A stretch of DNA of 64,000 nt, from positions 124,001 through 188,000 of the forward strand of contig DF236956.1 of assembly GCA_000708835.1 (NCBI GenBank), in the 5' to 3' direction. The stretch is from Klebsormidium nitens. Lineage: Eukaryota; Plantae; Klebsormidiophyceae. The first letter of the stretch is position 1, and each line of letters starts with the position of its first letter. Below the pieces are notes generated by a model. The model ran no database searches. It saw only the letters and a program-made list of their open reading frames with translations, and had not been told where the DNA came from. Below, piece after piece: positions 1 to 64,000 of this stretch. Made by a program: the position numbers and the translations under genes.

Positions 1-179
1 TAAAAAGACCACGTTTTTAAGAAATGGGATGCTGTCTTCTCTTCAAACCCAATCATGTTGCACTTCAAGTAGTGAGATTGAACAAGTAGCAAAGATCTTT
101 TTGCAGCACATCCACTCAAGCTCTATGAGTGTGCAAGAAACCTTCCTGATCTCCATACTTTCTCGTGCGGGTGACTCAC

Positions 180-2514
180 CTGAGCGTCATGAGACCCCAG
201 AAAATCGGAAACGCGATCTTCTCCGCGACGCTGGTCCCGACCACCAGGGGCAGCGCGTTCCAGTAGATCCCGTGATGAAACGACTTTGCGTCCGTAATGC
301 ACTCCGTGGTCACGTTCAGGTTGCCAGTCCAAGCCGCGCGCGCGGCGCTGAAGTGGGGGTGATGAACCATTTCGATGGGGGGGTCGCAGCCGAGAATGTA
401 GTGGGTGCACCCGGGAGTCTGGTCGCACTTGTGAGCCAGGCAGCTGTGGACTCGGGCGACGGCAAAGAGGTACCACAGGGCGCCGAACACCTACCAGGGG
501 GAGGCAATAGCGTCAGGACGTGAACCGAGAAACAACGTACCCGGGGCGAGGGAGTGGGGTAAGAAGGATTAGAAGCTAGGAGAAACGTGGGGTAAGAAGA
601 GGAGATTAGCGCGAGATACAGCTGGCAACAAGCAGGAAACGAGGACCCCGGGAGGAAAGGCTGCTTTCAAGAAGCAGAAATTTGAGAGGGGTGTGCGGAG
701 AAAAGCCCTTTGAAAGTAAAGGAAGAGAAGCGAGTCGGAAGGCTGGAGAGCGAAGAAGTTTTGCGAACGTTGGTATTAGATGAAGGTGTCTTTCTCGCCT
801 GAGCGTTGAACAGATAAGTTAGGAACGTGCGGGATAAAACGAATCAATCATTTCCAACTAGATTCAGTGTTCCGACGATGACGGGTTGTGGAATTTGCAG
901 CCTTTGCGAACGGGAAAGGAAGCCTGTGATTTCGGGAGCCAAAGGCGCCCGGAATCACACGTATGAGCACCTTTGAATTTTCCACAGACTAGGCTATGAC
1001 GTGCTTACGTGCGCGGCGGTGACGTAGGCTGCCAGGTTGAGGACGAAGCCCCACCAGGAGCCCCAGAAGATGTACCCCACCACGCGCTGCATCCGACGAA
1101 CTAGAGCGCAGTACCGGAAGAGCCGGATGATGAACTGGACGAGAAGAGCGAAGAGGAGCACGGTGGTCGCGCTTGCGGTGGAGCCTGACGTCATCAAGTG
1201 CGGAACCAGGATCCAGATGGTGAACTAGAAAGGGGGAGAAGAATGAAGGATGAGGAAAATGAGCAGGAACTGAGTGTGTAAGAGTGCATGAGGATGATGG
1301 AAAGCAGACTTTGAAAGAAAGCGTGCTGCCGTTTCCAGACAGTGACTGATGAGCGCAGCAAGCTGCCGTTAGGAGCCCTTTGTTGTCGGACGATTCGAAT
1401 ATGCGTTCTTTACAGGCGGGCACATTGTGGCAGAGGCTCTTCAGGAACAAAAGGTTCTCCTACTTCCGAGGTGCAAGCAATCCCATTCTTGCCTCCTACT
1501 TGGAGCTAATGTCGGTTCCATTCGATTGGAGGGTATGCTTCAAGGAAGTTCTGCTGAACCAATCTGCTGGTTGTTTCATGTCCTTTTCAATCGTCTCAAC
1601 TTTGAAATGGATTCGAGGCCAGTGACATAAGTTGCGTGTTTTTAAGTCAAGATTGAGCAGTCACCTGCGGGCACGGCAGAATGACGAGGATGTCCAGAGC
1701 AAGGCCCCCGCGCAGAACGTGCACGTAGTTCATGGCGACTTTGCGCGGGCTGGTCACTAGCGCGCCGATCCCCAGTTTCAGCGAGGAGCGCGAGACATAT
1801 GCCGTGCGGAACTGGAGCCACATGTTAAGAATGTAGAGCACGTCGTTCATGGTGCGTAACACTGTAACGGCGATCGCGAACGGCTCGTGGACGTAGACGC
1901 ACAGCTCGGAGAGGTCCACCGCGAGGAGGTAGAAGAAGAGGGGGTCGACCACCGTGCCACTCAGCAGCGACAGCAGGAAGACCCGGTTCCACACCTGGTG
2001 GAGAACGAGATGATACGTGGAATATCAGAGAAGCTTGTGGGAGCATAATTCTCATGTGAAAGCTTCTGGTTGATTCGCACATTTTGGTAGAGAAGCGAGG
2101 GGTTTTACAATTGAGAAGCAAAATAGCTTCCAAGGTTCGAACGGAGACTGGTCCAGTACAAGCTGCAGCAGGGACTCGGAACTTTCCAGGAATGTCTTTG
2201 AGATTCAGATCTAGGAGTCTTTTTCTGAGTTTCTCGCAGCTGCCAACTGAGATTGCTCTACTCCGAGCAGGGCTGATGTATAATCTGCTTAGCTCACCAT
2301 GATAGCCTTTGAATGAGGATTCAATACTGTGTCGAACCAGAGCCATCTCTTGCCCGCCCTCCTCAACGGCTGGTCTTCGACCTCTTCGAAGAACTGCAGC
2401 TCCCCACTCGAGCCCCCGCGATGCCTTCGACCGTAAACCTTCCATTCTGCGGGACCTGACTCGACCTCACTATCCCTCCTTTCACTGCTGGGGTTGTCGG
2501 CATTCTCAAGAGGC
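180..2514 (-). CDS. CNGC: Cyclic nucleotide-gated channel, CNGC2/4 (group IV-B)-like, copy 1; partial (3' exons lie beyond the left edge, first exon unresolved)
   Basis: GT-AG exons at 2514-2298 (...WFDTVLNPHSKAIM), 1994-1665 (VWNRVFLLSLLSGTVVDPLFFY...ALDILVILPCPQ), 1224-1009 (S4/S5: RLFRYCALVRRMQRVVGYIFWGSWWGFVLNL) and 490-180 (...GIYWNAL...KIAFPIFWGLMTL). The motifs match plant CNGC S1-pore segments, and three exon lengths (330, 216, 311 nt) equal those of copy 2. Confidence 0.92.
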
Positions 2515-4137
2515 CTGCGTTATTTGCAAGACAAGAGAAGTCTGAGTTGAGATTGGAACCGCATTCTGCTGCGACCTGATGAAAGCCTGATTGAGAAGGT
2601 ACCTTATGTGGCCAGCGTTTCTTCCCTGACTGAACGGTTAGGATTCATGAGTGACAACTGAGAGCAAGCACTATGTAAGAAGAGGCGGAACTCAGATGGG
2701 AAACCGGGTCAAGTTGAATCTGGTCTTGCAAACGGGCATGAATTGTGAAACCGAGCACCAAACTAGCTTAGGTCAAACTGATATAACTTTGTTCTGCTCA
2801 GTGGCCTAAATTCTTTGAACCTTCTTCTCTTTGCTCTCATTCGAACTGGCACTGATTGGAGCTGCCTGTGTCATGCAATTCTGCAGGCACCTCTGCTAGC
2901 AGCTGATTGCAGGCTGGATGCACATTTGAACAGGCCACTGCTCCTTGCTTAGCAAAGCTTTGGATGAAGTAGATGCTCCTAGCAGGCAGTTTACTGGATT
3001 AGGGCATAGGAGTCTGCTGCATCTGCCGTAGACCGCTGTGTGCTGAAAGCAATTAACAATTTGAATAGGCTCTCAAGAGCTGCCCTTCTCATTGCCAGTT
3101 TTTGAATCAGAGAATATTCTTAGCCGTTTTTTGCCTGACGCGCAGCCATCACGATGACGTAAGCAGCCAAGTGCACAGATTACTGGCTGATCAAGGACGT
3201 CTCACGTTTCAGTTTCATGGTTTCGAAGAAGGTGGTAAGTAACTGGAGGTTCTGAGAAGCGCACCTGATTCGATTGCGGCCCCCCATAACCCCCCCCTCC
3301 GCAGGCTGGCTCTTGGGAGCTTAGACACTAATACAATGTAAAGTTGGCCGAGACATTATTTGGTGCGGCAAGTTCCTTCATGACCGGCGCTTGCTGCGAC
3401 TCAGAGCCACGATCCGCAATTCTTCCCGTCATTGACGCCCTCCGATTGCCCCAGTCACACCCAATTGGAATCTTGAACAGTGGCAGACGTAGAAGCTTTG
3501 TAAGCCCCGATATTCGTTTCCTTTGGAGGCAGCCCTTGCAAGGACGCTATACAATCTTCACAATTACAAGGGAATTCAGAAAAGGAGATTTGTCCATACT
3601 CCTAAGTGATTTCCGTGACAGCCTGCGACTTGATCAGATTGGAGGTCCAAGAGATTGTGAAAGGCTGCATTTTTGGCCAGGTCCCAAGGCTAGTAGCTGT
3701 ATCATCGAGTAAAAGAAAGCAGCAATCCTATCTAATTCAACTTCACGTGCCAGGATTAATGTGAAAATGTCGTCACAGTGATGCCATGGCATGGATCAAA
3801 TCAGCAGCTTGCATCATGATTGCGTCATCAGAGATTCAGGAGACTTGAGAATGACCTGTTCTCAGATAGGCTGGCCGCTGCACTGACGGATTGGCATCAT
3901 GATCATCTCTTAACCACAACAGAAAGCAAAGTTTCATATTGAGATATTTTCACTAGACTCGTGCCAAGGCCGGCTGAACCTGGTGAGCAGGTTCACATAA
4001 TTGCTTACCGTCCAATCAGCTGGTCAGGGTACCCACACAGAGAGCGGCTGTAGCGACCTCACTCTCCTTCCTTAATTTAGGGTTCTGCACATGGCGTGCA
4101 CGCCAGAAAAACACCACGTGAAACAGCACGTTTGAGG

Positions 4138-4232
4138 AACCGCTGCCGGCAACTTCAAGTGGAAGTTGCACGTACTCTCGCGGCCGGCCGGGCCGCCGGT
4201 CGCGTGCCTGAATTTTGGCGCGGGTTTAAGCG
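4138..4232 (-). promoter_or_regulatory. Putative CNGC copy 1 core promoter/leader, paralogous to 12173-12276
   Basis: Same 15-bp motif, similar GC-rich spacer, and TTAAA at the position equivalent to the copy 2 TATAAA. Confidence 0.45.
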
Positions 4233-5255
4233 GGGATTGGGTCAAATGTGTCGGGTCAGGTGTAACGCTGGGCCGCGCGCGGGCGACGCGACCGGCACCG
4301 AGCGCAATTCGACTGCGTCGCATCTAAACATGACCTGTTCTTCTGCATGCGAAGATGTTTACACTGTAACTCGTCCATGAGGTCCGTCGCTCTCACTTGT
4401 ACATGTGAGATTATACGTACATGGATTATACAAATAACCAAGCATTACGCCGGGAAACGTTAAGCTGTGCTTGTACAGATGTATATATTGAAGTCCAAGA
4501 CATATTTCGCACAAAAGCAATGCCTGACATCAAAACGTTTTACCTTGCCGCACCCTACGAAGCTACAGGAAACATGCATGAAAGCTTTCAAGCATGCACC
4601 GACACACTGGGCCCACTCTAGTAAAGAGGCAAAATTGCGTGCCATATAGGTATACAGAGGTAGTCCTGGCCCGCCCAGGCCATTTCAACCAATCAATCTC
4701 AGAGCCCCGAAGGATGGAGTCTAGCAAAGTTGCTCTCCAAGCAACAGATTTCGAGCGGCTGTGCTCCTTGTTGCCAGCAATATTGATTCCTTCTAGAGTG
4801 TATTCCTCTTTAAGGCGTAGATGTTGGCAGGACCGGCACCGGCTGCTTGACAACATCCTTATGTTGCGACGTATTGCAAGAAGATTCCTCAACAGTTGAC
4901 GTTCTGATACTTCCTACACAGTCACCAAGGGCTCTCAACCTCTTCAAACCTTACCGTAACGATATCCTAGCGCCATTTGAAGACATATACTCGTTTGTCT
5001 GTAACGGCTGATTGGACATCGAGCTGCTTGGCATCATTCACAGTTCGCCGCTAGGATTCTCGTTGGCAGACCTCATTTCAGTTAAACCTTCTCCTTACTT
5101 TGCGAGCATTCAAATCTGTCCTTACACAGCAGTCGACCACCTTTTGATACCTTGAAATAAAAGTAGTCAGCCAAGCTCTGCTGCCATGAGCGTGCGCGCG
5201 TGCAGCAATATGCGAGCCCTTTTTAGCCGCCGTTGCATCTTTCGCCGCAGACCGT

Positions 5256-8200
5256 CTAGTAATCTTGCGGCTTTGGCGATGTGAACATAGCAGTATACAT
5301 ACGTAACTTGTCTCTCGTCTGGTCGTCCGACCTACTGCGGTCGGTCAGCTGTCCTGGCAGGCCCGCGGGCGCGCGCGCGCGGCGGCTGGCCGCAGCCTCC
5401 TTGTAGCGTCGCCACGTCAATTGAATCGTCACAGCCGCCCAGGTGCGCCAATGCTACAAAGAAGAAAGCGCAAAGTCGATGATATTTTTTGGTCGTCTTC
5501 GAATGCACGCTGCGGAGGTGTCTAGCTCTCACTTGAGTGGACTCTCGGAGTTGCGGAAACGAAGACACGTATCGCCTGTTGCAAGAGATACGCAGCAAGG
5601 ACTGGGATCTCGTCCCACCAGGGCTGCCGAACACTCTTTCGTTGAACGCTCTGGAAATGCCTGAGGCATGCGTGATGGGAAGAAAGTACAGAGGAGCGAG
5701 ACTAAATCTCCAGCAGGTGACAGTATGTTGCGAAGAGGAAAAGGCTGTCTGCGCACTCGAAAATCCGCCAAACTGGCAGGCGGACTAAAGACACTTGACA
5801 TGAACTAAAGACACTTGACATGCTCACTGTTGTGGAGTAACTTCCACAACAGTGAGCAAGTCAAGTCGACCAGTCAAAGTCAGAGGACTCTATACAGCTT
5901 ATATCATTTGCCACCCTCACCGGCGAGTAATGTCGAATGGTGTGCCGCAGTTTCTTGCTCTGCAGGCGCTGCTGGAAATGCGATGTGACGTACATCAAGT
6001 CGTCTGCCTCCAGCGCAAACGCCTCCACGGTGTCAACGCAGTCCAGGCTGCACCACAGGACAATATTGGTCAACACATCCCCACATTGAATCTTTGACGA
6101 GATTGTCCCAGCTGCCCAATCTCAAACCGCAGGCGCCTTCCACACAGCCTCGTCAGGATTACCTGTTTCTGCGGTTACCCAACTTACCATGATCAACCTA
6201 CGGGATTCGAACCTGTGTCGTCGCCATGAAAAACGCGTAATCGGAAGTGTCCAGATAACTGCTGCCGTAATGCTTCCAGAAGCGGCCAGCCATCTGAAGA
6301 TCTCGTGGATTTTAAAAAAGCTCTCGGAAATTGTGTAGGCGGCACAGATGCACAAAGGGACAACCTGCTAGACTAGAGAAACGTATCCCCTGGAAAAAAG
6401 CATCTGGGACGCTGAAGTCTAGCTAACCTGGCGGTGGAAAGCGGGAGCCGGTTCCGATCCGCAGTGCGCGAGAGACCCCACGTGAGAAGCTCTTCCCCGG
6501 TGAAGTCCCCCGGGCCCAGCAGGGCGACGCTCGGGCGGCCCCCGAAAGTGTGCACGTTGCGCAGGCGGCCGCGCACAAGAAGCAAGAGCCGCCGCACGGG
6601 CTCGCCGTCGCGCATCAGAACGAGGCCGCGCGTAAAGAGCACGGGGCGCAGCCGCTCGCACAGAATGTCGAGGAGCAGCGGGTCCGTGTACGAGAACAGC
6701 GGGATCTGCGCGCACGTTCGTGAGACATCTTGAAGACTCCCCAAAGAAAGCACATAAAAGAACTTCCGTTTCTCCTGTGAAGCCCCTGAGTGATTTATCA
6801 TCGCAATGCCTTTCTGACAGAACAGGACGGTGGTCCGGACACTCAAAAAACAAAGCAATCAAATGGATCGATCTTGCGCTTCTCGTCTAACTCTTTTCTT
6901 CGGAGGCCAATCTGCTTGAAGGGTCGGTAAATCAAGCAAGACCTCTCAAGCTTTGCACCTTTCGCAGGCACGTTCAGTGTGGCAGGAAAGTCCAGAAAGC
7001 AAAGGTAAACACTCAACATACCCTCTTGTGACCAAAGCGGTCCCTTGTTAGCTTGGTTCGCTTCTCACCTTCCTGACGAGGTCCAAGCAGAGATACCGCT
7101 TGATGTCCCGCCGCAGCCCCTCTGGCAGGTCGCGCGTCATAGCCTCCTCGTCGATGCCACGTGTCGCCGCCCAGTGCTGCTGCTCGTAGTCGTCCACGCG
7201 CTCCTGCAGCGGGATCGGCAGCTGCCGCCGCGCCATCCACCACTCCAGGTCCTGCCGGCGCGCGCGCATCCGGTCGACGCGCGTCCACAGCGACTGGAAG
7301 AATACCTGAGAAGGTGCACGGGAAGACGGGGGATTGATAACTGCAGAGCTGACAAGCGTACGACGCGTGATCCTGAAGCGCCCAAAAGAAGATACGGACG
7401 TTATGCGCCTTGTTTACAGAAAGTTTTGACGAGCACGAAGAATCGTGATGAACTTTAGAGATCCTCTAAAAAGGATCTTGACAGAACAAATATACTGAGA
7501 GCCCTTTTCAGGGCTGGACTTTCGAGCTTTGGAAGCCGGACTTGACGAATCTCGAAGTTGCACCCCTGTAAAGCCCCTGACGAAATGGAAAAGTAGGTGC
7601 TTACCTGGATGTTTCCGATGAGCGCGGAGAAGAGCATAAGGCCCGACATCACGAGGACGAGACTGAAGAGCGTCTCGGAGAAATCATCGGTGGGCGTGAG
7701 GGCGTTGCAGAAAGAGCTGTACGGGAGAGGAAACTGTAGGTGCTTACCTGGATGTTTCCAATGAGCGCGGAAAAGAGCATTAGGCCCGACATGACCAGGA
7801 CGAGGCTGAAGAGCGTCTCGGGGAGATCATCGGTGGGCGTGAGCGAGTTGCAGAACGAGCTGCGCGGGAGGAATCGTATTGAATGCTCAGGGCAAGTTGG
7901 CGTACTACAGCTCGCGTATCGAGCCACATTCCGTCCCAAAACCCCTGACGTCTTAAACGGACTCACTGTTAAAACTTTCCCAGACAAGAGACATGATTTC
8001 GTATCTGCTCCCCTTAGCTGCTCTGCCACGACCTAAGCTTCAGCTTTAAGGAACTTCATAATATTTTGAGCATCATGGAGGACAGCCAGAGACTATAAAG
8101 AACCTTCCCAGCAATCAGCTTGTTAACAGTGCCGGCGAAAACTTACCTGAGCGTCATGAGCCCCCAAAAGATGGGGAATGCAATCTTCTCGGCGACGCTG

Positions 8201-10952
8201 GTCCCGACTACTAGCGGCAGAGCGTTCCAGTAGATGCCGTGGTGGAACGTCTTCTGGTCTTGCACGCATTCCAGCGTTACGTTAACGTTCTGCGACCAGT
8301 GAAGGCGGCCGATGCTTATGTTGGGATCCTTGGCGAACTGGATGGGGGGCTTGCAGGCCAGGTAGTGGGGGATGCACCCCGGGTAGCGCTCGCAGTGGTG
8401 CGCCAGGCAGGAGAACACCCGGGACACGGCGAAGAGGTACCACAGGGCGCCAAAAACCTGCGTAGAAAAGAAGGCTTTTGGCCTCGGGTCCATGCAGAGA
8501 ATGTGAGCGGGGAAAGACTCGGAGTACCGCGTGTCCAAACGGGGAGACAGAAGAAAGTATTTGAAGAAGAGGAGATAACACTGTTAAAACCCGGAGAGAG
8601 AGGGAAAAGTGCTGGAGGCGGGGGCGTCCATCGTGGATAATTAGCGTGAGGTAAAAAGGAAATGTCATAAAATCTTGTATTCGAGAAGTTGAAGTTTGGG
8701 GGTTGGTAAGACTCGTTAAGTTTTGACCTGAGTGAGAAGGTAAAATCTTCACTTAAGTGAGTTCCTAAGTTGGCTAGTGGTAGTTTGGTTAAGCTTCCTT
8801 CCAAAGTTGGTAGAGTTGCTTGAATCAGCAGCTTGCGCTCTCAGTAACGAAGATTCGACTCTGACTGATCAGGCCCTTGAGAGCCAGCTTCATCTTCAGA
8901 CGCCGAGACGGACAAGATGTTCATTTCATCCTTCTCAAGTCTGGAATTCTTAGCCACTCCGCATTCGCCGCCAATATAATCTTACTACTCAAAGCTGAAG
9001 CTGTGTCTCAACCTAACCTACAGAATCGGTGTGCGCTACGAAAATCGACTAATACGTCCTTACGTGTGCGGCGGCGCAGTAGGCTGCCAGGTTGAGCACG
9101 AAGCCCCACCAGGAGCCCCAGAAGATGTACCCCACCACGCGCTGCATCCGACGAACTAGAGCGAAGTACCGGAACAGGCGGATGACGAACTGAAACAGCA
9201 GGGAGCAGAGGAGCGTGGTGGTAGCTCTCGACGTGTTGCCGGACGTCATGAGGCGCGGTACCAGGATCCAGATGGCGATCTGGGGAATGGAGATATGACG
9301 TCAGCATGGTTGCCGTTAGCATGGAATTGACGTCAGTAATAGCGCGTTATATGACAGGCAGGGCTAAATTTGGGGCGCTCTCGATGGGTTGAGTTGCATT
9401 CCGCGTACGAAAAGCGAATAAATGAAACTGAAGAGAGCTTTCTGATTCCGAGCAGACTTCCTTGATTTGCCAGATACGTATCTTGTGGATGCTTACATCA
9501 GCCCTTGACTGCACGAACTGCTTCCCGTATTCTTATTAATCATTTCAACCTTACCTGAGGACAAGGCAAGATCGCCAGGATATCGAGCGCGAGCCCCCCG
9601 CGCAGAATGTGCACATAATTCATGGCGACTTTGCGCGGGTTGGTCACCAGCGCCCCGATCCCCAGTTTCAACGAGGACTTCGAGACATACGCCGTGCGGA
9701 ACTGGAGCCACATGTTGATCAGGTAGAGCACGTCGTTTATGGTGCGTAACGCCGTAACGGTGATGGCAAAAGCTTTTTGGACGTAGACGCAGAGCAGTGT
9801 GGTGTCGACCGAGAGGAGGTAGAAGAAGAGGGGGTCCACCACCGTATTGCACAGCAGAGATAGCAGGAATACGCGGTTCCATATCTGCACAGAGACGGAG
9901 CATTTCAAAACGTTTGAGCTGCAAAAGAGAGGTATTCAGAAGAAGGCGTCCTTGAGATCTAGTCTCCCCAGACTTGGTTACAATTGAAAGGCAGGGATTG
10001 CGGAAGTTTTGATAGGATCCCTAAGCTGAGATGAATTTCAGAAGGTTGTACTCTAAGAGCTGCAGCTAGGCCCGCGTTTCCAGAAAGCTGTCTAGATTAT
10101 CAACCAAGCGATAGAAAACCAGATGAGTACACAAAGTCTTGTTATCGGCTACTGCTCGGCTTTGCTCACCCTGACTGCGCTCGAGTGCGGGTTGAGCACG
10201 GAGTCGAAGCAGAACCACTTTCGCGCCGACTTCTTCCAGGATTGTTCGATCATGTCTTCAAGAGGGTCGCTAAGCTCCCCGCCCGAATCAAGGCGCTGCA
10301 ATGCATCATAGACCTTCCATCCCACGGCATTCGATCCAAGCTCATGGTGGCCCCTCTCACTGCTGGGGCTGTCGGTTTCCTGAACCGGCCTGCACAACAT
10401 TTGGAAAGCGGCAAACTCTGAGCACAACCTAGTTACCACCATGTAAATGTGCTGACGTTTACAGTGCCGAAGCTGGCCATTGTTCCAGCTGAAAGCAGCC
10501 CCCTGTCGAGCGCACAAACCCGCCTTTTACCACAAAGTCCCGAGAAATGCATCAATAGCCATGTCAGAATCGCACCTTCTGGCTGGTTCACTGGTGGCCA
10601 AGCTTCCAGGGACCGCTGGATACAAAACAAAGCGGAAGCAAAGAGACCGATGGCAGACTGCTCGATCCGTGCTCAAATTCATCAACTTACCAAGCTCCTT
10701 GGTAATGTCAGTCTGATGATCAGTAAGTTTACCGTTGTGGGGCATGCTGAAATGATAAGCTTTGCTCAGTAAGTTGTGCTCTTCCTGTGCTCTGTGTTTT
10801 GTGCTCTGTGCTCTGTGCTTTGTGCTTTGTGCTGGGTCCTCTGTGGCTTCTGGTTTCGCTCTGTGTGCTTTGTGCTTGCTGATCGGTCTTGACAAGTCTG
10901 ATTGCGCAGCCTGAAAGCATGCCTGTCCATCAGCGTTAGAAGAAATCTGCAT
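5256..10952 (-). CDS. CNGC: Cyclic nucleotide-gated channel, CNGC2/4 (group IV-B)-like, copy 2; complete
   Basis: Exons: (10952 or 10745)-10531, 10389-10170, 9884-9555, 9279-9064, 8457-8147, pore exon 7859-7748 OR 7716-7605, 7305-7069 (C-linker), 6705-6428 (cNMP-binding domain, GDFTGEELLTW), 6047-5921, 5453-5256 (IQ motif IQLTWRRYK; ends KLRMYTAMFTSPKPQDY*). All phases are compatible. WGLMTLS, LIGNIQVF and the C-terminal tail resemble AtCNGC2/4. The start codon is uncertain. Confidence 0.95.
5784..5822. repeat. 20-bp tandem duplication in the last CNGC intron
   Basis: actaaagacacttgacatg(a) occurs twice in tandem. Confidence 0.9.
7605..7716 (-). CDS. CNGC pore/S6 exon, variant B (SFCNALTPTDDFSETLFSLVLVMSGLMLFSALIGNIQ)
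   Basis: 112 nt; acceptor ttcctctcccgtacAG, donor GTAAGCACCTAC; same phases as variant A; separated from A by only 31 nt. Confidence 0.85.
7748..7859 (-). CDS. CNGC pore/S6 exon, variant A (SFCNSLTPTDDLPETLFSLVLVMSGLMLFSALIGNIQ)
   Basis: 112 nt; acceptor ttcctcccgcgcAG, donor GTAAGCACCTAC; phase 2 to phase 0, matching the flanking exons. Confidence 0.88.
10775..10880. repeat. Degenerate 7-bp tandem repeat (TGTGCTY)n
   Basis: The sequence reads tgtgctc tgtgttt tgtgctc tgtgctc tgtgctt tgtgctt tgtgctg. It lies in the open frame continuous with the CNGC copy 2 first exon (QSTKHRA-type peptide repeats). Confidence 0.85.
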
Positions 10953-12172
10953 TTTCAAGCTTGTTGGTTACCTTGACCCGAGAAGTAGTGCAACGGAGAA
11001 CCGTCGTATTTCAGAGAACCTTCTTTATATCTCCTGGCCAAATCGCTGCAGCGCGCTCCTATCAAAGCACACCGAGACCATGTAAACCAGGGTGTTCAAT
11101 ACCAGAATGACCTTAGAAGCAGCTCTGGAACCAGGCTTTGAGGTTGCTGCCCTTCAAATCTGAGTGAACTAAAGTATCGTATTTCAAAATTTACCTTGTG
11201 ACATATGTTTCAGACCAGTGTTAGGGCAGTGTTTCAGAAAATGTAGAAATAGGATTGCAAGCATCCTGTCAACTGCTGAACGTCGTCCAGGGACCCAATG
11301 AAGGCGTGTAAAAGGCGCACCTGATTTGGTTTCGCTTGCCCATGCTTGATCCTGCCAAACCAGCCCGCAGACGCTGGCCCGAAGGTTATCCTCCAACTGA
11401 CCACGTATGTGGCACCAGCATGTTAAGCTCCAGCTTCAGACCTCCTGCCTTGTCTTCCTTCAATTTGTGCCGCCTTTGGCTCATCTGCCTCTTAAAGCGT
11501 TCGTTTCTAGAAAGGCCCAGTCACCACGGAGTCTTCAAGGTGAAACCCTGAATTGGCTTCTTCTTTCAAGCAGACGCTATCATCAGCTTCAGAAGACCTG
11601 GGGACGATGAAAGTCACCTGATTCACTGGATGAAGTCCTGGAAATCAGGTATGCTTTTCCGATGGTCGTCTGACGGGCAAGCAAGGATGTCGACAACCAG
11701 AAAGCAGGAGAGAACCATATGTCTTAGCAAAAATATATGCCGCTGAAAGGAGAGGTTTCTGTGCCAAAACTTGAAGCCCTTGAAAGGCTGCACGACTTAT
11801 GCCAGCTCCGCTGATCAAAACTTTTCCTGCTTCAGTAACTGCTTATGCTCCTCTGCGCTCCTTGTCTGGCTCCAGGGTGGAGGATGATGTCACACCCAGG
11901 TCACACCGTACAGCAACATAGATGTTGCCATGACTTCATGGGACATATTTCACATGCTCGTCGTGCAGAGCAACAGCTTGCCTGAGAAAGAGATATTTTG
12001 CGTACAATTTAGCTCAGTACTTTTCCACTTTCCATCCCCTTTCCATTCACTAAAGAGCTGACGGTGTGTGCATTTGCCAGCAATTCTGTACAGTGCCAGG
12101 GCGGCACTGAGCATGCTCATGGAAATATATGATCCACAGCGCTGTCACGTGATCTAGGACGGGGCACATTCC

Positions 12173-12276
12173 AACCGCTGCCGGCAAGTTGGTGGCGGCG
12201 TACATCAATCATGCAGCGCGCGGCGGCGGGCGGCCGGCGTCCGGTCAGGTTTGGCGAACAGCCGCGGGGTTTATAG
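12173..12276 (-). promoter_or_regulatory. Putative CNGC copy 2 core promoter/leader: TATAAA (12275-12270) plus a 15-bp motif shared with copy 1
   Basis: The minus strand reads ccccTATAAAcccc in a GC-rich context. AACCGCTGCCGGCAA at 12173-12187 is identical to 4138-4152 upstream of copy 1. Confidence 0.5.
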
Positions 12277-12953
12277 GGGGTTTAGACGTCGAAAGCGCCC
12301 CATGCAGGCGCCGCTCAGCTCTGCAGAAGTCTGCAGCCAGCCATGCAGGCCGGGCGTTTGACCAGCGTCCTCAACTCTGATTTCTGCGTCCAGCTTCTTT
12401 CAGAATGCTGGCGTTGAAGATTGTAAAGCAGCGGCATATTAACAAGCCTTTCAACTCTCGCCAGTTTCTCTCGTCTCCGCATGCTCTCCAATGTGCTGAA
12501 AGCAATCAGCAAGACTGCCGCTTGCAGATACTTGATTTGACAATTCTGTGGCCATTTGATGCTGCACTGCATTTGCATCATCTGTTTACAGCTGCGGACA
12601 AAGAGCCAATCGCTGAGGGAGGAACAGCTCAATCATGTCAATAAGGGTTTGGTTTCAGGCACCTTTTCTTTGAGAGGAGCAATTGGAGCCAGATTGCTAG
12701 CTGAAATTTAGGAGTGGCGTCTGCTCTCAAACCACCTGGCCAGAAGCTGAAGTTGGAGGCCGCCAAATCTACCTAGACCAGTGTGGTGGTGAAAGAATCC
12801 TCATACGTAGAATGCCCTGAACAGCCCCATAAAGGGCACCGGCTTCGCACTTAGCAACCAGAAGAAAGGAGTAAAATGTTCAAAAAGCCTGAATAGCGGA
12901 GAAATGCAAGAAGCCTGAATAGCTCACAGAGTCCGGTTAGGTGGAACATCTGC

Positions 12954-15900
12954 ATGATGCAGGCCTTTCTGAGAGACCACAAGATAGGCGACCTTGTGGT
13001 GCGCAAGCAGCAGCTGATTCAGGTGCCCTACACCTCGACAGTGGGTGATGTCATCAACGCGTATCTCACCGACGATGTGCTGGCGTACCCAATCACGGCG
13101 CCTCCCAATGAGTGGATTGGTGCGCTGGGGGGCGGCAGCAGCGTCCTGGAGAGTGACCCCTCTACGGGGCTGCCGACGAAGCAGTACATTGGTGAGGGGA
13201 TGGCTTTCTCCTATTTTACCTTCCTTTCAGGACTTTCTCCCTGATTGCCACCATGAGGCCGCAAGTTTCTAAGATCTTCATCTGTGAACGGCGCTTGCCT
13301 AATGCTGTTCTAAAATCGACCGGATTGCGTCGACAGCTCCTTCCACCCACTCTCTGTTTCTCTACTGGTTGACGGACTTTTAAATCAGCCTCATCTGATG
13401 ATAGGAGAGGTGGTCGAGCTGTATATGAAGCTACAAAGCTTGACATGAGGCAACAATTGGCAACAATCATGCGAGGATCTGCTGTCCACCAATGGTGGCC
13501 CTCCTTACCCAGGGCATTACAATCTCTCTGGCTTTCAGGACAGCACACATCACTTCTCGAACATAAGCGGCGCTTTCCAGGGGCAAGCTCACAAACAACG
13601 TGCCGACCTTGAAATTCAAGATTCCAAAACCCGAATCTGAGTTTCAATTCACTCCCACGTGCAGGCGTGATCAGCGTTTTGGACGTTCTGATGCACTTTG
13701 CGGACAATGCGGACAACATTGAGTGGGCGCTGGAGGCCCCGGTTGAGAAGCTCGTTGGGCGCTCCATCGAGGGGCTCAATCTCATCGTGCTGCGCCCCGA
13801 CACCACGTAAGCGCTCCAGCCTGTCACCTAGGTGCATGGAACATGTTGGTGTCAGTCGATGCCTCTTGTCATTTGGCCGCGCTGTAGGCCTGCAACGTCT
13901 GGCGTTTGCACAACTGTTGTTTTCACGGCGCAGTAAGGACTTTTCTTTTTGAGACTCATACAGCATCTTCACATGTTGTCTAAAAGTATCCAAAAATCTC
14001 CGCCTGTCAACAACGCTTCTGGCTGGACAACAATCTCTTCAGCCCTGACTCCTGGGCGAGTCCTGTAGGCCACAAGGCATGACGTCACCCTGACTCGTGC
14101 AAATCCCCGCGCCATAACGCTTGACATCTTTCTACTGTGCGCAAGATCCTGGCAGCCGAAAGGCATGACGTCACTTTGACGTGTGCAGGATCCTGGCAGC
14201 CCTTGACACCCTTGCCAAAGGGGTGCACCGTGTCCTCGTCCCCCAAACCACGTCCTCCCTCCCCGGCACCCCCCGCTCCTCCCGAAGGTCCGACGGGTTT
14301 GCGGAGGCGGGGTCCAACTACCACTTCCTGACGCAGACCGACGTCATCCGGTTTGTTGTCCAAAACGAGGAGGCTTTCGCGGGGCTTCTCTCTAAAGTAA
14401 GCCCACTTTTGTACTTGAACTCGGTAGATTATTCGCCTCATAACTAAGTTTGCGACTCCGAAGTTCCGAGCTGTGTCTACTCTCTTTCAAAACCAAGGAG
14501 ACGTGCTTTTAAGGGCACTGCCACCATCTGGTTTTGTTCTCCATTCTTAGCTTCGCCGTGCATCTGTTTATGTCCATTTTCTTCATCTCCTTGTGAATGA
14601 TTAACATAGCGCTCAAAAGCCTGCTCTTCTCAATCACACCACTTTGCCTTCGAATCACCAATTTCGGATTTTGTCGCAGACCGTCCAAGCGGCTGACGTC
14701 ATTCACGCGTCGGTGCTGTCGATCCCGGCGTTCATGCTGATGGTGGATGCGCTGCGGTGCATGCGCAACGCGGCCGTCTCCGTGGCGCAGCCCATCACGG
14801 CAATCGCGGTCGTGGAGGCGGACCACGCAACGTTCCCGGAGGCGGAGGAACCCATGATGGTACAGGTGAGCGTCCGAAACGTGTCCGAATAGCATTTCCC
14901 TGCTTTCATGAGGGAGTCGTTATTGGTGGTCTCCGCTTAGTTTCCGAAGCTGTGCTGAGCAGCCAATTACGGGCGATTATTGTCGTCGAGGCGGACCACG
15001 CCACGTTCCCGCAGGCGGAGGAGCCGATGATGGTTCAGGTGAGCGTCCACAATATTGTCCAACTAGCGTCCAGATTATTGTCCCGGTTGCGTTCGATGTC
15101 ACGTCCTACTTGCGTCCGACTTCTCCTTCGTTTAGTCAATTCTTGCACCAGTCGTTGTCATGTCTTTGAAAAGCACCCCATAGCAGCGATCGCGGTCGTT
15201 GAAGCGGACCAGAGGTTTGGACCAGAAGTCGAACAAACCAAGTGAGCATCCGATCTGCGCCGAACTTTGACTGTTGAGTCGGGGTATAGGATTAGTCTTG
15301 ATTTGAAGTTTTCCACTGGTCCAGGTGAGCTTCGATTGCGCCTGATATCAAGCAAGTTTTGTCCTGTGTCGGGTCGAACTTCGGTATGTCGGAGTCCGGT
15401 TATCTACCATGCGCACACGGCGATTGCGGTTGTTGATGCGGACCACGCTACTTTGCGAGAAGCGGAGAAGCCCATGTCGGTACGGGTGGGCGTCCACAAA
15501 GTATCCAAACTGCGTCTACCTCTTTTTGGAGATGAGACTTTGTGCGGGTCGTCCCCGTTCAGACTGTAAGCATCTGCAAAGCAGCCCATCACAGTAACGA
15601 TTGTGACCACCGGTCTATATTTCGGGCAGCACAACAGCAAAACAGTTCAGGAGACTCCGGTGGACTTCTCATCAGAAAGTACGTCTCCTCAAACGGGGGA
15701 CCGCAGATTATACCTCGCGCCTTCGAGAGTGCGTCTGCATGACATCGACACCGAAGTCTGCGTTCGTCAACTCACCTCCTCCCGCAGCGGACGAGTCGCG
15801 CCGAAGGACTTTCACAGTCGTTGACACTCTTTTTGCCGACACGGTCTTCTTTACAGGGAAAGGGCTTAAAAGTGGTGGGCACACTGGCGGCGTCCCACCT

Positions 15901-16264
15901 CCGGGGGGTAACCACCGAGGTGCTCAAGGGGCTGCCCTACCTTACCGTCATCGACTTTCTCTCCCGGGTATCGATGGCCCGGCGGTTCGGTTTCGGGGCG
16001 GTGCACAAAGACGGCTCTCGACGGAGCAGTCTCGGTACGACCCCCCGGTCGTCGGACGACGGGGCGGGGACCTCCGAAGATGCGCCCGGGCCGAGAGCCC
16101 CGGTCACTTGCTCGCCCGAGACGCCGCTCGGGGAAGTGCTGAAGCAGGCGTTGAAGGGACGGACGCGGCAGGTGTGGGTGACCGACCCCGGGGGGTTGCT
16201 TAGCGGTGTGATTACGTTCTCGGATGTAGTACGTAGATTGAGAAAGGAGGTGCAGGAACGATGA
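12954..16264 (+). CDS. PV42: CBS-domain protein, SNF1-related kinase gamma-like subunit (PV42-like)
   Basis: Exons 12954-13191, 13665-13806, 14189-14396, 14680-14865 and 15857-16264 are phase-compatible. DLVVRKQQLIQVPYTST...APPNEWIG...ESD...KQYIGVISVLDVLMH, KGVHRVLV, LTQTDVIRF, KVVGTLAASHLRG and VWVTD...GVITFSDVV match the plant PV42/KING1 CBS pattern. Confidence 0.9.
14785..15610 (+). repeat. PV42 exon-4 3' end plus donor, followed by four degenerate intronic copies
   Basis: Original gcagcccatcacggcaatcgcggtcgtggaggcggaccacg...cag|gtgagcgtcc is echoed at about 14959-15068, 15172-15250, 15405-15515 and 15580-15610. Confidence 0.9.
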
Positions 16265-18331
16265 GTGATGTGAAGTTTTTTTTTGGAATCCCGGAGCGTT
16301 GATTGACGACGTCGAAAGCGACGGAAGAGCGATGCATGTGCTGTAAGATAGCAGAGTTCTGGTCAAAAGCTCAGGAGCTCTTCTTCCAAGGGAAACGCGA
16401 GCATGGTTAGATTACTTTGAGTATTGATATGGCACAAGGTAGGTACATGCTCTTTTAAGGAGAGATTTCTGTCGCTTATCTTCAGAAGCTGAGTTGAAGT
16501 CCCTCGTGGATCCCAAACGTGTATTACTAGCGAGTCTCCGAAATCCACAATTAAACTTGTCACTCCGAAGTCACTAGCTAGCTCCAGCACGATAAAGCAG
16601 TTGTTTCTTTTTTCGCAAGAAGATAGGCCATATGGCAGTGAATTCCATAAGCTTGTCTGATTTGTGCTTCGTGTATGATCCAGTAGCCACAAGCATTTAG
16701 CGCCTGCAGACGTGCATGTCCATACCGTCACGTGCTCTGATTATCTGTTTGATCGATCAGAACGTCACATCTTTGTTCGGTACACTTTGCTAGCTAGGGT
16801 GTAATGTTGATACGAGCCCTATCTACGAAGTACCACGGCTGTGAATCGGACTTCAAAGGCCAATGATGTGCCAGCTAGTGGCTTCCATATATTGGTTCGG
16901 ATCAAGCTGTTATAAGACGGAAAGTAAGTCACTCTCATGGCGGCATGCATCCTGTGCAAGCCATGAACTATACGGCCAAAAGCCAATCTATTTAGACCGC
17001 GCACGTGACTGATGATATTAAATGCAGCTGCATGCTACTTCCGCCACATATGATGCAAACTACAAATAGGATCATGCATATGCGCATTACGCTCATGCAC
17101 GCACTGCAATATTGGATGGACACCCCTAGGATCGGCCATACGTACTAACGTCGGGGTATGCTCATTGCTATGTCACTGCGCACGTAGGGTGCTAGTTACT
17201 GTGGAAACATACTATTAGTACTTGGCTCTTGCAGGACAGCCTGAGGTCAGAGGGCCAAACATTGACGGGGCCAGTCCGGAGGGAAGACAGTGCATGACTC
17301 AAACGGCGTCGATCGGTCGGACGAGTGAGTCAGGAGCGACTCAAGCTGGACCTAAGCTCAGGAGTCCTGACGTGCATGGACTCCTGCAGGGCCGCCGGCC
17401 GGCCCGGGTCGCTATTCAGTTGCACGGTATAGCCCCCCGGTTCAAATACGTACGCCGCACGAGGAACTTGAATCAAGCAGCAGTTGCGCGCGTGTGTCAG
17501 GTTTGTCCAAGAACCAATCAGCAAGCAGGGCCTGGGACTCTGCCTGATAAATTGGTCATCTTTGACGAGTTGGGCGCTGAGTCATCTTCTGAAAGGCTGT
17601 AAGGCTGCGCATCCAAGTAGCTTGCAATGGCATGAAGAGGTGCGGTCCAGTTGGCTGCAAAAACAGCGTGCTAATATGTAACAAAAGGGACTTCACATTT
17701 CCCCATGCAGATCTGGAATGCAGTGAGCCTCAATGTAACAGGACGTGGCAGTTGCATCCGAGCCAACCGCACTCCACAAGCGTGCTCCCTTTGATGACTC
17801 GCACCAAGGGAAGCTATTATGGCTCCTGATTGGTAAAAGGAGAGCCTCTGGACATTGCGGAGAGCACAAGGGCAGGGCTGCCCAAGGGGTCCAGTAACAA
17901 AGGTGCGGTTAGTCGCAAACTCGTACCTGCTTCGATCTGTCTTTCGCCGTCGATCTGCTTCAAGATTGGCAAGGTGACCAACCAGAGATGTTGTTTGGAC
18001 TGTTTGCTCCAAATGTGACGTGGTTGCTGTGACGAATTAATATACATACGGCTGACATATAAGTGAGTGGCCTTGCGTTTGAGTATGGGGGCAATGCCAG
18101 TGCCGGAGCAAAGAATTAGTGCACACAACGCCGTAAAGGTGTGAGTCTCGCATTGCTCAGGTAACATGACACGTTGTTGCTTCAACAACCGGGGAGCGGT
18201 AATCCATATCGATGCAGCCGTCTTCGCGGTTGTCAAATAATGGCAGCAAAGCCCCCCAAACACTTGGAAACCCGCACCCAACTGACTGCCCAGCAAAGAT
18301 TTTCCCCCCATAGTCAGCTGCATTGCCCGTC

Positions 18332-21323
18332 ATGGCGGATGCAACTCTTCCTGTGGGAGCGAACTCGGACGCCTGCGTCCGAATGGTGGCCCTCACTTCG
18401 GACGCCCTAGCCGCGCTGTCCGCAATGGACGATGGCTGCGAGGTGCGCGCGCTCCTGCTGCTGAAACAAGCAGCGGCGCTCGGGAGGGGGGCCACGTGGC
18501 AGGCCCGGGAGGGGGACACGTGGAAAGCGAAGGCGGGCCTGCACACCGCATTCGCGGAGGTGTATGCGTGGATCGGCGATGCGAAGGATTTGGAACGGGC
18601 GCAGGCAAAGTTTGCGAGGCAGAGTTCGGGAGTAGGGGGGTTTACAACAATGGGTGGTTTAGAAAGCGCTGAATTAAAGGATCCTTCAAAAGGCGGAAGT
18701 GAGCTGCAGAGGAATGGGGATCAGTCGAAGACGGGAGTGATTGACACACGCAGCGCGGAGGAAGGCAGCAGCTCAGACCCGTTTGGAGATCTGGTGTCAA
18801 GCGACGGCGGCGGTGGAAGCGAACAGGAGTTCAACGCTCGGGCGTTTGAGTCGTTCAAGGCGCCCTTTAGAAAGCGATCATTTGCGGTTGTGAAGAGTTA
18901 CCGACCAGAAAGCGAGGAGAGGATTCTGCGTGGAAGCCTGGATTCCGCAAAGGCAGACATGGGGCGGCAAGGGACTTTGGGGAACCTTGCCAGCGGGGTC
19001 AAAATAAGCTCGCGTCTTGTTGCTCCGTACCAAACCGCCGCATGGTGGTACGAGAAATCAAGGCAAGAACTTGCAAAGGTGAGCTCCGAATGGCCTCCAT
19101 AGCTTCTCAAAACAGTGTCAATTTACGGTGACGTTGCATTTACGCTTAGTCTCCGATTTGGCATAAGCTGATTCTGCATATTATTAATGGCCTGAACATC
19201 TAAAAGTGGAGCAGCCGCCAAGCGAGCTTCTAAATTTTATTTTTGAAACATTGAGCGATCAATGGTCTCTTGCTTGTGACGCCTTGTCGTTTGCTCTATT
19301 CGTTCGGCCCATCACCTGCTGAGAACCGCTGTACATACTAAAGAACAAAGCAAGGTGCAAAGACGAACTGTAAGGAGGCAAAGACAAACCGGAGATGAAA
19401 GGCGAGGGCTACCTACTGATGAATGACGTACAGCATAGATACAAAGAAAGAATGGAGCGCAATAAGTTCGACAAAACCTCTAAGGTCAACCTTCTTTGTG
19501 AACATGTTGGCTCGCAGGCCTACCAGCTCCATGCGGACGCCAATCACCCGGACAAGCGCGCTTCGCTGGCGATTTTCGTCCGAATGGGCGACCTGTTCGG
19601 ACGGCTGGCCAAGGACGAGTCCGCAGCGAGCTGCTACGTGGCAGCAGCAGCGCTATCCACGCAGCTGGGCAGCGACGAGGCGCAAGAGGTCCGGGACGAG
19701 ATTCTGTACGCGGCGTGGGGATTGAAGGTGGGATCGGAAAGCGCCACGAGTAGCGAGTGGCGAGTAGCACGTTCCACGTGGTCAGTAGGTGTCTGCAGAG
19801 CTGCTTTAATTTTGTGGGACACTTGGTCGTTGAGGTTTCTGTAACAAGAGCTAAAAGTGGAGCAACAGGGCTCACGAAAGTGCGGCGGCCCTTCATAATG
19901 TCAGGAGAAGCAGAGCTGCGCAAGTGCAGGCAGATTTTGCGAGCGCCACCTAAAAGCTGATTCGTAAAGCCTTGGAAATTGATGAAACCTCCCTACAGCA
20001 AAGCGCGGAGGAGTTTCCTGACCTCGGGTTTCTGTACTCCCGTTCCCTAAGCAGACTTGAGAGCCCACAACTCTCAACTCATACAACAAGCTCTCCTTCA
20101 GCAGCAAGCGGCCATGTTCTTTAAGACGAAATCAAGCCCATTCCTCAAAGAGATAATTAAAGGCCCTCATTTCCGAATGCTACAAGATTCTATAAACCCA
20201 TGGTCAAAATCCCGTTTTCCGCTTCCCTTTCCAGACCAAGTGCGGCCGCGCCGTGCTCGCGTCGTTTCCCGACGCGCAGCAGTACCCGGCGGGCCTGAGC
20301 GCGCGCGCGCTGCTGTGCATGCGCGAGGGGCGCTACAAGGAGGCCGAGGTCGCGTACCTGCGCCTCCTGGAGCTCATGCGCGACCGCGGCCTCGCGGACG
20401 CGGACACGCTGCTGCTCGCCAAGGTCCGGCGTCCGAAAGAGCGTTCTTTTCATCTTTCTTCCCGTCTGTTGATAGCCCTTTTCCATCTCAACAGGTAGTT
20501 CATTTTCGTCCTCACCAGAAGATAAGAAGCTCGACAAAGTGGAGACGCTACTGCTCGCCAAGGTCCGGCGTCCGAAAATGAGCTTCATTTTTATTTTCTT
20601 TCTTTCCCGTCTGTTTATCCTATCTCGCTCTTTTAGAACAGATAGGTTCTTTTCGTCTTATCTTGACTGTACTTTTGGCTGGACGGAGGGCAGCTCAACA
20701 AAGCGGAGACGCCGATTCTCGACAATGTCCGGCATCTTAAGCCACCTTTCCATCTTTGCACACCTACGTTCACTTCTCTTGTCGTCTTCGTATCACTTCT
20801 CTCGTACGTCTTTTCGAGACCGCTCTCTCCGAGTGTCCCCTTCTGAATCCTGCTGCGGACTCGGAAACGAGGGACACCGACACGGTGCTGCTCGGCAAGG
20901 TCCGGCCGGTTCAATTTGTTCAATTCTTGTTTCTTCTTTGCTGTTGCTTTCGCTGGCCCCCTTTGTCTGATGACTGAGAAAGCATTTGGGACAATCTGAA
21001 CGAAGCAAGAAGAGGACGAACAAGCGGCAAGTCTTTCGCCAGACCTGCAACCTCCGTGTTAGTTTCCCAGAAAACAAGCTTCTCTATTCGGCACAGACAA
21101 AAGGAACACGAGAGGAAATGTCCAGTCTCTGCTCAGACTTGATCTCTCTGTGTTGACCCCCCCGCCCCTTTGCCGTTTTCGCCCACACCTAGTTTGGATT
21201 GCCGCTTCGCTGCAGGTAATGCTGCAAGCCCTCCTAAGGGGCCAAAGCTTGCGGACGTTTCTGCACGCTACGGACGGAGACGACGTCAGCAACAGCCACA
21301 CTCCGCGTTCTGCGGCGGCATAG
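18332..21323 (+). CDS. Uncharacterised alpha-helical/TPR-like protein
   Basis: Phase-0 exons 18332-19078, 19518-19727, 20235-20423 and 21216-21323 have GT-AG ends and GC-rich codon usage. ARALLCMREGRYKEAEVAYLRLLEL and VRMGDLFGRLAKDESAASCY resemble TPR helices. No specific family recognised. Confidence 0.65.
20401..20910 (+). repeat. Donor-junction echo in the TPR-like gene
   Basis: gacacgctgctgctcgccaag|gtccggcgtccgaaa is repeated at about 20543-20580, with a weaker copy at about 20878-20908; the downstream pyrimidine tract (tctttcttcccgtctgtt) is also copied. Confidence 0.88.
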
Positions 21324-23089
21324 CCGGTGCCAGGATTTAACGCGGACGCTGCATTATAGACTGCTTGCTTTAGCTTTCGACGGCCTATACACGGACTGCA
21401 GACTGAGACAGCTGTAACAATTCAACTAATAGACTGGACCACGAACTGTATGAGCTCAGAAAGCTAGCACACGGAATTACGGAACAGGACAGAGTGGACA
21501 GAATAGACCGGACAGATTGATCAGGACAGAGAACTGAATAGAACTACCTTTGGACGGATAGGACGGATGAAGTAACATGACTTACCGTTAGGACTGCGCT
21601 GCAAAGACTCGTTACCATGATTCCGCAACAGGAATCTGAACAATACTGACTTTTAGACGGGTTGTGGGTTGACGTACTCAGGTTGTAAACAGAGTTCCGG
21701 CGGTTGACATGGTTACGTTGCTTATCATCATCAAACTTACTCGGCCGCGCGGCGGTATACTGCCAGGCTTTACTCCAAAGAAAGTAAACGAAGCAGCTGT
21801 CTAGGAGGCGGACGGCCGCTAGCAACTACAAGAAGTGAGTGCTGTACCGTAATCAGTACCTGACTGCACTCGATTAAACTTCCCAAGCTAGTAGTTTGCT
21901 CGGTGCGTTCGGGTCTTGATCTAGTCCAGTGCGCCATGACCATTTCGAGATCGATCGTGGCTCGAGTCCGGCACGACGCGCAATTGCTGGCATGTCGTCG
22001 GGCGCAGCGGCGGGCCGGCCCGGCGTCCTGCTCAGTGCGGACGGTAACTACCATGACCTTCACTAGTCCGGCCTCGCATCCCGGAGCTAGAGGCAAAGCT
22101 TGAGTTCATGATCAGTTCAATTGCGGGCCAGCGTCGTGCATCAATTGCAAATATCATATGGTGATGCATCACGCATGAATCCACTCTACAATGACGCCGG
22201 GTCGCATGGAGTTTGCTGGATTACGTCGCAATCCTGGGCCTGGATTTTGCTCCCTAACGAATCTGTAAACCATGCTGCGAGCCTGAGCGAGCGGCTGTAG
22301 GCCCGGCGTGAGTCCCTTTGTCTTGAAATACACAAATACAAATTTCTCAAATAGGATGAGTGGTTTCAATCTGTCTTGATGTTGTCGCCGGTCGACAGGC
22401 TCGCGCGGCTAAAATGATTCATGCATGAATTGCATGAGGTCCATAGCTTTATTGTGCTATGCGGCCAGCTAGCTCTTGCATACGTATACAAGAGGCCCGT
22501 GTTAGTTCACATGCAACTATATATAGCAGCCCGCGGCCCGAGCCATCATAAGGACCTTGGACAGTCGAGCTTGGTCCTAGCGCATTTGATTAGTGATGCC
22601 TACACGTATTTCAAGCTTTTACACGTGATCTATACCATTGAATCGATTAAGCTCGACGGCTCGGGGGCCGCTCAGTGCCAAGAAAGTAGAGCAATTGCAT
22701 TGTCAACAAGTGACTGACGTGGAATTATTTCCGCTGACTCTTTTTCGATCGACAACCGGTCCTAAGATATAGCCTAGTACAACCACTACGCTTGCAAGCC
22801 TCCCTCGTTTCAGAACCCAGACACATAGGTCGGCTCAGCCTGCGGAAATCTATCGACCAAAGGACCAAAAACCTTAACTTTTGATGCTCGACATTCCGTT
22901 GCACATTGCAGGTCGGATTGGGCCGGAACGCCGCACTCGTTGTAGAATCCAAAACCTCCTGACCCGGATGCTCGCGACTTAATCTATCCACGACGTCATT
23001 TGAGCATCGTTGCGTGCCAAAGTATCGCCCATAAGCTTTTGCCTTCAAAGCCTTGCCTTCAATCCGCACTGACTGTAAGCCAAACCTTT

Positions 23090-26000
23090 TCAGTATCCTT
23101 GCAGTATCTCCATCGGAGCTTGCCCGTTGCAGACGCGCGAGAAGTCCATGATCAACTCTGCAAGGAATCCGGAAGAAGTGTCAAGCTTTTATTGGTCTCT
23201 TGGCACCTCGTTTGTTTCTCGAGCGAGACAAGTCCAGGGCTCCACCAAAAGAAGAAAGGATCACCATCCATTTGCAGCATTTCAGGTGTCAAATGAGCAC
23301 CCGAACATGGAAAGCTCAAAAAACTCAGAACGGCTAAGCATGCAGATTATCCAACCCAAGCTTTGCAAGTTTCATTTGGAGTATGACTCAAAGTAAGTAA
23401 GCTTCCGGGTCCTCAGAGCAGCGTGCGACTCAAACAAAAAGCGGGAATACAAATCGCCTTTGCTTTAGTTGGATTCCTTACAAACGTACGAAGTGGGAAC
23501 GAGGTGCCAAAAGTGTGAGCGCTGCGCGCTGACGAACACTAGGAGCCCACCTGTGAACCGCCGCTTTGGTTGAGCCGGTTCCCTCACGACAGCCTCGACA
23601 AAGCGCTCCTTGCCCGGCGTCGAGAGCGTCCCTGGCCGGGCTGGAAAAGCCGGCGACCGTAGGACTGCGGAGATGGCTGCCTGGGTCGCCTGGCGGTACT
23701 GGCACCGGAGGGCGTATAGCGTTTCCGCCAGCGGCTCGAGAAGCGCAGCAGGGCGGCTTGAAGACGCGATCGCAGTCAGAAGCTCCTGCGAAAAAAGGCG
23801 ACAGCAAAGAATGTGAGGCTGCTAGACTTCTCGTCGAATCCAACAGTTGCGGTCGAGAGAGGGGACACAAACGATACGGCCCGGTTGCTCCAGGAAGATT
23901 TGGCCCAAGTTCGCATTGTGGTTACACAGCTTGACCGACATGCATGCTTGGGAGCCAGTACGACAGCCACGAGCCTTCAAGTCATGCAAGACATCTAACT
24001 TGTGCCGCCGACTCTTCCGCCTGCAAAAGCCAGCGACCGTTGCCGTCTCGACCAGTCTCACAACCTCAAACCTCAGCCTGCTTGTGTTGTATATCGGAAA
24101 CACTCACAAATCAACGATGACCCGCCTCTCCTTCCGGTTCAATCATCTCTCTTCAACAAAGAAAGAGCGCCCCCAACCGCCAACTGTATCGGCATCCCTC
24201 AAGCAAGAAAGATTTGCCTCACCTCGACGAGTCGTTGCCCGAGTTGTCCAACCGCGGCGTCGACGTTCCCGCGCAGCTCCTGCGGGAGGCCCCAGTTGGG
24301 CTCCCCGGGCTGCCTGCCAGCGGTGCTCGGCCCCCCGGCGATGCTCTCGGTGAGGAACGCGGCCGCGCTCAGGGCGGGCTCCATCTCCGGGCGTCTCAAA
24401 CACTCTGCAAGATGCAAAATTGGATTATAAAGGTCCTTGTTCTTGTGGGGGTCTGAATACATGGACAAGGAGAAGGGCTGTGAGAAGGTGACCGTCTCCG
24501 GGCGTCTCAAACACTGTGCCATCACACGAGTCGGTTTCTGACGCCAAGTGTTCCCTCCAAAAACATGCGATGAAATAAGAAAGAGAAGGAAAGGGAAGGT
24601 GTCCATGTCCAAGGGTCTGCAAATTGAGTATGACGCTGCTTACTCTTCTTTGTGGACGCGAATGCATGAAACAGGACGGCGTGCGTGCTAGATCTTTTTC
24701 ATGGGCGGCAGAGCTGAATGTCAACTGGTCAAAGAAGCTTGGCATAAGACCAAGCCTGAAAAGAGCCCAACTAAAGGATTCGGGGTCCGAGAACGCCACG
24801 GGTTTCTGACCAGGCGCTCACCAGACGCGCATCGCAGGAGCTCCAGGAACGCGGGCTGCGGCAGGAGCACACGGGGCAGGCACCGGAGCAGCGCGCGCGC
24901 CAGCTGGCACACCGCGCGCAGCGCCTCGAGCGGCTCCTTCGGGCTGACGACCAGACCGCTGACCGCATCGGAACCGCTTCGCGCGAGGCGTTTGGAGGGG
25001 GATCCCTCTGCTGTGTCTTCGGAAGCGGCGAGGCTGCCCAGGAGGATCGGGAGGGAGGCCTGGACGTCGGCGAGCGTGGAGGAGAGGGCGGCCTGGAGGT
25101 CCGGGGACGCGGAGGGGCCGTGCAGGGCGATGATCTGCGGAAAGTTTTTGGCTGTTGTTTAGAAAATGAATCAAAACCCATTGCAGAAGCTCAGGAGACG
25201 TCAAGGGGTTCACGAGAGATACAAGGAGTTACTCAAGGAGCCCAAGTCGATTGCAAGGTGCCCTCCCTTTCATCTCATCGACCGCGATTCGAGATACACG
25301 AAAGTGGGATCCAAATCATAGCTGTAGGTCTGCCGTGCACATGTGATGCACAACCCCGTTCGGGACTCCATATGGTAGTGTGAGCCCACGCCTAGCTTCC
25401 ACTTTCCATCACTTACCTTCTGCTGATCTTCGGAGAGGATCCGTGATCGAACACATTATGCGCTAAGGATCTTGAGCCCGCACATACAGAACGAACGCGG
25501 AACAGCCGGCCTTCCAGAGGCCGGAACGGCCTTAAAGGTAATCAGGACTCCCCTTCATATCGACAACTCGACTCAAGAGACCTTAGCCCTGAACTGATTG
25601 CAGACCGTCTTACCTCTGCCAGACAGTCTAGACTGCCGGGCTCGAGGTGCGTTCTGTACATGGAGACGACTTTGCTGACCACTTCTAAGGTCACCGGAAG
25701 GAGGACGGTGCCCACGTGGCGTGCCACCACTCCCCAAAGGCCGCAGATGGCTGCCGCTACCTGCCGGTAAATCGTTGAGATAGGGAATCATAAGGTGCAA
25801 AAGCAATAGATGCTCCATACGTGCAAGAGATCCCAACCTACAGCTGAACCCTGAGCAAAACTGCAGCGCGAAAACAAACGAGCATCTCAAAGAGACGGGG
25901 CCCGGGCCTGGCGTTGAAGCCGGGCCGACTGTAAGATTGCCGGTCTCTACCAGCTGTCGGCAGCGCCTCTACTTTCCTTTCCATTGTATGCTCTTCGGTG

Positions 26001-29000
26001 TAGAGCAGGTTCTTGTCGATCGCCTTCAGGATCTTAGCGCTTATTACCGAAGCGGTCCTCAGTCTCGAACGTGGTTCATCCAAATCAAAAGAAAATCCTC
26101 ACAGCACATCGACTTTCCAAAGCACACTATGGTGAGAATCACAATGTGCACAGATGCGCACTCAAGAGGAAGCCACCTCGGCTGCGACTTACAGCTGAAT
26201 CATTCGCCCAGTTCGTCGCAATCGCTCCAAGCACGGGCCATGCGTCCTGCAGCGTTCCCAGGGCGGGGTGCGCCTTCCCAGGGACCGGATTGGCGCAGCC
26301 TATGATGGCGGACAGAACTCGCAGGTCGCCGGCGAGGGTTGCGCTCATCCCCATGGACCGTGCCTGTAGAAGCAAACACTCTGTTTTAGATTCCCACAGT
26401 AACACATCTCTCCGCCCAGCGATCCCTCGCTTCCTTCTAATTCCTTATTGCACTCGACTTAGGAAGGTGCCCCAAAAGCGTCTAGAAACGTGGCATCAAG
26501 GCAGACATGCGGCAAGGTTGTTACACCATCAAATCGAATCCGATACGATTGGTTCGAAGAACAAATAATCGGGTCTTTTCGCTTCGAGGCCCGATTGAAT
26601 GCAGATTTGTCAGACATGTCATTCGATTTGGGTACGTCTTTGCTTGTCCATCTCGTCACAAAAACGAGAGCGATCGTGCTTGCTCATCTCGCAAGCAGCC
26701 CAGACAGGATTGATCACCCCTCTTACCTGTGATACCAAGAAGCACGTCCGGGTCATCTCGGTGCCCAGACAGCCCTTGCAATTCCTCTCAGATTCGAAGA
26801 AAGATCCGCGCGTGTCCAGCTGCTAATACCTTAATGCTCACCTTTGCATCCGCTAGTTGTCCGCAGCTCATAATCGCCGGCCCCGCCAGCCTCCGTACCG
26901 CCTCCTCCGAGTGCGGCGGAGGAAGCGCCCCTGCCACCGCGGCCATCGCCTCCGCCAGAGCGATCCGCTCGTCCGTTTTCAATTCCCCACCGGAACCCAT
27001 GATGGCTGCCGCCTGCTCGCACGCGCCAAGAAGAGGAGCGAGCGCCTCCGGGTGGGTTGCAGCCAGGCCGGGAACGGCAATGATGCAGAGGGCACGAAGG
27101 GCGGCGGCCGCGGGGCCACGAGCTGCACAAGAACGATGTTTCGGGTGTTTCAGAATGCATGTGAGGATGTCTTGACGAGGACTTTAAGAGACCGAGTCGA
27201 CGGTTGGAAAGCAGGGCTGCCACATTCGAGGCCGTTTTCGGGCAAAATTCGATATACCTGGGAAGCAACCCTGATGCCCACGCTCCTTGACAACACCAAC
27301 GATATTGTCAGATATTTTCAGTGACGCCTTCTTCCTCTTTCCAATGACGATTTCAACGATATCACTCGTGCTCCGACTTCTCGGTTCGTGGTTCTCTCGA
27401 GTCCTTGATTGGCAACCTCAGACTCGATAATTTGTAGCTCGCCAGAGTCACCTTCAAGCCTCGACTTCTGAATTTAAATCAAGGGCTGATGCGGATGACC
27501 GCAGATCTACATGTTCGGAATTTAGCAGCGAGATTGACCAAGCAGATCAAAAACTTTAGAGCATCGGCAAACTGACCTTCTTGTGAGGAGAGAGCCATGA
27601 CAGCATACGTGATTCCGACTTCCAGTAGGTTTGTCTTGAGAGCAGCGAACGGTGAGTATGCTTCTACCGCTTGGCAAGCGGCGGCTGTCAGGAGTGGGTG
27701 CAAGGGGGTCCCTGCAAGAAAGAGGAAGCTTCTTTGGAGCAGCGAATAGGGCTTTTGGCTTTAAATGCGAAAATGTTGAGTTGCATAAACGCCTTCGCTT
27801 TCGGGTGCACCTTCCTGGTCCAGACAGCTAGATCGTTTCGTGCGAAACCAGGGACTAATACATTCAAAATAACGTGCCCAATGCGAGGTTCGCAATAGAA
27901 GACTCTGCTTTTTGAAAGCGATACTCTCAATTGAAAAGGAAGTCTCGCTAGCGGTTGACCAGAGCGCAGGACAGACTCACAACGTCAGTCTGACACGGAT
28001 AGCCTTGTGCGTTACCTTCTAAAGCCTTCGGTAGGTTCTCATACAGCGACGTCACGAACGCGGCACTGACGCCCTGCTCGTCTTCTCCGCCCGCCGCTCC
28101 CAGAACTCCATTCAATCCTGCCCCCATGGCGGCTGTACAAACGGCCGGGCTGATTGCCCGTGCCACAAAGAGCCCGGCCTCCTTGAGCTGCCACGTGGAG
28201 CCCTGGTGGAGCATGCTGCTGACGTGGCGCAGAATGGCCGTTCCGAGTTCCTTGTGGCAGGCTGCCAGGCTGTCGGTGGCCGAGCTCTCCCGGAAGTGGA
28301 AAAAGTCGTCGCGCTCCAGGTCGGAGTCGTCCCAGGAGGTGAAGTCGGGAGGAAAGGACGAGATGCGCACAATGGCCTGCGAAAAGGACAACAAAATGTG
28401 TACGACGTTCAGGCTCGCAACAAAATGTGTACTCGCTCTCAGGTCCATGGCTCACGCTACGGCCTTTTAGAAGAAGTATACATACATCAGTTTCCTGTCG
28501 GGGTACGTTTTAGGCAGAGGCGGCCTTGCACTTGTAGATGTCAGCCTTTGTCAGATCCACTGCTCGAAACTTTGATGACAAGGTATCTATACCATAATTT
28601 TCTGGAGGCCGACGAAGTCCGAGAAGTCGAATCCCAAAAGGGCCTTCCAAAATAACTGAGACGCACCAAGAAGAGTGTGCACAAGGAAGCTCTCCCTACT
28701 GGAGCATGCCGGCAGTGACTGGGGGGGCGTGTATTTGCTGCCAGAAAAATAGGAAGGCTCGCTCACCTGCAGGACTGCCTCGAAGAGTGGCACCTGAAAC
28801 TGCGGGATGCGCTTGCTCCGTGGAACGGCTGCCATCTTAGGCCAAGCCTCGAGCGCTAGCGCTGCCCCATCAAACCCCAGGCCATCCGCGCCATCAGCCG
28901 TCGCATCCACCAGCCACTCTACCAAAGCCACCGCGTCACTCCCTCCTCTACACAAAAATGGCGCCTCTGCTGCACCAATCGCAGAGCCAAGAACACAGAG

Positions 29001-30900
29001 ACCGTACGCGCGCTTCTCCCGGCTGTCATCATCCAAGCCTGACTGTGCCTGGAGGTGCGCACGCGCAGCCAGAGTTCCCGTCAGGACTGATCGAATTGCA
29101 GATTCTCTGAGTGGAAGGACGTCGACCTCTCGCACTAGGTCTGAGAGGACCATGACCGCTGCATCAAACATGGCCTCGTTTGGTGCTTTGAGAGACTCGA
29201 GGAGCGCAGCCAGGAAGGATGGCGGGAGCTCAGAAAGAGTGATGCCAGCATGACGCCATCTGCAAGGTTGCCGTGAACAAAGAGGCTGTCAGCCGGTCAT
29301 GTACTTGCCTGAGGCCGTCAAGGTTTGGGCATACCTCTCACTCTTGATTGCAGAAAAAGACAACAGCAGATTGTTCCATGTGAAAGATTTGTAATGCCAT
29401 GTCTTTGCAATGTAAAAGATGACATATGAAGCGACTGCCGAACGAATCCGTCATACTGTTTACTCACCTATCCAAGCACAAGAATGCTTTGGCGATGCAT
29501 GCTGGATCAGTGGTGGAGCTGACAAATTGCCAAAGGTATTTCAGGACATTGGAAGAGCACTCTTGCATGGCCTCCACAACCTGCAATCAAGCCATGAACT
29601 GATAAGCTGAAGGGAACACAGGACTGTTTGGGTGCTCGCTGAGAGCCGTCAGAACAAGAGAAACCAGTCAGGCAGATGCAGTCCTGGCAGAGAGCAAGTA
29701 TGTCCCGGATCTGAATCACATACGGTAAGTGCCAAGCACTGAACTTGCTGTTCGATAAGTTCAAAGAAGTAGGTGTGCACCTCACCTCCCACTGATGTGC
29801 TTTTGATCGAAGGACTGTTTCTTCCGCCAAGGATGTGAGCACCTCCAGGGACAGGACACCCAGACCTCCTAACTTGGTGGTACTGGTGGCTGTCTCAATG
29901 AGCTACAAAATGACAAAACAATCGCTTCAGGAGATCAAGCGAAGTAGAAGTGGAAGTCCCACAAAATTCATCCGATGAGCATTACAATTACAAGGTCGAA
30001 CGAACAAATATGACAGAAGTGTTGACTTTGGGATTCTTGCTTGGCTTGATAGTCACTGGGGAAACAGCTGCTTGTTTGAAAAGTTGCATGCAATCAGAAG
30101 TAGACGACTCTGGATGATGGTCCATGGTTGCAATTGGTTCGGAACAGCTGCATATAATAGAAATGATTGGCAAGGCGCAAGCAATACAGACCAGAATTGT
30201 TGTGAAAAAGAGTGACACTGAAGCTGACGGCGAAAGTGTTTGCTTGTCCTTTGAAAAGGTAATCTCAGCTTCTGGGCTGGTCTCTACAGTACTCACCTAG
30301 CACCACCACCAAAGGGATGTTGAAATGCTCTCTAAAAGTCTAAGTTCAGACTGGCTTCCAACTCTTGCATCGGTGAGGCATTCCTTTGTGACCATTTCCA
30401 TTACCTTCTGTAAAGTAAACTGAGAAACGGTGGACCAATCAACTTTACCAGCCACTGACAGTGTTGTGCAGTTCCCGTAGCAAGTGTCTCACCTCATAGC
30501 AAGCTTCTGCTCCAGATACTGCAGCAATTGCAGCGATCACAATGCTCATCCTGGCCCGCACCAGATCGTTCCCAGCCCTCGGCAGAGCATCTAACAGCTT
30601 GTAGTACACGTCCGCTTTCTGGTCTACAGAGAACTGTTGATGGCCATTGTCTGAGCGAACCTTGTGCAGCAACATGTTTAGCGCAAAGAAATGAATGTCC
30701 TGATTTGCTGCATCATAGCTCTGCAATGAAAGCGCCACTGTGATCGGCCACGCTTCCGGACGGACGGCCAACGATGCAAGCCACGCATTCGCCTGCGATC
30801 TGTTCTCAGCATTGCCATCTCGCAGCAGCGTAAGGATTGCATTGCCAGCCTGGCTCACCATCGCCTGCAATTCCGTAGCTTCCTGACCTTGAGCCATCAT
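23090..30900 (-). CDS. Importin-beta family karyopherin, importin-13/transportin-SR (TNPO3/MOS14)-like
   Basis: N-terminal exon MMAQ...NRSQANAWLASL...EAW...HFFALNMLLHKVR; LEVLTSLAEE (LELLTVLPEE-like); DDFFHFRE; W..KEAGLFVARAIS; AAALRALC; HPAL...WPVL; C-terminal LLEPLAETLYAL...KERFV...RRFTELIMDFSRVC...GY* (last exon 23157-23090). Some small internal exons near 29300-30450 are unresolved. Confidence 0.85.
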
Positions 30901-31619
30901 TTGTGGCAAGGGTTTGGGCAATGCTGCTTAGCTTGATAAATAACTTCAACACCTTCTGTCCTCCGGCCAAATGAGGATTGGCGACATTGCCTTTTGAAAT
31001 TTTGTGCTTTGTTTGCTCACGAGCTTTCCTGCATGAGCTTTCCTGCATAAGCTGCTTTCCAAGCGCTAGCTTTCGAAGCGAGGCAAGTACCGCGTCGAAT
31101 CAACACGGCCGTCGGAACCCGCCCAGCGCCTTCGACGTGTTTTCAGTCGAAGCATACTTACGAACGAAACCCTAAAAGTTGGTGAAGCTCTTGTTTCCAA
31201 GGCGTTGTAACAAAACAGGAGCTCGAGCCAGCTCGAGCTTGCACCATTGGATATGGCTTAGCACTGCCGTTAAGAGCATGAGGAAGCGGGTCAAACCATA
31301 AGCAATCCCTGTGTGCTGCCGGCACCATGCTGCTGACCCGGCAGTCGCTGGGTTCCCCCAGATCCTCACCGCTTTGTATATGCTGTTATGGTGGTAGATG
31401 CTGCCTGAAGGCATGGCGCCTATCCAGTTCAACAATCATGTAGCTGCAGCATCATTCAATTCGCAAAGAACCACCAAGTGCACATCTCTTTAGCGCTGCA
31501 TAGCTCGCACGTTGATACCAGCTCTTGAGTACTTCGTAAAGGGACTGCAGCCATCTCTCAGCCTTCAGTCGAGCGGGCAACCAGCTTTTGAATCTCACGA
31601 CACCCCTCCGTACGCAAAG

Positions 31620-34600
31620 ATGGTGGTACCTTTAGAAGTTGAGTTACACAGGAGAGGATCGCTACACGCACCAAAGGAGAAGCACAATGTAGACCGACCT
31701 TGGTCGAATGGATCCAGGGCAGCTCTTCTGTCCAGGAACCCACAGAAGGCATCGGCGGTGGCTAGTGTCAGTCCAGCAGAGGCAGACGGGTCAGCTGTGG
31801 AAGAGGAGAAAAAGCTGCTCGGCAAGCGGGGCCAAAAGCTGAAGCAGGCGGGGAGGATCAACTGCCTGACCTATATCCCAGAGGCGAGAGTGATCGCAGC
31901 TGGCCGCGAGGATGGAAAGCTCCTTCTATGGAAGGTTTGGAAGACCGAAGGTAAGTGCTCACTTGGGAAGAGCTGTCTGGGAGCTCCCTGAGCAGATTGA
32001 CCTTTGGAATGCAATCGTAGGCATTCCAAAGGTACCACAATAGGGCTGCAGAATACATCGTTGGCTCAAGACTTTGGTGCAAGTTCTCATCGACGTGGGG
32101 GCAATCAGTAATGCATGCAAGGTGCCAGATGACTGGTTCGAAAGCAGGCAACCCTTTACATGATGCATCTGCAATCTTCAAGTAGCTGTCATCTGAATCC
32201 CGCACGATGCCATGTGCAGGATGCAACCGAGATGTGACTGTGTTGGCTGGACACAACGGCCGTGTTTCTAGCTTGATCCACATGCCTTCGAATACAAGGG
32301 GTGCAGGATCATATCTCTTGTTCAGCGGGTCTTCTGATCTCAGTATCAAGGTGAGCAGCCTTTAGTGTCTTTCAACAGAGAGATAAATGTGCATTCCTTG
32401 ATGACCAGAGCACTCTTCTAAGCTGGTGACATGGAGTTGGACAACGTGGCCTGCAACAATTAGAGTGATTGTAAAATGAAGGATGCAAGTCCGAATGAGA
32501 CTGTGGTTGTTAATCTGCTGAAGGACAAGCTCATTGCCGGCTGTACAGAAACGCTTCAGACAAGCTATAAACAGTGCGTCATTGTGCAAAATCGAGAATC
32601 GAAGGAGGGGTGATTTCTCACTGCATGATGCTTCCTCCTCTCATATGTCATGTTCTCATATGTTCTGGTTCGGAGTGTCTGTTTCAAAACCGGAATCATC
32701 CGTAGAGACCACATTCAAGGATAATATTACGTGTCAATCAAGTTTTGATCCACGGCGTAGAGAGCGTCAATGAAGATCTTGACCAATCCACTCAACGCAC
32801 AGGTTTGGGACCCGAGCTTGAGAGTCCCTGAGAAGGTTTGCATCCAAACCCTTACGGGCCATGGGGGAACAGTCACCTGCATGGCACTGGTTGGACGGAA
32901 TAACCTCGTAAGCGGCAGTACGGATGCAACAGTCCGTCTCTGGAGGGCAGGGGCCAAGGACCAAGGAGGATCGTCTCCATCATTTACGCTGCACGTAAGT
33001 CCAGCCTGGGGCTAAAAGACAGCCGAAGAAGACGGATTCCTAGAGCCTGATCTCCTTCGCCTGGGAGGTGATGCAGTCCGCATGTGGGAGAATGTCTCAA
33101 AACGGTTTGTTTAAGGATATGACCGGACACGGGTGTTGCATTGCCGTAGTAACTGCCGACAATACGGTGACGGAGTGCCTGGCTTGACTTGCAGCAGCTC
33201 TCGCATAGAGCCCAGCTCCTGTCGCAGATATGGACTAATGCAGTTTGTGCAACTTGCTGGGCTGGTGCTCGTATGCTGGCTGAGAAGGAGCGAGTGCATG
33301 CGCTTTTGTTTAGGGCAAACCGCTTCCCTGACAAGGAAGCACCGAACTTTCAAAGGCCACCTGATCTCAGCAACTAATGCGTCAATCAGCCGTGTGCTTG
33401 TATGTTGGTGCACAAATAAATATTTTCTAATCTGGATTTTTGACGTGTTGCGTCGTATTTGCAGAGGACGATCGCTGTAATGGACGACTGGGTGAACGCC
33501 ATGTCGTTTGACACCACGAGACGAGTTGGCGACCTGGGGATCCTTTACACGGCAGATAGGTGAGGATCTTCTCATAACGCAAAGGCCCAGGAAGGAATCA
33601 TCTCTGCTGCTTCGAGATGGTCAACTACTTTGCCAGCACCCTGCAGGCTGACTGCCTAATGACTGCCTAATGGGATTGACTTCCGAGTCGCGACTGTCTG
33701 GTCGACTAGAGCGTAAATGATCGCTCAAATTACCGACGTCTGTTGCATAGGAAGGCTAGTTCGATGGGATAAAATGGGCTGAAAGAGGAACATACGGAAG
33801 ATTCTGATTGTACATGGAATCCAAGGGCGTTGGTCTCATGCTTTATTCAGATATAGTGGCTGTAAATTCCTGTCGACCAGGCCAGATGCGTTTCGAATGT
33901 AACATTGAAATAGACAAGGCAAAGAGCAGCACACCGGAGCAACTTTGAACTCAACGTACATCTTTACCGTGCAGTGCCGGCGGGGTGACGGCCTTCCTGC
34001 CGCAAGTAGCGGAAGGCATGTGGAGACCCGACGGAACGGCGCCCCTCGACTTCAACCCCGCAGGGGCTGCAACGTCTTACGGTCTCCTTGGGTCAGCTAA
34101 AAGCGTGCGCCTATTTGGGTGAGCGTGCCTGCTGCCCCGTTTTATGGATTCGTTTGAAAAGTAGCAATGTTACAGTTCGACATCAATCAAATATGAAAGT
34201 AATTGTCGACCACAAAGCAGTCACGAAGGGGCGAGCAAGATCTCACTGCGCTTCATGCAATGTAAGAGCACCCCGGATTCTCTTCCGAGATCTACAATGG
34301 GGCAATACGATCAAAGTTGAGAGCGCCTGGTACCTTATATCCCGTTCATTGGTCTCCGCATTTTTTGCTGACTATGAGAACGATGTTCGAACTTTTGAGT
34401 GTTGAAGATCAACGGCAGCCAACGGCTGAATCTTTGCGGATGGCAACAAATACGATCTCACGGAGGTTAGTGTCACCACGGATAACGTTGCAACTTGTAT
34501 CAGCACTCACGGTCGGCAACCAAGCTCTGCACGTACGTTCGTCCGATATGGGCCTCCCTCATCCGCGGCCGGCCCGCCGCAGCCCCTAAACCTCAAACCC

Positions 34601-37600
34601 TGTCCTCTGCAGGATGGGCGCCTCGAGCCGCGGCACTTCGGCCGCCTCCCGCTCGTCCGACAGTCACGGCCTTTCCACCCGGGCGTCATCCCGGGCGACT
34701 GACGTCAGCGTCCCGGCCACCCCGCTTCTCAGTCAGTCGCCTGAAAGCCCAACCCCTCCCCGCACACGCTCTCCAAGTCCTCTTCGCGCGCGCTCGCCCG
34801 AACCTCCAAACCCTCCCCGCGCGCACTCCCCCGGCGCTTCCAGCCGTTCTCCAGCGCGCTCGCCTGATTGTTCAAATTCATCACGCGCGCGCTCACCGGA
34901 CCCTCCGAGCCGTTCCCAAGCGCGCTCGCCCGAACCTCTCAACATACCCTCCGCGCGCACGCCCGAACCCCTGAGCCTCGCATGGCAAGAACGCGCGGCC
35001 GCGCCGCTCGAGCGCATCAGCGAGGGCGTGATCCCCGCCCCGGCGTCGCCTGAGAGGAAGATGAGGATCCCCACGCGCTTCTCGCCGGACGTCGAGGCGC
35101 ACTTGGACGCCAAAGAAGGTGAAAGACGTGCTTCCTTTGTCGGCAGTTGGTGTTGGTTACTTGTGCCGCTTTACGACCTCCGTTCACACTCAGGATCTCA
35201 ACACCGAAACTCATTGGCGATGCGCCCGGTACATATCTGCTGATGGACTGGTCCAGGGTAGGCAGCCTTGTTCGGTCTTGGGACTCCGCTGCATTCAACG
35301 CACACGTGCCTGCTCAAGAATCTTATGAATCCATGACTTTAAGGCAGAAGGATTTGAAAATTTCGAGCGGATGCGCTACACGTCTGCCTTTTCAGTGAGC
35401 AATGTTGGTCATCTCAAAACGGCGGCAATAGTTTTCGCTAACCAATCCGGTTATCACTCCATCAGAAGCTCACGTTTCCTAGCACCACGAAGACGCTAAA
35501 ACCGAAACACGTCAGTGCTTTTCGGTCATCTGTTCTTGCTGGGGAACCCGGGCAACAAACCCGGCGCTCCGGCTCTGCTTTGCAGCAGAAGCGGAGCGCG
35601 AGCGGAGCGGATCCCGTGCATCCACCTCCACCCGGGATGACTCCTCGGCCCCGAGCCTTTGTCGCAACCCGAGCCTGAATGCCAGGAAGGGCAACGTGAA
35701 ACTCGCCCCGGCGCCGGTATCGGTTCAGGTTCCAGCGACCGTGATGTCACCGAAGCCAGCGTTCTTGAGGCTGGAGAAAGCTGGCGTCAGCCACGTGCTG
35801 TACCAAGCGACACAACATTTGGTGAGCTTCGGCAGCATCAGCTTCTTCATCTTCGCTTGCTTTGGCAATTCCAAAAGTAGACGTTGGCAGTACTTAGGAT
35901 AGCTTGATTTCCTTTAGCAACACCCGGAGGGTGCGGACCATCCGTGCTCACTCCTCTCGATCAGTTTCAGTCGGCAAACCGCAGCGAAAGGGCCACCTGA
36001 ATAATCACGGCTTGAAAATTCTTCTACCTTTTGAAAGCTTTGCTAATCAACATGAGCAACAGTCTCCACAAGCCGCATCGTTCCATTCTTAGATTGCCAC
36101 CCGCTTGCGAAGTCACACAACAGTGGGTACGCTCAGAACTGGCTCTGTAAATAACGAGTGATCTCTAGTAACCGGTTACAATTGAGGGGAATTGCACTGA
36201 AGAACCCATCGCCCTCTTTTGAACGGGGGGCCGGCTCCCTTCTTTTCGAAACGCTTCGCTTTTCCCTTATTGCGCCGTTCCACAAACCACATTTCACAAA
36301 GGGCCGATACGTTGCATAGAGAGAATCATTTCAAAGGCCGTATCGGCTATCCTTACAGGTGGTGACGCTGGCGCGAGACCAGAGAGCACGTGCCTACGAC
36401 GAGCAGCGCGGAAGCATGCTGTTTGCGTACGAGAACCCGCACCAGTGCCTCTTCACGGGGGTCGCTTGGGACCGCGCGCATCAAGAGGTGCGTCTGCTCT
36501 GAATTTTAGTCCCTGTGTCATAGACGTGCTGCTGATCTGTGTCGAAATCCTTGAAGTGGGAAGGGAAAGAGCAGTTGAAGACTGAGACGGGCCGTACGCC
36601 TTGGAAGACGGCTATCATTATGACTGGTGGCACGCTACTATTACTACTGGTCTGTTCGTTCAGGACTGGATTCGCAGTCTCTGTGTTGCGTCCAAGAGAG
36701 GAGTGCTTGCCGTGAGTGCTTTGGGTGATAGGTGTCGCCTTAATCGGAAACTTTTCAAGGACTAAGCTGCACATGATCCAGCCAAGTAAGGTTACGGGGA
36801 AAAATGCCCTTCAGCAAAAGATAACCGGTTTTGTTTTTGCTATCACGTGTCAAATTCAAGCAAACTTGAGATAAGTTTTTTCCTTTCGCAGCACTACACT
36901 CCTCGCTCTTGTTATAGAAACGCACACCCTTACAGCTCTTCATAGGATGACTCCCATCGCGTCATGCCATGCGTTACGTCCTTCGCGCTTTGTTCCTTTT
37001 CAGGTCCTCACCTTTGCGCATCCTCACCTGCAGATCATTCTCGTCGACGATGCAGGCTACGTCCACGTGTACAGTCTGCACCTTCCTGGGATCTCCTGCT
37101 CTCAGGTACTTGCAATTAGCGAAAAGTGTCTTTCGGTCCGCTAGCACCTTTCCATTCGAGCAGGGTTGGAGAAATTTGGAGCAGATTGGGACCCTCTCCA
37201 TTCTCAGATAAGAATCTGGTTGAGACTAAGACGACTAAAACGCTGTTCAGTGCTCGATCAGACCTACCCAGAAGGGGCGCGCGCAATCCTTCGGGGCGGG
37301 TGCGTCGGCCTTGGATAAAGGGTCCACCGAGATTGTGACTTCCTTGCGAAGCTGTCTCTTGTCCCTCCGTAGATGTGGCAAAAACTTGACCCCGAGACAC
37401 TCATCCCACGCCTCTCATGAGGAAGCGGCACCTTGGAACGGCAAAAAGCAAAAACTCCAAATGTAGCTTTCTCGAACAAACAGGTAAATGCACGTTAAAC
37501 TAACCAAATCCTCTCCCACAGCAAATTTCGTCGGACGCCTGCACGGGCGTCCTCTTCCTAGACGACTGCGACACCATCGCGGCCGCGTGCGGCGACCACG

Positions 37601-40600
37601 TGGTCTTCCTCCGGGCGGAGCGCGAGCGGGACTTCCACACGCTCAGAGACAGCCACCGGGGGCCGGTGGTCGCCTTTTCGTACATGGAAAAGGGGAAAGC
37701 GGCGCCCGGGGGAAGGGACTCCGATTGGCTCTTTAGCGCGGGCGCGGACGGGGCGATCAAGCAGTGGGACCTGGACTCGATGACATGTCGCCTGACGCTG
37801 CGGGTGAGGAAGCAAGACTTGGACTGTGGCATTCATCTTCCGCTTCAAGAGGTGTCGGACTTGGAGATTCCTGTATCTTATCGACGCTAATGATGCTACA
37901 ATTCCAGAGGCTATCCACAGATACTTCGTAAAGCTTTGCATAGAAAGTAGACTTTTGGTGTTTCCTTTACCCCTCGCAAGATCTTTCGTCGTTCTTCCGT
38001 TTCCCTCTGCGACTTCCGTAAAGTTGCCCTTTCCGCCATACTGCTAAGACCAGACTCTTTTCTTTGCCGAATGCATTACGATACCGAAAGACTTCGGCAC
38101 CTCGAGTAAACATCCTAACACAAAAGCGCTCCGCACCCGCAACCACCCCAACTCCCAAACTAACCCCAACCGCCCCCCGGGTGCTTTCACAGTGCAACCG
38201 GCTGTGAATTTAGATAAACCTTACTGGACTCTTTCCGTACCGCAGACAGGAAAGGCGGAGCCGAGCTGCCTGCTTTTCTGCGACGAGGAAGAGAGGCTCG
38301 TTTGCGGCCATGAGGACGGGAGCATCAGCCTATGGAATCTGGACACGCGGCAAGCGCTCATGTTGCGGGAGCAGAGGTGACCATCATTCCAGTCCCATTC
38401 GTAGTTTGGCCTCTTACCAAGGATACGTCTGCGAATTTTGAGAAGAAGGCGAGAGGACTTCGATCCTGTGGACTCACTGGAGTCCACTAGTGTGACGCGA
38501 TCGGACTGGCCATGTGATATAGTAAATCCATGAAATCGTCAAAACGTTTTGGCATTGAGGCAGAGCACCAGAGCTGTAGCATTAAAGTCAAGTGGAAGGT
38601 TTCAGCTTTAGCCGATGATTAGACACGCCTCGAGATCAAAGAAGAAGGTAGACGTCATGTAAGATCGATTGAAACACCGCCAATAGCGTCCAATATTGTT
38701 CTTATGCAGCAACACGATCACTGGCTTGGCCTACTTCTCACGAAAGAATGGGGACCACTGTCTGGCGACCGCAAGCTTCGATGGCACGGTATGAAGTCGC
38801 CCTCGTCTTTCCGAAGCGTCCTTCAGTAATCAATTCAACCCTGCATCTCAAAGACTGTATTCAGCAGAGGCACTCCGGCAGGGTTCTGCTGATAGTAGGA
38901 TACAGATGCGCAGCGGTATCTGATCAGGAGGAAGGTAGGCGAGCTGCTAGAGTGTACGTCGCAGCCTCTTGTCACAACTTTTCTGACAGACTTGCTAGAG
39001 TGACTCCACTCCATCAATCAAAAAGGGAGAGCGTGACTGATTTGCGTTTAGCCACTTGATCAATGTGAAAAGAGATTTAACTGCAATTTTCCAAAACCTC
39101 CTTGGAAAAAGATTCTGGGGCATATCAAATGCAAGCAAACGCGGTCCCTGCGTTTTTCGTTCAGTTGGTCGCGCACAAAATCGAGCCTCAGTTCCACGAA
39201 AAAATGCGATGTGCTCTGCTTCCGTAGGCGTCCGGCCCCCTCCGCTCCGCTTTCCGTCTGCCCGGCACGCCCATTCCACGCGCGTTCCGCTCTTCCGTGC
39301 AGGTAGCGGTTTGGAACATACACAGCACCCCTGATGCGTCCCCGCACCTCATTGAGAAGTTCGTCGCGCATGAGGATGCGGAAATCCTGTGCGTTGCACA
39401 CTCGACAAGACATGTAAGAATTGGTCTACCGCTTTGCCTTTTGACGTAGATCTCCTCGTTTACAAAACGACAAGTATCAACGCGTGACCTTTTTGTGCAA
39501 CATGAGTCGACTTCGCCAAATGTAGTCGAGATATGGTAATTTCCTCTGAGGGAACGCCGACTTTCCAGTTGTCCTTGTCGATTCATAGACCCCTTTTAAT
39601 AAGTCGCGTAATATAGTGCATTGAACCAATCTATGACGCGCTTCTGCTTACCGCAGGGAACAATCTGGCCATCAAAGTCCGCAGAAAGGTGAAGTGTCCC
39701 GACACGCTGTGCTTGCAATGAGTTAGAAAAGGAATATTCACGGGTTGGAGGAGCTGCTCTTCACCGCGGGCAACGGCCTGACCATCAATGGAAGGCTTCA
39801 CTTGACCAAGTGCCAAGGCTGATACTTATACCACGATTCTTACCAAATCCGATACGCGCCTTTCCTTCCTTCAACGCAGGAGCGCATGCTCAAAGAATAC
39901 GACACGGTCATTAGGGTGCTAAAAAATGGAATTGCTCCGTCCAACGCAGGAGCTCCTATCCGAAGAAAATGATCTGGCCAAGCAACTTTAAGGCGTCAGT
40001 AGAAGCCTCTCCTTCCGCACGCAGGAGCTCCCGTTCTCATTGGGAACGCTCTGGCCATCACATTCCTGCCCAAAGCGCTATGCTTGTCATAATTTGGAGA
40101 TCATCTGAATAAAGTCTCTCCGCCTCGCAGGAGCTGCTCTTCACGGCGGGCAACGACCTGACAATCAAGGTCTGGGCCACGGTACGCTACACCGAGCCGC
40201 GGGGCGCGCTCTGCGGCCACGAAGCGCCGGTCACGTGCCTTCTGCTAGAGGGGGACCTGCTCTTCTCGGGCTCAGAAGACGGCACCATTCGGATATGGGA
40301 TGTGAGTGAACATCCCGAGTCGAACATAAAGAGAAGTCGCACTCACCTGAAATGTGACCGAAGTCGCCTGAAGTCCTTCCTCTTGTAAACGTTAGGCTTT
40401 CCTGAAGGATTTCCTCGCGCGTTTCCGCCTGCCCCTTGGCGCGAAGCTACTAATTAGAGTATATTTGGGGTCAAAACCCGCCCGGAACCTAGTAGCCTAG
40501 GCTAGCTAGCTAGTCAGACCCCCCGCAAAAGTTGACCGGTACTGCCACTGAGCTAGGATCCTAGCTGAAATTCACCGTAGACCGTGCGATCGAAATTTGA

Positions 40601-41913
40601 CCGTCGCGATCGCGATAAATCGTCCGTACGGTGAGTCAAATTTTAAATTTAATCGCGCGCGACGGTTGCGGGGGGCTGAACCACTGGTCACTAGCCTAGT
40701 AGCCTAGGCTCACTAGGCTAGTAGGTCAGTGGTCGAATTCCGGCCGGTTTTGACCCCAAATCTCCTCTAACTCTCTAATCTGAGGCTCCAAGGTTCTCTA
40801 TTTCGGCAGACCGCATACCACGCCTCAGTTCGTTCCTTGCTTGCTCCGTACTCCTTCAACTTCGATGCATCTCCCATTAAACCGCCAAGGTTTCTCCCGG
40901 CAATCGAATCGTCAAGCATGTCGTTCTTAGGCTAGTTGCTAACTTTGCTGAGACACTTTATGCCGAGAAGCATAGTAGAGCGTAAACACCCAATGAGTTT
41001 CACTATCTTGCCAATTGCAGATCTCGGTGGATTTGGCGTGCGCCCTCCAAAGGACTCTTGAGGGCCACAAGAGCCCCGTGACGGACTTCGCCGTCCAGAA
41101 AGTGACCGGGCGCCTCTTGTCCAGCTCGCAGGACATGCGGGTTCTTGTGTGGGACTACGAAAAGGTGAGAAGCATGGCGTCGAAATCTTTCTTCGAGGCT
41201 TTCATACGTGCAGTTCCAAGCTGCTTTCGTCACTTGCCGTCCGTCCGTCCTTTACGGCTGTCAGGTACGTAATGAAGAAGAGGTTCTTGGTTGATGAAAG
41301 ATCGGGAACGGACCATCTTGCTTTGTCTATTGAGATGAAACTGCAGAAGTTACGAAAGTTGTACAGAACGGTCGTCAAGAAGTGGTTCCGCATCTCACCA
41401 TGCGATAGGGTTGCCTGATAAGCATGTTTGAGCTCGTTGTCGCGTTTTAAGTTCCCTGTGACAAGCCTTTCAGCATTCTATGCTTCATCGATCTTGACTC
41501 GGCGCTTCTTTCCACTACCATTCGGAGCCATCAAGCGAGACAAGCAACCGTATTTCAAAACAGTTCAAAGGTTAGCAACTCGGCAGGACCGCGGCGGGGG
41601 CCGCCCCTTTCGCTCCTCTAAGCCTGAGGAGCATGCATTCTTGACATATAACAAGACTTTGTTCCTACTCTAGGGTCACCTGCTGAAGACGATACCCTAC
41701 GGCGATGAGCTGCGGTGCTTGGCAGCAAGAGCGGAGAATGAAGAGATCCTCGTCGGCACAACACAGGGCAGCATTCTTGTGTACGGGTGTGGAGCTGAAG
41801 CGGCAACGGATCTAATTGTGCAACGGGACGGATCCGAGGGGGAATCGCTTATGGAGGAATTAGAGTCTCGGCTGCAAAAAGAAGGTCAACCAAGGGAACA
41901 AAGTCCTTTGTAA
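31620..41913 (+). CDS. Large WD40-repeat protein with an internal Ser/Pro/Arg-rich insertion
   Basis: Many GH...SGS.D..I++WD repeats across about 16 GT-AG exons, e.g. LAGHNGRVSSL...FSGSSDLSIK|VWD, LTGHGGTVTCM...SGSTDATVRLW, FSAGADGAIKQWD, CGHEAPVTCL...FSGSEDGTIRIWD (40131-40301), LEGHKSPVTDF...SSSQDMRVLVWD; stop at 41911-41913. The start codon is uncertain. Confidence 0.88.
34787..34980 (+). repeat. Coding 33-nt (11-aa) tandem repeat, six units (A-R/H-S/T-P-x7)
   Basis: ARSPEPPNPPR AHSPGASSRSP ARSPDCSNSSR ARSPDPPSRSQ ARSPEPLNIPS ARTPEPLSLAW. Confidence 0.85.
39645..40170 (+). repeat. Acceptor-junction echoes upstream of WD40 exon 40131
   Basis: Pyrimidine tract plus CGCAG|GAGC occurs at about 39875, 39945 and 40020, before the true site at 40130. 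A near-copy of the exon start (gagctgctcttcaccgcgggcaacggcctgaccatcaa) sits at 39751-39788, and another partial copy at about 39651-39680. Confidence 0.88.
40457..40767. mobile_element. Non-autonomous MITE (about 311 bp) in a WD40 intron
   Basis: Imperfect ~30-bp terminal inverted repeats (left GAGTATATTTGGGGTCAAAACCCGCCCGGAA; right reverse complement GAGGAGATTTGGGGTCAAAACCGGCCGGAA), flanked by TA on both sides; subterminal CTAG-rich repeats; no ORF. Confidence 0.82.
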
Positions 41914-44123
41914 GTGAGGAGAAGCGATAATGCAATGTCAAAAAGTTACAGGCTGGCAAGAAGCTTGGAAGCTGTCTATGAAAAGTGTGCACGCAACGGA
42001 GTCAACTGTTTGCGGTCGATGGCACCATATTGATAAAGGCATTGCGCTGGCACGGCCGGCTCTGCTCGTCCAAGTGCATGATCGTCTAATTAATAAATGA
42101 AAGCTAAATCGACATGACATGGCAGACAGATGGTAAGGGCAATGCTCACAAAAAGTCTACAGAAAGTTCTCAAACTTGCAACGAGATACGGTAGCTTATC
42201 AGCTTATGGTGAATCCATACCAGTCATTATTTCATGCAATACCGGTATTATCCGAGTTTGCAACTGCATAATGCACTCACCGTCAGCCTGGGCCCGTCCG
42301 ATTGGCGGACAAACTGTGCCAAATCGTATCGACGGCCTACGATTAAATGGGAAATCACTTGCCAAAGATAGCGGAATCAGACAGAATCACGGCAACCGTC
42401 CAAAACAGCTGCATGCGGCTCAGATGATCTGCACCGTCCAACGTGGTGATCACCCTGGATCGGTTGTGACGGTTGCCAGCTACGTGGACTACTCGAGAGT
42501 CGAGTCCCGACTGGAGTCCTTAAAAGCGCCTGCCTCGCTTATCTCTACAAACTTGCAATCTGCAGAGCTTTCAAAATTGAGCAGGAAGGTCTGCCTACAG
42601 AACGTAGGATTCGAATTGGTAGGAAACGGCGGCTTCTCCTTGCATTCTTCTTCTGGATCTTGCTCGTTCAGAGTTCTCTCAGGTTCTCCACCAATGTTCC
42701 GCAGGTGCATCACTTTTTGTGCTTCGTTGTGAGGGATTCCTCCCACCATTCGTTGCAACCATGTCGCCACGAGCAGGGCAGACTCCTAGTGGGAGAAGCG
42801 GGGCTGAACTCAGGATCTGGCACCCTCAGACTTGCTGTCACCTACTTGTTGTGCTGCTCGGGTTGAGTTATGGCAGCGGTGTGAACGGGCAGACCTTTCA
42901 AAGTGAGTGATGTTCAGATTTTTTTGTTGCAGCATGAGCTCTCCAAAATTGCGAACAGCTTGGCTAAGTCGTGAGCAGACTCTAGGGGCTACTGCCTTGT
43001 GCCCTTTCTTGTAACGAGAAAATAATTCTGGAGCTAACGACTCAAAAAGGGGCCACTCTTGACTTTTAGAAACTCACCAGGTACACGTCTGGCTTTGAAT
43101 GTGGACTCCCTTAGCTCTGTCAGTGTACAATCTCTTGACGCCGCATACCGGGCCGCAAAAAGTATCTTTTCAAGCCTGACAAGGTGATAGTTGAGCTACA
43201 AACTCTGAGCATGTGAGCATGAAATTGCAATCAAGGACCCAGTTCCTGACAATTGTGCTCAAAGCTGGTAGATTTTGCATGTGTAACCCTACGATCAGCT
43301 CTTTCTGAGTTCGGTTGCAAGCTAGCTTTTTGTACTCTCTTCTCCTGTCTCTACTCGTATCAGCCCCCTTTGCTCGTTCTTCTTGCACAGCCAATCAATG
43401 CTTCCGCTCCAAAGCCCTTCCGTGTTTTCCCCAAGCTCTTGAGTCACCAAGCTGTCTCAATCCACTTGTTCCCGTTCTTGGCGCATTCGAGGGTGAAAAT
43501 CCAACACGTTGTCGAAAAAGAATAGAAAAAAAATACCATTCCCTGTCAAACCCCCTGTCTGACCCCCAAAGCAGGATTTTACCCCAGCTCAAGATGACTC
43601 CCAAGACAAAATCTTCTTTCGTGGCCACCTTTTCCCCTTTCTTTCTGTTGGTTGGAAGTCAGACACATGAAAAGAAAAGGTGGTGAAAGAAGAACTTTCA
43701 CTCTTTCCACAAAACCCTTCAGTATGTCTCACATCTGAAGCCTTATCTGCGAGCGCCTCTCCTCATACCATCTCCGTGCTGTGTGCTGGAATTCGATGCC
43801 AGAGAAGTCAGACCCGAACCCTTCTTCTATCCCGCTCTTACTTTAACCCCCTTGGACGGCACCACGACCACCATCCTTTTTTGCTGCACCTCCATTCCTG
43901 TCACTAGGAGCTGGAAGAGATCGATCAAGTAGATCAGAATAAGTACAACAGAAAAGTATAGATATTGTTAGCCTGCCCCCTGACTTGCACTTTGCCCCTG
44001 CACCCCTATGGACGGGGCTCAAAGAACCAACCCCGCTTTTGTTCTTATTCGTCCCCGTTTAAAACCCTTCTGGAGCCCCAGAAGTGGAAGGATACGGAGA
44101 AAGAATACGTGTTCTCCTGGCAG

Positions 44124-47100
44124 ATTTTGCGTCCTGCCCCTCTGGTTGGACTCAGACTTCAAATGGCGGCTGTCACTTACTCGTCAAAAACTCATCCCGA
44201 GTCTCATGGGACGTCGCGGAGCAGCACTGTGTGAATGAGGGGGGACACCTGGCGTCGGCATCCACGCTCGGAGAGTGGCAGGACATCAATGCCACGTGTG
44301 CGGGCAGTGCGCAAACGGACTGCTGGTTTGGGGTGCGCCAGCTGGCGGACCAGGCCCTGCCGAGTGCCGGGTGGTATTGGCAGGTGAGAAGCGACTTTGT
44401 TAAGAAACCAGGTGTTGGAAAGTCTTGGTGGGCTTGTGGAGTACGGACTTTATGTCCGGATGTAGACGGTGGTTTTTATTGGAGTTTCCTGGCTTCTTGA
44501 ATCTCATGCAATGTACTCCCAAGCATTTCGAGGTTTAAGTCAGCCTCACATCGGTCGTCCTAAGGGCGCCTATGAGGGCTTGAGTTGCATGATAGTGTCA
44601 GTATTTTTTGTAGGTGACCAAAGCTTCTGTGTAAAGATGGGTTTTCCGGGCTTGCCGTCGTCTAGTTCGCTCCCTCGAAGAATATTGTGGGGTGACACTC
44701 TATCAAACCTCTTCTGATTCAAAGCCCTAGGATCAACTTTTTGCCACAGCTCTCACAATCGCTGTGCACATCAACCACCAGGTGGCACTTGGGCTTGCAA
44801 GGAAGGTGCACTTTTGGGAAAATTCTCACGAAGTCTCCTCCGGCGGTCGTCTAGACATGCGCAGGGGCTCCCGCAAGAAGAAAGAGACTCTAACAAGAAA
44901 TAGAAGAAAAATACGCGTTTATGTAAACTTCCATTGCTACGCAGGACTGCATGGAAAGAGAGACCAACTCATCCAAGTCCTTCATTGCATTCGCAGGATT
45001 GCATGGCCCAGAATTCGGTCTCCTGGGACCTCATGAACCGGAAGTCGGTCGTCCGGTGGCGCGGCGTTGAGACCGGGGTTGCCAGCACAGCCGAGCCAAA
45101 CGATTACAACAGCGCCGACGGAAGCTACGGTGTCGAGCGCAACAACGAGAACTGCGCCAAGTGGCAGAACGGCCAGATACTGGACTATGCATGCAGCTCA
45201 GTGCTCCCAATCTCCCCTACCGCTTACGTCTGTAGCAAGTCCCGATGTGAGTGAGCTTTTCCTTTTGTATCCAGAAAGCCTCTAGAGTTAAAGTGACTGA
45301 CTTGTAAGCAATCTTGGAACCAGATTGAGAAGAGCGCACTTACTCGCTGGTGGTGAGAACCAAATTGTTTTGCCTAATGTTGGAGTATCAGGGTATACAT
45401 ACTTCGGGGTGTCCAACTGTACAAGCATGTAATGAGGAGGCTACATACCCTACTTGTTCTTCGTCACCCTCTTCTCTGAGATGGTGCACTGCCACTGGTC
45501 TTAGTCTCCGATCAAAATAGAGACGCGAGAGATTGGAGGCAAAATGGACAGGGCTCGCACTCCAAAATTTCAACGCCTTTTGGAGTAAAGTTGCACAGAC
45601 ATTGAGCTCTTCGTCTCTTCTTTATGTTTCACTCGAACGTTAGTCTTTAACCCGAGACTTTCCGTGCCTCGACATTTGGAGCTCTCCCTTTCAAAGCTTT
45701 CCTTGACGCCCCTTTGCGCGATGCGGCCGAGCCCTTCTAAGCAGACTGCAACCTCTTCCAGGCACCTAGAAGCATCTCATATCTTCGTAACTCATCCCCA
45801 GGCTGCCATCCTTTTATGCACCTCAAGCCATCTCAGCCCTGAAACCTTGAAACCCTCGAAACCAATCCGTAACCTTCCTTCAGACTGCACCCCTTCTATG
45901 CACCTCGAGCCATCTCAGCCTAAATCAATTCCTTGCAACTTTTTCGACCTTAAACCCTGCGTAACCTCTCGTAACCGTTTGTATTCCTTCGTAACGCATC
46001 CCTCAGACTGCGGCATCAACGCCACCTCCGTCAGCAGCGGCAGCGGCTCCTCTGCCACGTGTTCCTGCGCGTGCCTCCCCGGATTTGCGGGGGACGGCCA
46101 AAACTGCCGGCCGTGCGACCCGAACGCGACACCTGTCACGTCCAAGAGCGCGAGCGCCGCAGAGACGAGTGCCAGCTGTCTCTGCCGGAGCCCTTACGTG
46201 GGCAACGGCTTCACGTGCCAGCTGTCCGGCTCGGCGAACCTTTGTGAGTGCGGAGCCCTTGTGAGATTGTGAACCCGTGAATTTGGGTTCCACATCTAGG
46301 TGCTTTTTTCTGTAGTAGAGTTTGGCACTGACCTGGGAAGCACGCCGATGTGTGTGGAATCTGTGTCTGTCGTAGCCTGGGTGCTCGACCCTGTATTTGA
46401 GCACTGTCGTCGACAATTTCATCGTAAGGACTACCGTTTGATATTTCGCAACCCAGAGATTGACGATCCGAAACTTACGGAACAAGCAATAATGAGCTGT
46501 GGAGGCAAGAGTGGAATTCTTAGGTCGCTCGGAGGTTGCCACGGAGGACCTTGCAAATCCTGTCTCGGTACTGGTACTGACAAAGTCTTCTCCGCTGGCT
46601 CCTTTGTGCAGCTCTTGCTTTTCCCTCACCCCCCCGGAACGTGGTGAGTGCCCAGAGCGACCCCCCCGATCATGTCTGAATTTTCTCCGTCGTGTTTGTG
46701 CTTCAACGCATCCAACGGTCCAGCTTCGGTATCTGCTTAGTCAACGGGCGTCGACATGCTTCTCGAAGGAACAGGGGTTTTGCTGAAACTCGATGGTGAG
46801 ATCAGCGGACATTTTTATCAACAACAAAACTAGAAAAACTTATAACACCGCTTCAGGCAGCTACAATTAGTCGATTAAGCTTCCCCCGGTTGCTCTCTGC
46901 AGTGCTCGACGTCCCTCGTCTCAAGCGCCCCCGCGGGCAACATCGTCTACAACGACTTCTCCAGCGGGATTCCGTTCAACTGGTTCTGTCCGTTCTGTTC
47001 CGGCGGCCTGACCAACCAGACGGACTCCACTGGAACCTACGTGGTGGCAAGTGCTGCCGCCAGGGGAGGTCGGGTCGATGCGGCTGTGGGGGTGCAAGTC

Positions 47101-50100
47101 AATAACCTGCAGGCGAATCAGAGCCACTATTTTAGCGCATGGGTGAGTTTCAAAACGTTGTTGGATCACCTGTTGGTGATGTCACGAGCGTCAGCATCTG
47201 ACGAAAAGGTTCCGCTGTGTTGCTCCCTTGCGGCTCTCTCTCTTCCCTAACCGAACGAGTAGGGCTTCAGCTTGGCTCATGTCACGAGTCCCTCGAGTTG
47301 AAGTGTTAGGTTTTCCGCTTCGCTGATGTAATCTTTTGGATCTGTATTTACCCCCGGACACGGCCCTTGAGCGCCTTCAATGCAATCTACTAAGGCGTCA
47401 CAAGGTCTTCATCAGAAGCACCCTTTGCAGCAGGACTCTTCGCATCTCATACATCCCGGTCTAGTGCCGCCTTCTCTGTCTCGAGCGTCACTTTCCGGCT
47501 CGCTGACGTCATCCGCCTTCCTTCACAGGTGCGCACGAGGAACGCGGTGAACCAGACCAACCGCGGCGTGATCATCTTCGGGAGCAACACTCTGGCGGCG
47601 GGCAGCTTCCAGGGGGGTCCCTTTTGCATGGCGCCCGTGGCGCTGATCCAAAACGACTGCTGGTCTCTCATTATGGGCGCATTCACACCGCCCACCAGCT
47701 CGCAGATGATCCGTATTGGCGTGTGAGTGCTTTTTCACACCGTCCCTTTCCCTCCGAACCTTCTGGGACGTTTCGTCGCGCTCTTTTAAGAGTTTGCTGT
47801 GGACGCATTCACACCGCCCCCAGCTCGCGGATGATCCGGATCGGCGTGTAAGTGCCTTTTTACACTGTCCTCCTTTTCCCTTTGATTTCCCAAACTCCCT
47901 ATCGTGCTGATCCAAAACAATCGCTAATCGCCGCTGATGGACGCATTTACACCTCCCACCAGCTCACAGACGATCCGGATCGGCGGGTGAGTGTCTATTT
48001 ACACCCGCGCGCCTGTGTTCATTTTGTTCTCACCCCATCAAAAACTCTTTTGTGATTTTCAGACTCGGAGCAACCGCTTTTACATTCTCTTTCATATCCT
48101 GGACCGCAGCGGCGCTCAGGCAGAACTCGAGGATGTTTTCGAGGACTTAATTCACCACGGTGCCCATTTCTGCGAGCTGTAGGAAACGTGACAATTTTCT
48201 GAATCTACTTTGAATCTGGATACTGGAAGTCCAGAAAGTTCGTTGTTCGAAACCTGGGAACCAGTTGAGCACAAGGCGAGAGATCTATCATTGAACTGTA
48301 GGCTTATAGCACTCACTGATTGTTTGTCTCCTTGGCAGTGCGGACACTTCTGCGGACATCCACGTGCACGGCGTGTCCGTCGTTCCACGCAGCACGTCCG
48401 ATATCATCAAAGCGCAGAACGCAAGCATAGATCAGGTGGGCTTATTAATATTTTGAAACGTGTTTCTCCGCGCTCCTTGTAGAACAGATGCGTTATCAGT
48501 GTCCTTTCAGTATCCTGGTCTCTGGTCTTTGATTCTCTGAGTCCGACACTGCGGGAAGTCGGACTCGCTTTGGGAACGTCCGGGATGAAGATGCTGACAG
48601 GAAAGCTCACCTTGACGTCAGCTGCCTCCGCATAGTTGCCAAGTACCAACCCCAGAAAACAGACGCATCCGTTCAGATTCCTTGCAAAACTCTCGCTTCA
48701 GCAGACTTGCCATCTGCCTGCATATGTAACGCTGGCAGCGACGGCCGCATGCGTGACCGTAGTACGGCCCGTTTTCTGGACCGCTAGCTGCCGTCTGGTT
48801 TGGCGGACAACGACAGCTTCTTTCTCAAAACGTCCACGTCCAGAACCCTCTCCCAGTATCCCTACGTGTTTCGGCTGACGTATCTCAGTTGATAGGCTGA
48901 CGTATCTTCATCCGATCGGCTGACGTGTTTTGTCCGACCGTTCGCAGTGGCGCAAGGCACCCCTCCAGCTGTCCTTCCGCCGGAACGGAGCCCCCGTGGC
49001 CGGAACGTTCGACTTGGAGCTTGTCCGTGCGGGCTTTCCATGGTGAGAATCAGGGCCTGTTATGACCAGCGCCTGCTTCCTTTAGACCCTTTGACTCACT
49101 GATCAGGAAAATGTCCGCGGACGCTTCAGGTTTATAGGGCCTTTCAAAGGCAGCTCGACTCTTTCGTGCGTCTGACACAGGTGATCTTGTGGCAAAGAAA
49201 AGAACAGGGAAGGGTTTGAAAATTTTGACTGCGAAGGCCGATGCCTTTTCGACAGGAGGGAGATACCTAGGTGCTTGTCCCACCGTCGGAAGAAATCAAG
49301 TTCCAGAGCTTAGTTGCGGACTGATTGAGCGAAATCAGTCCCGGTACCTTGTGAAGTACCACTGAATCAGGACCAATCGAAACCCCAGAACGAGAACAGT
49401 GCTTCTAGAAGGACGCGTGTCTACCGTCTCTACCTTTCGAAAGATCGCGTGTGCGGCTGACAGGTGTCGATAAATGAGGCTACCAATGAAACTTCGAGCA
49501 GACAGAGTCGTTCTTCTCGGCAGTGCCTGCAAACTCGGTACGCTGACGTCACCTGACCTCACCTAGCGTCGCTTACTCTGCAGGGGCATCCAGGACCTCG
49601 ACACGAAAGTGGTGACGGACTCGGCGCTGCAAAACTTTGTGTTCAACACGTTCAAGGCCAGTGCTGTGGCGCAGGGATTGTCGTGAGTCGCCCCTTTTTC
49701 TGAGATACTATGATTTACCCCCTGGTTCTCGTAGCTAAAATGGGGAACTTTCTGCTTTTAGATTGGTCTATTTCGCATGTTCTGTTGTCCTTGTATGTGG
49801 CATCTGGCTCGAGCGTACCCATACGTCCGCTTTCTGTGTAGCTTACTGCTAGAACCAACCCCTCTTAGAACAGAGGGGTTGTGATTAGTGGACATCTCCT
49901 CAGTTTGACACTGCTATGGGTAATCCATAAAAAGCGAGACAAATCAAGATAAATTTCGCTTTCATCCACCGGTTTAGTGCTGCGCAAAAGTGCCTAAAAG
50001 CCGCGCTGATAAGGTTTGCCATGGGACCCTCTATGCTCATCGACCAGCAAAAGCGGTGCAAACCTTGGATCTGCCTCGTTCCTAAAGGCTCCTTCCCGCT

Positions 50101-53100
50101 TAGTCGCTTTTCCACCCTCTTCCCACGATCAGCAAAAGCATAAGCCCAATGCATAAGCTGAACCCTAACTCCCGTCTTAGTGGCTAGATCATCAGGTTGA
50201 CCCGCATTTTCACCACTTTGGAGCGATGAAGCTGTTCACCTTTCTTCAGACCCTTTCCCAACCCGCCCTTAACCCTTCTCCTCAGGGGCTGGATCACTGA
50301 CGAGCCGGCGCCGAACACGCTTAACTACGCCGGCAACGAGCCGTTCATTGCCTGGGTGCAAAGCTCGAACCTGTCCCTATGGGGACCCCAGATTGTGTGG
50401 GATGACCTCAACAACGGGATCCCCCAATGGGTGCAGCAGCAAGTGGCGGCCGGGGTGCGTAAGCAGGCCCTTTCAGATTTGCAAGGTTTGTGTTAAGTCA
50501 AGGTTTGAGGCGATTCGAAATGTTAGGGTTTCTAGAGTCCTTGACTGGGTGCAGCAGCAAGTGGGGGCCAGGGTTCGTAAGGAAGCTTTTCAGGGTTTCA
50601 GGGTTACCTTTAAGACCGACAAGAACCAACTTCACCTCACAGTTTAAGGTTTTTGAGTTCAGGCGAATGAGGTCAATCAGGTTTCCAGGATATCCTAGTG
50701 AGTGGAACCTGGTCGTCGCTTTTGTGCACAATTGCAAACGCCCGCAGTAGCACCGCCGTCACACGGTTCTTTTGGAGCAAATCGGACCGTCCGTTGACAG
50801 CCACGTGTCGCCTCCGCAGGGCAACCTCGACGCGCTGATCGCGCAGCGCGCAATCAGGGCCATGAACGCGGCGGACGGTCGTTACGTCACTGTGACGGTG
50901 GACAATGAGGGCATCCACAATACGTACATCCCCAGAAACGCCAACGGGATAGACAGCATCGGTGCGTTGGTTTCCTCCATGAGTCCCTTCAGCTGGTTCA
51001 GCTTGGCAAGAGTAAAAAGAATAGCTTTCAGCGTTTGCTCTGGGCTCTTTACCTTGTGCGTTCTGAGAGGGGCGTTTCCTCTGAATTGCGCTTTCACGAC
51101 CCTGTCTCCAACTAATATTCAATGATTCCAAACCATTTTCCGAGGAACTTCGTTCTTGTTAACCACCCGAGTCGCTCCGTTTTGCCGGGGCCATTGACAG
51201 ACGTTCCAGCTCTTTGGACGTGAAGTCAAATTCTTTTCTGGTATTTCAAAAGCTTGAAGTCCTCGAGAACCAGTTCGCTCTGGCCACTCACGAACGTTTT
51301 GTTCCTGGACCTGCAGTCGAGATGTTCACTACGGTCCGTTCCGCCGACCTCGCAATCGGCCACAACACGCCCATCACCTTCAACGAGTACAGTGAGCGCG
51401 CCGCGCCTATTTCCTTGACTTCATCAGTTGTCTTTTTGCTCGCTTTCGTGTTCCGTCCTCTTGTTTGAGAGTTGGGTATTTTGCGACCTTTTTCACCGAC
51501 CTGCTTTTGCCGTGCATGGGCTCTCGTAAAAGTAAGACGCCTCTGGGGAATCTGCCAAACGCCGAGCCGCTTGCTCAACGTGACGTTCACATCAGTGTGG
51601 CACTTGACCTGAGTCATAACTCGAGTACGCTCGCCTAAATGCGCCCTCGTCGTAGCCTTTGCAAAACGGAGCGCATGTCCTCGGAAACTCGGGGTTAGGA
51701 GATGTGGAAGGCAGAGGGACTCTTCAGTCCTCCTACTTTGCTTGCCTAATAAGATCTGACTTCCTTCAAAATGTTGCAATGCAGATGTCGGCGAGAGCTG
51801 CTACTACAACTTCCCACTTCAAGTAAGTCACCCGCCTTGTCTACTTGCCCCACTGCGCTCAAAGTCAAGTTCATTTCTCATATGATGGCACTCGAAAAGG
51901 CTCTTCGGTCACAGAGTCCGGTTACGAACCTCGACCCTGGTTTGACTGCGCAACGTCAGATTTGTGCCTCTTTGTTGAGCGGTAGCACACTCGGAAATGC
52001 GTTTTTGCTCTGCATTCTCTGCTAAACCCCAAACCCCGGAGCGACTCACAGCTGTACCGACTCTCTGCAGAACGGCGGAGACCCCGTATCTCCTGACAAC
52101 TACATCGACCGGATCAACTTCCTGAACGCTCAGGGGGCGGGCCAGCTGGTGAATGTAGCGGGGCTGCAGTTCCAAATCACGCCCAACGAGAACGAGGCGC
52201 AGCGCATGAGCATCGGTAAGGGAACCACCTTGCGCTGTGCTTTTGAGTGCTTTATTTGCGGAGGACGGAAGAACGTGGCTTTTGTCGCGGGGTCCTGTCC
52301 GCGCCTTGGCTATCATCCCATCTATCGACGGTTATTTGCGGCTTTCCACCAAGCTGTGAGTGAGAACCCGGAAGGCGGGACTCCAAACCGGCGACAATTC
52401 TCTGTCGCCCGGTTCTGTTATACTCCTGTGTTCTGAATGTGGAAGATTTGGAAAGGTTCTCTTCTTTCGCACTGCGTATACATGAAGGGGGCTCCCTTGA
52501 AACGGTTCTCTATCCTTCTTAAAGTCCCTCGACCGAGACTGGCCGGACCGAAAGAAAGCTTGTTGAGCAAGAGCATTCGTAGGAGGACACCCTTACATTT
52601 GAGCATTTTCTCCTTCTAAAACATTCGAGTTGTGTTGACAGAATCAAAAACAGATTCTGCCAGATTCTAGAAGCCTTATCGCGCTCACCTTACGTTTTCA
52701 GGCATCGACTACATCCACAACCGCACGGGCCTTCCCATCCAAGTCACTGAGTTCAACGTCAACGTCGGGTTCGGCAACGGTTACCCCTTCGACCGCACCT
52801 ACCAGGCAAACATCGTCGAGACATCGCTCCGGCAGCTCTTCGCCAACCGCCACGTGTCAGCCATCATGTTCCAGCACATGGTGCCGTACCCGTGGGGCGG
52901 CGATTCGGACGCCACGTGCGGACCGTGCATGTTCGCTTCGGACACGTACGCGCCAAATGCGGCGGGGCAGCGGTACCTCAAGCTGCGGGACGAGTGGACG
53001 ACGCGGGTTACGGACGGGGCGGTTAGCAGCCAAGGCAGCGCTGCGCCGGTGGGTTTTCTATACCTCGTCTTTTACTTTGGGTTTCCGTGACGAGAGACGT

Positions 53101-54493
53101 TAACGGGGCGGTTAACGGTGTTGGGTGCTTGTCTCTTTTCTAAGTTGCCGTGACGAAAGTGGTCGACGGGACGGTTAGCGACCAAGGCAGCGCTGCGCCG
53201 GCGGGTTTTAAGAATCGTTTCTTTCTGAGTTCCCCGGTGACGAGACTGGTTACTGGGCGGTTAAGCTTTCGTCGGCTTTTTGAGCTGCCGTAACAAAGGG
53301 GTTGACGGGGCGATTAGCAGCCAAGGCAGCATTGCGCCGGTATGTTTTGAGTGTTTTATTTGTTTTGGGATCCCGTAAGGAGAGGGATTTCAAAAGTGGT
53401 TAAAAGTTAAGGTAGCACTGCGCATGGTGGTTTTAATCCTTCATTCTTAGCCTCCGTAACGAGAGTGGTTGACGGGGCGGTTAGCAGCCGAGGCTGCATT
53501 GCGCCGGTAGGCTTTCCTCATCTCCTTCTTGAAATTCCGTTAGGAGAGCGATTATCAGGCGGTTCAACAGCCACGGCAGCGCTGCACTGGTGCCAGAAAG
53601 AGCCAGTCCTTCTTTTGGGCTCCCGTAACGGAGTGGTTAACAGGGCGGTTAGCAGGCAAGGCAGCGCTTCGCCGGTGGGTTTAACTCCGGTTCCACTTCC
53701 GCTTTTGGTCCCGTTCTTTTCTTGAACTCTCGTCACATTTCTCTTCTTCTGCGCTTCCGTGGCTTCCATCTACTCTGCTACTACGAAGGTTTGCAAACGT
53801 GTTCCCGGCCACTTTCCTCCCCCTTGCGAGGCCTCGTTTTGTTTTCGGTGATTTTTTCTTCATTCTTCCACGTTCGGCCTTTACGCCGTTATACGCTGCT
53901 CCCTCGCTCGTTGAGTGTTTCGCTTTGACGCCTTTCTTTCAGGCGTCATTACATCACTTTCTTTGCGCCGTTTTCCATTCAGTCGGTGACAAACCCTCGG
54001 GATACCCCAGACACATTCAGGCTCATTGCTACGTCGTGTGGCTCTGTTTCGGCTTGCGTCCCGACCGTTCTTCCTTCTCCTCCGTCAACAGCAAGCAGTC
54101 AGCAAGCCCGCAGGCTTGTTTGACAAGTGGAATGTTCCAGATTAGCTGCAGATGACCTCAACGAAAGATTCCACGCTCAGCGGCGCCTGGATCGTCCCTC
54201 TTTTCTAATGTATAGTGATCTTTTTAACCTGGTTTTTCTCCTCTTTGCCAGTTTTTTTGGCGGCGCTCGCGGTGGCGGTTGTTTGCGTTGGCGCTTATCA
54301 TCCATGCATCAAAATGGTTGTTTGCTGAGAGACTCAAAAACCTTGCTTGCTGCCTTTACAGATGCGCGTGTTCCACGGAACCTACAAGGTTACTTTGAAG
54401 GACTCCAACGGGAATGCTTCCCCGAGTCAGACAATCACGGTCTACAACGATAATGGCGCCAACACAACGCAGGCCTTCGTTGTCAACGTTTAA
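44124..54493 (+). CDS. Multidomain protein: C-type lectin - 2x EGF-like - CBM4/9/22-like - GH10 (xylanase-like) - C-terminal beta domain; N-terminal/signal exon unresolved
   Basis: Phase-compatible exons 44124-44383, 44997-45246 (CTLD: CPSGW...W..AEQHC...GHLAS...CWFG...EPND...ENC), 46007-46243 (EGF: CSCACLPGFAGDGQNC, CLCRSPYVGNGFTC), 46612-46643, 46903-47142 (...HYFSAW|V), 47529-47722 (CWSLIMGAF), 48339-48435, 48948-49042 (GFPW|G), 49584-49682, 50286-50454, 50820-50961 (VDNE), 51317-51391 (FNEYN), 51785-51822, 52071-52215, 52702-53048 (GLPIQVTEFNV), 54362-54493 (RVFHGTYKV). Confidence 0.9.
45740..46010 (+). repeat. Acceptor/branch-region echoes upstream of the EGF exon
   Basis: cag|actgc recurs at 45744 and 45883 before the true site at 46006; cgtaac and (a/g)gccatctcag motifs recur with the same unit. 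Confidence 0.7.
47642..48005 (+). repeat. Donor-junction echoes of the CBM exon end (three copies in total)
   Basis: gcattcacaccgcccaccagctcgcagatgatccgtattggcgt|gtgagt is echoed at about 47801-47855 (donor GTAAGT) and about 47906-48000 (donor GTGAGT). Confidence 0.9.
53013..53682 (+). repeat. Donor-junction echoes of the GH10 penultimate exon end (about 7 degenerate copies)
   Basis: gacggggcggttagcagccaaggcagcgctgcgccg|gtgggttt is echoed at about 53100, 53165, 53304, 53400, 53470, 53555 and 53637. Confidence 0.92.
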
Positions 54494-56525
54494 GTCGTTT
54501 GTGCTTCACGAGATTACGTCTCATTTTTGTAGTCTATTGCATTGGAAGAGGTAACTTATTCTTGGTTAGAATATGGAGGTAAAAATAAACCGGGAGATCA
54601 AAAGCGTATTTGCTTGCTTGAGGTGATATTTTGCACTCGTCGAAATGGAATTGGGTCCGCTTAGTCTGCACGGATCGTTCAGATAAACGTCGCGCACTGT
54701 AAGGTGAAATGAATTGAGGACATTGGCTTTAGTTTGCAATCAGGGTTTCTCATAAGGTTTGTTTTTGGATCAAGGAGGAGATTGCTTAGCAGAGTTACGT
54801 AACTAGGTCCATCCCATGAGGTGAAGCTCCGAAAGTTTGTACGATAAATAAGTTATGCGTTGGAATCATAACAGCTCTAGGATTGGAAGGGCTACATATA
54901 TCCGAAATTCCAACATCATCTTCGGCAGGATCGCTTTTAGCATCATTACTTGGCTGGATTCCATGGATTCTGAAGGAGGAGGTCTATTACTCTACTCCAG
55001 AATTCCTACATCACTTCTGTTTCATGGACTCAAGTGGGCTGCACTTTCTATGTACTCGATCTTCGATCTGTGAACAACGTACTGCATGCAATCATGAAAT
55101 GCGGCCGCGGCTATCTCATCATTAATTCTGAATCACATGCCTCAAAGTGCGTACAGCTGACTTTGGTGGCTTACATGCATGGGCGCGGGGCCGGTCCTAT
55201 AGACATGCAATGACCGAGTGAATGGTCAAACTACGTTATTGAATTAATATATCAAGCCTGGCCGCGGCCGCCCTTATACACGGGCGTGCTCCGCGCTTGA
55301 TTCATTTATATGCATGACAGTACACACCGTCATGCAACTTCATCTCGATCAGATATGCAGTTGCTCCGGATGTTCCAATTAAATTGAACATGGACACTTC
55401 TCTTATAGCCCGTGCGCATCAAAGGCATGGGGCGGTGTGCAGGTACAGGCGCATTGTGAATGCGAAGTTCGCATGGACATGTTCTTGCAACGATATTCGA
55501 CAGCCTAGAACCGAACGAAGAAACGACCTATTCTGCATTTGCACTAACCGCGCTGCCACGAAGTGGCCAGCAGGCGCTATTCTAGGGTCTAAGAACTACG
55601 CCTGCCTAGAAACGACTAATGCTCGTGCTGAATTGATCGAAAGTCCACAATTCGGTCCTCCAATCGAAGCGTCGCCAGTCGCTGTCCCTGCTAGTACCGT
55701 GAGCGGCAGCATCAGAAGATGGTGCCTCGCACACAAGGGGCCTAAGTCGTTATAGCAGCTTTAAGGGCTTGAGCCCACATGCAATGTCCTGCGCAATGGT
55801 TAACAAGCAGCATTGATCCAACGGCAGGGACGCTAGCCCCTCGCTTTGGGATACTGGAAAACCATGCGTTTGTGGACAGGGCAATTTACATGCGGCGGCA
55901 ATAAACCTCATTAGCATACCATATATTATTGAACATCGAACATTCAAAGATGTGTCGATCTATGCCGACATAATTGCTGCGGCGCATATGGCTGGCTGTA
56001 CGTTGCACACGCGCCGATCAACTGCGCGGTCGAGACGCAGGCTGAGTCCGGCGGCTGCCCGGCAATAAAAACACTTGTGGAGCATGCGGCTGTCAAGTAT
56101 ATTTAGTCAGGCATACTATGCAGCATAGTATTTGATGATAAGTGGCATGGGCCTCGGTGTTGAGCAGCCACGGCGCCAGAGCGTACATAAGTTTCAGCTA
56201 GCTCTGAATATTGTACTATGTACCACACTATGATATCCATGCCGCGCAAGCCGGAGCTACAGTAGTAACGATTGTAGCACCATAGACGACCGATGGTCGG
56301 AAAGCCGTTGAGTAGGTTGTATACTGACCAAGCTTCAGTAAGTACGTATACGAAATTGGCCAGAAGCGCGGCCGAGTTGATACTAACACATATATCTCGG
56401 AATGTGGTTCCGCCCGTCCAAACCTCCACACCGCCACAAAGCGGACGCTAACAACTGTCAAGCGCCGCTCCTGACAAAGCAATGACTCTGTCAATCAGGA
56501 TTTGTGGACATTCCAAAATCGGCCG

Positions 56526-57902
56526 CTACTGACCACCCTCAGTGACTTCGCTTGCCTTCAAGTCCAAGCCCGCAAAGTACTCTGCAACATCTCCAGCGCG
56601 CGTCAGCCAAATCTTCTCTGCACTCTGTCTCATTTTTAATACATCCAACGCCCGCCGCAGCTCGTGCAACCGGAACGGCTGCCCCATTATGTATGGATGC
56701 AAAGCAATTCCCATGACGAGAGCCTGGCCCGTCCGCTCAACTTGGCGTTCCATTTCGCGAAGATTGCAAATGATCATGTCGACAAATTCGACGTGAGACC
56801 GGCGGTTGGGGACTATCGTCGGGATGTCGTTTAGTTCTTGGGGATAGGGTACGGACACAATGTGCGATCCGCTCCGCGTGCGCATCCAGAAGGGCTGGTC
56901 GTCGGAAGCCCAGTTGAGAGTGTATTTATACCCGGCCTCCTGCATTTGTGAGCGAAGGTTCAGCAGAAGAATGCAGTGCGCCAACCTGTTACACGATTTG
57001 ACAGGCATGGACCATAGTTTGAAGAGACCTAGGTAGCGACCAAAAGTTGAGAACCAAGCAAACGGCTGTTGCAGGCTCGGTGCTGAATTGGTCCCTTGGA
57101 AGGAAAAGCGGCAGAGCCGATGTGTGCGTACAACAGAGAACCCAAGAGTGAGTGCATCTCAACACTGTTGCAATCGTTGGGTCTTGCCATTGAGGGGGCT
57201 GCACACTGAGATTGATAAATCCTGGACGTTTCCAAGCTATCTCCTGGGATTCTCAAAAATTTCAGCGAGTCAAGGTGGAAAATTTATACGACTCAGCTTC
57301 CAGGCCAACCGGGCAAGCAACAAAAATCAGGAAAGCTCTCTTCCAGACGAGTCTTCTTGACACTGAAGCTCATCTCCTAGATACCCACCCACCTGCAGTA
57401 GATCTGGTGTCACATTACTCTCCGAGATCCAGGGGCTGAGCCACCCCTTTGGCCGCACCCCCCCTTTCGTTTCCAACACCTCCGTCGCCTCCGCAATCAG
57501 CCTCCGTTCCTCGTCCTCTGCCAGCCCCCCCTGCCGCTCGTGGTTCCCCCTCCCGTGCGCAACAATCTCATGCCCCTCCCCCTGAAACGTTTTGAGGAGC
57601 TCAGGACAGTAGCTGTAGATCTCAGAATTTACGAGACAAGAGCACGGGAACTCATACTCTTTCAATAGGTCTAGCAACCGCCACGCCCCAACCCGATTCC
57701 CGTAGTCGCGCCAGGAGAAGTTGAGCACGTCGGGCTGCGTCGGGGGGGGCAGCGCGAGCTGCGCTCCGAGCCCCCCCCCAAAGGAGAAGTGCTCGAGGTT
57801 TATGGCGATGTAGACGGCGAGGCCGGTGTCGTTGGGCCAGCGCCAAGGGGGGCGGTGGAGTATGGGGCTGTAGTCATAGCGGGAGTGCGTGGGGAGGGGC
57901 AT
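56526..57902 (-). CDS. CE4 / NodB-superfamily polysaccharide deacetylase-like hydrolase (PuuE-like subgroup), 307 aa, one intron
   Basis: Exons 57902-57393 and 56939-56526. Motifs WP...LAVYIAINLEHF, NFSWRDYGNRVGAWR, HEIVAHG, PKGWLSPW, TPDLLQ|EAGYKY..W..DDQPFW, VPYPQELND and MGIALHPYIMGQPFR. Confidence 0.93.
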
Positions 57903-58755
57903 TGGGCCAGGAGAAATTGGCACAACTTTTCTAGTGAACCTCCTGGTTTAGAGAAAGGTTTTAGGTTGGGTTAATTCAGTCTTTTGCTGGGGAAACTTAG
58001 TTCAAGATTAGATGAGACTGAAACTAGGAGATTGCTCCGAACCGCTGGCTGTATCAAACCTTTGCAATGTTGCTGATGATGGGGGGCCAGTGACAAGGCA
58101 GTTTCGGCTGGTGGGTCGAGCTTACTGATATGTGAGAACTTGCTGATAGAGCGAGCTTATCAAGAACCCGATTTGCACTGATCAGATGATTGTGATGGAG
58201 TCTGCGCTGCCAGTCGATCAGCGGAGTGAAATGTGGGCCGTAACAAACAGCTTGATGAGCAAAAGGTTGCTGATAAGACTTGTATTGGTGACTACTTATT
58301 CTGAAAGCAGGGGCACAGTGGAACTCGGTATCCAGCTGACCAATTCAAGGTCTGATCACATTTCAGCTCCTTCTGGAAAGATGTTACATAGACTATTGGA
58401 AGGAATCTGACTCGACTCAGCTGCTTCACTGTGCGCCGGGCTTCTTGACGTTTTGCGTGATGCTCTGCAAACGGCCACGGCAATGCTAGTAATACTGCCT
58501 TACAAGGAGTAAGTCGTTTGATGTCTAAAGTAGGTTTGAGGCTGCCACCAACTCTGATGCCCAGGGCCGAGAAAAAGAATGCTGTGCAAATTGCATGCTC
58601 CCCGTTCAGCAGCGAAGATCTGGCCAGACAGCGTTGAATTTGAGCTCCCTGGCTCTGGCCCTGGGCTTGCCCTGCAATATTATTTAATTGTAAATATTCA
58701 AATTTGTATGGCAGCTAGACTCTAGAGCAGTTCGAAGTTCGAACAACGGGTTACC

Positions 58756-58763
58756 TAGGGTTT
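58756..58763. promoter_or_regulatory. Telo-box-like motif TAGGGTTT in the divergent intergenic region
   Basis: Exact reverse complement of AAACCCTA, with a near-copy at about 58769-58777, between the head-to-head deacetylase and small gene. Confidence 0.35.
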
Positions 58764-59010
58764 AGAAAAGGGTTTAGAATTTGCAGGCCGTATGGTCAAC
58801 CGGCAGTATCTACCACTAATCCGTTGCCGTTTCTTGTAAGTGGCGCGAGAACCGGCGTTTTATGTAAGGCCATCATATGTTAACCCGGACGGGTTAAACA
58901 CAACAAATCTTTCTTTGTCCAGGCACCAGAAAAGTTCATTCGAAGGTTCGCGACTCTACAGACTACAGGGAAAGGAGGGCGCCCTTTCTGCAGTAGGAAC
59001 TTCAACTTCT

Positions 59011-59050
59011 CCTCTAGATAGCTTTGCGCTCCTCTAGATAGCTTTGCGCT
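59011..59050. repeat. Exact 20-bp tandem duplication
   Basis: cctctagatagctttgcgct occurs twice in tandem. Confidence 0.9.
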
Positions 59051-59436
59051 TACGACGCAGAAGTTACGTCTTCTGTCGTTCAAGCATCCAACGCTTTCCA
59101 AAAAGGATGCGCTCAACGCGCTGCTTGCAGTGTGCAGGTTGAACGGGCGATGTTCGCAGACTTTGTCATGTGTTATGAGTTTAACCTAGCTTCGAGAGAC
59201 GTTCTTGCCCTGTTCGTGTAGGTTAAGGTCTAGCAAGCAATAGAAAGCTAGTGATAAAACAATGGTAAGCGAGCAGGGTAAACAGGTATAGCTGACGGAG
59301 TTCTCTAAATCACGTTTGTTTGTCATTCAACCAGAAGTAAAGAGCCCGAGCAAATAGTGCAGCAAGGCGGAGTTGGTCAGGACAACCCTCCCGGATTTCT
59401 CACCCAGCCGGTGGTGACAAATCAGGAGCGGCCCGG

Positions 59437-60537
59437 ATGTCAGGGCCGTCCTCTCTGTTCAACCAATCGCTGGACGTGCTTGTGAAGAACATCGACAAGG
59501 TCGTTTCGCTGGAAGCTCTGCCAGAGGAAGTTTTGGTGTTACTCTTCCAGGTGAGTTCACCACCTGTGAGTAGGGACACAGCTATTAGCCCGTTGTCCTT
59601 TCTGAACACTTATCTGAAGTGCTTTATAGATTCTAGAGTGCATCTCCTACACAAGTTTTCAGGTCGAAGATTTGTGCCTTTGGCTTAGCAGGTAGTAGCC
59701 AAGGTTAAGCTGTTGGTGGAGCTTCTCTGATCAACTAGCTGAACAGTAGCTGTGCTAGAACTTCTACCCAATTGATGTTATAACTAGCATGACCAGGTTG
59801 AGCTCACCGTTCCTGCGTTGTACTCGGACCAGTGCTCTGAAGAGACAGGGCAGCTTCGAATCAGTAGGCATGCCAGCGACCTTGACCATAACGAGCAGTT
59901 GTTCAATTGGAAATGTCGGAGGATGTTCCTGGCTGTGGCGCTAAGGTGGGAGAAGCAAGCTACACAATTGATTCATATGGGACGCTCTCATAAGTTGACA
60001 GTTCTTCGGCCAGGGCTCCTGCAATAGTAACCCGAGTTTTCTCATCTTCCTTACGGGGAGATGGAGCACGCCTCGTATTTACGCCAAGGGCCGAAAGCCA
60101 TTCAGGTCAATGTATTCCTATATTGAACGCAGATATGTAGATATATTCGTGAGGAGTTCATCTCTGTGAGTTCTTTCTTGCCATGCAGCGGATCCTCCAG
60201 GCTGGCAAGCTGAACGAGAAAGTCCTCGAGTTGTTCCTACGAGAGTCCGACAAGCACAGAGAACTGATTGACAGCCTCCAATCTCTCCACATACAGCGTC
60301 CGCCAGCAATTTTGCCAACTCGTGAGTTTCCCCGCAGTACACGCCAAGCCAGGCTTTTGCTGGTTCTTAGGGCAGACTGATTACTTGGACGAGATTTCTG
60401 AAGCTGCTCTATCTTTTATCTACCTTTGCTCATGATGGAAGTGGCGGAGCTTTCAGTCAGGGTGCCTAGGAAAAGAGTGCTCAGACGACTCGACCTCGCT
60501 TTCTGTCTGTGCAGGTTGTTCTTATCGTGGTGTTTGA
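59437..60537 (+). CDS. Small (89 aa) plant-type protein of unknown function
   Basis: Exons 59437-59550, 60189-60321 and 60515-60537 give MSGPSSLFNQSLDVLVKNIDKVVSLEALPEEVLVLLFQRILQAGKLNEKVLELFL...PAILPTRCSYRGV*. Splice sites are strong and phase-compatible. From memory it resembles a small conserved land-plant protein (PSL...LP......LF...L..GKLNE..L.LF...PILPTRC); not verified. Confidence 0.7.
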
Positions 60538-61932
60538 GGTCTGAACAAATGTAGGAGGAGTGGGGAGAACATGCTTTCTGTTTGTACATATTGACCTAAG
60601 AAGCGCTCCATTTGACAGAGCAGACATTTAGTTGGGAAGTCTTGTAAGATTGTTCGTGCGACTGACTTACAGTGTCATATTTAGGAACCGTAAAGTCGAA
60701 GACTTATAAAAGCAACGTCTTGATTTCATAAAATTTTATCTGATCAGGCGTTACATAGGTATATATTGAAAGTTGGGTCGGAATCCTTACAGTGACGTCG
60801 TATTTGTACAGCGGAAAGAAAGAAAGGCTGATCGAAAACCTGGGCTTGCGAACTCAGGAATTAGTGCCGATCTCCGCGCCAAAACGGCTAGCTTCGACCG
60901 TCTTTGACCATACCTGAAAGGCATGGGCTCTTCCAAACAGCAGGACGCAATGAAACAGCTGATTGAATTGGAGAGCAATCTCTGATGGTAGCTTATTGAC
61001 AGGCTTTGAGCCTGCAAACTTCTAGTCCGCAGCCTGTATTCCTGCGCGTTCGGTTCCAGTCCCACGCCGACGGCTCACGCTGCACATGCCGGCATCGCCA
61101 TCCTGCGGTAATGAGCTAGTCACCTTCATATGGCCAGCTATGTTGGATGATCGAAAGTGCATGTCCGGCCTGCCGGAGCCCATTCCTTATGCAAGCTATC
61201 ATGAACATGACTGCGCACAAGGATGGTGCGGGGGCCGCGTGTGTGCACGTATGTGGTGCGCTTGCCAGTACCTAGCTTGTACGTCATGCATGGTGGCATC
61301 ATTCATAAGTCGTCGATCGAGTGCCAAAAGGGTACAAACGCGTGCCAGGTCGAGAAGCTGTGATTGAATCGATCTCGTTTGCATGACAGCTGCGCGCGCG
61401 GAATTGTTACAATCATAATAATCGCACACTTATTTAGTATGCGCAAAGTAGCTAGGACTGCTGTTGTAGATTGATCCGTTGATCGCGGGCATGAAACTAT
61501 GTTGAACCGCCGTCGAAATCATTGACCTTTCCATGTGTCAGAGATGATTCTTAACGTACTTCGCAACTTGTCGGCGAACTCCATGCTATAGAACGCGAAA
61601 CTCGTTGCAAGTTAGATGACTTAGTGACAATTACAACACCATTCAGCACGTTGAGCTGCTCCAAGACCGTAAGGAAGAATGCACTTTTGCAACTATTTTT
61701 GTGGGCCGCCCGGTGCATAACAACGCAGCAGGCCTCCGTGACAATCTTACTTATACAAGTAAAACAAAAGCTTGTATGTATACTTCTTTCGTCAAGGTAC
61801 CTCGCCGCATTCTGTCTTTGCTCTGCATGACATGTATACTAAAGCGACCCCTACCGCTTAGGGAGCGCCTTCTATATCCAGCAGAGGTCCTTTCGACCAC
61901 ATCACGTAACCTTTGCTGTGAAACTCGTCGCA

Positions 61933-63040
61933 TCAAGCGTTTCCGTACCCTTCCGCCACGTGTCTCTGCGCCACCGCGACCAAGCGCTCCCGCATCGTTT
62001 CATATGACGTGTACCGCGGCAGCAGCAGTTGCAAGAAGCACGTGTGCGCGGTCGGGAGCGACTCGACGCTCGTCTCGACACAGTGAATATGCACCCGGTC
62101 GTGCAGGCTCGCAAACCCGGTAGACGGTAGGTACCGGATCGCGGTCGCGAAGAACAGGAGGTTCCGCTGCTGTTCCGGGGAGAGGCTCCGGACGGCCGCC
62201 CAGAAGTACCGGATGACGTCATCGGAGGCTTCGCAGCCGTGGTAGGTCGTGTGCCGCTCCCAGTCGTCGATGTCCAGGTCGGACGTGGCGCCTTGCAGCT
62301 GCGACGCAAACTCCTGCACACAAGGAGAGTACGTAAGATGAGAGAGGAAATAAGATCGACTATCATACGAAGATTATGTCTGTGTCACGCCTTCCGCTCT
62401 CTCGTCGCATAAAGGTCCTAGGATGTGTCCAAAGCCGGCCGCAGCTGTCCAAGTTGTAGCTTCCGCACCGGCAACGAGCTACTTGACAACATTGGAGCCT
62501 TCCAGGAGCGCTTTAGGTACAAGAACAGGCTGCATGCCTAGTACTCCCACACACAAATGACAACCCAGAAGTTTGCGGAACAAAGCAGGAGCAATGACAA
62601 GTGCCCTCCAGAAAGCGCTCCGAGCCGCATGAAACCTTGTGTGTTTGATTGCTCACATCGCCCAGACTGACATCACTATTCCAAGGTACGAGAGAAAGCA
62701 TCGCAAAGCGCGCACGAGACGAAAGCCCTTTTAAAAATGTTTTCCGAGACTTTAAATTCCTTCCCATTCCGCTCCGCTTCCTCACCTGATCGGTGAGAGG
62801 GGCAAAGACGTGCGCCCACGACACCCCCTCCGGCAGCAGCGACTCCATGCCCTCGCGAAGCGCTTTGATCTGCTCCGCCACGGGCTCCATCACCTGCTTC
62901 TGGACTTTGAGGTCCACGAACAGCTGCCGATTCTCTGCCGTGAGCGCCCGGTTGCGGCCCCCCGGGAGGAGCTCGACTTCGGTGTGATCGCCGAGGCCGG
63001 AGTCGATGGTGCAGACGAAGGTCAGGCCCAGGTTCTCAAC
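61933..63040 (-). CDS. HECT-domain E3 ubiquitin ligase, 3' part (5' exons beyond the right edge or unresolved)
   Basis: Exons 63040-62786 (LTF...VELLPGGRNRALTAENR..FV...QIKALREG) and 62313-61933 (DIDDWERHTTY.G...VIRYFW...LLFFAT...LPTAHTCF..L.LP.Y). Catalytic Cys codon at 62040-62038. Confidence 0.93.
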
Positions 63041-64000
63041 CTGTGAAACGGATGTGCCTGGTTTCAAAATGACATGGACGAGCTGTAACCAGAGTGGTAT
63101 TGCAGGTTCGGTCAAACCGTCCGCCTGACCCGAATCCGAATCGAGCCAGTCGCAGAACTTTTCTCGGGCAGTAGAACTTGGGCCGTTCGATGAGAGGCTT
63201 GTGGGTCATCGCAGGGTCCAAGTTCTGCGGATTGGGCAAAGTTTGGCGTTCAACTCATGTAAGACTCTGGTCAGGCGGCCAGGTCTAACCGAATGTGCAA
63301 TTTGACACGATCCTTGAGTTGTCAAGATCTGGACGAGTTTAGCGGGAGTACACAAGAAGATGAGGCGCAGGTGCTTGAGCCCACGGACAATGCAAGTCGG
63401 GCTCAACGACGATCAGGGGGACTCGGCTTTGAATCGACGGTGCGGCCGAAGGTGAGGCCAGACTCCACATTGGAGACGGGCTGTGAGCACGGGAGGCAAC
63501 AGAGACAATAATTACTCGTTTTGAAAGCAGATATTTATGATAGCTGCATTAGGAGTTTGACGGACGCGGCATATCGGGCTGGAAGGATCGGAGCACAACC
63601 AAGTCCGTGATCTGAAAGGAGGACGCAGTTCGGGTAGCGCGACAACCAGGCTGAAAACTAGAGATGTAGTCAATTGCATTCGAGAGCCGCTGAATCTCGC
63701 TCTGCAAGGCGTCCGAAAAGAGCGAGAAGCATTGGAAGTCAAGGGACTGACACCTCGTCTATCCGAGAAACAGCCGGAAAACGCGCACAACAGCAATACA
63801 AAAGCGGCATCGTAAGGCAGGGAGGGACGAGCGACCTTCAGGTGTCTTCGTTATGGAACTCCTCATCAGGGAAAAGAGGCTGACGGCAGATTTTCGAAGT
63901 TGGAAAATGTCATGAATCCACTGACTTTAACGAATAAGAAAGTGGTCTTTGAAGTCTCAAAAACAACAGCGGACGAGCTGACAGCTCGGAGGCGTCTGAG

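Follow-up and report, generated by a model that had tools for sequence, protein, structure and literature searches.

The 64-kb window analyzed here, a stretch of Klebsormidium nitens contig DF236956.1 containing zero N, carries two tandem CNGC genes on its minus strand (all positions are those of the window). Gene 1 (GAQ78048.1, annotated at 683 aa) has its coding region at 5256–11343 in a model derived from splice sites and reading frames; the model is identical in sequence to the annotated protein from RPVQ onward and has a shorter start. The first five coding exons lie at 11343–11321, 10389–10170, 9884–9555, 9279–9064, and 8457–8147, and those 3′ of the pore exon, which is present in copies A and B, at 7305–7069, 6705–6428, 6047–5921, and 5453–5256. 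Apart from a 31-nt spacer between the two copies, introns of gene 1 measure 275–931 nt. The paralog, gene 2 (GAQ78047.1, 78% identical), is represented by its 5′ part at 1–3287 and continues past the window start. Identification of gene 1 as a plant-type CNGC, proposed in an earlier sequence-only reading, was borne out by full-length homolog and structure alignments. The full-length protein aligned with AtCNGC1 structure 9j34 (residues 69–637, E 7.7e-134) and has the plant-type architecture of a six-helix pore module followed by a C-linker and cyclic-nucleotide-binding domain. The family call was taken from full-length alignments because Pfam matches of single exons were weak or borderline (cNMP_binding, 27.4 bits against a cut-off of 27.5; Ion_trans, weak); PF00027 is precomputed for the paralog. 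A putative IQ segment in the last exon gave a weak Pfam IQ match (E 0.095, 13 bits), and the gene 1 segment HWRTWAAVTIQLTWRRY aligned with the segment QWKTWAACFIQAAWRRY of AtCNGC1. The closest land-plant homologs of gene 1 belong to the CNGC2/CNGC4 group, at 43–50% identity.

The pore exon of gene 1 is duplicated in tandem between two constitutive exons. The upstream exon (8457–8147, S5 to pore helix) ends in ...ACGCTCAG|GTAAGT with two bases of a Ser codon left over, and the downstream exon (7305–7069, C-linker) is entered in phase 0. Copy A (7859–7748, minus strand), the copy in the annotated protein, encodes SFCNSLTPTDDLPE followed by S6, and copy B (7716–7605, minus strand), which is not in the annotated protein, encodes SFCNALTPTDDFSE and then the same S6. 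Each copy is 112 nt long, with entry phase 2 and exit phase 0, an acceptor consisting of a pyrimidine tract and CAG, and the donor GTAAGCACCTAC (GTAAGC). The 31-nt spacer between them (7747–7717, GT..AG) is composed of a copied donor flank (first 12 nt, 7747–7736, GTAAGCACCTAC) and a copied acceptor flank including the pyrimidine tract (last 19 nt, 7735–7717). An intron of 287 nt (8146–7860) precedes copy A and carries a CTGAG branch-site-like motif; the intron following copy B (7604–7306, 299 nt) begins with the donor GTAAGCACCTAC. The whole tandem duplication (7582–7867) thus comprises two 143-nt units, each containing the 112-nt exon between an acceptor flank of 19 nt and a donor flank of 12 nt. 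As a direct repeat the units (7582–7724 and 7725–7867) are 87% identical, and Tandem Repeats Finder reported a period of 143 with 1.9 copies, 90% matches, and a score of 465. This is far beyond chance, since it is the sole long-period tandem repeat in the window. The two exon copies differ at 11 nt (101/112 nt and 34/37 aa identical), with seven codons differing only synonymously and three amino-acid changes, and their acceptor flanks differ by a 2-nt indel and two substitutions. From A to B, Ser becomes Ala (CNS versus CNA) and Leu and Pro become Phe and Ser (DDLPE versus DDFSE), while the S6 portion has the same protein sequence in both. The copies, gap, and shared donor described in the sequence-only reading were all recovered; its codon tally and identical S6 stood on recount, and the junction coordinates that it proposed (8147, 7859, 7748, 7716, 7605, and 7305) agree with the gene model. 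The pair has the sequence features by which Kassiopeia/WebScipio recognizes clusters of homologous mutually exclusive exons (MXEs), as the exons are neighboring, of equal length, in the same phase, intact in their splice sites, and 90% identical in nucleotides (PMC3923563).

Description of the two copies as alternative selectivity filters, made from the sequence at the outset, proved overstated. The structure of MtCNGC15b places the filter at S344–Q347, where Gln347 narrows the path (PMC12284214). The residues matching these, S-F-C-N, are the same in A and B, and the Ser/Ala site is the next residue. The filter Asn aligns with the Gln of the AtCNGC1 GQN triplet and with Gln347 of MtCNGC15b, is invariant in 120/120 closest homologs, and conforms to the amide residue found in plant CNGC filters (Gln, or Asn in the CNGC2/4 group; Glu in animal CNG). 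The Ser/Ala site directly following this Asn corresponds to the third position of the classical GQN-type triplet, which in functional homologs is D, A, S, E, or absent. Among the 120 closest homologs, 15 have Ala at this site (as FGNAL in lycophyte, moss, and fern), and a sister algal clade likewise has FCNAL. The ortholog L002 carries Phe at the next variable site, and the Leu-Pro to Phe-Ser pair lies just before S6. As placed by these alignments, the three changes of copy B are at the outer pore mouth, with the filter core and S6 unaltered.

Reading-frame consequences of the duplication were followed through the full gene model. Inclusion of A alone or B alone leaves an open frame of 679 aa (with the shorter start of the model). 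Joining of A and B produces a premature stop inside B at codon 411, skipping of both copies shifts the frame to a stop at codon 419, and retention of the spacer between A and B (255 nt in total) also leads to a stop inside B. The earlier argument that 112 is not divisible by three, so that joint inclusion or joint skipping breaks the frame, is therefore confirmed. The logic of the accompanying argument from the 31-nt spacer also holds. A donor-to-branch-point distance of < 50 nt and an exon length not divisible by three are two recognized mechanisms of exclusivity (PMC5740500), and a spacer of 31 nt in total falls under the first, with the threshold (< ∼50 nt) derived from human data and possibly different in the alga. 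The main text of the K. nitens genome paper holds no intron-length data (PMC4052687). Because the whole spacer is 31 nt, the branch site for copy B would have to fall either in the spacer itself or within exon A. The only branch-like motifs for B, two candidates that are motif matches only, were seen in exon A at 7761–7783 (minus strand): CTCAT (7765–7761), with its branch A 46 nt before B, and CTAAT (7783–7779), with its branch A 64 nt before B. AG dinucleotides are present between these candidates and the B acceptor. The CTGAG motif upstream of copy A (7890–7886, minus strand) places its branch A 28 nt before the exon, is kept at −30 in L002, and falls beyond the duplicated unit. Copy B is probably the weaker exon of the pair because this likely ancestral branch site was not part of the duplication; its pyrimidine tract is the better of the two (0.78 versus 0.67 for A). 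A search for competing RNA structure between the flanking introns returned only short, imperfect inverted repeats (12 nt at 92% and 14–16 nt at 75–79%), which were regarded as chance.

When differences were polarized with the paralog, ∼9 changes fell on copy B (three amino-acid and six synonymous, with zero at second codon positions) and two or three on copy A, all synonymous. Copy B has thus evolved approximately three times faster than A, and this polarization identifies A as ancestral-like and B as derived. The nearest sampled ortholog, L002 (from run SRR23617307), stands at a dS of 0.38. Pairwise, A and B are separated by a dS of 0.377 with an omega of 0.097, a synonymous distance equal to that between K. 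nitens and L002, a different species (0.376). Copy B nevertheless contains no stop and no indel, and both of its splice sites are intact. A branch likelihood ratio test (LRT) against omega_B = 1 gave 8.7–10.4 (p 0.001–0.003) with omega_B ∼0.1 in equal-frequency and F1x4 runs, and in simulation the probability of at most three amino-acid changes and no stop, given 8–9 neutral substitutions, was 0.011–0.054, both tests being based on 37 codons. An F3x4 codon model was set aside, as it inflated branch lengths and drew its frequencies from four short sequences only. For copy B, these results uphold the purifying selection suggested initially; neutrality of B as a coding sequence is rejected, in line with coding constraint on this copy. 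Introns of K. nitens and L002 mismatch at 38–47% in global alignments (∼55–62% identity) and are too diverged to provide a clean neutral rate. On the timing of the duplication relative to the L002 split, two parsimony-informative sites favor B+O, one A+O, and one A+B. The pattern of sites does not fit a simple hybrid-exon deletion in L002, and conversion of copy A by gene 2 is unsupported, since the intervening sites differ.

The duplicated exon was sought in other algal CNGC loci, as the sequence-only reading had suggested, and a single pore exon was found in all five loci examined. Gene 2 has one pore exon, beyond the window at L001 13508–13619, and a second is likewise absent from L002 and from the more distant algal loci L003, L004, and L005. 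The pair therefore has no cross-species conservation among these loci, and by this comparison the duplication is lineage-specific. Two metagenome scans, one using the alignment of the pore exon and one a degenerate pattern for the exon-end/donor or exon–exon junction, yielded nothing further. The land-plant homologs examined gave no sign, at the protein level, that a single gene makes two pore variants, and no K. nitens member of the CNA-type clade (L003–L005-like) was present among the annotated proteins retrieved. Within K. nitens, the sole annotated protein of gene 1 uses copy A, and its protein cluster has one member, the A form. Queries with the full-length protein, residues 300–470 of GAQ78048.1, and the 79-aa C-linker exon returned no transcript product or protein with copy B from the collections searched; spliced K. 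nitens fragments were also absent from these collections, in which only genomic ORF fragments of relatives matched.

The evidence leans toward the two copies being a genuine, though unproven, mutually exclusive pair in which A is the default. In the K. nitens lineage, a 143-bp tandem duplication would have doubled the exon for the pore loop and S6 in a single plant-type CNGC gene, taking with it no more than 19 nt on the acceptor side and 12 nt on the donor side. The resulting 31-nt spacer would be below intron-removal size, and recognition of the A donor and of the B acceptor would interfere because any branch site of B would have to sit in or beside the donor region of A. Double inclusion, double skipping, and spacer retention are all predicted to end in a premature stop by virtue of the 112-nt length. 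Spacer block and frame break would each make the exons exclusive, leaving productive mRNAs with A or B. Copy A, having the ancestral sequence and ancestral upstream branch site, would serve as the default exon, and copy B as a minor or conditional alternative whose isoform would carry Ala for Ser right after the filter Asn and Phe-Ser for Leu-Pro before S6. It is rather unlikely, though by no means negligible, that copy B is instead a silent duplicate within a 442-nt intron (7747–7306) and that only the A isoform is made, the preservation of B being due to chance, age, or past rather than present use. Such silence is consistent with the annotation and protein searches, with the missing duplicate at all five related loci, with the concentration of changes on B, and with a conserved CTGAG motif that serves A only. 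It fits poorly with the composition of those changes (three non-synonymous and six synonymous, none at second positions, at the simulation and LRT probabilities given above) and with an uninterrupted frame and intact splice sites at a divergence equal to that between species. Copy B is also unlikely to have been invisible to the spliceosome, since the exonic signals of A and B were identical at birth.

A role for copy B as an unproductive splicing trap, lowering channel expression via nonsense-mediated decay rather than providing a second pore, is improbable. All products but A alone or B alone carry a premature stop, and decay-coupled pairs of frame-incompatible exons have been described (PMC5740500), but a trap would not need the amino-acid sequence of B, whose changes nonetheless avoid non-synonymous sites, and neither a conserved regulatory element nor competing RNA structure was observed. 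That the tandem copy arose as an artefact in assembling the 2014 draft genome is very improbable. The copy was checked in one assembly, made from 454 and Illumina reads (PMC4052687); however, there are 11 substitutions, with an additional indel and two substitutions in the acceptor flank, and the region has unique flanks and no N. The codon-structured pattern of substitutions would not arise from sequencing or assembly error, in keeping with the initial judgment that an artefact is unlikely. A bolder form of the favored reading, which seems doubtful, is that K. nitens makes two CNGC pore variants by animal-style exclusive splicing, with an exon-level switch in place of a missing paralog. Exon B would then restore a CNA-type pore mouth, known in the separate CNGC clade of L003–L005 and in non-seed land plants, and the switch may yield subunits differing in permeation, block, or assembly. 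If true, plant-lineage channels would gain their first pair of either/or exons in the pore region, one that arose convergently with those of animal channels.

Animal ion channels classically diversify pore and gating properties through homologous mutually exclusive exons, which, to our knowledge, are almost undocumented in the plant lineage. If copy B is used, the locus would offer a young and simple example of the birth of such a switch, in which a 143-bp duplication had exclusivity built in at the start, and it would be useful for asking whether so short a spacer keeps the two exons of a streptophyte alga from being joined and what role is played by the residue following the filter Asn, which among plant CNGC2/4-type channels is D, A, S, or absent. 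If B is never used, the pair would be an ordinary lineage-specific exon duplication of little wider meaning. The locus flags an alternative isoform that is not listed in the current K. nitens annotation.

Exons 8/8a of Cav1.2 and 5N/5A of Nav are homologous mutually exclusive exons of animal ion channels. Like these, the K. nitens exon is duplicated in tandem at equal length and phase within a pore module, with few residue differences and one copy needed. The animal exons are transcript-validated, conserved over large clades, and functionally characterized, whereas the K. nitens pair occurs in one algal species, is defined from sequence only, and has three mild differences outside the filter core. 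Convergence in such exons was discussed by Copley 2004, as cited in PMC5740500. Steric exclusivity is exemplified by exons 2/3 of alpha-tropomyosin, and 9% of human MXE clusters have a donor-to-branch-point distance of < 50 nt (PMC5740500). As in alpha-tropomyosin, the A donor in K. nitens is predicted to be too near B's branch point and acceptor for joining; unlike in alpha-tropomyosin, the whole spacer is 31 nt, and B's branch site would be in the spacer or exon A. In 60% of human MXE clusters the exon lengths are not divisible by three (PMC5740500), and the K. nitens pair resembles these frame-incompatible pairs, which nonsense-mediated decay keeps in check, in that at 112 nt double inclusion or skipping is predicted to lead to a premature stop. 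With the CNGC2/CNGC4 group and the plant CNGCs of solved structure (9j34, 9j35, and 9kcu), the K. nitens channel shares S1–S6, the pore loop, C-linker, cyclic-nucleotide-binding domain, and a putative IQ segment, and unlike them it has Cys, not Gly, before the filter Asn. No literature linking plant CNGCs to mutually exclusive exons was found. Among plant genes in general, Arabidopsis FLM/MAF1 has mutually exclusive exons of 19 versus 15 amino acids, the 3′ one termed cryptic (PMC3266260), and Kassiopeia lists 99 predicted, unvalidated Arabidopsis MXE candidates (PMC3923563). The K. nitens pair is similar to these cases in comprising adjacent either/or exons of a plant-lineage gene and, like the Kassiopeia candidates, in being recognized by sequence criteria alone; unlike those of FLM, its exons are clear, 90%-identical duplicates and lie in a channel pore.

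Splice sites and reading frames yielded a coherent minus-strand model for gene 1 (GAQ78048.1), a plant-type CNGC on Klebsormidium nitens scaffold DF236956.1 (assembly GCA_000708835.1), which the annotation names a cyclic nucleotide-regulated ion channel family protein. The encoded protein aligns end to end with AtCNGC1 (9j34; E 7.7e-134), MtCNGC15b (9kcu) and AtCNGC5 (9j35), and its nearest land-plant relatives are CNGC2/CNGC4-type proteins (43–50% identity). Direct sequence comparison confirmed the observation of the sequence-only reading that the pore-loop/S6 exon is present twice, as copy A (7859–7748, minus strand, 112 nt) and copy B (7716–7605, minus strand, 112 nt), 31 nt apart and differing at 11 nucleotide positions. 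Two programs, one of them Tandem Repeats Finder, agree on a tandem unit of 143 nt with 87–90% matches, which Tandem Repeats Finder reports as the sole long-period tandem repeat across the 64-kb window; the window holds no N bases. Each unit comprises a 19-nt acceptor flank, the exon and a 12-nt donor flank (GTAAGCACCTAC), the 31-nt spacer thus being a donor flank plus an acceptor flank. The same 12 nt form the first intron bases after copy A (7747–7736), after copy B (7604–7593) and in L002, the nearest sampled ortholog (745–756; Logan contig, run SRR23617307), while the remainder of the intron shows 38–47% mismatch between K. nitens and L002 in global alignments, which suggests an extended donor region under constraint. 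Gene 1 has, in its first intron (931 nt), a 21-nt tandem repeat (10785–10833; 2.3 copies, 92% matches), and a GC-rich degenerate tandem array lies at 34771–34969 (period 33/66 nt, ~6 copies, 62–67% matches).

Either copy alone leaves an open frame, of 679 aa when the shorter start of the model is taken and of 683 aa in the annotation, whose protein carries copy A. Joining both copies terminates the frame at a stop within B, an unspliced 255-nt run from A through the spacer into B likewise stops within B, and skipping both shifts the frame to a stop. The mis-assembled products are all out of frame; for joining or skipping both copies, the gene model agrees with the sequence-only reading. Plant introns shorter than ~60–70 nt splice poorly, and the 31-nt GT..AG interval is far shorter than the other introns of gene 1 (275–931 nt). 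It also falls below the donor-to-branch-point limit of ~50 nt by which human exon clusters are scored for steric interference (PMC5740500), a human limit that may not be this alga's. A CTGAG motif, outside the duplicated unit, lies 28 nt before copy A and has a conserved counterpart in L002 at −30; the copy B acceptor is preceded only by CTCAT (−46) and CTAAT (−64), both within exon A and with AG dinucleotides between. Binding at the donor of A would hinder splicing to the acceptor of B, and the reverse, with A the probable default exon and B probably chosen rarely or only under some conditions. No convincing competing RNA structures emerged. A 12-nt inverted repeat (7419–7430/7968–7979, 92% complementary) joins the intron after B to the intron before A; its pairing would loop out both copies, but it is short and may be due to chance.

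Gene 2 (GAQ78047.1), a tandem paralog ~2 kb downstream (679 aa, 78% identical to gene 1), occupies 1–3287 on the minus strand and extends beyond the window start (10001–16073 of L001, the K. nitens DNA holding it). It has the exon structure of gene 1 but a single pore exon (CNS...DNLPE), which lies outside the window. L002, whose flanking exons are 96–99% identical at the protein level (dS 0.376, omega 0.039), has one pore exon with the same donor as in K. nitens, flanked upstream as A is and downstream as B is, as expected of the unduplicated state. A second pore exon was absent from all five related loci examined (gene 2, L002 and the more distant algal CNGC loci L003 [Logan SRR23617307], L004 and L005 [JGI metagenome 3300060285]), so that the A/B pair is without support from conservation; two metagenome scans found nothing. 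With the gene 2 exon as outgroup, the copy B branch carries ~9 changes (three amino-acid and six synonymous, none at second codon positions) and the copy A branch two or three, all synonymous. Because A–B synonymous divergence (0.377) about equals that between K. nitens and L002, and the few informative sites conflict, the duplication could fall slightly before or slightly after the L002 split; in both cases it is not recent. In L003, the C-linker, binding-domain and next exon are contiguous without introns (597–1283), where L005 (6134–7397) has introns at both places, a difference that intron loss, retrocopying or a contig from partly spliced RNA might explain. The IQ-region exon of L005 (~7731–7961) contains an in-frame stop (QLA*RRYK), which may point to a pseudogene or a sequencing error.

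The proposal of alternative selectivity filters was overstated. FCNSL of gene 1 pairs with LGQNL of AtCNGC1, and the structurally defined filter of MtCNGC15b is S344–Q347, with Gln347 restricting the path (PMC12284214). A and B do not differ at the gene 1 equivalents, S-F-C-N. Ser or Ala stands at the residue after the filter, third in the classical triplet, and the Leu/Phe and Pro/Ser differences directly precede the conserved Glu opening S6. The filter Asn does not vary across the 120 closest homologs; the residue after it is D in 85, A in 15, S in two and E in two, and is absent in 16. FGNALTP occurs in lycophyte, moss and fern proteins and FCNALTP in L003–L005, which form a third, Klebsormidium-like CNGC clade. 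The Ala of copy B is therefore a state known from numerous working channels, and L002 has the Phe of copy B. Two different selectivity filters is too strong a claim, and the copies would be more accurately described as two outer-pore-mouth variants. Only two K. nitens proteins are among the 120 best matches to gene 1, where a member of the CNA-type clade of L003–L005 (55–77% identical per exon) would be expected; K. nitens may lack such a paralog, or it may be unannotated.

The suggestion that copy B is under purifying selection was supported. Under neutral drift with 8–9 substitutions, the probability of at most three amino-acid changes and no stop is 0.011–0.054, depending on the assumed transition bias and substitution number, and a branch codon model fitted with two topologies and with two frequency models rejects omega = 1 for B (LRT 8.7–10.4, p 0.001–0.003; omega_B ~0.1), figures that are indicative rather than precise because only 37 codons contribute. 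Despite the intron divergence from L002, copy B is indel-free and keeps both splice sites. The protein collections searched contained only the annotated A form, with no copy-B product or spliced K. nitens gene 1 fragment. Weighed together, the sequence evidence partly supports the original interpretation and tips modestly toward productive mRNAs being made with A and with B. A silent copy B is a less likely but still substantial alternative. Little probability is given to a decay-trap role of B or to an assembly artefact.

The A/B pair is a candidate, as yet unverified, for the homologous mutually exclusive exons. A literature search joining plant CNGCs to mutually exclusive exons returned nothing relevant; in plants, FLM/MAF1 is one validated either/or pair (PMC3266260), while ~99 Arabidopsis candidates are still predictions (PMC3923563). 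The gene 1 locus has every sequence-based hallmark of homologous mutually exclusive exons (PMC3923563), and its likeness to them is one of sequence, whereas transcript evidence is their defining feature. It combines two of the exclusivity mechanisms recognised in PMC5740500, and the pair is reminiscent of animal-channel exon pairs for pore and gating.

What the first reader, a model, noticed from the sequence alone, without database searches (positions are those of the whole stretch)
44124..54493. Animal-style C-type lectin + EGF module fused to a CBM-GH10 glycoside hydrolase
Seen in sequence: one continuous phase-compatible gene model gives CTLD - EGF - EGF - short linker - CBM4/9/22-like - GH10 - C-terminal beta domain. 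The CTLD has the EPN motif (EPND, about 45095-45106) and ENC, with LDY in place of WND. Established: EPN specifies Ca2+-dependent Man/Glc/GlcNAc binding in animal CTLDs; CTLD-EGF tandems are typical of selectins and related animal proteins; land plants have essentially one CTLD protein type (C-type LecRK); plant GH10s have CBM22-GH10 without lectin or EGF. Inference: a secreted 'recognise-and-cut' enzyme that targets microbial or own-wall glycans. I do not know this architecture from any green plant.
Basis: partly seen in the sequence, partly recalled or inferred. Interest (0 to 1): 0.8.

Follow-up and report, generated by a model that had tools for sequence, protein, structure and literature searches.

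The report
Lectin-headed xylanase gene of Klebsormidium
A green alga close to land plants makes one secreted protein that joins the sugar-binding head of a plant receptor kinase (C-type lectin plus EGF repeats) to a plant-type wall xylanase. I found no description of this combination, and it offers a way to learn what that poorly understood receptor head binds.

Summary
Spliced RNA contigs from four studies join the lectin (CTLD), EGF and CBM exons with GT..AG introns. One 3317-nt contig carries them all and is long enough for the whole coding sequence.

My model has 17 exons and 897 aa with no internal stop. It runs signal peptide, CTLD, two EGF-like repeats, linker micro-exon, CBM_4_9/22-like domain, GH10-like barrel and C-terminal strand.

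The same gene is colinear in two related lineages. One has about 90% aa identity and dN/dS 0.12; the other has about 57-84% identity across all 17 exons.

The lectin head is not an animal import. Its nearest relatives are streptophyte C-type lectin receptor kinases. These include a Klebsormidium-type CTLD-EGF-TM-kinase gene with 58-67% identity and the same intron position. The likely origin is exon shuffling of a receptor ectodomain onto a xylanase.

The two catalytic Glu motifs are invariant, but several canonical GH10 substrate-site residues are replaced, so activity is uncertain. The architecture was absent from the 150 best CTLD hits among 1.84 billion proteins, and two paper searches found nothing. 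It is a new variant of a known kind, of moderate interest. Earlier scan notes had flagged this same stretch.

The parts
42761..42902 (+). Exon 1: start codon and signal-peptide-like N-terminus (47 aa plus 1 base). The 5'UTR extends upstream to about 42537.
   Evidence: The loose end of the RNA contigs before 44124 equals 42873-42902. The donor is GTGAGT. It is the first in-frame ATG after a stop. The orthologous exon in L009 encodes a classic signal peptide and L001 a similar one.
44124..44383 (+). Exon 2: N-terminal half of the C-type lectin domain, with CPSGW, the WIGL-like CWFG and an extra C-x7-C pair.
   Evidence: RNA joints. Pfam Lectin_C 3.6e-4. 332 relatives at E<=1e-3. My own CTLD profile scores 78 bits.
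44997..45246 (+). Exon 3: C-terminal half of the CTLD, with EPND at 45093-45104, ENC at 45147-45155, ILD-YAC and YVC.
   Evidence: RNA joints. Weak match to the second half of my CTLD profile, with EPN, D-x-x-C and the final Cys in register. These motifs are invariant in three orthologues and the kinase paralogue. No PDB or Pfam hit on its own.
46007..46243 (+). Exon 4: two EGF-like repeats (C-x-C-x-C-LPGF-x-GDG-x2-C and C-x-C-x3-Y-x-GNG-x2-C).
   Evidence: RNA joints. Pfam EGF_3 3.7e-6, two stretches. All nine Cys are invariant in the relatives.
46612..46643 (+). Exon 5: 32-nt linker micro-exon that joins the lectin/EGF half to the CBM/GH10 half in frame.
   Evidence: Joints 46243>46612 and 46642>46902 in all four runs. 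Conserved in L001 and L009.
46903..48435 (+). Exons 6-8 (46903-47142, 47529-47722, 48339-48435): CBM_4_9/CBM22-like carbohydrate-binding module.
   Evidence: RNA joints. Pfam CBM_4_9 0.019 in the window and 0.0047 in L009, profile positions 4-74 of 136. 72-97% aa identity in the orthologues.
48948..53048 (+). Exons 9-16 (48948-49042, 49584-49682, 50286-50454, 50820-50961, 51317-51391, 51785-51822, 52071-52215, 52702-53048): GH10-like catalytic domain. VDNEG (acid/base motif) is in exon 12 and VTEFN (nucleophile motif) in exon 16.
   Evidence: The start of exon 9 is RNA-supported. The rest comes from phase, GT-AG signals and conservation. Pfam GH10 0.018-0.023 on exon 11. Exon 11 matches 38 PDB chains, GH10 xylanases and Kemp eliminases engineered from one. 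The exon 16 profile hits Bacillus GH10 XynA 7D88 at E 0.0012 with the nucleophile Glu aligned.
54362..54493 (+). Exon 17: C-terminal beta-strand segment (MRVFHGTYKVTL...) and the TAA stop codon.
   Evidence: Acceptor and phase are conserved in L006, L007 and L009. Weak Ig-like Pfam hits only. The contigs leave 225-492 nt beyond the stop.
47692..48009 (+). Copies of the 3' edge of exon 7 plus its donor, inside intron 7. The same kind of copies occur at 50546-50586 (exon 11 edge) and 53139-53682 (exon 16 edge, four copies about 140-168 nt apart).
   Evidence: the repeat finder. No RNA joint uses the intron 7 copies.

Best explanation
This is one expressed 17-exon gene for a secreted protein of about 897 aa. 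The layout is signal peptide, C-type lectin domain, two EGF-like repeats, short linker, CBM22-like module, GH10-type (beta/alpha)8 domain and a C-terminal strand.

The enzyme half appears to be the streptophyte wall-xylanase type. The head is a copy of the ectodomain exons (CTLD plus the first two EGF repeats) of the lineage's own C-type lectin receptor kinase. It was grafted on by exon shuffling through a 32-nt linker exon, before the three sampled Klebsormidium-type lineages split.

Inferred working: the protein enters the secretory pathway and reaches the wall. The CBM holds it on xylan. The CTLD adds a second, probably Ca2+-dependent, recognition of a glycan with mannose/glucose-type hydroxyls, through its invariant EPN...ENC...D site. 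This would restrict where the GH10 domain cuts or re-joins the alga's own xylan.

Shown: one mRNA, conservation under purifying selection, and the kinship of each part. Inferred: secretion, Ca2+/sugar binding, xylan as substrate, and catalysis.
For: One mRNA:
- GT..AG joints link exons 2-9 in four runs from four studies. A 3317-nt contig holds exons 2-7 with 366 nt before them and 1738 nt after. My model needs 142 nt of coding sequence upstream and 1339 nt downstream.
- The joined frame is open for 2694 nt.

Conservation:
- L001+L006 have all tested exons with intact splice sites, no gaps in exons 2-11, 84-100% aa identity and dN/dS 0.12.
- L009 has all 17 exons colinear at 57-91% identity.

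Secretion:
- Signal-peptide-like exon 1 in all three lineages.
- No other hydrophobic span, 13 N-glycosylation sequons and 28 Cys.

Kinship of the head:
- L002 is CTLD-EGFx4-TM-kinase with 58/67/59% identity over exons 2/3/4 and the same intron after AGWYWQ.
- P0138 is named a C-type LecRK. P0119 and P0147 cluster members lie upstream of kinase exons.
- The extra Cys pair before CW[FVI]G is shared with them and found in only 10 of 170 stored proteins (150 hits plus cluster members).
- C-Lec kinases are reported for Klebsormidium (PMC10868138).

Lectin site: EPND, ENC and D-Y-A-C are invariant in all four Klebsormidium-type sequences.

Enzyme half:
- Exon 11 and exon 16 hits are to GH10.
- VTVDNEG and TEFNVN are invariant.
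- The nucleophile Glu aligns with that of Bacillus XynA 7D88, listed as E301 in PMC11600177.
- Klebsormidium walls contain substituted 1,4-beta-xylan (PMC5902652), and 9 GH10 genes are counted, apparently for K. nitens (PMC7027972).
Against: - No exon passes a curated Pfam cutoff on its own: Lectin_C 21.7 against 22.6, EGF_3 27.5 against 28.5, CBM_4_9 at most 17.7 against 25.9, GH10 14.7 against 22.1.
- The second CTLD half and exons 12 and 15 have no significant match outside the lineage.
- Junctions of exons 10-17 lack read support.
- Canonical GH10 substrate-site residues are replaced, and the replacements are conserved across the orthologues available for each exon. The His of the RGH motif is Pro (WGPQIVW). 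The Asp after the nucleophile (TELD) is Asn, shown in the alignment. By my own reading of the motifs, the His of Q-x-H is Gln (GLQFQ) and NELKW is QGLSGW.
- The Asn of WND in the lectin Ca2+ site is Leu or Val.
- No binding or activity has been measured.
- The organism name comes only from earlier scan notes.
Confidence: 0.7

Rival explanations
1. The GH10 domain is a pseudo-enzyme or has a changed chemistry. The protein would then be a three-headed wall glycan binder (CTLD, CBM and a barrel cleft that binds without cutting), a transglycosylase, or an enzyme for a glycan other than xylan.
For: Replaced residues at conserved GH10 positions are fixed across the orthologues available for each exon: His>Pro in exon 11, Asp>Asn after the nucleophile, and, by motif reading, His>Gln and loss of the NELKW motif. 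The word-indexed search found only three close relatives and no ordinary GH10 fragment. Exons 12 and 15 match no solved GH10.
Against: Both catalytic Glu motifs and their neighbours are invariant across about 30% sequence divergence. The domain evolves under strong constraint. The motif-based residue calls for exons 10 and 15 rest on my memory of GH10 motifs, not on an alignment made here.
Confidence: 0.25
2. One reading: a defence enzyme whose lectin head recognises microbial surface glycans and whose hydrolase cuts them.
For: EPN-type CTLDs of animals bind mannose/GlcNAc-rich microbial surfaces (established knowledge). The head derives from a receptor-kinase ectodomain, a class often used in immunity.
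Against: GH10 and CBM22-type modules act on xylan, which fungi and bacteria do not have in their walls. The alga's own wall contains xylan (PMC5902652). Nothing in the locus points to defence.
Confidence: 0.08
3. There are two neighbouring genes (lectin/EGF and CBM/GH10) joined by read-through or misassembly, or the gene is a decaying pseudogene.
For: Low-depth contigs with retained introns exist. The tool warns that a contig across two genes does not prove a single transcript.
Against: The two halves are joined by precise GT..AG splicing through a 32-nt exon, in frame, in four studies. There is no stop in 2694 nt. The same junction exons are conserved in two other lineages with dN/dS 0.12.
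Confidence: 0.02
4. The CTLD-EGF head was acquired by horizontal transfer from an animal.
For: Many top hits by score are multi-CTLD animal proteins, for example from a nematode and a brittle star. CTLD-EGF tandems are typical of animals.
Against: Those high scores come from up to 13 repeats at about 30% identity. The best single-domain relatives are streptophyte C-type LecRKs at 39-41%, and a Klebsormidium-type kinase paralogue at 58-67% with the same intron position.
Confidence: 0.02

Closest known systems
Land-plant CBM22-GH10 endo-1,4-beta-xylanases (AtXyn1 type)
   Same: The order CBM_4_9/22-like module then GH10 barrel. An N-terminal strand before the barrel (WRKAPLQLSF...FPWG) and a C-terminal ...EW...FHGTYKV strand, which I recall as typical of plant GH10. 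The NE and TE catalytic motifs. A secreted wall enzyme.
   Different: It carries a CTLD and two EGF repeats in front. Only one CBM was detected. Several substrate-site residues are replaced. The comparison with the plant sequences is from my memory, not from an alignment made here.
C-type lectin receptor kinases of streptophytes (At1g52310 type; here L002, L010, L011 and P0138)
   Same: The first CTLD half is 39-41% identical to plant C-type LecRKs. The extra Cys pair before CWxG is shared. Relative to the Klebsormidium-type kinase L002, the CTLD-EGF exon structure and the EPN/ENC/D motifs are the same.
   Different: There is no transmembrane segment or kinase; a CBM-GH10 enzyme follows instead. 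The land-plant-type loci L010 and L011 lack both the EPN motif and the EGF repeats.
Selectins and other animal CTLD-EGF proteins
   Same: A CTLD followed directly by EGF-like repeats, and an EPN motif in the long loop.
   Different: No closer sequence kinship than about 30%. The EGF repeats are short EGF_3-like units. WND is replaced by ILD or AVD. There are no complement-control repeats and no membrane anchor.
Bacillus GH10 xylanase XynA (PDB 7D88)
   Same: It is the best solved match of exon 16 (E 0.0012). The nucleophile Glu aligns, and so does the C-terminal ...RY.KL..EWTT... extension.
   Different: It is a bacterial single-domain enzyme. It has VTEYD where the alga has VTEFN. Identity is only about 25-30% over about 100 residues.

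Membership tests
Glycoside hydrolase family 10 (Pfam PF00331, clan GH-A) | Sequence match to the family model above the curated cutoff | tested here: inconclusive
Exon-wise only. Exon 11 scores 14.4-14.7 bits, E 0.018-0.023, at profile positions 51-95, against a cutoff of 22.1. The other exons have no Pfam GH10 hit.
Glycoside hydrolase family 10 (Pfam PF00331, clan GH-A) | Nucleophile Glu at the end of strand 7 (I/V-T-E-L/Y-D) | tested here: met
   The exon 16 profile aligns VTEFN with VTEYD of GH10 XynA 7D88 at E 0.0012. That nucleophile is listed as E301 in PMC11600177. The residue is invariant in four sequences.
Glycoside hydrolase family 10 (Pfam PF00331, clan GH-A) | Acid/base Glu in the N-E motif at the end of strand 4 | tested here: inconclusive
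   VTVDNEG is invariant in the window and L009 and lies at the expected distance after the exon 11 match. However, exon 12 aligned to no solved GH10, so the assignment rests on motif and spacing.
Glycoside hydrolase family 10 (Pfam PF00331, clan GH-A) | Conserved substrate-site residues (Lys of N-x-x-K-W, His of G-H-x-L-x-W, His of Q-x-H, Asp of T-E-L-D) | tested here: not met
   WGPQIVW has Pro where the family has His. Asn replaces Asp after the nucleophile. GLQFQ and QGLSGW are my motif readings. All are conserved in the orthologues available for each exon.
Glycoside hydrolase family 10 (Pfam PF00331, clan GH-A) | (beta/alpha)8 barrel fold | not testable with these tools
   The domain is split over eight exons.
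C-type lectin-like domain (Pfam PF00059) | Sequence match to the family model | tested here: inconclusive
   Exon 2 scores 21.7 bits against a cutoff of 22.6, E 3.6e-4, at profile positions 2-65 of 107. The same exon finds 332 proteins at E<=1e-3, and all ten scanned have Lectin_C. It scores 78 bits against my own CTLD profile. Exon 3 is only weakly matched.
C-type lectin-like domain (Pfam PF00059) | Canonical cysteines (C0-C0', C1-C4, C2-C3) and the WIGL motif | tested here: met
   CPSGW...C, AEQHC, CWFG, ENC, DYAC and YVC are all present and invariant in the orthologues and the paralogue.
C-type lectin-like domain (Pfam PF00059) | Ca2+/sugar site 2: E-P-N, Glu, and W-N-D | tested here: inconclusive
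   EPN, the Glu of ENC and the Asp are invariant. The Asn of WND is Leu or Val and the Trp is Ile or Ala. Binding has not been measured.
C-type lectin receptor kinase (plant C-Lec RLK) | Transmembrane segment and intracellular protein kinase after the CTLD | tested here: not met
   There is no hydrophobic span after the signal peptide, and CBM and GH10 exons follow instead. The paralogue L002 and the loci L010 and L011 do have kinase exons. The gene shares the ectodomain only.
EGF-like domain (Pfam PF12947 EGF_3) | Match to the model and a conserved Cys pattern | tested here: inconclusive
   27.5 bits against a cutoff of 28.5, E 3.7e-6, two stretches covering the C-terminal half of the model. 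Nine invariant Cys.
CBM_4_9 / CBM22 (Pfam PF02018) | Match to the model | tested here: inconclusive
   15.8 bits in the window and 17.7 bits in L009 against a cutoff of 25.9, at profile positions 4-74 of 136, from the first of three exons only.

The most novel reading that the evidence does not exclude
The lectin-EGF head keeps the ligand specificity of the C-type lectin receptor kinase it was copied from. Enzyme and receptor would then read the same wall glycan: the enzyme works at, or produces, the structure that the kinase senses. That would identify a cell-wall carbohydrate as the ligand of a receptor kinase whose ligand, to my knowledge, is not known. It would also date wall-integrity sensing of this kind to before land plants.
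Probability: 0.15. Interest if true: 0.8.

Novelty: new variant of a known kind. Interest (0 to 1): 0.55.

Why it matters
Plant GH10 xylanases and C-type lectin receptor kinases are each known. A natural fusion of the receptor's ectodomain to the enzyme appears not to be.

The fusion is expressed and conserved under purifying selection, so the head must do something useful next to a wall enzyme. That gives a concrete, testable lead to what the streptophyte C-type lectin domain binds.

It is also a clean, datable case of exon shuffling in an alga close to land plants. According to earlier scan notes, the GH10 genes of this genome have picked up several other unusual modules.

The remodelled GH10 site, with the catalytic pair kept and the substrate residues changed, is a second open question that ordinary assays can answer.

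Tried and rejected
- My first downstream model had 16 exons, with a GTACAG donor after FN and an acceptor at 52052. I rejected it because L009 has no compatible acceptor. A conserved 36-nt block then revealed the 38-nt micro-exon 51785-51822, which restores phase with strong donors in both species.
- A candidate exon 10 at 50048-50077 and an acceptor at 50250 were rejected. The conserved block at 49473-49698 and the acceptor at 50286 fit better.
- Ends of exon 16 at 53006 or 53021 were rejected in favour of 53048. The reading frame stays conserved up to there in L006, L007 and L009, and the intron copies carry that donor.
- The exhaustive protein search with exon 2 returned no full-length protein of this gene, only exon-sized fragments P0002 and P0003.
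- The word-indexed search with exon 16 gave only three close fragments, so I could fetch no ordinary GH10 sequences for an alignment or a tree.
- PDB searches with exons 3, 12 and 15 found nothing useful.
- The protein-atlas lookup of exon 16 gave only sub-0.9 leads to GH10 and clan GH-A fragments.
- The lectin-evolution paper and its supplements do not list a Klebsormidium C-type lectin.
- The joined sequence was used only inside my own scripts, to check the open frame and count residues.

Full report
**What is there**

The window is eukaryotic, intron-rich DNA of about 52% G+C. Stop-free stretches on the + strand between 44.0 and 54.5 kb give weak, exon-sized Pfam hits in one order:
- Lectin_C, E 3.6e-4
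- EGF_3, E 3.7e-6
- CBM_4_9, E 0.019
- Glyco_hydro_10, E 0.018

Earlier notes of this scan name the genome as Klebsormidium nitens. I did not verify the name. Everything below is consistent with a Klebsormidium-type streptophyte alga.

**One transcript**

Twenty public runs hold 15-48% of the sampled words of this stretch, as expected for RNA of an intron-rich gene. I laid the contigs of four runs, from four studies, on 43000-48999. They show seven joints, all GT..AG:
- 44379>44993
- 45246>46007
- 46243>46612
- 46642>46902
- 47141>47528
- 47722>48339
- 48432>48945

One contig (X8 record 16, 3317 nt) carries exons 2 to 7 in a single piece, with 366 nt before them and 1738 nt after. The lectin/EGF half and the CBM/GH10 half are therefore spliced together, through a 32-nt micro-exon and in frame.

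Nothing covers 43000-43999. The loose end in front of 44124 is identical to 42873-42902, which is followed by GTGAGT.

**Gene model**

I used reading phase, splice signals and conservation in related loci. A first model needed a poor GTACAG donor and failed in the relative L009. A conserved 36-nt block inside that intron turned out to be a 38-nt micro-exon with good signals in both species.

The final model has 17 exons, a 2694-nt coding sequence and 897 aa, with no internal stop. Donors are GTGAGT-like throughout. The contig lengths fit it: exons 2-7 sum to 1213 nt, exactly as in the contig, and the 1738 nt after exon 7 cover the remaining 1339 coding nt plus about 400 nt of 3'UTR.

The layout of the 897-aa protein is:
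- signal-peptide-like N-terminus, about residues 1-40
- CTLD, 49-216
- two EGF-like repeats, 219-288
- linker
- CBM_4_9/22-like module, about 318-470
- GH10-like domain, 485-854
- C-terminal strand, 855-897

Counted on the earlier 880-aa model, there is no other hydrophobic span, and there are 13 N-glycosylation sequons and 28 Cys.

**Conservation**

Exon-sized fragments in the protein collections led to related loci.

- L001 and L006 come from one sample. They carry exons 1-11 and 16-17 with intact splice sites, no gaps in exons 2-11 and 84-100% aa identity (exon 1: 53%). dS is 0.48, dN 0.058 and dN/dS 0.12.
- L009 is a 44.8-kb metagenome contig. It carries all 17 exons colinear on one strand at 57-91% aa identity, including both micro-exons, and its exon 1 encodes a classic signal peptide.
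- L007 holds exons 15-17.

The fusion is therefore old enough to be shared by three lineages, and it is under purifying selection in every part.

**Where the lectin head comes from**

With exon 2 as query, the exhaustive search found 332 proteins at E<=1e-3. The high scorers are animal proteins with up to 13 CTLD repeats at about 30% identity.

The best single-domain matches outside the lineage tell a different story:
- P0138 is named a C-type lectin receptor-like kinase of Forsythia, at 39% identity.
- P0119 (41%) and P0147 (39%) have cluster members that lie 0.4-1.5 kb upstream of kinase exons.

All of these share an extra C-x7-C pair in front of CW[FVI]G. Only 10 of 170 stored proteins (150 hits plus cluster members) have it.

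The closest relative, L002, comes from the same sample as L007. It reads CTLD, four EGF-like repeats, a transmembrane segment and a kinase. The CTLD intron is at the same position, after AGWYWQ. Its identity to the window over exons 2, 3 and 4 is 58, 67 and 59%. That is nearly as close as the distant orthologue L009, at 67, 67 and 62%.

C-Lec receptor kinases are reported for Klebsormidium and traced to early streptophytes (PMC10868138). The simplest history is that the ectodomain exons of the C-type lectin receptor kinase were duplicated, up to the end of the second EGF repeat, and placed in front of a CBM-GH10 gene. This happened not long before the sampled lineages diverged.

**The lectin site**

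In all four Klebsormidium-type sequences, EPND, ENC and D-Y-A-C are invariant. Anchored on the Cys, the position of animal WND reads ILD or AVD. Four of the five classical Ca2+-site ligands are therefore kept and the Asn is lost. Fifteen residues separate EPN and ENC.

The land-plant-type kinase loci L010 and L011 have no EPN and no EGF repeats. Ca2+-dependent binding of mannose/glucose-type sugars is plausible but untested.

**The enzyme half**

Four lines of evidence point to GH10:
- Exon 11 matches Pfam GH10 at profile positions 51-95. It also matches 38 PDB chains, GH10 xylanases and Kemp eliminases engineered from one, over W..EP...NF.....W...N......W......P.WV.
- A profile of exon 16 from four sequences hits GH10 XynA of Bacillus (7D88) at E 0.0012. 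GLPIxVTE aligns on the nucleophile, and the C-terminal ...RY.KL..EWTT... extension also aligns (the nucleophile is listed as E301 in PMC11600177).
- VTVDNEG and TEFNVN are invariant.
- The strand before the barrel and the FHGTYKV strand after it resemble what I recall of plant GH10 enzymes. That is memory, not a test.

Against an ordinary xylanase, several residues differ. The His of the RGH motif is Pro in all three lineages. The Asp after the nucleophile is Asn. By motif reading, the His of Q-x-H is Gln and NELKW is QGLSGW. These changes are fixed, not decay.

The word-indexed search found no ordinary GH10 fragment sharing 5-mers with exon 16. I therefore file the domain as GH10-like with a remodelled substrate site, and I leave its activity open.

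Klebsormidium walls contain substituted 1,4-beta-xylan (PMC5902652), and 9 GH10 genes are counted, apparently for K. nitens (PMC7027972). An endogenous xylan-modifying role is the natural reading.

**Is it known?**

- None of the 150 best CTLD relatives has any similarity to the CBM or GH10 exons, or a GH10 acid/base motif.
- No protein containing exon 2 in a long chain exists among 1.84 billion representatives. The fusion therefore seems not to be annotated anywhere in that collection.
- No paper holds both 'C-type lectin domain' and 'GH10'.
- The survey of plant lectin architectures does not list a Klebsormidium C-type lectin.

Limits: only the 150 best of 332 hits were inspected, and the literature library is partial.

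**Verdict**

The head, however, is home-grown from a receptor kinase, and the target is more likely the alga's own wall than microbes. This is a new variant of a known kind.

**Left out**

That scan and fold are the first thing to do next.

Noticed in passing
window 47692-48009, 50428-50586, 52987-53682; also L009 15257-15543, 13561-13805 and 11901-12095: The introns hold decaying tandem copies of the neighbouring exon edge plus its splice site, spaced about 118-168 nt. There are four extra copies after exon 16 and two after exon 7. In L009 the copies are of exon 5' edges, lying upstream of exons 3, 4 and 6. No RNA joint uses the copies after exon 7. This matches the earlier scan notes on 'echo arrays' in this genome.
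   Followed up: partly
L002 1-5488 (Logan SRR14092358): A Klebsormidium-type C-type lectin receptor kinase with four EGF-like repeats between the CTLD and the membrane span. Its CTLD keeps EPN...ENC...D.
   Followed up: partly
L010 7992-10320 and L011 1515-4571: Compact C-type lectin receptor-kinase genes of unknown streptophytes. Their second CTLD half lacks EPN (it reads ...CPNPASPRLC...KWDLC...), and they have no EGF repeats.
   Followed up: no
window 42694-42732: A short upstream open reading frame (12 codons, MFRRCITFCASL) lies in the presumed 5'UTR of the gene, out of frame with the main start at 42761.
   Followed up: no
window 56529-57947, minus strand: The downstream neighbour is a polysaccharide-deacetylase-family gene (Pfam PF01522 on the orthologous ORF in L006), conserved in position in L006. 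By eye it looks more like a PuuE/allantoinase-type member than a xylan esterase.
   Followed up: no
window 45217-46036 and 46214-46641: Low-depth RNA contigs (3-12 against 60-230 for the spliced ones) cover introns 3 and 4. They are probably unspliced precursor RNA rather than an alternative isoform.
   Followed up: no
window 34642-42459 and L001 1-8119: The upstream neighbour gene(s) are syntenic between the window and L001, with conserved exon blocks at 77-97% nt identity. One L001 ORF has a weak WD-repeat hit.
   Followed up: no
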